64,000 bases of DNA, from contig JAPETS010000005.1 of assembly GCA_026023565.1 (NCBI GenBank), forward strand, positions 372,001 to 436,000, in the 5' to 3' direction. The DNA comes from Cirrosporium novae-zelandiae (lineage: Eukaryota). The notes under the pieces were generated by a model. That model had not been told where the DNA came from and made no database searches. It was given only the letters and a program-made list of their open reading frames with translations. Within the stretch, counting starts at the first letter, position 1, and each line of letters opens with the position of its first letter. Position numbers and translations under genes: made by a program. This document shows positions 1 through 64,000 of this stretch, piece by piece.

Positions 1-404
1 GGAAATGGTATGAATTCGTTACCGATCCTTTGAGTGACCAGGTTTGGGATATGTGGACTGGAAATGCAACAAGAAATACCGAAATATTCAGGGAACTCTT
101 CCGTGCTGACCCAGACGATCATAGTATGCCTCGCCCTTGTCCCTTCTTTTTTCTTACACTCGCTGCGGGACTTTGCTAACAATGAGCAGTCAAAACATTC
201 AAGGACTATGAAAATTTCTTGCCTCATACAGATCTAAAACAAGGCCACCTATTCGACCGTTTTAGACCGGTAGCAGAAGTTAGAGCAAAACTTGATCAGA
301 TTAAGGGCCACCTTGTATGGATGCCATTGGATTTCCTGCGAGATGCCGAAATGGCGGAGGTTGGCCTACAGGTGAATACATATACCGAGAGTATATACAC
401 ATAG
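1..404 (+). CDS. Phospholipase D, C-terminal part (gene starts before window)
   Basis: Spliced reading ...FRELFRADPDDH|IKTFKDYENFLP...LDQIKGHLVWMPLDFL...QVNTYTESIYT*; intron 124-189 (GTATGC..CTAAC..CAG). Resembles fungal PLD C-termini (IKGHLV-x-MPL-x-FL...IYT). Confidence 0.8.
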
Positions 405-1599
405 TTGTTAGATCAGACACAGTTTCATGAGGTCTAGAATTGGGGTCAATAATGCACGCTATGCATGTAAGCAAGGCTGACTCTAATCTCAATTGGGTAG
501 AAAGGTGAGGCATTCGTGCTCGGGATTCCTAGATTGTGAACGGTGCAGGTCTTACCATGCTTGATTTTATTTTGATGGTTTTTTGTTGCAAACCATTTAC
601 AAAGCGAGATCATCTCCACTCTTAATTCATCGATCTCAAGTTCACCTTAAATAAGCGGTGATCGCCGGCTTCTTCGGGTTCCTATCACGTCTCATCTAAG
701 TTTTGGAGCGTTGAAGAATTTAAACCGTGAACTTGCCGAATGCAAGATCTTTGTATCCGTTTTGCATGCTCGATATGACTGGGATCACAATGCCCATAGC
801 CACAGGCCGAGTTTGAAGATTCGGTGTTAAGAGGGTATGCATGAGCACGGACGACTGAGTAGTTCCAGTTTTCAACCGTTGGCAAGCCGACTCCTTGTTT
901 TGTGTTACCTTGAACTTTCAGCCTATAGGGCAAATTTAATGTACCTTGCCAAGCTTTGTGTCTGGCAATTTGTTTAACGAAACCAAACCTATGAGACATG
1001 TGACATGAGAGAGCAGAAAAAATAACTAGATGCTGATGATCTCTCGGTCACTAATCTATACATCTCCAGTCAGCAAAATATACCGGCAAGAGGCACAACT
1101 ACGGTGACAAGACCTCGGGATATAAACAAATGGCTGTTCAACCCTGGTCGGTAATACAAGCATCTTGTCATTCACGAGGTTGTGTAGTACCTAGAGTTGT
1201 GTGGGTCTGTTGTTTTAGGAGTGTTCCAATTCTATGGCTTCAAGGTATACAGGACGCCTTGTTAATGCACCTTGCCACTATCAAATGAATGGCTGGAATG
1301 CGGCTCTTTAATCAATCTGTGCTTGGTCTGAAATTCTATAGGGTCCCGATCCTTGCCAGGTACGTGGGTAACAGTGCAGGCGTCTGAGTTCTTGATTTCA
1401 TGAATATCATTGAATGATATTCAATGGCTTATAGACATTGGCCCCAGTTGTTCGGTGTATTCGGCCCTTTGCCTAATGCTCCATAGCTATTTCCCAATTG
1501 AAATTGACCACCTCTGCCGATTCCGCGAAGTATACATGCACCAAATCGATTCACCTAGACCACGGGAGATACCTTACCCTAAAACAGACCTGGGCAAAT

Positions 1600-2205
1600 C
1601 TAAGACATAATCTGATATTCACAGTCTTGCGGCATCATATCATTGACAGGTAGAATATCCATAGGACAGGCTGATAGCACTATCACCAAATCCATCTCCG
1701 CCTTCAACACCACATGCTGGCCCTTCTTACTGACTGGAGCCTCAAATCGCAGGTTACCTCCTTTTGCTATAGGGATGTTCATAAATAGGTTTAGTGGGGC
1801 GGGCGTAGTCTCGATAGTAATCCCTACTTCCCCTAACGCTTTGTTCAGATTATCGGTACAACTGTCGTGAAACCCCTGAACTCCCAAATTCTGGTACCGA
1901 TATTTATCACAGGCAGCGATCAGTGTGTCATGCATGCCGGGAGTTGTATCCTCGATAAATTCTAACATTGGTTCACGGAAGTTGCTGACAAGGATATCAC
2001 CAACGCTGGGGATGCTTTTCAATAAAGCGGCCCGCGTATGTGACATGCAGAGATGCTCCTGAGTAGGGCGGGCTGCATTGAAGGCAAATGTATCAATGAC
2101 TTGTTTCCCGTGAGTGTTGATCACTTTAATTTTTTCTCCTTGGCTAATGTTGAGAAGAAGACCCTTGCGGGCGGGAATGATTTGGGGAGAGGCCATCGGC
2201 TCCAT
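1600..2205 (-). CDS. DUF1989 / urea carboxylase-associated family protein
   Basis: Intronless 201 aa with GxQVxD-F-F, HDTLIAACD, SCxDNL, PLNLFMN and SACPxD motifs typical of DUF1989. Confidence 0.88.
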   Translation of the reverse strand: MEPMASPQIIPARKGLLLNISQGEKIKVINTHGKQVIDTFAFNAARPTQEHLCMSHTRAALLKSIPSVGDILVSNFREPMLEFIEDTTPGMHDTLIAACDKYRYQNLGVQGFHDSCTDNLNKALGEVGITIETTPAPLNLFMNIPIAKGGNLRFEAPVSKKGQHVVLKAEMDLVIVLSACPMDILPVNDMMPQDCEYQIMS

Positions 2206-3638
2206 TTCGATGAACTATGTATGCACTTGGGTATTTTGTAGAGAAAGAAAATGGAAGGGCATCTTTTAATTAGATGTAAATTGTACCAAGGGCTTATCAG
2301 TCAATAGAACCATCGGCATCTCGCAGGTGGCTTAGATACCTTGGTAGGTAAACAATTACCAAAGATCGGTAATCCGACGTACCATAAATACCGTCATCTA
2401 TTTCTCTTCCGCGGCGGCTCATAACAAGTTGCTGATGGAAGCTCATAATCTAGACATACAGGAAACGCTTCCATATTGGCCTTCAAGGAGAATCCAAACA
2501 TGTCATGTCAAGAAATGTCTGCTACATGGGTACCACGGACAATAGTTTCATCTTCAACCAATACACCCGTGGCCGGAAATAGCGTGGGATAACAGACTCT
2601 CTACACCGACAACTCAATCAGTAGAATTCAACCAATTCGACCACTCAGCTTCCGTTTGTCACTCGTCGCCAGAGAATATCGCCACTGTTAAAGTACTAGG
2701 ACGCATTTTCTAACTCACTTCTCTCGGAACCATCGAGATCCCTTCATCGTCACCGCCCTTCTTGGATATCATCCAAGCAATTTTTGAGTTGTTCGGTCCA
2801 ACTCTCCTTCCATTTCCCTCCGTTCTTCGGATGATAAATTCAACTGCGCCAATCTCTTTCCTGAATTCTATCCGTTTGAAATGGGATGGTACCAGCCAAT
2901 TTTCATATTTTGACTTTCGTTTTGTGTCTTTGTCTCCGTCGAGCTGACTTCTAGGTGGTTGGAGCTCCCCAAGACCCAACTGCCGGTATAAGGAGTCAGT
3001 TAAGCAGCCCTTTCCCAAGTTGGGTTATCTTATTGGAAATTCAGTGCCTTGCTCATTGTTTGCTTTTGCTATGCTGACCTGAAAGCCTCCCCTCTTGCGA
3101 ATCTTGTTATGGTGCGAATCTCTTCCATGTATCAGAATTGATAGGAGAGGATCGCTATCCGGAACGGACGACGGTCTATGTCTACTTATGTAGTACGCCA
3201 TACCCTATCTTTGTCTCTGCGTGCAACATCAAGACCCTACCGAGCTGTCAATACCTGTCTTTGCCTTCTTTTGGTGTCTGGTCCTGTGGGTCATGATGAG
3301 CCATGGCTTTCTTTCCTATTCAAAGACCCAGCTATCTCCTGTGGATTTTTTCTTGCCAAATTTATTTACCCCCTTCACAACCCACATCGAAACATTGATC
3401 CTCTCCCCCGACTACCCCTACCTATTCGGCGATTAAATAGATATCACGACCCCTGTTTCTGTTGTAACAAATCCCCAACGGCTCATTGCTGAGGGTTCCT
3501 AACCTGCATCAATCACATCCGTAACCATTCATTCATTCTGTCTCCTGAATCCAAAATTTGCCGTGCTAGCGCGGGACTTGAAGAGGAAAGGAATCCTCAA
3601 CCAGATCAGACAACACCGAGCTTCGAACAAAGCACAGC

Positions 3639-3812
3639 ATGGCTGGAAATTTCGGACATCCAAGCCACCAGCACAGGTACAAACTGCTCAAATCTACCAC
3701 CACTCTCCTCACCTGGACTTGCTCACAATGTTATTCGGGGCCGCACTGGATGATCTGGGAGTGCGAAATATGCACTCGGAAAGTCTGTCGAGGGTGCATG
3801 GACAAGAATTGA
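3639..3812 (+). CDS. 57-aa Cys/His-rich zinc-finger microprotein (C1/DC1-like spacing)
   Basis: ATG 3639 to TGA 3812: MAGNFGHPSHQHRYKLLKSTTTLLTWTCSQCYSGPHWMIWECEICTRKVCRGCMDKN. Three CxxC pairs plus HxxHxH; below the ORF-track length cutoff. Confidence 0.65.
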   Translation: MAGNFGHPSHQHRYKLLKSTTTLLTWTCSQCYSGPHWMIWECEICTRKVCRGCMDKN

Positions 3813-4763
3813 ATCCTGGTCGGACGGATAGCTATGGACGGAGAGATGGTAAGCACCTGGTCAATATTTTCGCCAACAGAAAAACTGATGCAAAATGCTC
3901 TCTACAGATGGCGGGTTGGACATCCTTGGGTACATGGCTGACGAACATTGGTACCCCTCAGACACTTATGACTATTCCTTATTCATTCCACCTGCAGTCA
4001 ATCTGGTTCCTGTTTCTCCACAAAAAGTTTATTGCAAAATGGATCTCCACTGTACTCCAGCCCTGGGTTAATAATTAACCAGGTTTTCCCGAAAAGAGAC
4101 TTGATATACATATTGGCACGGGGGTTATCATGATATAATTTATTTATAATAAAAATTCTTTGACCTATTCTTGCTTAACGGTTAGCGGATTAGACCCTTG
4201 ACAAGAGAAAAAAAAAGCAGTCATGTAAAATTGTTCAGGGGGTCTACGGCTATGCTAGGGGGGTTGCTTTATAAACAGGTGAGGTGGAATCAAGCCCACT
4301 GCTTGATGACTGTGTAGTGGGGCGGCCAATGGGGGAACGGTTCTATGTTGCATTTAATGCTTGATGGGTTAAAGGTCAGTCGCCATACGCGATAGATATT
4401 TGATAGATATGGGTTATTGTGGGAAGGGCCTAAGCTTCTTGTCTCTTAGGGATTACGCCTGAGGGCGCCAATACGAAGGTTGAAACAACCTAGGACCCCC
4501 TTGGCTGAACAAGTGCGGAAATTTTAAAAGGGTTTGTTTGGCGCATTAATCACATCCCTTGAACTGGTCACCCACCCATTGGTTATAACTTACAGCTAAC
4601 AAGAGCCCAGATTTCTCTTTCTGATTTAATTTTATACCAAGATGGTCTCTGCTAGTGGGATCCATTGATGTGTTCAGGGAATACAGATAGTTTGTGGCAT
4701 TTATATTCTCCGATGTTGGGGACTTTGACACAGGAAAACCTCTCGAGGGAACCAATGGCCAGC

Positions 4764-4901
4764 CTGTTTGGTCTGTTTGGTCTGTTTGGCCTTGTAATAA
4801 TATCTGGTTTCTGGTTGGTCACTGTTTGGTGTTTGGCCTGTTTGTCTGGGACTGGAATAGTAATATTTAGCGACCTTTTCGACCTTTTCGACCTTTTCGA
4901 C
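4764..4901. repeat. Two 9-bp tandem repeats, (CTGTTTGGT)x3 and (CGACCTTTT)x3
   Basis: Seen directly at 4764-4789 and 4871-4901. Confidence 0.8.
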
Positions 4902-5102
4902 TCTTTCCGATCTTTTCCCTCTTTTCAACGTAAGATGCAATGGAACCATCCATATTCATATCTCTCCATCTATTTTGTGTGTTTCTCTACCCCACTGGTT
5001 GTCCCTTTGATCATGATAAAATTCAATGTTTTACTCCAGATGTGGTGGGTCAATGAAAGATCTCCCTAAGGTCAGGTTGTTTTCCCGCCTGATCGCTGGC
5101 GC

Positions 5103-5150
5103 CCCCACCCCAGGCGGACAACCCCCACGGGGAGGAAACGCTCTCCGTGG
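5103..5150. promoter_or_regulatory. Clustered CreA/Mig1-type SYGGRG sites upstream of the sugar porter
   Basis: CCCCAC 5103, CCCCAG 5108 and CCCCAC 5123 (reverse complements of SYGGRG), about 470 bp before the ATG at 5590. Confidence 0.4.
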
Positions 5151-5589
5151 AGTATTTCGAAGGGTCTTTGTGGGAGATCGGCCTTTTATGGAAAAACCCC
5201 CGGAATAGACCGGACGGCAGATCTCCCTCCCTCCCTCAAACATCCATTGACAGGGACCGCCATGAGGCTCTACCTGCATCAACTCATGTGGAATTCTTAA
5301 AATTATCCAGTTTTTTGTAGCCCCCCCTAAGACTGTGATTCACGGAAGAAGTTTGTACTTATTTTTCCGACAAAACCAACTCAACTAGAGTTACCAGACT
5401 ATAGAATACCATGGAGGTGGGTAAAATGCATTATGCCTTTGGGTGAGCACGATATAAATGGGCCATGACTTCCTCTCATCATATTTCCCCCTCCGACTCA
5501 TTCAATCTGCGTTGGCCTCCCCAATCTAGTAACTAGGCCTTCAGCATACCCTACGTCATCACTCGTTTGCTTGTTGCTTCCCGATTTCA

Positions 5590-7412
5590 ATGGCCGCCCT
5601 TAGCCCCAAGGTCTACATCTGGTGAGTCTCGAATATCCTATTCCAGTGTGTCGTCTTATGCTCATTTCCCTTTGGGTTCGCCTGCCTTACCGCAGCAACA
5701 TGCAACTCTTACTATGGTTTCGATAACTCGGTATATAATGCTGTTCAAGGCTCTGACAACTGGATTGAGTGGTTTGGTAACCCCGATGCCAACTTAATTG
5801 GAGGCATCAACACCGCATATGCCGTTGGTGCCATTATTACCGGTTTCTTCTTTGGTGGTCCAGTCGCCGACTTCTTTGGTCGAAAGATAGGCATGCTTTT
5901 CGGAAGTGTTCTTGTTATTCTCGGTACCTTCTTGGAAGCCTTTTCCCCTCGAGGCAACGTAGGTTGTTTTATCGCTGGTCGCGTTGTCATTGGTATGGGC
6001 CAAGGTCTTGCGTTGTGTAAGTAAACTCTATGCCATCAAACGACATCCACTGATATCTCAGCTTCTGGTCCAACTTACATCGGTGAAATTTGTCCGGCAA
6101 AGATCCGTGGTACAGTTATGACCTTCTGGCAGGTAGCCTACAGCGTAGGGATGTTCTTTTGCTTCTGGATCAATTTTGCCTGCAACAAGCATAAGGAAAC
6201 GCTTGGTCAATGGGATTGGCGCATGGTCGTCATATTTCAAATATTGTGTCCCTGCATATTGCTTGTCCTAATCCCTATGCTTCCTGAGACACCAAGATGG
6301 TATGTTATCCTGATAACTGCAAAGGTTATTTTCTTTCTATAGGTATGATGAAAGCTTATGCCCTCCTGTGCAGGCATATCAAGCGACACGGCGACATTGA
6401 AAGTGCCCGTCGAGCCCTTCAACTGGTCCGTGAAACCGAAAAGGAAGTTGAAGACGAGATTGTAGCAATCCGCCAAGCCATTGAGTTCGAAAAAACAGCC
6501 ATCTCTAGCTCTTATTCCGCTCTTTGGAAAGATCCATCCGTTCGCAAGCGTGTTCTGCTCGCCATGGCCATGAACGCAGGTCAGCAGTTGACTGGTCAAG
6601 GAAGTCTGAGTACCTACTCAACCAAAGTGTACGAGAAAGTATTCAAGTCATCTTCAACAATTGCTTTGATCAACGCTTTAAATGCTACCTTCGCCATTCC
6701 CTTTACTTTAAATGTTACGTGGACAGTCGAGCGGTTTGGCCGTAAATTCCTTTTCATAGTTGGAGGTATCGGTATGGGAATGTGCATGGTCATTGCCGCT
6801 ACCGTTGAGACTCAAACGCCTACCCATGATGGTGCCAAAACCGAGTCCGTCGGTATCGCAATTGTGTTCCTCCTGTTCCTGTTCATCTTTTTCTGTAAGT
6901 TCCATCTTAACCCCCCCCTTCTTTTTTTTTTCCTTTGCAGAGCTAGCACCCTGCCTACCAAACATATGAACAGGGACACAATACTCAATACTAACTCTTC
7001 TCCAGACAAACCCTCCTGGGGCGCTGTAACCTGGATCTGGTCTTCCGAAATTTTCAGTATGAACGTGCGCGCCCAAGGTGTAGGAATGGCTGGCCAAACA
7101 CAAAATATCACTAATGCCATAGTCCAACAATTCTTCCCTCTCTTCCTCCAAAAATGTGGCTTCTACGCCTTCTACATGTTCGCAGGTCTCGACATCCTGC
7201 TAGCTACATTCGTCTTCTTCTGCATTCCCGAAACAAAGGGAGTCTCGATGGAGGAAATGGATACGCTATTCGGTGGTGTCAGCCATGTAGAAAAGGGAAG
7301 CGCGTTACTGCATTTGGAAAATGCGGCACCGGCTACGCCGACTGGGTCGTCGGGTGTCGAGCTGCAGGAAGATGCGTCTGGAAGAGTCAATGCTGTTCCC
7401 GAGAAAGTTTAG
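5590..7412 (+). CDS. MFS sugar porter (hexose/lactose permease-like), 5 exons
   Basis: YYGFD, ADFFGRK, PETPRW, GQQLTG, VERFGRK, SEIFSMNVRAQG and PETKG motifs. Introns 5622-5675 (non-canonical acceptor), 6017-6061, 6300-6373 and about 6895-7005. Confidence 0.9.
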
Positions 7413-8140
7413 AGTTCAGTCTGGCACGGTACGGATGGAATAATATAGGGTTCCGGTGATCGATCGTATGCGTTCTTGCTCCTTCCTCTTCTCCATCCAT
7501 CCATCCGAACTGCCTATCTGTTCTATTGACGTGAGGGGGTTTATTTTTTCCTTGGGGAGAGGTTCATTCGTTCATTTCAATGCGAGCTTGATCACCACTA
7601 AATATGGCAACTAGGTCAGACATCTTTCTGTCAAGAGTCGCATGTTGTTGTATTCTTAAAGAACTTGGAAGTTAGATAAATATTACTAGAATACTAATGC
7701 GGCTCATGTGAGCCTGATCTACTAATTGTTGTTGTGATCGCCGCTAGAATATTAGTGGACTCGAAGACCAAACTTATTCTACACTAGAATGCTTAACATG
7801 CATGTGGCTAAGTAAACCCGTAACGAGGAATCCTTTTCATTCAATCTTATCTTATATGTTCATCCCATCTTCATGTGAGGTAATACAAGGTAGCATCTCT
7901 GTGAATATCTCATTGATATGTATAGATAATCATAACCCTAATTACTGTGTATTCATCCCGGGGGTCAAATCAACAAATAATTCATCCCATCCCATCTCAT
8001 CAACTCATCTCGCCTCGTCCAATTTGCCCGCACGCATGATATCCAATCACTGCTCATAATAACCGAATCGATGATCCATGAAAGAACGCCCCTCCCCTCA
8101 CCCGGTCATATGGCATGTTCTACTGGACAAAAATCACCGT

Positions 8141-11079
<2,939 letters not shown>

Positions 11080-11223
11080 TGTTAGAATGGGGGTATAATA
11101 GAATGACCGATTTAGTAGTAATGGTGCTGGTTAGGGAGATTAAACATGTATCGAATGAGTTGGTAGGCACGGCAAGATAGACGGATCAACAAGACAAAAA
11201 GGTTTGAGGTTGCTTGGTGTCAA

Positions 11224-11257
11224 ACGCGTTCAAATAATACACTAGCACCCCACGCGT
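11224..11257. promoter_or_regulatory. Two MCB (ACGCGT) cell-cycle boxes in the MCM3 promoter
   Basis: ACGCGT at 11224-11229 and 11252-11257 (plus TCGCGT at 11321), 150-250 bp upstream of an S-phase gene. Confidence 0.7.
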
Positions 11258-11605
11258 AAAGTGCTTTTTGACCAACAAATATCCTTACAAGTCAATCAAG
11301 GACAATGTCTCTTGGTGATGTCGCGTAGGGCATCATAGAATTTCTTGAATTCTTATTACGATCACTTTGTAGATTAGACTTCTTAACCTCTTGTCCATCT
11401 ATCTATCTACCTAAATATATGTAAACCACCACCACCCATGGCTTAACCAATAGCGATGATGCAACCTGTCATAGACTCATCACACATCAACCTAGAAACG
11501 CCAGATCTAATTATCCATGCATATATCCATCTATATGCCAGTCACTTTAAAATCATCCAAAACCCATGCCTCCAGTCCAATAGTAACTTGCTTCCATAAT
11601 TCTTC

Positions 11606-13426
11606 CTACATTCTAGCTCTTCTCCCGTCATCATTCTCCCTTCGCTTCCACTCCCTCATCTCCCTCGTCCCCAAACTTCCTACACCCCCCTCGCCCCTAC
11701 GTTCCCATCCCCCCAATCTCACAACTAAACATGTTGCATTATCCCCTCCAGTTCCCACCTCTCCTGCGTACTTTACCACAGCTCTAGCACCCTCTTCCGG
11801 TGTCTTGGCCTCCTTGATAATATCCACGACTTCCTGATCGCTAGCCTCATCTGTGATACCATCAGACATGAGGACAAGGAATGAATAGGCTTGAGGGGGT
11901 AACTGTGTGAGAAGGACGTCTGGCTCGGAGGAGACGCCGAGACGTTTGCTGCGGATGTCCCCGAAGGCGCGAGAGTTCGCAAGCCCGGAGAGTCGAGATT
12001 CGCCGAAGGAGTCAGTGGAGATGAAGGAAGCGCCGCTCCGGCGCAGACGGGTTGACTCGAGAGGGGTGGTAGGATGGTGGGGGGAGGTTAGTGGAACAGG
12101 AAGACCGGTCAAGGTATTACAGAGAATAATGCGAGTGTCGCCCACGTGGGCGGTGAGAATTGTGGAAGGTGAGGTTGGGTGATAGAATGGGGTTGGGTTC
12201 GGTGTGGAGACGAGGGCTATCGAGGCGGTAGAACCACCTAAGAAGGGTGGTTTGGCGACAGTTTGAGTTATTGGATTTACAGAGGTAGACTCCGGAGCGT
12301 GAGAGGGAGATGAAAATGTGTCACCTTCGTTGAGAGGGCGGTCGGCTAAACAAGAATCGGAAACATGACTGCTTCTGTGAGTTTGAAGCTTGATAAAGTC
12401 AAGATCTGCAAGAAGGAAGGCATAAGCTAAGACTTCGTATACTGTTGGGGATGGAGGCCTATCTCCTGGAAAGTTAGTGGTAGGGGAGGTAGAGGAAAGC
12501 GAGGGGGTCCCGTATGTGAAGTATGGGGGTCGGAAACGGTTGAAGTAGCCACCAATCAGGGATTTGTAATCTTGGACTAGGGAATTTTCGAGATCAGCAA
12601 TCTTTTTATTAGTTGGTGTTACCGTTTCCGGCAGATTTGTATCACTGTGGGAGAATTCTGAAGATAACGATTCTTCGTAGGAGGGATTATAGCCAGGGTA
12701 AGGTTTTGTCGTTTTCAGATTTGACTGGAGACCAAATTCCTTTGCAGCTCTTTCAATATACCCATGTAGGTTTTCTCTCAAATAATCGCTACATTCATTC
12801 CCTCCATGTCCATCGAATACTCCAAAATAAAAGATCTGTGGATCTCCACTTGCCCCTTCCGCTGAGGTCCCTTCTCCTTTCATCAGCTCTCTTCCCGGCC
12901 TTGTCAGGGATATGGGAGCTCTTTTTGCAAAAGCAGGCAGGTCAATAACTCCCGCTTGATATGCATCTTCATTGTAGGGTCTCATGCCCCTGGAAACGGA
13001 TGCTCCAAAGTGATGTTTTGCACTTCGTATTGGAATCCGAACAACTGTGGTATCTCGCGATGTACCGACTATTTGTGGTGGTATTGCCGGTGGAGGACCT
13101 TGTCCCGTGTGGGGTGTGGAGGCGGAGCGGGGGAGTTTATGGTGGGGCCCCCTGATTGATCTCTCGTCAGGGTGGACCGAAGAGGATGGAAGATGAGTGA
13201 CAAAGTAATCGTGGAAAGAGCGTCGAAGAGAATTGGTGTCATGGTGTGAACAAAGGGGTCTTTGTGGACGAGGGGTTGGATGGTGGAGGTAGGAAGATAT
13301 AAAGTCTGGGCAGTGAGATCAGTGCCACTATTTCCATAAACAACTTCGAATTGGGATTATACTATAGCTGTCTGCTAGAGTCCAGCCTAGGGGCTTGCTT
13401 CTGCAAACCATTGAAACCCCAAACAT
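11606..13426 (-). CDS. PTC6: Mitochondrial-type PP2C phosphatase (Ptc6-like)
   Basis: RSFHDYFVTHLP, RPYNED, FGVFDGHGG, AHVGD, LANSRAFGD, SDGI and GDNAT motifs. Frame is open upstream of the ORF-track ATG; a predicted short intron (about 13306-13362) links to an ATG at 13411 or 13426. Confidence 0.85.
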
Positions 13427-14631
13427 AAAAGTCTTGGAATATTCCTCTGACGGTTCACCCTCTTGTTTATCTTTCTGGCGGGAATACTCCAATTAAATTG
13501 AAAACCAAGCCTTACGATATATTAGAGTGAATTAATGAAGGTATCTGGACAGTGCATAGCTACATACTGGCTCAAGTATCTTCGACTCTGGTGGCCATGG
13601 AGGTCAAAGGAGTCGAGGAGTATTGGAGGAAACGGAGATATTGAAACAGCATCTGGGAGTGGGATAATTCTCCGTTGGTCCATCTAAAAAGTTAGAGAGC
13701 TGGTACATGTACATATGATGGCATTAAGCCTTGATTTAGTGTAGTTGATTCATTTAATCTGATTGGTAGGAGTTTAAATGTGCGCGAGGTTTGCACGGTT
13801 TGCATTGTTGGCATAGTTTGTAATGTTTGTGGGGTTTGCAAGGATCTGGGAAATCGGACGACAAACAAATAGATATCCATCTCCATTAAGTTAGATTATT
13901 ACAATGTACTTTCGTATGTTATAGACAATTATAATTAACTCCCAAAGTATATCTCCAATTAATTTCAAAATCAATAATAATTAATCCAAACAAAACAAAA
14001 AAAGGCCATAGACTAAGAGAAATTATTAATAAGGGGGAGTGTTTTTGTGCAAATGGTTCTAGCTATGGGCTTATCCTAAGATGCACTTATCCATCAGATC
14101 TGACCACCTACGTCTTCCAACTCATCGTCTACTCGTACAGTTAATTACTTCCGCAAACGCCGACGACTCTCTCCCCATAAAAAGCGGAGACTGGGCACAC
14201 ATTCTCGTTACATCACGCAAATTCAAACAAAAAAAATACCTTGTAAAACTTGTGAGTATGCTGACCCTCTTTGCTCTACTTCCTAAATTTCTCTCCTATC
14301 TGAACACTTGGCAATAAGAGCTTTACCTTCAAGGCCTTTTGTGCACAGCCGTATATTTTGTATTAACCCTCACTGATAAGAGCCTCTGATTCAAGAATTC
14401 AAAAGACACCTAAACGAGGTCTGAACCAACGAGTCCACGGCAATCTACATTAGCCACCAACGTCCAGGCGGGATTCCGGATTATCTACCTTTCCCGATAT
14501 CGAAAGATAACCAACTGCAGAGTCGTTTTAGGAAAATAAACAAAACAACCCTATAGGGAGTACGCAAGAGAACGCCGAAAGATATCCTACCAGTTACTGA
14601 CCTTTTAGAGTCTCTGGTGGGATCTGTGAAA

Positions 14632-15617
14632 ATGGCCGTAACAGAAAGGAAGCAAGTCAAAGCGACGGAGGAGCAAGTTGTCAATGGAAATGGCTCTATA
14701 CACGGCCCTGCTTCTAATGAACCCAAGGAGAATATCTTCCTTTTCTGGCCTAATATTATAGGTACGGTACCACTAAACATAATACCGTGCGAGGAGGGCT
14801 AATGTACATTCTCCAGGCTATTCGCGCATCATTCTTGCAACAGCTTCTCTTTATTATATGCCTCTCCATCCTCGAACATGCTCGTTTCTCTACAGTATTT
14901 CCTGCCTTCTCGACGCCCTTGATGGTTACGCTGCGCGGCACTTCCACCAATCAACAACATTTGGAGCGGTCCTCGATATGGTGACAGATCGATGCACAAC
15001 TTCCTGCCTCTTAGTTTATCTCGCCTCCGCATGGCCTCGTTATTCCATTGTCTTCCAAGGTTTGATTAGTCTCGATCTTGCTAGTCACTATATGCATATG
15101 TATGCAACCTTGGCAATGGCAGGGTCTGGTCAAAGTCATAAAAAGGTGGATTCAAGCAGGAGCTGGATCCTGAACAAATACTATACGTCGAAGGTTTGCA
15201 CATCAAACTATGTCTTACTCTGACCCTTGCTAATTATGAATCTAGACTGTTTTGTTTATCTTCTGTGCTCTGAACGAACTCTTCTTTATTGCACTCTATC
15301 TTCTTTCTTTCTCGTCTCCAATGCTGTCACCGTCACTCCTCCAGTCTCCGGCGACATCATCTGCACAGCCCGGAAGCCCAGCACATCCCGCACCGTCATC
15401 TCTATTTATTAATCCATGGAGTGCAGGTGCTATGGAACTTGCAAGGGCGAACAAAATGGACAGTTTTTGGCCTTGGGTTCTTACTGGAATTTCCTTCCCA
15501 GTTATGGCGGCAAAGCAATTCGTCAACGTGGTCCAAATTTTCAAGGCATCCAAGTGGTTAGAGGAAGGTGATCTAGCTAAGAGACGGGCTGAAGGCCTCC
15601 CCAAAAAGACGAATTAA
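14632..15617 (+). CDS. PIS1: CDP-diacylglycerol--inositol 3-phosphatidyltransferase
   Basis: ENIFLFWPNIIGYSR and DALDGYAAR...GAVLDMVTDR CDP-alcohol phosphotransferase motif; two introns. Confidence 0.95.
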
Positions 15618-15954
15618 AGTGGACATATTACACATTATTTAAGTAGGGGGGACATATGGGACTTCGTTTTGGATAAGGGAAAGGGGCAACAATTCGCTCA
15701 GATATGGTGGTTTGCTGAGCAAGCTGTCAGGTGTTCGATATTGAATGTACAGGCTGGCGTTGAAGGAGACTGTGAGTTGGGAATTACGAGAGGATATTAC
15801 AAGGCTCTAATGCTTAATACTTTCTCCTCATTTTAATATTCAGATGAACACAATTAGGTACATTCGCTCTTCAGAAAGGATATTCTATAGGGCTTATAGA
15901 TATTACCCATCCGAGAATGGTTATAAACTATGATTAGATACACAGTAAATCTCT

Positions 15955-15964
15955 CCGAGATCGG
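15955..15964. promoter_or_regulatory. Leu3/LeuB-type site CCG-N4-CGG
   Basis: CCGAGATCGG about 160 bp upstream of the LEU2 ATG. Confidence 0.6.
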
Positions 15965-16120
15965 CCAAAGGGCTTCTCTTATGATTCCCCGCCCCGTCCG
16001 CTCCTCGGATATTCCTCTACCCCTCGAAAGATTCAAATAATTACTACTTCTATTAGCACCAGAAGTTCGCGTTATAATTATCTTCATCAACTTTCAGCAT
16101 CCTTACCACACAACATAATT

Positions 16121-17437
16121 ATGCCTGGTTTCAATATCGTCGTCTTCGCCGGTGACGGCGTGGGGCCTGAAGTGAGTTTAAATCTTGAGCACCTGCGAAA
16201 ATAGAAAGAAATTGAGGTTGACTCCTTGCCAATGGGATTGAATGTGATAGATTACAGATGAAGCTGTCAAGGTACATCTATCCGAAATACTCTCCTCTAT
16301 AGTACCGCCGCATGCTCATATTTCGCCAGGTATTGAAAGCCATCGAGAAAGCCCGTCCAGCTGTCACCTTCAACTTCCAACCTCATCTCCTCGGCGGCGC
16401 CTCCATCGACGCCTCTGGAATCCCATTAACCGACGAAGCCCTCTCCGCTGCTGCCGCCGCTGATGCCGTATGGCTAGGTGCTGTCGGTGGACCTGTATGT
16501 CCCCCGCATTCAAATTCTCTCACCTATTTCCTACTGCGTAGCTAACCTCATGGCCAACAAACAGAAATGGGGCACCGCCGCCGTCCGTCCCGAACAAGGC
16601 ATCCTGAAGCTCCGCAAATCCCTCGACACCTTTGCGAACCTCCGCCCAGCCTTTTTCCCCACCCCGGCCCTCGCCTCCCTCTCCCCCCTAAAAGAAGACG
16701 TTGTCACCGGCACCGACTTCGTTGTCGTTCGTGAGCTCACTGGCGGCATATACTTTGGAAAGCGAGAAGAGGCGAAAACTGAAGGCACCGAGGAGAAAGC
16801 ATATGACACGGAAGAGTATTCTCGAAGTGAGATTGAAAGAGTGGCGAGGTTGGCAGGGTGGTTAGCAAGACAGAGAAGCGGGGAGGAGAAAAGGGTGACG
16901 AGTCTAGATAAGGCAAACGTGCTAGCGACGTCAAGAATGTGGAGGAGAGTCGTGACCGAGGTGTTTGAGAAGGAATTCCCGGATGTCAAGGTCCAGCACC
17001 AGTTGATTGACTCAGCGACGATGTTGGTGGTGAAGAATCCGACGAGTCTGAATGGCGTTGTTCTTACAAATAACATTTTCGGGGATATTATTACTGATGA
17101 ATGTGCTGCTATTATCGGATCTCTCGGTCTTGGTCCCTCCGCTTCCCTGGCCTCTCTGCCTTCGCCCGAAAAGCCAACGGTTAAGGGTATCTATGAACCT
17201 ATTCATGGTTCTGCTCCGGATATTGCAGGCCAAGGCGTTGTCAACCCCGTGGCAAGTCTGTTGAGTGTGGCTATGCTGCTGAGGTATTCCCTGGGAATGT
17301 CCAAGGAGGCCGACTTGGTGGAGAAGGCGATTGGAACGGCGATCGAGGGCGGAGCCAGGACAAAAGATATCCAGGGCAATTGCACGACGAAAGAGGTTGG
17401 CGATAGAGTTGTTGCGGAGTTGGAAAAGCTGTTGTGA
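16121..17437 (+). CDS. LEU2: 3-isopropylmalate dehydrogenase
   Basis: [39 protein letters not shown] and [13 protein letters not shown] motifs; three introns. Confidence 0.97.
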
Positions 17438-17837
17438 CTTTATGGCAAAGCGAGACTATGAAAGCCATATAAAGTATGTTGGATCAGGTGTCTTTGAAAA
17501 GTAGTTGACAATGTTAAAATAGGAATTCCTCTAGGCTACTGCCTTGGATATTTTTGGGGGTATTATACCATGCGCAAATAGTGCCAACAACGCCAGTAGC
17601 ATAAAAATATGCAAATAAAAAAAACCCTCCCCCCAATCTTCAGCCCGAAAGCGGTCTAATTTCTCCAGACGGTTTCAGAGCCATCTTCAACTTGCCTGTT
17701 ATGCTAAATCGTAAAAAGCGCATTCAAAGGCAGTAAACTCCAAGTCTAACCCCCGCCTCGTAGTAACTTTTTGTCATGTACTTTTGTCGTAATATTATTT
17801 TAAAAAAAAGGGTCTCGTATTAGCCGTCGACTGGTGT

Positions 17838-18824
17838 TTATCTCAAAACCGCATCTCCCATCCACTCTGCCTCCTCCAAAGGCACCACCTTCCCCTTCTC
17901 ACGTTCTTCCCGCAAAGCCTCCTCGGCCCTCAAAGCAGCCAAAGATTTCCTTATAGATTTTCTCTTGCCCCCAGCACGCCTCTCAGCACCTCGTTCCTCC
18001 TTCCCCCAAATCTGGATGCCCCTGACATGCGTATCCTTACCGTTCTGATGATTCTCCAGGATTCGGACCTGCAGCACCATACACCTGAGCTCATTTTTCT
18101 CCCTAGGTTCCTTATCCCCTCCGTTGGTCTCCTCCTCGTTCAAAACACCCAGGTAACCCCCCCTCCCTCCCCCAACACCCTCAAGCGGCATCTCAACCCA
18201 CCCGGACGGGGTTTCACCATGCCACTCGCCCACCTCGATAAGATCGTAGGTGCTGAAACCAGCGAAAAAGGCGATGCGGGTGGGAGTGTAGGATTCATCG
18301 AGGTGGAAATCGAGGTAGAGGCGCAGACGGGTGATGGAAACAAGCTTGAAAAAATGCAGATGGATGGTATGAGGCTGGGGGCCATCGGATTGCCAGTATT
18401 CTTTTGGATTTGGGGATAGGAGGGACGAGACTCCGTTGGTTGGTTTGGAGGTCGAGAGGAGGATGTGCGCGAGCGGGAGGAGCGAGCGCAGGCCTATTAG
18501 GGTTGGATCGTAGGCGTCGGGGTCATCTCGGGAGGGGGAATTGGCGGCCGAGGGTTCGCCTTCTTCTTCTTCTTCATCTTCGTCCCCCTCTTCGCCTTCT
18601 ACTTCTTCTTCTCCCAGGCCCCCATCCGAGGTCGTTGTTGCTGTGCCCGGGGTGCCATTTCTTGTTGTTTGCGTGCGGCCTCCCGTTGTGGGGGGGAGAG
18701 CAGGGACACGCGCGATCGGCGTGATGGGCGGAGGTCTTTGCAAGGTGGTAGGGTTTTCGGGAGTTTCCGAGGGGAGTTGGCGCTGAGTGCGATTGGTGTT
18801 TCGTGTACGTTGGGCAGGCGGCAT
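17838..18824 (-). CDS. APC10: Anaphase-promoting complex subunit 10
   Basis: YWQSDGPQPH, DESYTP and ENHQNGKDTHVR motifs, C-terminal LR tail, acidic low-complexity N-terminus. Confidence 0.93.
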   Translation of the reverse strand: MPPAQRTRNTNRTQRQLPSETPENPTTLQRPPPITPIARVPALPPTTGGRTQTTRNGTPGTATTTSDGGLGEEEVEGEEGDEDEEEEEGEPSAANSPSRDDPDAYDPTLIGLRSLLPLAHILLSTSKPTNGVSSLLSPNPKEYWQSDGPQPHTIHLHFFKLVSITRLRLYLDFHLDESYTPTRIAFFAGFSTYDLIEVGEWHGETPSGWVEMPLEGVGGGRGGYLGVLNEEETNGGDKEPREKNELRCMVLQVRILENHQNGKDTHVRGIQIWGKEERGAERRAGGKRKSIRKSLAALRAEEALREEREKGKVVPLEEAEWMGDAVLR

Positions 18825-19634
18825 TGTGGTAGGAACTTCTCGGTGGAGGGAGGGGGGATTTGTTGCAGGGGTCCGGGCTGTTTAAAGCTCTAATTGAGGT
18901 GATAAACGATTATTATAGTCGGTGGGAGGAAATCTCCCGAGGGGACGAGATTGTTCAGTAATACCACAGTACTATGGTAGGACAATAGGACGAGGTTTGT
19001 AGATGTTTTGCTACATTAGGTGAGTTTGCTTGGTTTGCGACTTTCCGCAGTATTCCTTTCCTTGTCCTTTACCTATATTTTCTATGGCCACCTACCCCCA
19101 TTCTCAATTCCCAGTTCTCAGAACCCAAGAAGAAGTCGCACTCTTGAGCTAATTACCTAGATACTTACTTATCCAATGCGCATATAAAAAACAAACAAAA
19201 AAAACACATTCTATTTACTTCATCTTAAAGTACTATTACTGTATACTCCCTCATCTCATAATAGTGTCAAAATTCTTGCTTACGCCCACCACACGCTTGT
19301 TGCATTACATCGTAAATTCAGATTCATGTTATTTTCTCGCTTTTATTTTCTATTTTTTTTTAATAGGTTGCTAGGTAGGTGTATAAGTAGGTGATTGGTA
19401 TGAGCTTGGGTCTGGATCGACACGTGCGTTGGCGGAACTGAATGAAAATAAGATGGAGGCCGATTGTGCTATATCGTAGGGTTGGTTAATGAACAAAATG
19501 AACATGAAAATGAGAGTTTGATTAGTGCTTTGATGGTTTACTAATACCACAATATACATTTTCCCAGTTTCTCATACTCACTCATCCACAATGTTAAGCA
19601 CACTTTAACAATTGAAAACACACGTGGAAGCTAT

Positions 19635-21412
19635 CTATTTCGAATCATATCCTCGAAGTTCATCCATCAACTCTCTCGACACATCCACCCCATCCCTAAC
19701 TCTCCACCTCAACATCGGCCCCTCAATCGCACTTGAACTGATCCCTAAGTTGGAATTCCCCCTCCCTGTGTCTTCCATAGCCCAACTCGGCTGCCCCAGC
19801 TCCAACCTTTGCATCTTCCTTCCCAACCACAGGTTCGAAATCCGCCAACCACATCAACCAACCTAGCGCCAGTGTCAACTCCGCATAAGCCAGGTGTTTC
19901 GCGATACAAGATCTCGGACCAAGACTGAAGGGCGCAAAAGCGGATTTCGCAAGTGCGATTTGGTCCGGGTCGTTGAGGGTACAGCGTTCGGGTCGGAAGG
20001 CGAATGGGTCCGGGAAGTATGCGGTATTGTGGTGTAGGCTATAGGGGCTGACGCCGGCGGCGAAATCTGCGGGAATGTGATGATAGAAGCAGATTGTGGC
20101 GCCGGATTGGCCTGCATCGCGGTAGAGGGGGTCGGGGATGGAGGGAGAGGGCGGAGGGACTCATCGATGCAGGCGCGGAGGTAAGGTATGTCTTGGAGAG
20201 GTTGAAGGCGGATAGAGGGGAGGGTTAGGAAGGTACTGCGGAGAAGGTGAGTCAGGTAGTTTTTGGCGGAGGGGTTGCGGGAGAGGTAGAAAAGAATGCC
20301 AGATAAGGCGGTGGATGTTGTGTCGCCGCCGGTGGCAATCATGATGTTGGCTTCAGAGAGAATCTCAGTTGTAGAGAGTCAGGTCCTAGTTTCTGGGTCT
20401 TTGGCCGGGATCACGAATGACATGATATCCCTACGAGGCTTGCTATCGTTTTGAGCTTCGATGCGCTTGAGGCCCATTTCTCTGCCTGGGGCGAAGAAGC
20501 GGGTTCGGCGTTCTTTTATCGAGGGAAGAAGGTATTTGTCGATACTCAGCCATCAAGGCTTGTTGAAACGGCTGAAAAGAGCTGGGTAATGGTAGCCCAT
20601 GAGACAGCGGTGGATATGACCTGCTAGGGCGCTAAAAATGAAGTGGAGAGAGGGGTTGAGTAGGAGGTTGAAGGAATCGTCGAAGGCGAGAGATGAGATG
20701 ATATCAAGGGTCAAGAATAAAGCTATTAGGTCCTGTGAGTATAGATTGCTGAAGTTTGAGAGATGAGAACAGACTCCAGGTTGACGTTTTCTTTGGTTGG
20801 GCCCAAGACTTCGTTAAGGGTGTAGCAGGATCAAAGATATCATTATGATCTTCTTTTTCTTCTAGCATCCTCTTACAGGAATAATTGACATGTTTCAGGA
20901 TAAACGGTTCGGATGCTCGGATAGCGGTATCAGAGAGGCCCTGGCTAACAATCCCTCGTTTTCGGCCATGTATCGTCTTTTCACGGCAGCTGTGAGTGCT
21001 CTAGACATTGGGAAGTACTAGAATAAGACATAGGACCGCCTTTTTTTGAAATTCTTGCTGGCGGTATAAATATCCTTCAGGGCTTGAGGTCTGTTAATGA
21101 TGAGGCAATCTGGTCCGTAGTGAACGAAATCTCCTAAGTGAAAGATCAGTCTGCAAATAGAAAAAGGTTAGAGGAAAGACAGACCATATTTCTCGTGGCA
21201 TCCCAGACATCGATATGAGTATCTTGAAAATAAGCATGATAAAGAGTATATCCATAGGTTATTTTCGCAAAGAAAGGTCCCGGATACTTGGCATAAGGAT
21301 GCAAGATGAGTCTGTAGAAGCAGAGACCAATCACCAGAAATAGGATGAGAATGATGGCCTTGACGAACAGATGAGAGTCAAACAGACCCTGGGTAAGTTC
21401 CCGTTGCAACAT
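19635..21412 (-). pseudogene. Cytochrome P450 pseudogene
   Basis: HPYAKYPGP, I-helix TGGDTTS, ESLR and heme motif PFSLGPRSC are recognisable but lie in different frames. Frameshifts (in CHEKYG near 21200, after ESLR near 20140) and internal stops. Confidence 0.85.
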
Positions 21413-22275
21413 TCTCAGAGGTGGAGATTCTAGGGAAAGAAAGAGAAAAGGAAAAAAATGTGAAGTAGCCAAGGGCTTATAAACTGTTGGTATAGTTGGA
21501 CATATGGTCATTTATATTAGATTCATTTCTTTAAATAGCGTGGGGTCTCATCATGTTGCTACCGATATAGTTCCTCGGTCTCACCATTTCAAAAATATAT
21601 ACATCCTTAACCACTAGAAATGCTTGATCTCAAATCCTCGGACGAAGCAGCTGTTGCTCTTTGAAGAAGGAGCTGTGAGCAGTACATGGTATGCATTATG
21701 GCCCTGTAGTTGAGGTTTTGATAACTAAAACTAAAACATGTCGTCAGCACTAAGCTTCTTACCCCATCACCAGCTCCATGAACTATCTAGTTGTGTTACT
21801 CTACTATTTAACTCTCCCCCCGCAAAAATTAACAAGACATGGACATATATGTATTCTCTCCTGCCCCCTTATCACAAGTCCAAACAAAGCTAATGGATGA
21901 AAGACAAAGAATTCCAGGAATTTTTTCCAGCCGAATATGAATACGTACCTCCCTAGACTCTTAGAGTTTACAGGACAGTAACAACTCATCTACATCAACT
22001 ATAAACATTCCCCACAAAGCATGAATGTTTTCTCCAAAGCAACCCTTTTTTATTTGCATATTAGGGCTATGATAAAACGACTAAAGAAAATACCCAAGTT
22101 CTTTCCATCAAAGTACTATCATGATCAACTAATTATTAAAAAAAAAGCTGCAAAGAAATGTTCCTTATTCCAGCGGCCGATTTTAAAATTTCGGATACCT
22201 AGGCTTCGAAAAACAGAGAGCCAAAATAAAAAGCACTTCTGAAGATGCTATGTCCAATCGAATAGTGAATAGGGC

Positions 22276-23571
22276 TTAATCCATAAGCAAGACAGAAGCT
22301 AAGCCAATCATTTCGGTGCGAATAGCGGAATCGGCAACCCAACGCTTCACCGTAATAGGCGTAAACCCTAATTGGACCTTTATTTTTCGCCGCATAAGTC
22401 CTGACGGTGTTTCTTGGTATTTCCTATCTCGATTTAACATCGACGTCTGATTGAAATATTCTTCATATTTCGGAAAATCAAATTTCCAATCACATGGAAG
22501 GGAATAAAGCTCGTACGCAAGTCTATAGGCTTGCGAGACAAGTTTATAAAGCTCAGTCCAAGCAGATTTTGAACTACCACAGAGCGGCGAGATAATCTGA
22601 AATATCTTTTGAGCTAAGCGGGTGGTCTCTGATGTGACAAAACTATCAAACGTAGGTCGCCTTTTTAGATTTTTAACTAAAAGAGCCATCTCTTCTTGAA
22701 ATACCCGTCGTGCTATAGGAGGGGTATTGCTAAAAAGTTGATTATGGATTTGACCCATCCGATCGTCCGTTGAGACGGAAAGGCCTTTGAAGGCGGAAGA
22801 CTTAACCACATGTGAAACTAACATTGAATTTAGAAACCCTGCAATCAACAATGGCCGGTAGTAGCCATCCTTAAGTAGATAAGGAATGGTCTTCACGTTC
22901 GATACCTTTGCGAGACTCACAAAGGTAGACTCAGGTAGCATCCTATCTGCTTCATTGGGTTTTGTGATATGAGTGTTCACAAACAACTCTACTGAACCCC
23001 ATAGGTTCCGAATATTCGCGACCGCGGATACAGATGCCTCGGATTCATCACTGCCATTACCCACAAGCACGAGAGCTCCAGATTGGCTGCCAGCCTGTGT
23101 TGGTGTCGTAATATGAGACATATTTCGAGAAGATGGGCGTGAGGCCCCACTCATAGTCGGAACTGTCAAGGTTGCAGTAGAACTGCTAGAATGAATTGTC
23201 TGAGAATGATCTCTAGGAGGTAGCTTGGGCGCCTGTATCTGGAGGGTGTTTGCTGTCATCGTAATTGAAGAGTTCGATGACCGAGATGGCAAGTTGAAGG
23301 AAGGGGGTGGAGCTCCAGGAGTATGATTCATCAACTGCCGACAGTTGGCGCATCGAACTTTTTTTGGAGTGGCTATCTCATCACTTTGGACTTTGATAGT
23401 TCGTTTTTGTTGCTCGTTTGTCCTTTTTAGATTATTGTTCTCCTCTTTGAGTTTTGCAATCTCTACTTCAAGGTTTTCAATTTTTCCTTTGTCTACCTGC
23501 ATCTGAGACTTCATTTTTAGGTGATCTGCCCTCGTTTCATGATGGCGTTTGGAATTATGAATCGATGACAT
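22276..23571 (-). CDS. Hypothetical fungal protein, N-terminal coiled coil plus helical C-terminal domain
   Basis: 431-aa uninterrupted ORF; a clean GTATGT..CTAAC..CAG intron upstream (about 23608-23690) suggests a transcribed 5' UTR. Confidence 0.75.
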   Translation of the reverse strand: MSSIHNSKRHHETRADHLKMKSQMQVDKGKIENLEVEIAKLKEENNNLKRTNEQQKRTIKVQSDEIATPKKVRCANCRQLMNHTPGAPPPSFNLPSRSSNSSITMTANTLQIQAPKLPPRDHSQTIHSSSSTATLTVPTMSGASRPSSRNMSHITTPTQAGSQSGALVLVGNGSDESEASVSAVANIRNLWGSVELFVNTHITKPNEADRMLPESTFVSLAKVSNVKTIPYLLKDGYYRPLLIAGFLNSMLVSHVVKSSAFKGLSVSTDDRMGQIHNQLFSNTPPIARRVFQEEMALLVKNLKRRPTFDSFVTSETTRLAQKIFQIISPLCGSSKSAWTELYKLVSQAYRLAYELYSLPCDWKFDFPKYEEYFNQTSMLNRDRKYQETPSGLMRRKIKVQLGFTPITVKRWVADSAIRTEMIGLASVLLMD

Positions 23572-25261
23572 ACTGACAGAACCGTTTGAAGATATTCTAG
23601 GTTATCTGTAGTAAAATCAACAAGTTAGCACTCAATGAAAAATATAAGTTTATAAAACACAGGTATAGAAATATCGGCAACTCACATACCTTCTTAGTTC
23701 TATTAATGATTAGGCGTTTAGAATTGGCGTCTAGTATAAATCAAAGGGCAGATAATTTCTAAAGATTGGTAACAGAAAGTAGAACCTCCAGTATACCAAC
23801 CAAAGAGATAACTTGCTGCAAAAGGACCAAATAGTTTTTCAGAGGAAAGTCAAATGTAGACAACTTCTAAAGTGCTAACGTCATTTGTCAATGAATAATG
23901 TTGGTGTAAACCCTTGATTGAACCTGGAGTAGATGTTGATGAAAGTCAAATATCGAATGAGCTAGGAAGCAATAACGAAATATTTTGTGCTGATGTGATT
24001 CAGATAGCCGTCCTTAACAAATTATTGTGAGGAAGGATTACTATCCTTATGTTGGAGTGGGTGGTTGTTATCGGAAGTATGTATTGATGAATTGAAAGGA
24101 AGATAGTAAGCGAGGTGATGGAAGATCTTGAGTGTTGGTAAGAAACCAAAATAGCAAAAGATCTAACTTGCAAAAGGCTGGTAAGGCACCAGTGTTCACT
24201 GCTATAAGCGCCAGGTTATTGGAGCAAAAGTCTTTGTCACTATGTCGGTGTGGGTTGTTGTTGTTGTTGTCGTCGTTGGTTGTTAGTTGTTGATGGTTGG
24301 TTGCTGGCGTGGAGTGTTGCTGGTCGAAGTAGGTAATGAGAAAGTGAATTGGAGGAAGGAAGCAAGAAACAGAAGATCTTTGATGTTGGTAAAAATCCAA
24401 CTTTCGAAAAGCTAGTAGTGCATCGATGTTCAGTCCTATTAGGGTCAGGTTGTTGAAGGAAGATTTTGTTTATTTAACGGTGTCTTTCTTGTCTAAAAGA
24501 CGAAGAGAGAAAATTTGTGAGGCACTGAATTTATAAACGACAGTACCCAAGTACCTAGGTAGTCACTTCCGGTTGAGTGAATGCAGGTCGTTCGTTGGTT
24601 TCTAGCGCATTCGGAAAGGAACTATGCACATAGGCAAGTGAATGCAGGATGGAGGAACGAGAAACCGTAGTTTCAAATGGACACTTACAACTATTACGTT
24701 GAGTTCACAAGATGCTAAAGAAAGCTACCAAGGTCAAGAATGTCAATGGCATGTAGATGTTGATATGGACTTACAAATACTGCTGATCTAGGTGGTACTA
24801 ACAAAGAAGTATACATCTGGTATGATCCGGAGAATAGCTAATTAATGTCGATTTCCGTGAATTATAGTGGAAGTATTATCGGGCAATTAAAAAATAAACT
24901 GGTTTGGGCCAATGGGATAAATAAATACCCTTCTGATAATAATTCTGAAGGTAATAACGACAAACAAATAAAAAACTGAGTATAGGTCTTTGGAGACAGC
25001 TACAAAAAGTGTATAAAACAATACTTATACTAATTTGGCCAATATTAGATATCTTAATTCCATTCAGAAGTCAGAAGTTAGTCTAAGGAGTGATGGCATC
25101 GATCAATAGGAGCCTAGACACTGTAGAAAAGACGTAAGCATGTGCCAATCGCCTAGACTACCTACCAATTTTTAATCAAAAAGAATCGTCCTCCTTGCCT
25201 ATACACATTTCCCAGCAAACAGACTCTAATTCGTAACGGATTGTAGGGTTCAATCGGTTTC

Positions 25262-27175
25262 CTAGATCGCTTTAGTTCGAGAGAACAGACTGCTGTAGAC
25301 TGCGTCGACTACAGGCTGTGCACTGATTTGCCGACCACCAAAAAATCTCCCGTTGAGACCTTTGATAGCATTTTCGCCCCCCTGGACACGTTCAAACTTG
25401 AGGTAAATGTCTCCCTGGGTATTCGGATCTAGTGCGATGTGAACAACATGACCATATTTATCCTCGCATTCCGCTCGAACATCATCTTCGAGCTCTTTTA
25501 TCCAAGCATCACCTTCTTCCCTAAACAAGAGTTAGCTTTAGGTTTCAACCATACAAAGAGATGCTTACTCGGTTGGATCAAACATATTACGAAGCATTAC
25601 ACACCTGCTCGCTTGACTCACGCTCACAGGTAGGGGTTTCGTTTCATTACGGGGCTTGGGCATTTGACGTTTCGAATCGGCACCATTGGCCTCGGGGGTT
25701 GGTTCATCTGTTCTGGCAAGTTTCCTCATCAATGCATCTCTGCTATAGTTGTTGAAATTCACACCGGCAACATCTGTATCATCAAGTGCACTAGCACCGC
25801 CGGTACCCTTGTCATTATCCCGTCCACCGGCGCGGTCGAAATTGCCACCAGAGCCACCGGCTTGAGCACCACGTCCACCGTGGCCGGAGAAAGCAGAGCC
25901 CTGGAAGTTGGGTTGGTTTTGGCCTTGGAACCTCTGCAAGAGATTTGCAGTGGATTCGGGGGTGAACTTATCGTTTCCAAGGCCAACTCGGATAGGACGA
26001 CCTGCAAGGTCAAATCCATTCATCTTTTCTAGTGCCTCGCGAGCCTGGTTTGGATCACGGAACCTAAGTCATATTAGTAAAGTATATCTTGAACTAAGGC
26101 AGTATACGTACTGAACAAATCCATAACCTCTACTACGGCCCTGCTCCTCTTTCTGTAATTGTACAAACTCAAGCTCCCCAAAGGGTTCGAAGACATGCTG
26201 TAGGTCGCTCTCGGTGATGCTAAAGTGGATATTTCCGACATAGAGCCGGTGGAATGGTATAGAGTTAGGATTGCCGCTTCCACCCTCGGGGTTACGAGCT
26301 TGGCGGTTCTTTTCTGCTTCAGTGAGCTGAGCAATGATCGGAATGCCTAGAAGCTTTTGGCCGGTAAGTTGAATAGCGAGAGGCACAGATTCCTCATTTT
26401 TGAATTCCACATAGCCGACACTGTATATGTTAGTAGTTGAAATCAGTGTCATAAACGAAACCTCTTACCCTTTAGATCTGCCACTAACCCTGTCTTTAAC
26501 GATCTGAGCTTCTTTGACAGGTCCAACCTTTTCAAAGAAAGCAATCAATTCTTTAGTTCGTAAACGGGCAGCAAGTTGTTGCACAAACACAGTACGGCGA
26601 TCGCGTTCATCTTCTGTTAACTGGGGGGTTGGTGATGGGCTTCGTCTTCTTGTACTTTGAGAGCGTTTACGGCCATTATATCGGCGATGTCTGTCATCAT
26701 CGCGATCGTCATCTCGGCGGCTCCTACCGCTTGGCCTATAATATCTGTCATCACCAGGAGATCGAGAGCGGCTACGAGCACGACCAGGTCCCCGATAGAA
26801 GTCACCTCCAGAGCCGCGATAGTCGTCAGAATCATCGCGAAAACGATCTCGACGAGAGTGACGGCGGTCACTGTCACGGCTTCTGCTTCTCTTTCTGCTT
26901 CTGTGGCTTCCATTAGCACTACCGCGTTCACTCCGTGGGCTTTTCACATCATTTTCTAAATCTCGATCCCTGCGTTTGTCTCGACTTCGATCTCGCCGTT
27001 TGCGATCGCGATCGCGACTGCTGTCTCGATAACGATCTCGTTCTCGGCGGTCATTGCGTTCACTTTTATGGCGATCATCGGCGTCTTTCGAGTCTTTCGA
27101 AGGTGCGTCTGGTGCTTCTATGGAGCCTTTTGCGGCGGTGGATTCAAGGAGGGCTTCTACGTCGAGACCTGACAT
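25262..27175 (-). CDS. RBM39/CAPER-type splicing factor (Pad-1/Rsd1)
   Basis: RS/RD-rich N-terminus, RRM1 ([18 protein letters not shown]), RRM2 (LYVGNI..RGYGFVQ), C-terminal UHM (NMFDP..GRFFGGR); three introns. Confidence 0.93.
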
Positions 27176-27784
27176 GATTGCGATACGTTGGATTCTGATC
27201 TCTTCGAAAGGCCAAATGTCTGGTCAACGGGAAGGGATTTTCACTTTCGGCTTGTCAGAGTGATCACCGATAGTGATGCTGAGAGCGAACCCTTTTCAAC
27301 TTGCTTGGCTTAAGCTGTCGACCGGTTGTATGTAAGTAAAACTGTTAAGCGTACAGTGAGCGGATAGAATAGTTTCAAAGGCCGAAGTTGTGAAATCCAA
27401 AAGAATTGGATGATTGATGAGTTGGATGGCGAGGGTCAAGTTCTTGACGGCTTAGCTGACTAAAACGCGCTAAAGCCAAATTGGAAGCCTCAGGCACCAT
27501 TCATAAGCATTTACAATCTATACAGTACGTGAGTAAGTTACCTATTCATTATGGCCTTCTTCTTGACAGGCTAAGATGCAAAATGAATTTGGAGAGACTT
27601 GAGCTCCTGTCAGCTCTTTTCAATGTTTTTCTTTATTCATTCTGGATCAATCATTGATATTATTAGAATTCATTTGAGTAGAGACCATTGTCTGATTTTA
27701 TCAAAGCTGAGTGGGTTATTAATGTATATGCCCCGGGGAAGAACTCCAGCCCCTTTTTTACAACATTATGTATCCTTGATATAT

Positions 27785-29065
27785 TTATTCAACCTTCATT
27801 GGCTTTGGAGCCTCGATAATCATTGTCCCGAAGACAATATCCCACATCTTGCTCGTAACACCAAAACCGTTGTTGTAATCGGCGAAGTGATGTTCAAGGT
27901 GCCATTTCTTCAATTCCTTATACCACGGGGGGAGACTGTCATCTATTAGCTTGTTGCACAACAGAATGTTGACAGGGTATCCTTACGCCTTGTGATGAAG
28001 GAAATAATGTGTAAGATCATACATGATGTACCCGTAGACTGCTCCACAAAAGACCGCAGTTCCTGCGTACCAATTGTACGAAAAGGCGAAATGTGCAAAC
28101 CTGTACCATGGTGTGGCGAGCACCAAGAATAGCGTAGGAGGCATCACTAGACGATACTTATCCATCGGAAGGTAGTGATGAACACCGTGAAGAACGAAAT
28201 GTAGTGTGATTCCGACACGATTGTCTGGAAGATATCTAATGCAAGTTAGATACAGCGTGAATAAATAATACAAGGAAACCAACTTTTCCATATGAAATAA
28301 GAATCTATGCATAAGATATTCTACTAAAGTCCATGCGAATAGTCCAAGTGCCAGGTAAGGAGTAGCCTGTCCAATGGGTAAATGAGAGAAAGCGAGGTAC
28401 GCCCCATAGGTTGTAGGCGGTACCCAGCAAATGGGAACCAACCACCAAGGGGTTTTACTCAAGGGTTCCAAGAAGTTGCCAAATAATGGAGCAGAAGCAC
28501 CTCCTCTGTAATGCCTTGGCCGATGGACCTGCTCTAAATAGAAATCCTTTTTGAAACCGCCGAGCCATACTTGTGGAAATAGTGGACGATCCAAATCCAA
28601 GAAATGGAACTTTTTGTAGTCATTACGGATATCTGTTTCCTTGATCAGATCCTCGGCAGTGGACATGCCAGTTGCAGGATACAATGGCCTATCCTCAGAA
28701 ACAATAGCTTCATTCTGTTCCAATTCTTTCAACCCGGCTTTAGTTGGTGGTAGAGGAAGGATGGAAGCGGGCTGTTGACTGTTCACGGCAGTCTTCAATA
28801 CTTGTTCTGTTGCCACGAATCCAATCAGATGATCATCAAGTATTTCATACGCAGTTTCTGAATGAGTATGCGATATTTCATCCTTTAGGATCTCTGTAAT
28901 ATCCTTCCCCGCATGTTCCAGGATGAGGTCACCGCCACCTGGATGGTCATCGAGAAAGTCGGTAATATCGTAAACTTTGGGACCTACAGTCACATAGCAA
29001 GATTTTGCAGTGTTCTGGCCCTGCACTTCCGCAAGAGTAATAGTTGGAAGAGTTCTGCCAGGCAT
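27785..29065 (-). CDS. SCS7: Sphingolipid fatty acid alpha-hydroxylase with cytochrome b5 domain
   Basis: HPGG b5 motif; His boxes HRFLFH, HGVHH, HYFLHH and HLEHH; two introns. Confidence 0.95.
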
Positions 29066-31013
29066 GGTGATAACCCGGATGATAACTAGTGGAAAACCAA
29101 AGCCTTTAGAGGAAAGGTCCCGATAAGATAATCGCAGGCAATGGGTCCACACTGCTCGATACCAACAATTGAGGGGAGATGGAAGAAAGAATGGAGTTAT
29201 TGGAGTTAATTCTAGACCTGAAATATGTGAGTTGAGTGCTATGTACAAGGGAAAGATGGAAGACGCGTTGCTTCTTGTTTTCAATGGATGATTTCGGGAC
29301 GGATAAGTAATTCCCGGATTTATTTTATGCCATGAAAAGAATCAGATGTAATCAAGGCCAGATCACCTGACTTACCCGTGCTTATTTCAACCCCAAAGTC
29401 CCCTCTTTCTCACAAACCATAAAACTTAGGCAGGCACACATTATCATTTCACCCACCACCATGCATACTCTTAAACTACTGTACAGTACATGCACATATG
29501 AAAAGGTGAAAAAAAAAAAAATTTAAACTCGGTTCCTGAAACGCAGGAGCTTTACTTCAACCCCAGCCAAAAAGCAAAGCCAAAATAATCACTTTCTAGT
29601 TACCTCTCTCTCCCTCCCCCTCGTTTTCTTTAAAAGGAAACGAGCGCCATTTATGTAATTATGCATTCTGTATTTATGACAAGTAACCACAACAAAGAAC
29701 ATTGGGGCATTAAACTCTTAGTGATCTATATATATCTGTCCCAAACTATGTAAATCCCTAAACTATCAAACATTAAAATGTATTCATCCAGCGGTGAGTA
29801 TTAGTTAGAAGGATTTCACCAAAATATCAAACGAGAAAAAAAAAATTCTTCAAAGAAATCAAAGCCAACACAAAAGCTTCAAACCTCAAAAGCTAAAAAA
29901 ATCTTTCCATTTCATCCTTGTGCCTAATTTTTTTTCCTTTTCCTTTTTCCAAGTGCATATAAACCTATCTCCACACCCCTCCCCACATCCCGAACCAGCC
30001 TCGGCCTTAAGTGATCATCATGATCTACGTTACATCAATATCCGCCGTCGCGATATGTTCCTCAAACACCAGATAAGGTACAAGATTCAAACTCTTTTAT
30101 TTTAAAAAAATTGTTTAGCTAAACTAGGGGTCTCATCTTTGAGCTGTTAAGGAAGTAGAGGGATGCGCAGCCGACCAGGCGAGGGAATGAGGATGGGGAG
30201 GGGAGAGGAATAAGTGAGCATTTGGTTTTTGTTCTGGCTTGTGTCTCTACTTGTATATATAGGAAAGGGAAGGGATGATCCTTTATGGCCTATAGTAAAT
30301 CAGTTATATAAATAATTTGTTTTTGTGGTAGTGGTAGTGCGGAGGGTGGGTTCAGCAGGATTGGTAAATATTTCATATCATTTTTTCGCTACTACTGTTA
30401 TATCCTTGTAGTTACATATGGAGGGCTTAATTAATTAATTAGCAGATATAAGCAATGTGGCCTATAATCCTATAACGATAGTAATACAACCAACAAGGTA
30501 CCTAACAGCAGAGTGGGGCGCTATGGAAATAGGAAACCCCAACCCAAGAAATATTTTTTCCTTGAAAAAAAAAAACGGTCTGTCTCATTGTGCTGCGTGT
30601 AAGGGTATATGAGTATATGAGCCTGATGCTATAGAACCAGATGCGAAAGTGCGGCGCAAAAAATCGCGACCATCATAGTCCTTGAGATACATGCAATACA
30701 AAAAAAGACGATGACAATGGTGATTATCCTTGTTATAGTTATCCCCCCACCCCATCCCATCCTATCCTATTCTACCCATTCCTTGTTTCCTTTGCTGTTA
30801 TGATGGCATTCTCCCCAGTCCATTTTCTTTCCAATGCATGCATTCCCTGTTGAATTTCGCTTGTTTCTGTCGATGTTCCATAGATTTCAGGTAGGTATCT
30901 AGGTCTGTGTGTTATGTGATTGATTGGTTGGGCACGAGCTTCCTTCTTTTCTTGTTTCTCCTCGCCTCACTGTGCTTGTGTTGTTACACACATTAACAAG
31001 AATCTTGCATCAC

Positions 31014-32259
31014 CTACCGCTCCCCGACTCTCTCCTTCAAAGCATTCCAAGCCTCCTTCCTATATTTTTCCGCCTCCTCTCTCCTATTTTCGGCCCTGTA
31101 GACACCTCGTCCTACAATGACCACATCAGCACCACCTTCCAGGATCGCTTCTCTAGGTCCCTTGTATTGTTGTCCTAGTCCATCTCCCCTCACACCGTTT
31201 ACCCCTGGCGGAGGTAATAGTACACCAGGAGTAAAAACCAAGAAGTTACTTTGAGGAAGATTATTAAGCGGTGATTGTGCAATGAATCCAATGACAAAAT
31301 CGGGATGTTGGCGAGCGAGCTCGACGCAGGTTGATGTGTATGAGGGGGTCATGAGATTGGAGGCAGAGGACATTTCGGCGAGGAGGAGGAGACCACGATG
31401 GTTGGGAAGTTGGGGAAGGATTTCAAGCGTCAATGGAGGATGTTCGGTTGATGGTGGTGCATGTGTAAGCGCAAGAGGAGAAAGAGGGGGCGGTAGAGCT
31501 GGAGTTATGTGTTGTGAGATTGTGGTTGTGAGACCAATGGAATTTTTACGAGTAGGGTCGTAATCTTGCCCGGGATCTAAAGTATCATCGTCATCATCGC
31601 TAGACTCTTCTGTTTCTGTATTGGATTCAATATCATTTGGTGCATGATGGTTAGTGCTGTCGGGGAGGTCATTGAATTTTGGCCGTGATGAGCGGCGAGG
31701 AGGATTCGTAGCGGATATTTCGGTAGAGACGGAATGATTCATATGGAGGGTGGAGGCATGCGCAGCTTCCTTGAGAGCGGTCACAATGGCTGGTCCAGGA
31801 AAAATATGGGCATTTACAAGGGTAGCCCAGCGGACAATCTGGAGTGGCCCAGAGGTATATTGCTTTTGTACGGTGCCTAGTTCTTACATGAGTATTGCTT
31901 CAACCGACAAGTTTATGAATAATATGGAGGGACTTACTCCCAATGTCACCAAATTTCCGGTCCTCGAAAATAACAAAGCGTTTCCTCTCAGCAATTTCTT
32001 TCAGTGATTTTGCAGTTTTTGGACTCCAATCATCAATAATGTCTGCATGTGTTTTCAGGACGCAGATGCTCTCTCCAACATCTTCGGCCAAACTTAGTAG
32101 TTCAGCTGAGGTATGGACATCGGCAGAGACACAGAGATTGGTCTTCTTCAGGTACATAAGGTGGAGAAGGTAGCAGGTGATGGGATGCGTATGAGGTAGA
32201 CTGGCCCGGACATTAAAGGGCAGGGCAGTGGTCTGCTTGGGCGATGGTTGAGAAGGCAT
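31014..32259 (-). CDS. URA3: Orotidine 5'-phosphate decarboxylase (pyrG/pyr4)
   Basis: NLCVSAD, LKTHAD, FEDRKFGDIG, RGLLLLAEMSS, GDGLGQQY and IVGRG motifs; one intron; long acidic internal insertion. Confidence 0.96.
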
Positions 32260-33709
32260 GATAATGGTGGTGGTGGATGTGGATGGCGGAGTGAGGGAGA
32301 TGCAGAATTGGGGGGAGGAATTCTCGGTCGAGGAGTTGAGAGAGATGGGCGGTCTCGACGTTGAAGTATGGTCAGTCACTATCCAGAGCACAGGTCAGAT
32401 ACAGGTCAAGTCAAATCGGCTCATGAACAGCAGACCACTTTCAGAGTTCTCAGGCAATCTGGACACATGCTTACCTTTCACAGTCATGGGCGAGATGTCA
32501 ATTGCGATAAAGGTTGGAGATGGTAAGGTTCTAGGGATCCCTGGATACTGTTCGTGTCCTTGGGTGTTTTGGGGTACTTTTTTGGGTCTTCTGGGTGATC
32601 TGGTGTTCTTTTTTAATTATGGATTCTTTTTTTTTTAACTTAGGATCGGCTGGTTTCATGCAAGGACTGTTAAGTCGGGTCTGGATCTTTGCACAAAAGC
32701 AGTGCAAGAATAATGATATCTCTTCCTATGTACTTAATTGTACTTAACTGTACTTAATTATACTTAGCCCTAACTGACATGGTTCTGTTGTAGTGTGTTG
32801 TAGTGTGTTGTTTAGGGCAGCCCCAGCTGACTTTTGTCCCACAGCATTTGCCTTTCCTTGGACATCAGAGTCCCAAGGAACATTTTTGCCTTTGCCTTGG
32901 CTTCCACTAAAAAGTAGAATAAGTTTGATTTTGGATTTTTGATTAAAAAAATAAATAAAAATCTTTCTCTGTTGTCCTCTCTTGTCTAACTACTTGCTAA
33001 TGAAAAGCTAAAAAAATACTTAAATGTATTATTATTCAAAGTATTAGACTATTGACATTAATTTCATATTTCTACCTGAGGTAATTTTTGACTAATGATA
33101 CTTACAGTAATATTTCTCCGCCTTCCGGTAGACCTCCCCGAACCCTGTAAATCAAATCGGCGGCCCGTTACCGGCTGTACCGCTGATATGCATATTGAAC
33201 TTCTCCTCCTGCATCCTGCAGCTAATTAACTCCTTAAGGCAGTTATCTACCTTCCATCTTTTTTTTATTTAATTTTTTTTACATTTCTGCAGCATCATTA
33301 TTTTATCGACCTAACCTCGATCTTTTATTGCAAATCCTTACCAATATTGCACTTTGTTCACCGGTTGTACTGTACGTACGTATGCCTTGGGCCACTTTGA
33401 AGATCATCCAAGAAGCCGCGAATTAGAGCCATTACACGTCAACTATAACTATATATTTCTCCAAAGAAACTCGAAACTATAATGTATCCGCAATACAAAA
33501 GCCCCGCTTCTGTGGCACTGTGAGACATTCACCTCCTGTCTATTATCTCATCAACCATTCTCAAAAATTCTCTCATGTCCTGTCTTGTCCCTCAATTATT
33601 AATGCTTTTTGCGTAGTACCGAGTAATCCCAATCAAAAGTCCTCGGCATTGGGGAACGTACCCGCCCCTGGATTTCTCCGGATAACCACCGTTGTTCAAA
33701 ATTCCCTCC

Positions 33710-35782
33710 CTACTTGTCTTTCTCGACGCTATTAATCTCTCGCTCTGCCAACGCCCGTTCTTTTTCTCCCAATTCTCCTGCTCCATACCTGATCACAGCC
33801 CAGTCAGCATCTATCCGTACTCGCTCGCATCGCCCTTTCTCGACTTCACTTACCAGGAAATAACAATGAGTCCCAGCACAGCAGCTGCGCAACTGAATAC
33901 AAGTGCAATTATACCCTTCTTTGTGAATCCTGCAGGCAAGGGAGCTGGAGACGTATTCTCCCCTGTCAGATCTGTAACGTCTTCCGTATTACCAGCAGCA
34001 TTGCCCTTGTACGGCATATTCCCAGCCTTGCATACATCGATGTGATCTTGAGGGATAGTGATTGTTTTCTGTAACTCATCTGGAGCTTCAATCATAGTGG
34101 CGATGAGTCCAGAGGCAACATGCCATTCGATGTGACAATGGAAGAACCAAATGCGTATGATCATGTCAGTAGAAATCGGCAATGGAGCGCAGAACACTTA
34201 TCTGGATTGTCTGCTTTGAATCGAATAACAAAGTTTCCATTAGGCCTGACCATGAGGGTATCTCTTCGCATTGGAATCGAAGGTAGTGTTTCGTTCTGCA
34301 CATAGAATCCAGCGTCGTCATCCGATCGCACGACAGTCTGAAAATTATGACCGTGAAGATGGAAAGGATGCTTGCCGGCATCGTTATTGTTTACTACGAT
34401 CTCGACTACTTGGTCTTTTTGCAACAAAAAAGCATTGGTATTGGAACCATAAACCTCAAGATTGCTAGCAAGGTCCCCGGTAGACAAAGCTGAGTAAAGT
34501 GTCGGTACTTTTGGGCTAACATAAGTAACATCGTTGAAAAAGGCACTTTGTATGGTTAGCCACGTATGATCCTGTAGACGTGTAAGTGGCGTGCATACTA
34601 ATTTATTCCATCACCAAGGTTATCCATCTTGACTTCAAGGTTGAATGAATAGTCGACCTCATCATACAACTCCTGTCGGTCATAAGGGACCAAATTGAAG
34701 TCATCAATAGGATTAAATTCATCCACGTCGGCTGCTGTCGGTAGAGCTTTTGAGTCGTCATAAACCAACCAACCAGTGACGTTAGGGTTCAGGCCACTTG
34801 GAATGGTATCGAATAGGTCCTAGAGAATTAGAGTTAGAAAAGGCTAGAGATCGTGATTGAAAAGATGATACCTCGTCCATGCTCCCAACAATTGCAAAAT
34901 TAGAAGAGGTTTCATTTTTCGTCTTTAGCAAAATGGAGACTCTTTGAGCTGCGGTAAGATAAATCATATCGGCTTCTGTACGTTCGGTCCAAACTCCGTC
35001 AAGTTCTACAATAGTCATAGTATGATTCTCAAACCAGACATATTGACCGGCGAAAGCACCCATGTTGATCATGCGAATTAAGTATGTCTTGCCAGCCTCA
35101 ACTGAAACAGTGAGATTTTGGGTGTCGTTCATCAAGGCAGATTCTGGAACTGGTTCAGCTCCCGTGGGGTTAATGACATTCAGAAAGCTCTTCAGTAGTT
35201 TAGGAATCTGGTCATGGTACCAATCAGAGAAAGTTAAGACGAGCTCCTCATCATATGCATCTGCGTATGGAGAGTCAGGATCGTGAATGATTAAAGGTCC
35301 TCGGAGTCCGTCTGGATATTGGCCAGAAGAGTGTGAATGATACCAGTAAGTGCCAGATTGATTGGCCTGTTACAAAATCAGAAAATCCAAATAATGAGAC
35401 ATTAAACCCTAAGAAGGATATTTCTTACCGTGAAGTTATACGTAAGAGAAGACCCAGGAGGAATATTACATTGAGTAACACCTGGCACACCATCCATGTG
35501 ATTTGTTCCATTCATGAACAAGCCATGGAAATGCAAGCTAGTTGATTCGTTGCCAAGTTGATTATTCGCATTAACGACTATACGGTCTCCCTTTGTGGCA
35601 GTTATCTGAGGGATGGGCCATTGTCCATTGATCCCGATGACTGGGCGTTCGAATGCTCCATCTGGATTCTTGTTCACCCAAGAAATATTGAAATCGTATG
35701 TTCTAGTTGTAGCTTGGACGAGGAGTACAAAAGGGACGAGGAGTAAAGCTCGGATAGGGAAGTTCGACAAAGACAAAGCCAT
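33710..35782 (-). CDS. FET3: Iron-transport multicopper ferroxidase (FetC)
   Basis: Signal peptide; Cu ligands [17 protein letters not shown] and HCHIEWH; C-terminal TM helix; several introns. Confidence 0.95.
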
Positions 35783-35946
35783 GATGAGTCGGGAGTTGAA
35801 CGACTACCTAGGATTGAAAAACAACCTTTTGTGATAGAAGCTTAGTGGCTGAGTATTATACCAACTTGATTAATTTCTCCTGCGACACAGCTTTGTGGTA
35901 TTTTCAGATTGATAAGATGGTGGTGAAGGGGAGATTGAACTGGCGG

Positions 35947-37422
35947 ATCAGATAAGATGTTTGGAATGGTTGCATGCGTCAGTGGAGCAGAAATGTTGCT
36001 TAACCCAATTGCCTGATGGGCGGGAAATGCTTGGCAATTCAAAGTAAAAACCTAGTGATAGTCGCGAGCTTTGCTGTGTCCAGGTAGCTAGTCGACTGCA
36101 TTGCATTTTAATGAGTAAATGGTCAAAGCTGACATGGTAAGGCTTGCTTCATTGATGGTGGGTAGTGAGTATTAGCGTCAAATCAAGCTGAGAAGCGATC
36201 TTTTTTGACACTCACGAGACTCTATCACGAAGGAATGAGAACGAATCAGTAGTGGAAGGATACCACAGTAACCACTACTGTGTATGGAGAAAAGCGATGC
36301 AAAGTTTAAAAGGGACAGAATGGTAGCATCAGTAATCCGTGTTTCTGTGCTGGTGTTGGTAAGGATCATGGATTCATGGCAAATAGAACCTAACGAGGAA
36401 ACACGTTCCCGCCAATTGCTATCATTTACAAGACGTTCATGGAGGCGGCCGAATATAAGCGGGAAAGGGTTCAGGATGGCCCAGAACGGCTCTGAATCAA
36501 GTAAAGGACGGCCGGATTAGATAAGTTGGTTTAGATCTAACTTTGATAGTTCAGTGCCATGTTTTTTCATTGCTAATAAATTAGTTAACCAATTGAAGCC
36601 TTTTTTTTTCTTTTTTTTTTTTGGTGGGTGAAGGACTTCAAGACATGGAAGACCAAAGACCTTGAAGATGTCAAATCGGACCTTTCCTGAAGCGCAATGG
36701 CACGACTGGTCAATTGGACTAAGGATGGCTAAGCGAATGATTAGATCATAAACCCAGGAACCTCGGTTTATCAGATCATAATTACCTACCAACCTACCCA
36801 GTAGTTACTAAAATCCTGTTAGCAGCCAAGATGTCGAAGCAATTGATCCGCTCGACTTATGTGCACCTAAGCGAAGTCAAGAAACGATAAGATTCTTCGC
36901 TTCATGCAAAACCTCTGAAGAACCTAGCGACTCCACATGAGCTCAAGGTAGCTAGAGACACCTGAAAAGCAAAAAAAGAGAAAGAAGAAAGGAAAAAAAA
37001 AGACAAAACCGAAAGGTAACTAGTAGAATTGAAATGATTGGACAAAAAAAGCTCTTGCTGACTGCCTCGTCGCCATGAATTTTAAAACCCGAAATTTTCC
37101 TAGGTGGAATGGCCTGATTCAAGCCATACCAAAGCCGGCCTCGGCCATTGCCAAGGTTTTCTTCCGCTATCCACAGTTTCGTTATCGAGTAATTCTGCCC
37201 GATGGTTGTTTAACTGTCAATGTCAATCGTTGACGAGGGTGTCAAGCTCCCTTGCTTGATTCGCAAACGCTTCTAACCGTCTCCGCTTGGGTTTCTGCTT
37301 GTCCATTTAGGCTGGTCCCATCCAACTCTCCAATTTTATTTGCAAAAAAGGCGGCCTTAGGTCCCTCGTTTGACTCCAACCTTATATCTAATCGATCATC
37401 CCAACCCGTCATCTTATCTGAT
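35947..37422. promoter_or_regulatory. SreA-type ATCWGATAA sites in the FET3/FTR1 bidirectional promoter
   Basis: ATCAGATAA 35947-35955, TTATCAGAT 36768-36776 and TTATCTGAT 37414-37422, plus variants (ATTGATAAG about 35908, ATTAGATAAG about 36516). Confidence 0.75.
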
Positions 37423-37527
37423 CAACCTCCAACTTTTCTACCATATTATCCAAACAATTCCCCAGTGCTTTTATCACAGCACAAGCCTTCAAGGACTAGC
37501 AAAGAGGCTGCCACACTTATCGCCAAG

Positions 37528-38902
37528 ATGGGTAACAACGTCTTCGCTGTGCCAGGTTAGTTATACGCTTCATACCATGAGCCAAAATAATTAATTGCAA
37601 TGTATATAGTCTTTTTCATCTGTCTTCGAGAAACTCTCGAAACAAGTATCATCGTTTCCATCTTGCTTGCTTTCTTGAAACAGGCTCTTGAGCCAGAGAA
37701 GAATAGGGATGTATACAAAAGGCTAGTCAAGCAGGTGGGCTTAGATTTTAACATGTGAATATCGTCTTCGAGTAGGTATTGACTTGTATCTTAGGTCTGG
37801 TGGGGCACAGCTTGCGGTTTGGGCATATGCCTTGTAATAGGCTGTGGAATGATTGGTGCATTTTATGGTCTTGGAAAAGATCATTGGGCTGGCACGGAAG
37901 ATTTATGGGAGGGCATATTTGGCCTCATAGCATCTATCATTATCACATTGATGGGGGCTGCACTGCTTCGTGTCTCAAAGCTGCAAGCAAAATGGCGCGT
38001 CAAACTGGCTGCAGCTTTGGAAACCAAAGACCTAAAGCAAGGTACCGCTCGTACTCGGTTCAGGCGATGGTGTGAGAAATATGCAATGTTTATCCTTCCC
38101 TTCATCACCGTCCTACGAGAAGGTCTGGAAGCCGTTGTTTTCATCGGAGGTGTCAGCTTAGGTCTCCCAGCGACATCGTTCCCGTTACCGGTCGTGACTG
38201 GTCTTGGGGCAGGTTGTCTGATCGGTTATTTCATCTATAAGTATGCCTAGAAATCATTCAGCGTGTCGACAGTGCAATACAATAGCTGACACTTTCATCT
38301 AGAGGAGGAAATTTCGCATCCATCCAGATCTTCTTAATAGTTTCCACTTGCTTCCTTTATTTGGTAGCCGCGGGCCTATTTTCTAAGGCAATCTGGTTCT
38401 TCGAACAAAATCGCGTATGTATTGACGTTACTCCATATCTCCATGAAATGTTGACATGGGAATAGTGGAACCATCTCACTGGCGGAGACGCAGCAGAAAC
38501 GGGCTCCGGTGCTGGGTCATATGACATTCGTAGCAGCGTGTGGCATGTTAACGTAAGTATGCCTGGCTATAGTAGCTTGACGGTATTCTAATACCATTTT
38601 AGTGCTGCAATCCCGAACTAAACGGTGGAGGAGGATGGGGTGTTTTCAATTCTCTCCTTGGATGGCAGAATTCTGCCACTGTTGGTTCCGTTGTCTCTTA
38701 TAATGTGTACTGGATCGTTGTCATTGTTGGCTTCCTCATCATGCGATACAAGGAACGCTCTGGTCATTGGCCTTTTATGAAGTCACCGGTTATGGACGAA
38801 GTTTCCTCGAATCAAAGCCAAGAAACTCACGATGGCGTCATTACAGGAGATAAGGGGGTGGAAGTTGCAGCTTCTAAAGAGGTTCGAAGCATTGAGGGAT
38901 AA
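37528..38902 (+). CDS. FTR1: High-affinity iron permease (FtrA)
   Basis: RETLE and REGLE iron-permease motifs, multiple TM helices, divergent from FET3. Confidence 0.96.
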
Positions 38903-39316
38903 ATGCACCTCAGGGCGATGGATGAGAAGTTGACGTCTCAGTTAACAACAAGCCTAGACTGTTTCACGATCTTGACGAGAGTAGCATAGATTGGCAGTTT
39001 GAAATGGTGAGGCTTGGATAACGAGCTTGGCGTAAATACATACCAAGTTGAAAACATATTGACATGCAAATTGCAAGTAGGATACTTTTCAATGAAACAG
39101 CCAGTTTAAGTATACATATGATTCACAATTAACTGAGAGGAATTGAGCAAATATCTGGTTTGGGTGCCTGGAGTACTCAGAAATATCATCTACAACCCAT
39201 AATATACCTACTCGTAAGCAGATTTACCTTTATGGCGATTGGCTTAACTGACAGTAAGCCCGGAAGATAGCGGAATTTCGGGCTCCTTATCGGCCGAGGG
39301 CAATGGATAAGACAAT

Positions 39317-39689
39317 CTGGCACGCGGATCCCAAATTTTTTTTTTTTTCCTGGAGAGGTTTTCAAACAAAATTATTATTAAAAACTGATTTTGTTTGAAG
39401 ACACGAAAATAAATCTTCTGTTTGAATAATTTCCTAATGTCGTGAATGCATTCAAACATACGATTTACTTTCGGTCTTTGAAAACCTTTTTTGGGGTAAA
39501 ATTATTATAGAACTGCTATATTGTTGCCTTTCCTGTTAATTGTAGTTAAAATTAGAATTAATTTTGAGCATAGAATGTTTTTACGGAATATATAATTAGT
39601 ACTTCTTCGTCTATAAATCTATATATTTTTTTACACCACATCTTTAATCTCCAGCACGTGAAGATCCGAGTTTGGGACCAGCGTGCCAG
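39317..39689. mobile_element. MITE-like AT-rich element with imperfect terminal inverted repeats
   Basis: Left end CTGGCACGCGGATCCCAAA; right end reverse-complemented CTGGCACGCTGGTCCCAAA; both followed about 15 nt inward by CTGGAGA. No clear TSD. Confidence 0.55.
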
Positions 39690-39844
39690 CCAAAGTGAAC
39701 ATAGTTCTAGAATTCGGGCTACCACTTCTACTTCACCTCTACAGTCATGAAAAGGGTTTATTTACTTATAACCATTTATATTTATATTAGAACCTTTACA
39801 ATCTATAATTAAAACTACCTCGTACGGATCCACACAATCATCCT

Positions 39845-41235
39845 ATGTCCTCAAGATGCAGCTGTCAACATGGAAACCGTGCAATCCAAAATCAGAATGA
39901 AGATACAGTCGAGCCCTTTCAGATAACGTCAAAGCCTAACCTGCTTCTGATCCTGGACCTTGGTGAAGGTACCCAGGATGCTGAAGATATCAAACGCCAA
40001 AACCCACAGTTCCTCGTTTCTACGGCCATTTTAGAGAAACATTCCGGATATTTTCGCGCCCTGTTTAGCTTGGACGGATTCAGAGAAGGAACAGAGATAT
40101 CCCGAGCCCTAGCGCAAATAGAGAAGGAATATGGAAATGTCGAGAATGCACCTAGGGAAAAGCTGCCTCGTGTGACTGTCAAGAGACCATATGATGTGCC
40201 TGTAGCTGGAGCTACAGAGAGTATGAAATCTCTACTACGAATTCTCCAAGGGGATATTCTTGCAGACTGGAGCCCATCCACCAGAGGTATGGCAATCATT
40301 TGTGTTCTTGCGGACGCTTTCGATTGTCTGATGCAGCTGCAGGCATTTTCGAAGGCTCGTGTTCTAAAGTATCGTAGCCGTCACCCAAAGTCTGAGGCTA
40401 CTCTCCGACAAGAGATCCTTATTGCCATGCTCACCAAAAATCCTAAAGAATTTGAGAGGTCCTTTGGAGGTAATTTCAATGTTGCTACACATCAGCTAGT
40501 CATACGTGGCTCGCAAAACTGGGAAAGCTCAGATAAGGAGCAGAGTGATGTCAATAAAGAGGCCCCTAGGTGGTGGCATCTTCCAAATGGCTTAGAAGGT
40601 ATTGTTATTACATTCTATTGCGGGTTATTAGTGGGGTATTGATTTTCTCAGAGGAACTTGCTTCTCGACGAATTTATCTCTTGGAAACGATTAAAATAAT
40701 CCAGACTTACTGTCTCGCAAAGTACAGCGCGAAAGAACGTCAGTGCCGACTTGGCTACGAAGATTCACCACAGTGCGACTCATTCCAACTTGGCGAGATG
40801 GTGCGCTTCTTCAACCGAATTGGAACAATCGACTTGACACAAACTACTGACCCTATCATGAATTACACTGGCGACGTCTCGAAATTACTTCGATCATTTA
40901 GCTCCTGTCCCTCATACCAAATATGCTCACATCACAGCCATTGCGGTCTTCGTACCATGCTTATACCCATGCTTGACCGACTTCAAACACTTGTGAATTC
41001 GGGATTTAGTTGCGGTATATGCCTAAGCTGCTGGCAGCATCGCCCTGACGATATTTCTTGGGACAAACCGGCATCTAACAATAGCCTAGACCGCAGAGAG
41101 GGGCACGCACATGCAGAATTCAAGAGTTTCTTTACTGATTCAAAAAGGAAGTATATTCTTGGGGCTACAAGCAGTGAAAGGAATGGACCAGACAGACTAG
41201 ATGGACCGCCTATAAAAACTAAAGGCTCGGTCTAG
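39845..41235 (+). CDS. Hypothetical protein with BTB/POZ-like N-terminus and Cys-rich C-terminus
   Basis: FLVSxxILxxHSGYFRALF (BTB-like); QCRLGYEDSPQCDSFQLGEMVRFF, HSHCG and CLSCW; intron 40599-40651 joins the two ORFs in frame. Confidence 0.78.
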
Positions 41236-41319
41236 TCTATAAGAGTTCGTTTATGAATAAGCTCGGTCTGGTCCATCTACAATAGACGGTCTATTTGATC
41301 TGCTCCGTTCCTTTCACCG
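41172..41319. mobile_element. 148-bp hAT-like MITE with degenerate 8-bp TSD
   Basis: TIRs CAGTGAAAGGAATGGACCAGA and (rev-comp) CGGTGAAAGGAACGGAGCAGA; flanks GCTACAAG (41164-41171) and GCCACAAA (41320-41327); internal inverted TAGATGGACC/GGTCCATCTA. Confidence 0.8.
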
Positions 41320-41993
41320 GCCACAAATTAGATGTAGGATTTAGACCAGGACTCGGATCCCACCTCGCCGCTATGACCTCCCAAATTTGATTAGAATATT
41401 CCTTTTATGCCTTATGAGATGATGGTGGACAAGTTGGTTATTGCTCAGGAGAGCCTTTTTCTTTTTTTCTTTCTGAGATAGCAAGTATGCAACCTCAGTT
41501 GATGGCAGTGCTTGAAGAGAGGCAGTTCCGCCCTGTTGAGAGAAATCTGTTCCTAAGTTGTCATATAGTGGTTAAGGCTTTACTGCCCCATAAGGCAGAC
41601 AAAAACTTAATCTAAGTAATCAATGAGTCAAGCTACTGCAAGCAATGTTCCAGACTATCGGTAGTCTAGTCTATTTGGTTGCAGAACGCCTTGGGAAGGA
41701 CTGAGGTGACATAATTGGTGGACCTGAATTGCACAGCAAAGCACAGCCGCCAATATTTAGCCGCTGTAGCACGTGGTCTCGCCTTGCGATATTAAACCAT
41801 ACCAGTAGGCCATACTTGGTATTACTGTTGTATTACTATTAGGCATATTGGTTATGGTAATGATATAAAACGGCTCTGTTCACCTCATCTCATGCCTATT
41901 ATTCAAATTTTATCATCACCTTGTGAAATACAAGCGATTATTCACTGAAGTGGAGCCATACAAACCTTAAATTACACTTGCATATTAAGCGAC

Positions 41994-43010
41994 ATGTCGG
42001 ACCCCTCGCCAACCCCACGTTGTTCATCATTTTCTCTTGGTCCCCAAACGTCAACCAGTATGGATATTCTTGGGACCATTAAAAGACGCATCTCTCGAAA
42101 ACATAGTGCCCAAGTAACCTCAAATCATAAATCTGCTCCTCCTAGCAGCAAAGTCAAGCAACCTAGCCAATCTAGCCAATCCAACTGGAACACGTCGTCT
42201 AGCCAAGATATAAATATGCCCCCGCCAGCCTACAGTGCAGTTCCTGCTGCGAATCCCTTCTCCGCACCAATTACAACATTCGATCCCCCCACTCTTGTTC
42301 GAGCTGAGTCTGTATCTGACTCTCAGTTTGCTTTTCTCTCCGAGTTCGATACCATTATCCTCATTGATGATTCCGGATCCATGGCAGGTCGTTCCTGGAG
42401 GGAAACTGGCCAAGCCCTTCAAACCATCACGCCAACTGTGACCCAGTTTGATAAGGATGGTGTTGATATCTACTTCTTAAATCACCGTGAACCTTACCAC
42501 AATGTTACCACAGCTGGTCGTGTCGAGCAGATTTTCGGAACCGTACGACCGGGGGGCGCCACACCCACCGGAACTCGACTCAACGCCATCCTAAAGGAGT
42601 ATATGAGAGATCTCGAAAAACAAATTGCAGCCGAGAAAAATGGCCTCAACATCCCTGCTTCCGAGGCTATCAAGCCTCTCAATATCATCGTCATCACCGA
42701 CGGCGTTCCTACAGATGATGTTGAATCTGTCATCATAGCACATGCTAAAAAGCTCGAAAAGCTCGAAGCCGTTCCATGGCAGGTGGGAGTCCAATTCTTC
42801 CAAGTCGGCTGCGAGCCAGAGGCTGCTGAGGAATTGAGACATCTAGATGATGACCTCAAAGGTGAGGGCATTCGTGATATGGTTGATACGGTACCTTGGA
42901 ACGGAAGTACCACATCCGGGCTTAATGGTAAGGGAATCTTGAAGGTTGTTTTGGGTGCAGTCAATAAGCGTCTGGATCGAAGTAAGAGGAGCGAGGAGTG
43001 GAGGAGATGA
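41994..43010 (+). CDS. Stand-alone von Willebrand factor A domain protein
   Basis: MIDAS DDSGSM, GATPTG, IIVITDG and VQFFQVG motifs; intronless; PPAY motif in the disordered N-terminus. Confidence 0.9.
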   Translation: MSDPSPTPRCSSFSLGPQTSTSMDILGTIKRRISRKHSAQVTSNHKSAPPSSKVKQPSQSSQSNWNTSSSQDINMPPPAYSAVPAANPFSAPITTFDPPTLVRAESVSDSQFAFLSEFDTIILIDDSGSMAGRSWRETGQALQTITPTVTQFDKDGVDIYFLNHREPYHNVTTAGRVEQIFGTVRPGGATPTGTRLNAILKEYMRDLEKQIAAEKNGLNIPASEAIKPLNIIVITDGVPTDDVESVIIAHAKKLEKLEAVPWQVGVQFFQVGCEPEAAEELRHLDDDLKGEGIRDMVDTVPWNGSTTSGLNGKGILKVVLGAVNKRLDRSKRSEEWRR

Positions 43011-43727
43011 ACGAGTCATGCTATGTTTTGGTAGGATTAATGCCTTCTTTCTTTCTTTTTTTCACTTCTTTTGTTACTATTGACATTCGTACCTCTTTTT
43101 TATTACCCTCTTATTTTGGCGTTCTGGAAAACATTGGCTACTAGAGAGAGCACTTGAAACCAGAAAAGGGGAGTTTGGGACACCAAAATTCCAGTCACGT
43201 TAATCTATTCGCCCATAAGCTATAGATTTCTAGAATTATTTAATTGGATAGTAATTACAGAGAACAGCAGAAACTACATCAGTTTTGAGATTAGAAATTA
43301 ATCTTAGAATCACTTCTGCATTACGAATTATCAATTTTAATCCCAATTCCAAAAAAAAGTCTGTTTCGAATCTATGTAGGTAGGTAAGCAAATAACAAAC
43401 TTCCGGCTTAGAATAATTAACTTGGTTTGAGTAACACGGATAGATGTATTGTGTTATTGGATTGTAGACAGATTAATTAGGTCGAGGTTGTAAATTGTTG
43501 TTAAATGGAATTTGAGTGGTAAAGGCTGATAAAGCAAATAGTGAAAACTATGCACCACTTTTGATATCGTTCAAATTATGTAGGCTTGCTGGTTGGTGTT
43601 TATTCCGAGATTTCATCACTTCGTTTTCTTCGTTACTAGTATTAACATACACACAAACAAACATGTAAGTTGAATTAAAACATCACTTTTCAAAATTAAG
43701 TTTCGTCCCCATCCTATTCCAAAACCA

Positions 43728-45559
43728 TCAAACCACGCGCTCATTACTTGGTTCTTCCACCCCAGGATTTGTACAATATGGCCTTTCACAAGCCGTATCC
43801 TGCCTTAGCGATTTGTAGCCCGTTATCTCAGCCCCCATCATGGAATGGCGTTGCGTTCCATTTTCACTATACTTACTACACGAGCGAAGTTTGACACCCC
43901 AAATGAAGATTATGTAGGGAATTGGGAGCATGGCGGCAGAGATGAAGCCGAAGGTGCTTAGGGCCCAGGCGCCAGATATGTTCGTAATCACTGTAGGGGG
44001 AGGAGAGTTAGTATGATAAATAATGGGACTAAGGTTTAATGAGAAGGGGGTAACCGACTTTGGATGATCACGAGGGGGATGACGCCGGCAAGGCTGACTC
44101 AGACACAGGTTGCTGCGGTTAGAGCTGAGAGGGTTCCCTGAGGGGGATAGGCGTCGAATAGATAGCTGATGGTGGAAACCTGGGAGGGCGGAGGTTAATA
44201 ATATGTTCGGATGGTGTGAATTCATTCGGAATACTAGAAGGGGAGGATGCTTACTAGGATACACATGCTATCCCAGACGTAGACTCCGGTACCGAAAATA
44301 GGGGCAACATAACTAGTGGTAGGAGTCGCACTCCACCCAACCCAAAATAATGAAGCTGTCATAAGGATGTTGCCGGCCATTGCTGGATACATACGATATT
44401 TGATGCTCATTATACCAGTGCAGTTGCTCTTCCTTACGGCAAACGGGAATGTGATTTTATCTTGAGTTATGGAAGTGAGCGCGGCAAGCAGTGAATCATA
44501 AATTGCGGAAATGAATGCTAGGCCGATTCGGTGAAGGTTGAACCCGTAGGCTAGATTTAGAACTGCGGGGACAGATATAAACCATGAAAAGAAAACGCCG
44601 AAATTGAGGGCTAGGTAAAGAGAGATAGCTATCACAAGTGGTTCTGAGACCAACATTCTTAAAGGGATGAAGAACGTGAGTTGAGACATTTGGGCGAGCA
44701 TGACATCGCTTTGAGCGGCAGGAAGATTACGAGGGACACCGGTTCGTCTGGCTCGCGCACGAATAATCTCACGAGGATATGTTTCTGGGAAGTTAATACC
44801 GAAAAGATAGGCTACAAGAGCGAGCATGAGGGTTATCCATTAGGTTCAGCGTTAATTTTCGGCAGGGATAATGAAACCGCAGATTAGAGGACCTAGGTAG
44901 TTGGAAGCCTTGGGTGAGCTATGTTTGCTTTTGATTCATTGCTAGTTTATGCTTACCACAAGCGGCTCCAATGTATGAAGCCAGAGACAAGACTGAATAA
45001 TATGATACTGTCACCCTAGGAGCCCAGACATCGGCAAAAGTTCCTTCAATCAACACGAGGATAAGACCACCGAAGAGTCCGGCAAAAAATCGACAGACGG
45101 TTAATGAAGCAAAGTTCGTTGACCACCCTGCTCCTAAGACAAACAAGCTGGATATGGGTAGACTGACAAAGTAGATGGGGGATCGACCAAAGCGTTCGGA
45201 GATATGAGGGGTGATGATCGGTGCTAATACAATACCAAAGATATAGAGGGACATTCCAAGAATTGCGACTGTCATTGAGACGTTATATTTTTCTATTACG
45301 TCGGGAATTCCAGCAGTGTAAGGGATTATTCCAAAGGCACTATTTTTATCTTAGTAGAGTTGAAATTTGCATATAATGTCCTCTGAAAAACTTACAAAAC
45401 AAAGGTGAACGCAACCGAGACTGCTGAGGTATAGAATTTTTTCATAATTGGCTAGTTTTGCGGATTATTAGGGTCCTGGGAAGACATCATATGGCTAAGA
45501 CCACTCGTTAGTTCATCCATGGGCTGCGCGGGTTGTTCTATATGGGCAGAGGAATTCAT
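43728..45559 (-). pseudogene. MFS drug:H+ antiporter (DHA1-like) pseudogene
   Basis: DPNNPQN*, SERFGRSP, RFFAGLFG and PETY motifs; in-frame stops at Trp/Gln/Arg positions, e.g. N*R*T*W at 44840-44857. Confidence 0.88.
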
Positions 45560-46608
45560 GATAGGACGTTTGAGAGGTTTAGTAGAAAGGAAGACAATGA
45601 ATATAGCGAATAGAAGGGCAACAATGAGAGTTAGTTCAATAATTTGAAGATAGGTTGAGAAGAGGTGTTGATATATTGTTTTGATTCATAATAGCACTGA
45701 CTAGATGGAGAGAGAAACAATGCTGATTTATATCTTTCGAACACGAAAAAAGGCATATGAGATAGAGCCTGAAATGATATAGAATAATCAAACGCAGCAG
45801 ATACGGTCAACAAGAAAGAAGTTGATATAATCACGATTCCTAATCTTGGATTCCCGATGTTCATACTGAGCAAAGGTAATTGAAGAAGTTGCCAATCGTT
45901 TATGATTTACCCAAAAGCTTTGATCCTTTGTAAAGCTGAGGCAAATTTTGATAATTAAAAATACTCAATACGCCTATTAATCCTTTCTGTATAAATCGAG
46001 GATGGTAGTTTAAGTTTGGTCTCCCTGATTCCAAATAGTTGAAGTATGTGCCTAAGGTACCTAGCACGTGAGTACCTAGGCACGTGCTAGATAACTACCA
46101 GAATTAATTCTATGAAAAATATGCTATTATCTAATCTTGGCACGGAATATGCCAGAACATCATGATGTAACCTTTCCATTCTGGTATTAGCGTGGATATA
46201 CTCTCCTTTTCTCTAGCTCAATCTACTCTGAATATCTTACTAAGTACACAGTGTCACAGTATCCTACATGGCTGGCTTGCGCCCTCATTCATGGCCGGTT
46301 GCATCATGTTCCATATATAAACAATCTTATGAGAGACCCCGCACAGCCTTCGTAGCTGATAGAGAATTCCCAATCAACCCTAGGAGGAGCAGCCTGGATT
46401 GCTCAGCCTCAGCCTCATGCCCAGTTCCATATCAATATAAGCATAGCCTTTTCAACATGCATAGAATGATTCTGCTTTACTGTTGGATCGTTAGGAAGGT
46501 GAGAGACTAGGTGTCATTGGCAAGATTTAAAGTCTTTGATTTTCTTGAGCCCTCAATTTTTTAACTAGGATTGAATATATTTCTGGCTTTGGTCAGCGTC
46601 TAGTCATA

Positions 46609-48084
46609 ATGGCTTCCCCCGTTGGCGTTGGAGATATCATGGGATGCGCAAAGCTAGCGTATAAAGTGTATGATGCTTTGAAAAATGCACCTCAGGAATT
46701 TCAAGACCTCAGGATGGAAGTGCTTGGCATGCGTACAACACTGAAATCTCTAAGTGAGGATAAAAAGTCAGGGTACTCGTTGCTACAACATTCGCCACCA
46801 CAGAAGGAAGAGGACCTCAAGATGCTCATTCAAAATTGCTACCGAAGCCTCGATGCAATCCAAATTCTTCTCACCCGATACTCTTCGCTAAAAGAAAAGT
46901 ATCAGAGGGGATTTTCCAATCGCGTGAAATTTGCATGGGAAGGAAAACAACTTGTTCGCGAAAAGCTGGCTACGCATACTGCTAATCTAAACATTTTCCT
47001 GACATCGATGACCCACAGCTCTCTTGGACGCATTGAGCAATCCCTTGATGATAGACTGGGTGGTGCCTGGACTGTCATAGGCCGAGATATATATCTAGGA
47101 GGTGCCAATAGGTATCAAATACAACATGTACAAGACCATATCAAACAATACGTGGAATTTCTTCTCAAAGGAGGAGTTCCGTTCTCGGACGAAGAGCTCG
47201 GTGAAAGACTTCGACGGGGATCGGCGGGGATTGAAAGGGAGAATAAAGCACCAAGAGAAAGCAGAGAGGAATACCGGGATTCTGAAAGGAGAGGCAGAAC
47301 AGAGAATTTAAACGATCGGCGTTACGAACAGTTCCAACAACGTGAAACCATAAGGAAAACTAAAGAAGAGCAAAAACGGCTTGCCAAACTGGAAGCCGAT
47401 GAGAAGGTCAAGGAACGTCTCATTCATGACCAACAATCATCCCAGCGTGCTGTTGATGATTTAGTCAAGCTCTTCAATGATGTCTTCGAAACCGGCGAGG
47501 ACATCATGTACACTGACCCTAATGAGTCTGAAAGTTTTCCGTCATCCCCTGAAGTTGAAGCGGCCGCTACGGACATGTCACCATCAGCTGATGATGATAC
47601 GTATATTGCACATGAAGACGAGACTACAAATCAGGACGGAGACAATTGTAACATGCGCAACGCTAGGGAGAAACTGAAAAATCTAATGGCAAAGCAGAAG
47701 GAGGCTGAGCGAACCGGGGATCTGACGAGAGCCGAGGACTTGAGGCTCAATGCAATACCCGCGATTCATGAATGGCTGAGTGAACTAGAAGCAAGGGCTA
47801 CACAATATGAAGACTCAAGGCCATCTATGAGCTCTAAAGAGGGAAAACCACATACCACAAAAACCCAACCGGTACCTGGCTATATATTTGCAAGTCCAGC
47901 TGCAAGTAAATCGAAGAAAAACAAATCCGTACAATATTCGTGCAATTTTTGTGAATCAACTATTGAAAACGTTCGGTTTCACTGTAAGGTGTGCAATGGA
48001 GGGACTTACGATCTTTGCGAGGGTTGCGTTGAGAGTGGTAGGCAATGTCCAGGAGGTCATGTACTCAAACAACGCTCTGCTTAA
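46609..48084 (+). CDS. HeLo-like (fungal STAND N-terminal) domain protein with Hsp104 M-domain-like segment and ZZ zinc finger
   Basis: Intronless 491 aa; N-terminal GVGDI..LAYKVY...APQEFQDL..EV; KEAERTGDLTRAEDLRLNAIP; C-terminal CNFC..FHCKVC..YDLCEGC..C..H. Confidence 0.8.
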   Translation: MASPVGVGDIMGCAKLAYKVYDALKNAPQEFQDLRMEVLGMRTTLKSLSEDKKSGYSLLQHSPPQKEEDLKMLIQNCYRSLDAIQILLTRYSSLKEKYQRGFSNRVKFAWEGKQLVREKLATHTANLNIFLTSMTHSSLGRIEQSLDDRLGGAWTVIGRDIYLGGANRYQIQHVQDHIKQYVEFLLKGGVPFSDEELGERLRRGSAGIERENKAPRESREEYRDSERRGRTENLNDRRYEQFQQRETIRKTKEEQKRLAKLEADEKVKERLIHDQQSSQRAVDDLVKLFNDVFETGEDIMYTDPNESESFPSSPEVEAAATDMSPSADDDTYIAHEDETTNQDGDNCNMRNAREKLKNLMAKQKEAERTGDLTRAEDLRLNAIPAIHEWLSELEARATQYEDSRPSMSSKEGKPHTTKTQPVPGYIFASPAASKSKKNKSVQYSCNFCESTIENVRFHCKVCNGGTYDLCEGCVESGRQCPGGHVLKQRSA

Positions 48085-48510
48085 GAAAAAACGAAGAGGG
48101 TAAAATGATATTTGCCCTAAGATGATATAAATGATTCGCTATGGTAGAAATAGACTCCGAGAATGCGGTGTAATAGTAGTATCTTCGTAATAATAGCAAC
48201 CCTCACGCACCAACAGGAATCTGCATGTGACAGGCCATTGTGTTTTAAGGAACAAGTACTTTGGCAGTTCATCAAGTTACTGATCCCTAAGGATGACGTG
48301 CAAAGTGATCAAATGGTCATGAGCTGATGAAAAAAAAAGATGTCCCACACTCCGAAGCTGCCCGTTTTCTATAGATATCTACTAATAACGAGTCGTGGTC
48401 AAAAGAAGCACTGAGTTCGTTCTTTAGGACCAAAGGGGTTGGTGAGCGCCTAAGATTCTTTCGGTCTAGAGTTGATCACGGACTCACGGCGGAAAGGAAT
48501 TTTAAACATA

Positions 48511-48516
48511 CCGAGG
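48511..48516. promoter_or_regulatory. FarA/FarB-type fatty-acid response site (CCGAGG)
   Basis: CCGAGG about 225 bp upstream of the carnitine acetyltransferase ATG; a single 6-mer, so weak on its own. Confidence 0.45.
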
Positions 48517-48736
48517 CATCTTTCTCCTCTCCCCCCAAGATCCCGACGCCCCCAGATCCTTGACCCCAGACCCCCCCACTGAGATAATAGAACTGTTTTC
48601 CTTCAAGGCTCATGCTAGATTAATACTAATAAGTCGAAAGACTACCTTTGAGACTTGGTCTTTGCTTTCATTCAGAGTTTCCCTAGGAATAGTCCACTCT
48701 CCGCTCCTCTCCTTTCTTTTTAAAACTTCTATTGGG

Positions 48737-50859
48737 ATGTTTATGTTTCGTTCTTTGGCCAGAAGCCGTTCAGCTGCTACAGCTTTCAGGATATCAAGCT
48801 CTCCAAATTTCCCAAACTCTCGATTAACCCTCAAGGTCACATACCCTGAACTATTATAGATGAATATTGGCTAATATTTGGTTGATAGTCTCTTAAAATG
48901 GCACCTTCAAATTCGCGACAAACTCATACTGCAGCAGCTCTCGCAGCTGGTATGTACCCTACTTTCGTATGTGAAGTTGTGAGACGCATTAACTAATTCG
49001 AGCCTTCGAACCTTAGGATACAAGGAAGATAAATCCAAGGGACCAATGTTAAGATTTGAGGACTCGCTGCCCCGATTACCAGTTCCAACCCTGGATGAGA
49101 CAGCCCAACGCTACCTCAAGTCTGTTCACCCTCTCTTAAACCAAACTGAATATGAATATACAAAGAAGGTCGTCTCGGACTTTATTCAGCCAGGGGGAGT
49201 AGGCCAGGACCTGCAAAAGAAATTGATTGCCCGACAGGAAGATCCTACTTGCAAGAATTGGATTATAGACTGGTGGAATGACGCTGCATACCTGGGCTAC
49301 CGTGATCCTGTCGTTCCCTATGTTAGCTACTTCTACTCACATAAAGATGATCGAAGAAGAAAAGATCCAGCGAAGAGGGCAGCTGCTCTTACTACTTCGG
49401 CCTTGGAGTTCAAGAAGCATGTGGACAACAAGACTCTTGAACCAGAGTACATGAGAAAGCTTCCTATAGCCATGTCATCCTATGAGTGGATGTTCAACGC
49501 TTGCCGTGTACCCTCTAAGCCTGCAGACCACCCAGTCAAATACTCGCCTGATGATCATAAATATATACTAGTTATCCGGAAGAACCAGTTCTTCAAGGTT
49601 ATGACCGAAGTCAATGGTCAGCAATTGAACACCTCTGAACTCGAGCAACAGTTCAGGCGTGTCTACGAGAAAGCTGAAAAATCTCTCGCAATCGGTGCTT
49701 TGACCAGCCAGAATCGCGATGTGTGGACTGATGTATATCAAAGGCTACGCGATGCCAGTCCAGCAAATGCTCAAGCTCTCGAGGCCATTCAAGCCTCATC
49801 ATTTGTAGTTTGTCTTGATGATGCTTCTCCCGTCACTCTTGAGGAACGAGCCCGTCAATACTGGCACGGAGATGGTTGCAACCGCTGGTATGACAAACCA
49901 TGCCAATTCATCGTTAATGATAATGGTACCTCCGGCTTCATAGGCGAGCACTCGATGATGGATGGTACTCCTACCCATCGGTTGAATGACACTGTCAATG
50001 CTCTCATCTTCGGCCAAAAACTCGACTTTGAGAACACATCCATCCGATCCGACCTCCCCGAACCCCAAGCCATCCGGTTCCATATCAATCCCGAAATCCA
50101 AAAAGACATCAAAGCCGCCCAACAACACTTTGAACAACAGATCGGACAGCATGAACTCAGAGTCCAGGCCTATCAAGGCTATGGCAAAGGGCTTATCAAG
50201 AGGTTCAAGTGCTCGCCAGATGCCTACGTTCAGATGATTATCCAGCTTGCGTATCATAAGATGTATGGTAAAAACAGGCCAACTTATGAATCGGCAGCTA
50301 CTCGTAAGTTCCAAATGGGAAGAACCGAGACGTGCCGAACTGTCAGCGAGGATAGTGTGGCTTTCTGTAATGCTATGGCAGATCATACTGTCTCACCCCA
50401 GGAGTGCGCGGTCCTCTTCCGAAAGGCTCTTAATGCTCATGTCAAGTACATTTCGGATGCATCTGATGGCAAGGGCGTTGACAGACATCTCTTTGGCTTG
50501 AAGAAACTACTTGAACCTGGACAGGCACCTCCTGAAATTTTCAAGGATCCTGCATTTGCGTACTCAAGTACATGGTATATCAGCAGCAGCCAGTTAAGCT
50601 CTGAATACTTCAATGGTTATGGGTGGAGTCAGGTGGTGGATGATGGCTGGGGTATTGCGTATATGATTAACGAAAACACGTGAGTTGCCTTTGTCGCGCC
50701 AACACACCTCCCGCTGCTAACAATTTATAAAGCATCCAATTTAATGTTGTATCAAAAGGCTTGGGAAGTGAAAGGATGAGTTTCTATCTCAACGAAGCTG
50801 CAGGTGATATTCGTGACATGTTGCTTCCGACCTTGGAGGCACCAAAGGCGAAGATGTAA
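48737..50859 (+). CDS. CAT2: Carnitine acetyltransferase, mitochondrial/peroxisomal (AcuJ)
   Basis: LPRLPVP, EHSMMDG, TYESA and GVDRHL motifs; Arg/Ser-rich presequence; intron 48836-48888; second ATG at 48898; C-terminal AKM. Confidence 0.95.
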
Positions 50860-51287
50860 GATATTTTGCGAATTGACTGGGGGATAGAAATGTGTTTTTA
50901 TAAACGATATGGATATATGAATTTACTAAGTAAGCAAATGCAAGGTAAATAGTAAGGAATATTTTTGAAGATTAATGCCATACGAGAAAAGTAAGCCTTG
51001 TGTGGTAAGTATCGGCTATCTAGGTACCTAGTGACCATATTCACCGACTTGGGCAGAATTTCTGAGGTTCATCAAGCCACGTTTTTGGAAATGTAATTAA
51101 CAACTCAACCAGCCAATTTTTAGATTCCTGATTGATATTTATACTACCTATGATGCTGATAGGAAGATTAACATTCGGAATACTTTGTACTTTGTTTGAA
51201 TAACTGTGAATATCCATGAATTTGTAAAACCGTCACCTACAGCCTAAGCCCTTGATTCAACAGCTCTGAAAGAGCTTGGACGTCAAC

Positions 51288-52126
51288 ATGGTATTGCTAA
51301 TCCTCATAACACTTCCAGTGCACGGGTCTCACTAATTTGCTTTTATTTCTAGAATGTCCTATTCAACACTGCCCTGAAACAATCCAACTCCCTTCGCCGA
51401 GATATCACAACCCTCTCAGCCCCAGACACACCCCCCGCGGCCCTCCCCGCTCTACAAGGGCAAATATCTACCACCCTCACTTCTTTCTCCCGTACCCTTT
51501 CCGACTACTCTATCGCCATCAGAAATGAGCCGATCCCTTCCAAACAAGAAAAGGCCCAGGAAAGGCTGGAAAGGTTCAGAGGGGAGCTGGACGAGTTCAA
51601 ACCGGAGTTTGAGAGAATTAAGAAAGCAAAGGAAGAAGAGCGAATAGCGCAAGACAGAGGCGAGCTTTTCGGACGAAGCGGAACAGCAGGACGGCGAAGG
51701 GGCCGAGAAGCAACTAGCACGCCTGAAAACCCCTACGCTGATGCTACCCTTTCCCCAACAGTTGCTCAAGCAAACCCCCTCTTTGCGCATCGCTCTGGCG
51801 CGCCCCCACAGTCTCTTTCATTTGGCTCCGCCGACCCCACACGGGAGTCCCACACGCTGCGCGAACAATCTTTCCTTTCACAGACAGGCACCCAGATTGA
51901 TGAGTTCCTGGAACGCGGGCGCGCAGTTCTAGGAGATCTGGGACAGCAACGGGAGGTGATGAAGGGGACGCAGAAGAGGCTTTACAGTGTAGGAACAACG
52001 CTGGGGATTAGTGGAGAGACAATCCGGATGGTCGAGAGGAGGGCTAGGCAAGATAAGTGGATATTTTGGGGAGGGGTGATTACGTTTTTGTTATTTTGTT
52101 GGGGGGTGATTTGGTTGTTTAAGTGA
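51288..52126 (+). CDS. BOS1: ER-Golgi Qb-SNARE Bos1
   Basis: ATG-only first exon, then NVLFNTALKQS...; SNARE segment TLGISGETIRMVERRARQDKWIF followed by a C-terminal TM helix. Confidence 0.9.
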
Positions 52127-52676
52127 TTGATTTGAAGAGAAAAGAGGTGGGGGGGGGGTGTTCAGGCGTCTTCGGGGGTGGGATGGTTTATCGTATTTAC
52201 GGGTTTGCAGCAAAGAAGTGTGTTTGCGGGTACCTAGGTACCTAGGTAGTTATGGATTACTCTAACCTTGGTATTTTCTTTAAGAAGCTATCCATCTATT
52301 ATACATTATACTTATACTTATACATTTATACATTACACTTGTATATTCTAGGACCTGCATATAAAGCATGGGGTGGATAATGTAGCTTGACTAGCCAGGT
52401 AATTAATACAGGATTGGATTAAGACTTCCGCAACCCCGGGGGTTCCATCACGGGAGCTTTTTCCGGCTCTGCCTCGTTCCCTCAACAAAAGTCTTGGCGT
52501 TGAGGCACTCTATTAGTTCTTGTCTCTCCGATTCCAAAGAAAATTACCGCATCCTTCTTACATCTTCTTACTTACAATCCCACTCATCTTTCTCCTCTAG
52601 ACCGGGACAAATCTCCTCTCTCAATTGTATTTTCTTTTTCTATTCAATAGACTTAGTTCATATACACCATTCAACA

Positions 52677-54021
52677 ATGTTTGCCACACGTCAGGTCTTT
52701 GGTACTCTTCAGAGAAGAGCCTTCTCGGCTTCAGCAAGACAGGTACGTCACCTATTGATTGCTGTTCACTGCAAAGATTTTTTTTCATATCGAGTTGAAC
52801 ATGGGGAGCGCTAACCTTTGATCTCTTTGATATACTTAAATATAGGCCTCCAAGGTTACTGTTCTTGGTGCAGCTGGTGGTATCGGACAACCATTGTCGC
52901 TGTTGATGAAACTCAATCCCCGCGTGTCTCAGCTTGCTCTCTATGATATCCGCGGCGGCCCAGGTTTGCAACTAGCATTTATGGCATCAATTGAAGCAAA
53001 TGCATCTAACACTTTCCAGGTGTCGCCGCTGATATTAGCCACATCAACACCAAGAGTCAGGTAAAAGGATATGACCCTACTCCCTCTGGCCTCCGAGAGG
53101 CTTTAGAAGGAGCTGAGGTCGTTCTGATACCTGCCGGAGTACCCCGGAAGCCTGGAATGACCCGTGATGGTAAGAATGAGGCATTTTATTTCTATGGAAC
53201 AGTGAATTAATTTGGCTATTAGATTTGTTCAACACCAACGCCTCCATTGTCCGTGACTTGGCTAAGGCCGTTGCTGATGCTGCCCCGGATGCCAATCTTC
53301 TTATCATCTCGAACCCGGTATGCTAAATCGCCATCTGATTGCATTTCGGAATGCTTATTTGACTTTACTCAATGTAGGTTAACTCGACTGTCCCCATCTG
53401 CGCCGAAGTCTTCAAGTCAAAGGGTGTCTACAAACCCAACCGTCTTTTCGGTGTCACCACCCTCGATGTTGTCCGAGCTTCGCGCTTTATCTCCCAACTC
53501 AAGGACACTGACCCCGTTGATGAGAATGTGACTGTTGTTGGTGGACATTCTGGTGTCACAATTGTTCCATTGCTCTCCCAATCAAACCATCCAGACATCT
53601 CTGGCCAGGCCTATGACGACCTTATCAACAGAATTCAGTTTGGTGGTGACGAGGTCGTTAAGGCAAAGGCTGGTGCTGGTTCTGCTACCTTGTCCATGGC
53701 GATGGCTGGTGCTCGTTTTGCCGAGAGCTTGCTTAGGGCTGCCCAGGGGGCCAAGGGTGTTGTTGAGCCTACTTTCGTTGACAGCCCGTTGTACAAGGAC
53801 CAGGGCGTTGAATTCTTCGCTTCCAAGGTTGAACTCGGACCAAATGGCGTTGAGAAGATCCTTCCTCTCGGCAAGGTTAGCGCGACTGAGGAAAAGCTTC
53901 TTGAGAACTGCTTGAGTGACCTTAAGAAGAACATTGAAAAGGGTAAGTTAAAATGGTAACAATTTATTCAGAGTATGAGCTAACAGTCCAAGGTATCAAA
54001 TTCGTTAAGGAGAACCCATAG
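52677..54021 (+). CDS. MDH1: Mitochondrial malate dehydrogenase
   Basis: Presequence [45 protein letters not shown] and GSATLSMA motifs; five introns. Confidence 0.97.
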
Positions 54022-55587
54022 ATACTTTAATCAATAGCTGTTTGCCGGTCGGGAAGAATAGGATAGATGTATGAAAAAAAAATTTCAATTCGACGTACTA
54101 GACTTTCTTCAGGGAGGATTGGTATTGTCGATTTTTGTTTAGTCAAATAACATGTATAATTCATGCTGTTCAGAATATTTCCTTTGCTGGCTAATGATTT
54201 CTTTATTTTTGGATTTTTGATGGTATTCAAGATTTCGGTATGAATTGACACTGTAACGACAACGTTGATGCATTTCTAAGAAGTCCTCTAAGTTTCATCC
54301 TTGATGATGGATGTCGAGTTCATGCATATACGTCCTATGCATAGATAAACATCGCTGAATTTTGTTTGGCTTTCGTGCTGAGGTTATGAGTTGTCCACAT
54401 TGGAACATGACTACGATTAGTTCAATTTATAATGCAAGTTATGGATTCTGCTACCGTCCAACAAACAGGCTATACTTAATAGGCAAGACTAAAGCTATTA
54501 CACCTCGCTACAACACTTATTATTTATTACTCTGGGCTCTCATACGCCTTATATACTTGACGTTGATATACCTCCTATAGACAGAGTGCTCTTCAATTTC
54601 TTTCTTCCTTGCCTCCTTGCTTTCATTATCATCATAATACCTACTTCAAACATCTCGGCACCGTCCCCAATAACTACTATTGCTGCTGCTACTACTACTG
54701 CGGAATAGGTCGGGCGGGTATTTTTAATATCTAAGTATTTTTCAGTTAGTTGACCTCGAATTTCATTATCATTCTTTGGCTCAGTACTATGGGACGCTGG
54801 AATCGGAAAAGCCTATTTGGAACTAACGTAGGAGCTTTGAGGGGAAAAAATGTTTTTCTATTGCGAGGATGGAAAGTGCATCCTGAAAGACCAATAATTT
54901 TTGTTAATAATGAGAAGTGGTCTATCTATTCTAAAGTAGCGTAAGCCGTTATGACCTTCCCTTGGTTTCCATACTAGTTCTGAATCGTGGTGAGGAAACG
55001 AAATATTCCGGAGTGGCTCTAGAGTATAACCCTCCCCTCCCTACTCCAAAAACCCAAAAAGAGCTCCATCACGCGTTCCTAAAAACAGTTTTTGAGATGG
55101 TGTAGTAGAGCACGTTCTCATGCTCGATATAAGATGATAAAGGGTGCTGATTAAATAAAACAGGGGAATGATACAATAGAATAGAAGCAGTATTTGGTAG
55201 GAAATCTCCTCTGTCAATTTTCTAAGGAAAATTCTCTGTAGAATCCAAATGAGAGCATGGTGACTAGTCAAATACCTAGGTAGATATTCTCCGGCTCGCT
55301 TTATAAGAAAACATTTAAGGTTATCCTCGACTCTCCGATACGGGAGCCCCTCGCTTGGCACCTAGGTAGCGGCCTAATTGAATAGGTAAGTAGGGTTATC
55401 ACCCTACTCTGCTACAATAGCCTATCCCCTCTAGATCGACAAACCGTATTGGCAAAACGACTAAGCCGCATCACATCCGCCATCAACTTTCCCAGATCCC
55501 AATACAATCAATTGATCAATACAGTCTGCCCAAGCATAGGCGTTAAGAAATATTTTGGAAGAATATGACATGCATCCAGATGATTGG

Positions 55588-56362
55588 TTATCCCGCTCTG
55601 TCGAGCGTGGTGTCCAGGGGTGGAAATGTCTCGCTATCCATGCGGGGAGTTGTTGAGGGGGGCCGAGGAAGTTAATGCTCGCGGCGAGATTGCGTCTTCG
55701 GTTGGCTTGGTGGAATGGTGGTCCGTAGCGGACGAACGACCAGGATGAGAGTGAGTTCGAGCGAGAAGCTCATTGGAGAATTTAGGCTGTTTGGAGTGTG
55801 GCCCCCCTAACTGATCATCGATCGCTATGGTATCATCTTCTCGTTTGCGTTTTCTATCGGTAAGTAAGCTAAGGGTCTCTTCGTCGTCGTCCTCCTCCTC
55901 CTCGGCCTACATGTCATTAGTTATTTGTCAACCACACAGCATTAAAAGGTTTGAATTCATAATAAATTACCTGGAGCCTGAGCAATGCCCGGTTCTTCCC
56001 CATGATTTCAGCGTTCCTTTTAACCCTCTTAATTGATAATTAATGTTAGAATAGGTTTCCCTTTGAAGTGATGGATGGTCAAAGATAAGACCGAGTTGTA
56101 TTTACCCTGATATAGGTCTCGACCACCGTGCGCCGGATTCTGGCGATCTCATCTTTGGCATTGATGATCTGGTCCTTTGTATCGAGCATGCGATCTTGGG
56201 TGTTGATAATGCATTTTTCAGCCATCCGTACCTCATCACTTACCCAGATCACTTCATTTAATGCACCGGGAGTGATAACGTCGAGATCGCCCACACGGTA
56301 TTTCAGTTGACGAACTCTATCTCCATCTTCATGGAGCTTCCTTTCGGCCTCAACAATTTGAC
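55588..56362 (-). CDS. Possible lineage-specific coiled-coil gene or gene remnant (bounds approximate)
   Basis: Heptad-like segment (CIINTQDRMLDTKDQIINAKDEIARIRR) flanked by GT..CTAAC/CTAAT..AG intron-like segments; no family recognised. Confidence 0.35.
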
Positions 56363-57495
56363 CTAAATTATTTATCAGCCTGATAAATATGGGTTGGAGA
56401 GTCCTTACTAACCTTGAAGATCCGCAATCTTAACATGTTCCTATTTCCGAAGTAAGCTATCAATACCTACTAGCGTAACAAATGATTAAGTCTCCGACTT
56501 TGAATGATGAAAAATAGCCTCCCAACCCGCTCTTTAATAAAAGTAGTAGTTGGATCAACATAGATTGAATGTGGAGTGAACTTACTGTTTCCATACCTCG
56601 AATTGATGGGCGATAGAGAGCTTCCAAAAGCCTAGAGGTACCGAAGAGGTAATTAATACTATGATGACAGGGTATCTAGATGAGATCTAATACATATTTA
56701 AATGCATCCCGGTCGCTGGTATTCATCATTATTCACTCAGCTGATTGTTATTTCTCCACTAATATATCTGTTGATAACATTTTCCGAATTTTTAGGCGAC
56801 TGCAACTTAGCATTCACTTAGGGCAGGAAAGGCGTAATATTAGCTTTCATATATTCACTTAGGGGACTATTTCGGGCACTTTGATATTATCCTCCATTCG
56901 TATGATGGGTCTATTTGGTCTACATAAATACGAATTATAAGACGGGGGCATAGTTTTGTGGTGTTGAGTGTGGTATTGGGATTTGTGGGAAGTGTCGAAG
57001 CGCGGCATTTTATTTCATATAGATTAGTAATTATCTTATCTCTACGTAATATCACGTGGAGATAAGATAAAGTGTTGTAAATCTGGGTGTACTCAAGTAA
57101 AACTTTCCCCACTCTCCGCGCCAGCTACCTAGGTACATAATAGTCACATCATGTGACCAGACAGTCTATTCCCTTTCCTGCCCCGAGATGTTTCGAATCC
57201 ATAGTTAATGATGTCGACATCAAATATATTTTTATAGAAAGCTTGATTGTGTGAATTATCATATATACAATGATGACGGTAGGACTAAAAGGTCAGAGAA
57301 GATTCGGCCAAAGGGCATATCTATATAGAGAAGTTGTTGACGATTAAGGAGTATATTAAGGTTAAGAAATATATGAAAGGCACAACTGATTTATGTCGAT
57401 GAGTACCAGAGGGTTAGCGTATACGCTAAAGACTCGCCTATACCCGCTGAGTGACTTTTGGACAATATTTCACGCAACATCACAGTATCGTTCAT

Positions 57496-57550
57496 CATTG
57501 GCTCATTGGCTCATTGGCTCATCGGCTCATCGGCTCATCGGCTCATCAGC
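57496..57550. repeat. 8-bp tandem repeat (CATTGGCT)3(CATCGGCT)3
   Basis: Directly visible; about 7 units. Confidence 0.9.
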
Positions 57551-58490
57551 AGGTGTAGTTATATACAAGGCCCATAGCCCGTCTATATACTGCTTGACTT
57601 ATGCCCACCTTCGAGCTCCTTGGCACCTTGCTGAAAGGTTTGAATGGTGGCAGCCGACAACAGAGAAGACCTCCTGTCTCGAGTTCATTCCCCTCATATA
57701 ACATTTGTTAACAATAACAGATCACAGGCATACAGGTAAAATATCTTTTATAACCTGGTCTATATAATTGGTTACTTTGATATATCTTCCTATCTTTTTT
57801 GTTTTTTTTTGTTCATCTACCTTCTTAGTCCTGAGGTACTATAAGATGTGTGGTTGGGTGGCCTGCCTCGTATCTCCTCTTACCTTTTCCATTACTCTCT
57901 TTTGGGTTTGATGTGGTTTAGTTTAGCCATAACGGACTCTATTTCTATAAAAACCTGTTTTCCTGTATGTGTATATCTTCTTTTATAAAAATGGAATGGA
58001 TCATGGATGAGATAACGAGGAGTATGCTCTATGTTTTTATTTTGTTTTTTTTTAAATTGAAAGTGGACAACGGTTATGATAATTGAGAACACGGAAAAAG
58101 TAGATTGGATGATGAATATAGTGTTATACGGATTACATAGCTGTGTCGGATTCTCAGAAGAAGGGGCAGATACACAAAACCCGACAAGACGGTCCATCAC
58201 GTTATAAACACCCCAGATACGGATACAGAGAATGATTTCTTTTTTATACGTACGCATCCACTCGTTACCTCACGCACTCCTTCTATTCACCATACATGAA
58301 AGAAACGCCATCAACCCTTTAAAGGAAATAAAGTGAATATAAATAAAGTGATGACGGATCTTTCATTTTCTTTTCATTCAAGTCCTCGCACATATTTTCA
58401 TTCCCTTCACCACTCCAATTTCATTACCTCCTATCAACGGCCCAACCTTGCTTCCTAAAAAAACCAAATCAAATAAACACAAAATCCACC

Positions 58491-59156
58491 ATGGCCCAGA
58501 AATATTCTTCCGGGCGTATTTCTCCTTTAATTGTGCATTCTTCAGATATACGGAAGAATTTGGCGCCTAATAATAAGCTCAAGATAGCAACCACGACGGT
58601 GGTTGAGGAGGATGGAATGGTTAGACGGCAGCTGAGAGAGCTGAAGAATATGAGCGCGAGTTTTCTTCCTCGTTGGCTTTTGTGCTTGTGCTGGCGGGAT
58701 TTGGGTCCAAATATTCAAATGTCGATACCAAATAGCAAAAACGCTGACTAACGCGGTGACACCAGACCTATCTAAGCACCATGGAAGAACATGTAGCACA
58801 CGTCATACGATACAAAGAGCTTCTTCGGCAGTTTCTGGAGATAAATGTATGTCAACTCGCCCCCTTCCTATCTCCATCTCCACCAACATACAATAAAATA
58901 CAACCCCCCCCCCCCCAAACTAACAACTTCCCCACCCCCACAGAAAAACTCCAGCAGCAAAAAATGGAAACCCCAAAGCATAAGTGAAGAGATACAAGTA
59001 GCGTGGAGGGAACTAAGTCTGAGAAAGGCGAATGAAGAGGTAGCGATGAGGCATAAGAGATTAGGGAAGGAGGAAAGGGGACTAGGAGATCAAAATAGAG
59101 AGTTGAGGTATGGGATTCGGGGTCTGCATAAGTATATTGAAAAATTTGGTTGCTAG
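58491..59156 (+). CDS. Possible small orphan coiled-coil gene or remnant
   Basis: ATGs in CACC context (58491, 58781), a GTATGT..CTAAC..CAG intron (about 58847-58942) and a charged helical last exon; no family recognised. Confidence 0.35.
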
Positions 59157-60166
59157 ATTGGGGGAGTTGGTGTTGAAGGGGAGGGGGGATGATAGAGAGA
59201 TCGTTATTAAGGTGGTTGGGCGGGAGTGAGGAAGCGAAGAAGGTAATGTTTGGAGATCGTTCTGGTGTTGGGGGGGGGCCTGTTTAAGTGAATCGAGATG
59301 CCTCATTCTTGTGATACTGTACTGTACCTATGTTTACTATGCTTCTAATCCATAATACAAAAAATTGAAACTTCATACTTATAAAAAATTGGCCTTAGCA
59401 TACATATCTGGAGTAAGAGAATAAGTTTTGCACACAAGTTCAAAAACGTAGTATGGGTTTTGGAAGCCAGGGGCTAATTAATTAGTGCCAATCAGGACAA
59501 AGGCTCGAAGATAATTAGCTGCCCGCCCTAACAAATAATTTGGTTGTGAAAGTCAGTCTGGCGAAGCTCATATCTGAATTAAATTTATGGGGAGGCCTTT
59601 GGGCGTATGATGACGATGATGATCAGTCCAATCTGCTCTCGACTATCTTATACCTATCCATTGTGAGGACACTTGTACCGAATAACTCGGGGCAAAAATG
59701 AAAATAAAGAGAGTTGAATTACTTCTCCGAGATGAAGACTGAGGGCTTCATTAGAATATTTTAGAAATTGTCTGCAACGTTTCTATCTTCACAGCTCTCT
59801 TTTTTCATAACTAAGCCCCTTATCTTTCGTTATTTTGCGGAAGAAGATATGGATGGATATAATGATGGTTTGTAATAATAATACAAGGGCTGAAATCAAG
59901 TAAACTGTTTTGTTTTAAATTATATATAGTAGATAAACATACTAATTTGTTTTAATATGTTTACGGTTTACCCAACTTTATTTTCAATAGTAATTAAGTT
60001 AGGAGCCAAGTGGTATATACGATTGAACCGTAGCTTATCCTGATATGCTGTGACAGATTGCATTCGATTGGAATTGGGATAGGATATCCATCAAAGTCTC
60101 AAAGTCTGTGGGGTTAGAAGAGCCGCTGATTTGCGCTCCCCCACATATTTCCTTATACACGCACCC

Positions 60167-62523
60167 TCAGACCCGCAGCGTTGAATTTCCCTCGGTTCCA
60201 TTTCCGGATACTTCAAGCCTTAGCGCATCATATTGCACATACGCATACGAGGACGCATTCTGCGGTAAACTCAACACAATTTTATTCTCCCCTTCTTTGA
60301 ACAACGTCCCGTTCCATCGCCAATATGTCTTCAAGTTATACCCACTGACCCCGCTCCGCATCCCCAAACTGCTTGCATATCCCTGCCAAATGTACCAGTC
60401 GTAGGCCGGAGAGTCGTTGATATACGTCAGCAGATGAACGTCTGCAAGTGTCCAGTCTAGGCTAACGTTAGTAGTATTAAAGGAGAAAGGAGCTGAGCTT
60501 CCATGCGCGCCGGCAAGAGCGATCGTGAATGTGTACGTGGAGGTGCTAGAGGGAGCGGAGGAAAGGTTAAAGAGGATCGTGAAATTGTTGATATTAGTAT
60601 AGACGGTGTATTGGTGGTCATAGGTGGGGCCGAAGGTAGACCAGTGAATTGAGTTCCAGTCTGTGAGTTCATTGGAGGTTCCCGGGCGGAAGGTTACGCC
60701 GTTGGGGAAGTCTATATATAAAGGTTAGTTCTCGGAGTACATTGTGTAAAGGGAACGATGAGTGGGGATAGACCTGTTGGGAAGTCATAGGCTTGCCAAA
60801 CTTGTCTGTATTGCTCGAGATGAGATGTATGATTCGTATCAGTCTCGTAACCATGCTTAAACTCTCCCGATGTCCGATCAGGTATCCCAATTCTCCATAG
60901 TTCCTCTCCATGGCTGTCTTCCTTGTATTTCAACCCGTAAAGCTCTTTAGTCTGGTTCGCTAATATAGTGACGTTATCGAGATGAAAGTCCCCAAAATGC
61001 CCGAAGAATGTGATGGTTAGGCGATATGTTCCAGCAGCTACACGGTCGATTTCAAACTTTCCAGTATCCAAATCGACATCAACCCAATGTTGATGAGCAG
61101 ATTGATCGGCAACATTATCCGAATAGTCAACGCCGTTCTGCGCAAGAATGGCCTGACTCTTCACGGTCCCATTCGGGATATTCACTTGTCCTAGAACCTT
61201 GCTGCGTTGGCTGCTCCGAATATAAGTTGGAACATGCTTCTTTCCGATGTAGTCGTAGAAATCTGATTCCCATTCTTCGTTCGCTCGGGAATAAGCGTCG
61301 GCTTTAAGTTCAGCCAGGGTCTTATTTTTACCGCCATTGAAGTACAATGCTTGCGGTCCGAATGTTCTGTCGAAACCATCTGTGATATTGGAGTATCGGG
61401 CACCGTAATGGGACGTGCTCCATTTGTTATAAAGCTTTAATAGATTAGATATTTACTGTTAACCATTTGAAAAGGATATTTGAATTACCCAACCATCAAC
61501 TAGGAGGTCAAATCTATGAGGGCCACCATAGTAGGTATCTCTGGTATTCAGCTATTCACCGTCAAAGCAATTCCTGGATAAATAGGAGTCAGATTACTAG
61601 CCAGTTGCCATGCACCAATACTAGTGCCGTTATTTGCTGATGCCTCTTTATACAGCCCGTGAGCTTTGTGGGGATTATCAAAACTAGCAATATATTAGTA
61701 TTCCTGCTGATAAAAACTTTCTTCCTAGCTCCTCCTCACTTATCTGCAAAAATGTATTTCGAAAAGTAGCTTCCAACGGCTTTGGAATAATCTGATGTTG
61801 AATTGGGAAATATCCAGGCGTTATCCTGAACCTGGATTTCTGAAGCTAGATCACCGGCACTTGGAACAGGTGTATCGATGTGCCCGTTAACAGATAAATG
61901 TGTCCAGCCGACTTCTGTTCCGGATCTGAATAGATAACGATATTCTCCAAAGGTCGTCAGGTAAGGTACCGATGCATTATTGTAAGTCATTCTTGTCCAT
62001 GAATGCAGAGCAGGTTCCCCATCATCTCGTACGAACCACCAGTATTCAAATGTCTGGCCAGTGGGTAGCGTTTCATCCATTTTAATACCCACATAGTGAG
62101 TATTCGTGTCATCTAGGAGAACAAGTCAGTCTTGGATGAAGATTTCTGTATAGTCGCTTTAAAGGCTCACCGTAATCATCAATCAATGTGTAATCAGTGG
62201 TATTTGCATTTCCAACAGAGTGTTCTCCTGCGGACGTTTTGACATCGCTGCTGGTGCAGTAACAGATGAGATCTATGTCTCCGTTAGCTTTTACTAACAT
62301 AAGAAGAAGAAGAAGAATGCTCACATCCTCTCCCGGTAGATGATGACCTAGTTCCAAGTAAGTCTGTATCTTCATAGAATGCATCGTAGAGATCTCCATT
62401 CGTTTTCGAAACTTTGAACCGCAGTTTTTCTGTGGTGACGCTAATGTATGATTTCGTCTCATTGGCTTGGAGATACGCAGCAGCGAGCTGGAGCAGCGCA
62501 AAGAGCAATATCCAAACTGACAT
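60167..62523 (-). CDS. Secreted rhamnogalacturonan endolyase (polysaccharide lyase family 4)
   Basis: Signal peptide; EYRYLFR, YYGGP, GTYRLT, LWRIGIPDRTSGEF and YVQYDALRLE motifs; multiple introns (full frame integrity not verified). Confidence 0.88.
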
Positions 62524-63605
62524 GTTGCCAATATTATAACGCCGTAAAGCAATTATAGCCCTTTTTCAAGGAACTTGGAGTTGCTTCTACTTACAACAAT
62601 TAGGCGGACCATCTGTTTCTTATAAAGTGAGCGCTCATCTCTTATAAACAGACATGAGCAACATCGTCAGGTTAGCATTAAAGATCAGGTTCACAAAAGC
62701 CGAACCTCTAGCACGCAATTGCGACTTTATTTGACGAAGTAGAATAGAAATCGCGCAAAGAGCACATTAAGTGAATATGACCGTTGCTAGGAAGATGGGT
62801 AATTCTTAATATCTAATAATGGACAATAATTTCATTCTTATATCCGTCTGCTAGAAAAAAGGTAGCCGATCTTTGAGCTCGCCGTTGGGGATGCTCGAGC
62901 CGGTGGCGGTGATGATGCCCAAAAGCATCAGGAGCTGCGGGGTAGGATTAGTATCTTCATATATAAATATGAAAAGATGTAACACAATATGGCAACGATT
63001 GCTTGGGTGCTAGAAGTTATCTATCCGGTAGAAGGCAATTGATTTCTAAAATTCTCCCATTGGATAAAACGGCTCGCACGCCATTTACGGGGGTGGCACG
63101 TTCAACGGAAATACCAAAAATTTAGCTTCACTCCTCTTACAAGAGGTAGAATGCCATCTCGTTTTCTGCAGGTACCGAGGAGGGGGTTGATTTATGCCAA
63201 TGATGGTTGCTGTAGGGAAATAGGGGAATGGAGGAATGGGATGACAGTTGGGGTTCGGGCTATTGTTCACGCGAAACCTTGTCTGCTGCTTTTGTGCTAA
63301 TGAGAAATACCTCGAATATAAAAACAAGTTTTATCTTCTTGCTTCCGCCATAATTCACACCTCTAGATGGCCATTGAGGTAGAGAATTGCTTCGTCTTAT
63401 TTGGCTGTGAAACCCGTGAAGTGGTCGGCCTCGTTGGTAGTCTACGAATTAAGAAATGATGCCTAGAAGACCTGGAAGACTCTAGTGACTGCTTGACGAA
63501 GTAGCAGTCGTCGATAACTCTCGATGGGTTCTCCCAATAGTATTCCTGACGGATGTGATCAAACCCTTACTGAAGGGATACGACCAGGCTATCTAGAGCT
63601 TGATC

Positions 63606-64000
63606 TTAAGCAAAACTATCCCCTTCCTTCCTGATTATCTTATCCAACCTCCCCCAACGAGATTTTCTATCTTTCTCCTCCCTCATTTCTTTTTTCCTTT
63701 CCCAAACCGCTCTCACCGTGTCTCTAATCCTCTCCTCTCCTTCTTTGAAATTTGCCTTTGCAAGTCCCACCACCTTGTCGATTTCTTCTGGCGTGTATAT
63801 GAAATTCCAAGTAGACATGAAGTCTGAAGTTGCAGGATCGACACCAGGCACTTTATCGGGGTTCGGAATTAGAGGAAAGTAAATAACTGTAATGCCTGCA
63901 GAAGGATCTTTTAGTGGGGATGGGTTAGTAATCATTTTAGATGGAGGGGGTTCTCTGTCGACTATGGTTTCTTGCGAAGTCCCAACCCAGATATTACAAT
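63606..64000 (-). CDS. Cytosolic phospholipase A2 (PLA2c-type), C-terminal part
   Basis: GITVIYFPLIPN..VPGVDP..SDFMSTWNFIYTPEEI..LAKANF resembles fungal cPLA2 C-termini; gene continues beyond window. Confidence 0.8.
   Translation of the reverse strand, partial: CNIWVGTSQETIVDREPPPSKMITNPSPLKDPSAGITVIYFPLIPNPDKVPGVDPATSDFMSTWNFIYTPEEIDKVVGLAKANFKEGEERIRDTVRAVWERKKEMREEKDRKSRWGRLDKIIRKEGDSFA

Follow-up and report, generated by a model that had tools for sequence, protein, structure and literature searches.

A canonical peroxisomal targeting motif in frame behind the UGA-CU stop codon of a fungal LEU2-type gene, probably by coincidence

Is a peroxisomal targeting signal encoded behind the stop codon of a leucine-pathway gene in a filamentous fungus and, if so, does the fungus use it? 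Readthrough-derived peroxisomal isoforms of fungal metabolic enzymes were reportedly described by Freitag et al. 2012 (Nature), and a sequence-only reading of the locus analysed here had proposed such an isoform for a 3-isopropylmalate dehydrogenase. The gene lies in a stretch of 64,000 nucleotides, which was analysed as a whole and is called the window throughout. Its parent enzyme is encoded as follows:

16121..17437, + strand: 3-isopropylmalate dehydrogenase (IPMDH) gene, LEU2/leuB type; four exons, 369 aa, no N-terminal presequence

The exons are located at 16121-16171, 16251-16271, 16330-16494 and 16565-17437, and the introns between them are bordered by GT..AG. The 369-aa product is letter-for-letter identical to the database protein P0001, which NCBI has named '3-isopropylmalate dehydrogenase' and which derives from a metagenome-assembled genome of Cirrosporium novae-zelandiae, a member of the class Xylobotryomycetes. 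The whole protein reaches 469.4 bits with the NCBIfam leuB equivalog model TIGR00169 (cut-off 353.2) and exon 4 matches Pfam Iso_dh with an E value of 5.7e-106, whereas the NCBIfam models for tartrate, homoisocitrate and isocitrate dehydrogenases all stay far under their own cut-offs. The label of a LEU2-type IPMDH is therefore sound, and the gene had been correctly recognised as that of the NAD-dependent enzyme. In an alignment of 44 fungal sequences 106 columns are invariant, and the protein retains every one of them, among them the positions of the motifs R..R..R, Y, K and D..D..D, which we take from the structures known for IPMDH to be the catalytic ones. The Iso_dh domain covers the protein from residue 5, the N-terminus entering the fold directly, and no PTS2-like motif was found in IPMDH by eye. 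By these features, the parent enzyme fits the soluble cytosolic type that carries no other sorting signal.

Positions 17426-17461 read AAG CTG TTG TGA CTT TAT GGC AAA GCG AGA CTA TGA, and 17435-17461 translate as stop-LYGKARL-stop. The letters and coordinates on which the proposal of a peroxisomal isoform had been built, a UGA-CUU followed by a KARL tail behind the LEU2 stop, are thus exact in both sequence and translation. The elements of this region are:

17435..17440, + strand: stop TGA followed by CTT, the UGA-CU core readthrough context (sequence; motif in PMC4207609)
17438..17458, + strand: in-frame extension of seven codons, L-Y-G-K-A-R-L (translation)
17447-17449, + strand: Lys at position -4 (translation)
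17450-17458, + strand: PTS1 tripeptide ARL (formula quoted in PMC12316961)
17459..17461, + strand: second in-frame stop TGA, which makes ARL the extreme C-terminus of any readthrough product (sequence, translation)
17462..17837, no strand assigned: remaining 3' spacer to the convergent APC10-like gene, which lies on the minus strand with its stop at 17838 (ORF list; Pfam ANAPC10)

Because the source is a metagenome-assembled genome, we considered that the first TGA could be polymorphic or an error of sequencing or assembly, in which case the real protein would end directly in KARL. No support for this was found. Over 16900-17800, an independent Logan contig from run X1 (the probable source sample) agrees with the window in full, at a depth of about 359 and with no other letters, and the end of IPMDH coincides, by eye, with the end of several homologues (...ELEKLL, ...ELEKIL). 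Both observations identify the TGA at 17435-17437 as a real stop and leave an error or polymorphism as the least credible of the explanations weighed here. Alternative splicing as a route to the PTS1 was ruled out: the extension stands directly behind the stop, and its 24 nt are too short for a fungal intron, as we infer from the sequence.

The stop could also be removed at the RNA level. Stage-specific A-to-I editing of UGA to UGG would turn the stop into a Trp codon, as the genetic code dictates, and would yield the extended protein in quantity. Such editing is known from Sordariomycetes, with a preference for U in front of the edited A; at this stop the A is preceded by G, which argues against editing. 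The region 17426-17545 folds with -22 kcal/mol (z +0.45), and 127 of 200 shuffled sequences fold at least as well. Accordingly, no stable or stimulatory RNA structure beyond that of shuffles is predicted behind the stop within 17426-17545, and no hairpin around the stop, which likewise speaks against editing. Although stage-specific A-to-I stop loss has been described for DBF2 of F. graminearum (PMC13123824), we regard editing of the LEU2 stop as very improbable. Taken together, editing and sequence error account for a very small share of the probability.

The context of the stop is more telling. A UGA with CU behind it suffices for efficient readthrough in U. maydis; the level is set mainly by the first two post-stop bases, and this motif needs no RNA structure (PMC4207609, Stiebler et al. 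2014). The sequence-only reading had invoked the leakiness of UGA-C but had described CTT as one base off the best motif. For fungi this undersells the match, since UGA-CU suffices and the validated Rpe1 of U. maydis itself carries TGA CTT. According to Table S1 of the same study, 66 U. maydis genes end TGA CT and just 3 are scored 'Targeted', namely Rpe1 (TGA CTT), Pgk1 (TGA CTC) and a Tpi-related gene (TGA CTA). The authors treat these three as true cases, so that the published yield of matches combining TGA CT and a PTS1 is high in this species (PMC4207609).

A rival explanation is that the cryptic PTS1 is selected. UGA-CU readthrough would add xLYGKARL when a few ribosomes decode UGA as Trp, Arg or Cys, and Pex5 would import the extended subunit together with a piggy-backed partner; the result would be a minor but used peroxisomal IPMDH pool of the same class as Pgk1, Tpi1, Rpe1 and LDHBx. 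We consider selection of the signal possible, though rather unlikely. The exact core motif argues in its favour and, like the high yield in U. maydis, against a coincidence. There is also a precedent in the same subphylum: Pezizomycotina use readthrough-derived PTS1s, for example in GAPDH of A. nidulans (as cited in PMC12316961). On the other hand, UGA CUU served as a low-readthrough control in human cells, where UGA CUU G of DHX38 gave 0.27% readthrough in HeLa cells compared with 0.61-2.29% for UGA CUA contexts (PMC4359377, Schueren et al. 2014). The prediction of no stimulatory structure behind the LEU2 stop also counts against selection.

The tail itself was judged from sequence by its match to a formula and by the Lys at -4. 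The tripeptide ARL conforms to the formula [A/S][K/R][I/M/L] for a canonical PTS1 (quoted in PMC12316961), and the description of K-A-R-L as a canonical PTS1 preceded by a basic residue can be upheld. A canonical tripeptide with Lys at -4 is a further point for a selected signal. A gene for a carnitine acyltransferase and one for a malate dehydrogenase are located further along the window:

48983-50859, + strand: carnitine/choline O-acyltransferase gene (Pfam Carn_acyltransf, E 4e-209)
53378-54020, + strand: malate dehydrogenase gene (Ldh_1_C); a terminal intron is followed by the end TAG ATA CTT TAA

Carnitine acyltransferase is peroxisomal in other fungi. The last exon of the gene in the window, which follows a short intron (about 50679-50732), ends ...LPTLEAPKAKM-stop; the final AKM, again preceded by a Lys at -4, is a canonical PTS1 and the same kind of tail as in the LEU2 extension. 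The ending P-K-A-K-M implies that this fungus uses tails of the K-A-[KR]-[LM] kind, which argues against a coincidence behind LEU2. The malate dehydrogenase of the window has neither a terminal PTS1 nor a readthrough PTS1. An annotated malate dehydrogenase of Cirrosporium novae-zelandiae was not among the 120 matches listed, perhaps owing to search length limits.

How often would such a combination arise by chance? Across the whole window, an in-frame stretch ending [SAC][KRH][LM] follows 19 of 6159 stop triplets in any frame (0.31%). In a first-order Markov model of the 3' spacer, a PTS1 tripeptide appeared in 143 of 40000 simulations (0.36%), and a tripeptide with a basic residue at -4 in 25 of 40000 (0.06%). 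TGA CT terminates 3 of the 105 stop-to-stop ORFs of at least 100 codons and makes up 109 of the 6159 stop triplets (2-3% of stops in the window). Among these 105 long ORFs, IPMDH is the only one with a PTS1-type extension. The joint event of TGA-CT and an in-frame PTS1 has a probability of about 1e-4 per gene and is rare within one window. This rarity, the position of IPMDH as the sole case among 105 long ORF ends and the low frequency of the tripeptide with a basic -4 residue in the simulations all weigh against a coincidence, and the joint probability per gene speaks for selection. However, assuming 9-10 thousand genes, we estimate roughly one chance case per fungal genome, which weighs against selection in turn. 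If chance should produce a perfect match to the motif about once in every fungal genome, then sequence by itself cannot carry such a claim.

Conservation could in principle decide between the two explanations. The best homologue of IPMDH in the protein collections, apart from P0001 itself, has 66% identity, and the collections therefore hold no near relative for comparison. None of the 119 other homologues listed, with 60-66% identity and from many Pezizomycotina classes, has a terminal [SAC][KRH][LMI], and neither has P0001. In the families with proven cases the PTS1 lies in the normal reading frame in some species (PMC4207609). The lack of such members among the 119 homologues therefore counts against a selected signal.

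Further orthologues were sought in metagenomes with the alignment of 44 fungal sequences, which matched at least 594 stretches, and 80 loci were retained. Locus L001 is the only fungal one among the 80 retained from the matches listed, with 61% identity in its best segment and 57% by tblastn. The second locus that was inspected, L002, has 68% GC and a continuous ORF of bacterial type, and the other 78 were taken as bacterial from their identity of 45-54% alone. The fungus-specific motif DIISDEASxIPGS, back-translated and run on the 80 loci, matched in L001 only. A scan of genome contigs for the same motif returned 13 matches, all bacterial with 41-46% identity, and a scan of viral contigs returned none. 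At a threshold of 80% likeness, runs X2 and X3, which belong to the same study, gave short conserved coding pieces and nothing across the stop.

The sequence-only reading had proposed to look for UGA-C and a PTS1 behind the stop of LEU2 orthologues. This comparison was made with L001 alone (57-61% identity), the sole other fungal orthologue among the matches listed that has DNA past the stop, and the signal is absent there. The stop of L001 is TGA TGG, followed by 42 codons ending NTAW, and a PTS1 was found in no frame within 400 nt behind it. This result counts against selection. Still, readthrough-PTS1 sites are patchy among species, and the region behind the stop has been called a 'playground for evolution' (2022 review, PMC9549241), so that one distant negative orthologue weighs little; to the same extent it offers little support for a coincidence. 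In the sequences of the available relatives, no conservation of the extension and its PTS1 is visible.

The parent protein is unusual in another respect. A quick tree, which carried a long-branch warning, gave IPMDH an end branch of 0.8 compared with a median of 0.13 and placed the protein, with weak support (SH-aLRT 82), outside the group of the 43 other sequences from Pezizomycotina. On average it is 63.9% identical to the others, whereas these share 76.6% with one another, and even the IPMDHs of Orbilia and Pezizomycetes still have about 74% mean identity. For the malate dehydrogenase exon in the window the difference is much smaller (81.0% versus 85.6%), which indicates that part of the acceleration is specific to the IPMDH gene. 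Near-invariant positions have been replaced (P184I, L190G, W112T, A180C and S181A in exon-4 numbering), several of which adjoin the DxxxD loop. The window IPMDH could be either the only LEU2 of the fungus, in diverged form, or an additional copy. Compared with canonical fungal LEU2/Leu2A, it has the leuB equivalog match, the 106 invariant columns and the usual position of the C-terminus in common, and differs from the LEU2 of other Pezizomycotina in its longer branch and the replaced positions. This unusual divergence would fit a changed role and hence selection of the signal. In its most specific form, a fast-evolving IPMDH from an isolated class, the Xylobotryomycetes, would have gained a working readthrough PTS1, and a minor part of the dimer, perhaps tuned by oxygen or stress, would enter peroxisomes; we hold this for doubtful, a little more so than selection of the signal in general.

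On balance, we favour the explanation that the PTS1 behind the LEU2 stop is an unselected coincidence which gives rise to at most a trace of import-competent product. The gene would then encode an ordinary cytosolic LEU2-type IPMDH with the TGA at 17435 as its true stop, and the seven codons behind it would be 3'-UTR sequence that is by chance in frame and by chance ends in the canonical PTS1 K-A-R-L. The weak termination context UGA-CU may allow a sub-percent to percent share of ribosomes to read through. IPMDH is a dimer, which makes piggy-back import conceivable: a subunit with the extension would probably be competent for import and could take its normal partner with it. The signal would nevertheless represent a lineage-specific by-product rather than a conserved and used peroxisomal isoform. 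Whether the signal is selected or not, we regard it as about equally likely as not that the fungus produces a little extended protein which is able to enter peroxisomes. The IPMDH reaction yields NADH, which peroxisomal redox shuttles must remove. To our knowledge, there is neither a peroxisomal source of 3-isopropylmalate nor a peroxisomal role for the reaction, which argues against selection.

The literature offers several systems for comparison. Pgk1, Tpi1, Rpe1 and Art1 of U. maydis share with LEU2 the UGA-CU context (exactly TGA CTT in Rpe1), a short in-frame PTS1 tail and a soluble cytosolic parent. However, they are backed by experiments and are found again in further fungi (PMC4207609), whereas the LEU2 extension is known as a stretch of sequence. 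Unlike these enzymes, the IPMDH family is not reported in the readthrough-PTS1 class in the literature that we searched: titles and the openings of abstracts contained no link between IPMDH and peroxisomes via readthrough, a scope outside which the tables of Freitag et al. 2012 and 2018 lie. In the 2022 review of dual-targeted peroxisomal proteins, the words 'leucine' and 'isopropylmalate' are absent (PMC9549241), and the seven supplementary files of Stiebler et al. 2014 contain neither 'isopropylmalate' nor 'leu2' (PMC4207609).

Mammalian LDHBx and MDH1x resemble the putative extended IPMDH as NAD-dependent oligomeric dehydrogenases with a very short extension ending [SA]RL (PMC4359377). The LEU2 extension, with seven residues and the recoded stop, is similar to that of LDHBx in length, and an extended mammalian subunit can co-import its partners, as LDHBx does with LDHA (PMC4359377); this likeness favours a selected signal. 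With most true cases (LDHB, MDH1, GAPDH) IPMDH shares its nature as a soluble NAD-dependent dehydrogenase of several subunits, a further argument against a coincidence. In contrast to LEU2 with its UGA CUU, LDHBx and MDH1x have the context UGA CUA (G); their readthrough has been measured, and their PTS1 is conserved among mammals (PMC4359377).

A third comparison concerns the NADP-isocitrate dehydrogenases. These are beta-decarboxylating enzymes distantly related to IPMDH, as reflected in weak matches of IPMDH to the NCBIfam models for NADP-IDH, and they include peroxisomal forms, with a C-terminal PTS1 in yeast Idp3 and a TGA CTA readthrough in Drosophila Idh. Their role is to provide NADPH for the beta-oxidation of unsaturated fatty acids, and we know of no comparable role for IPMDH. 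Overall, a peroxisomal IPMDH isoform would be mechanistically coherent but is uncorroborated.

If the signal were used, a branched-chain amino-acid enzyme would join the short list of readthrough-targeted peroxisomal enzymes, as the first peroxisomal isoform of a leucine-pathway enzyme. It would also represent the young, lineage-specific birth of a signal and point to 3' UTRs as a testing ground for dual targeting. If the coincidence that we favour is the correct explanation, the locus provides a calibration point: UGA-CU with a canonical PTS1 and a basic residue at -4 is to be expected by chance about once per fungal genome.

The surroundings of the gene were annotated with Pfam. Of the 51 ORFs that reach 130 codons or more, 43 were scanned; the 8 omitted overlap LEU2 or are antisense to recognised genes. 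In addition to the genes described above, the window contains:

1603-2214, - strand: DUF1989 (Pfam)
5626-7409, + strand: sugar transporter (Pfam)
8144-10540, - strand: MCM3-like helicase (Pfam)
11609-13318, - strand: PP2C phosphatase (Pfam)
14783-15220, + strand: CDP-alcohol phosphatidyltransferase (Pfam)
17841-18881, - strand: APC10, convergent with LEU2 (Pfam ANAPC10)
19726-20378, - strand: cytochrome P450 (Pfam)
25568-26464, - strand: RBM39-like RRM protein (Pfam)
27986-29341, - strand: cytochrome b5 domain protein (Pfam)
31017-32394, - strand: orotidine-5'-phosphate decarboxylase (URA3/pyrG type), two ORF pieces
34164-35803, - strand: multicopper oxidase (Cu-oxidase domains 1-3), three ORF pieces
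37795-38247, + strand: FTR1-family iron permease, divergent to the multicopper oxidase
60170-61452, - strand: polysaccharide lyase family 4 (Pfam)

Such a neighbourhood is ordinary for Pezizomycotina and shows no peroxisome theme. In the larger piece of the URA3/pyrG-type gene, 271 residues are matched to just 156 profile positions, which suggests an insertion or an unspliced intron. The multicopper oxidase and the FTR1-family permease form the usual Fet3/Ftr1 pair for high-affinity iron uptake.
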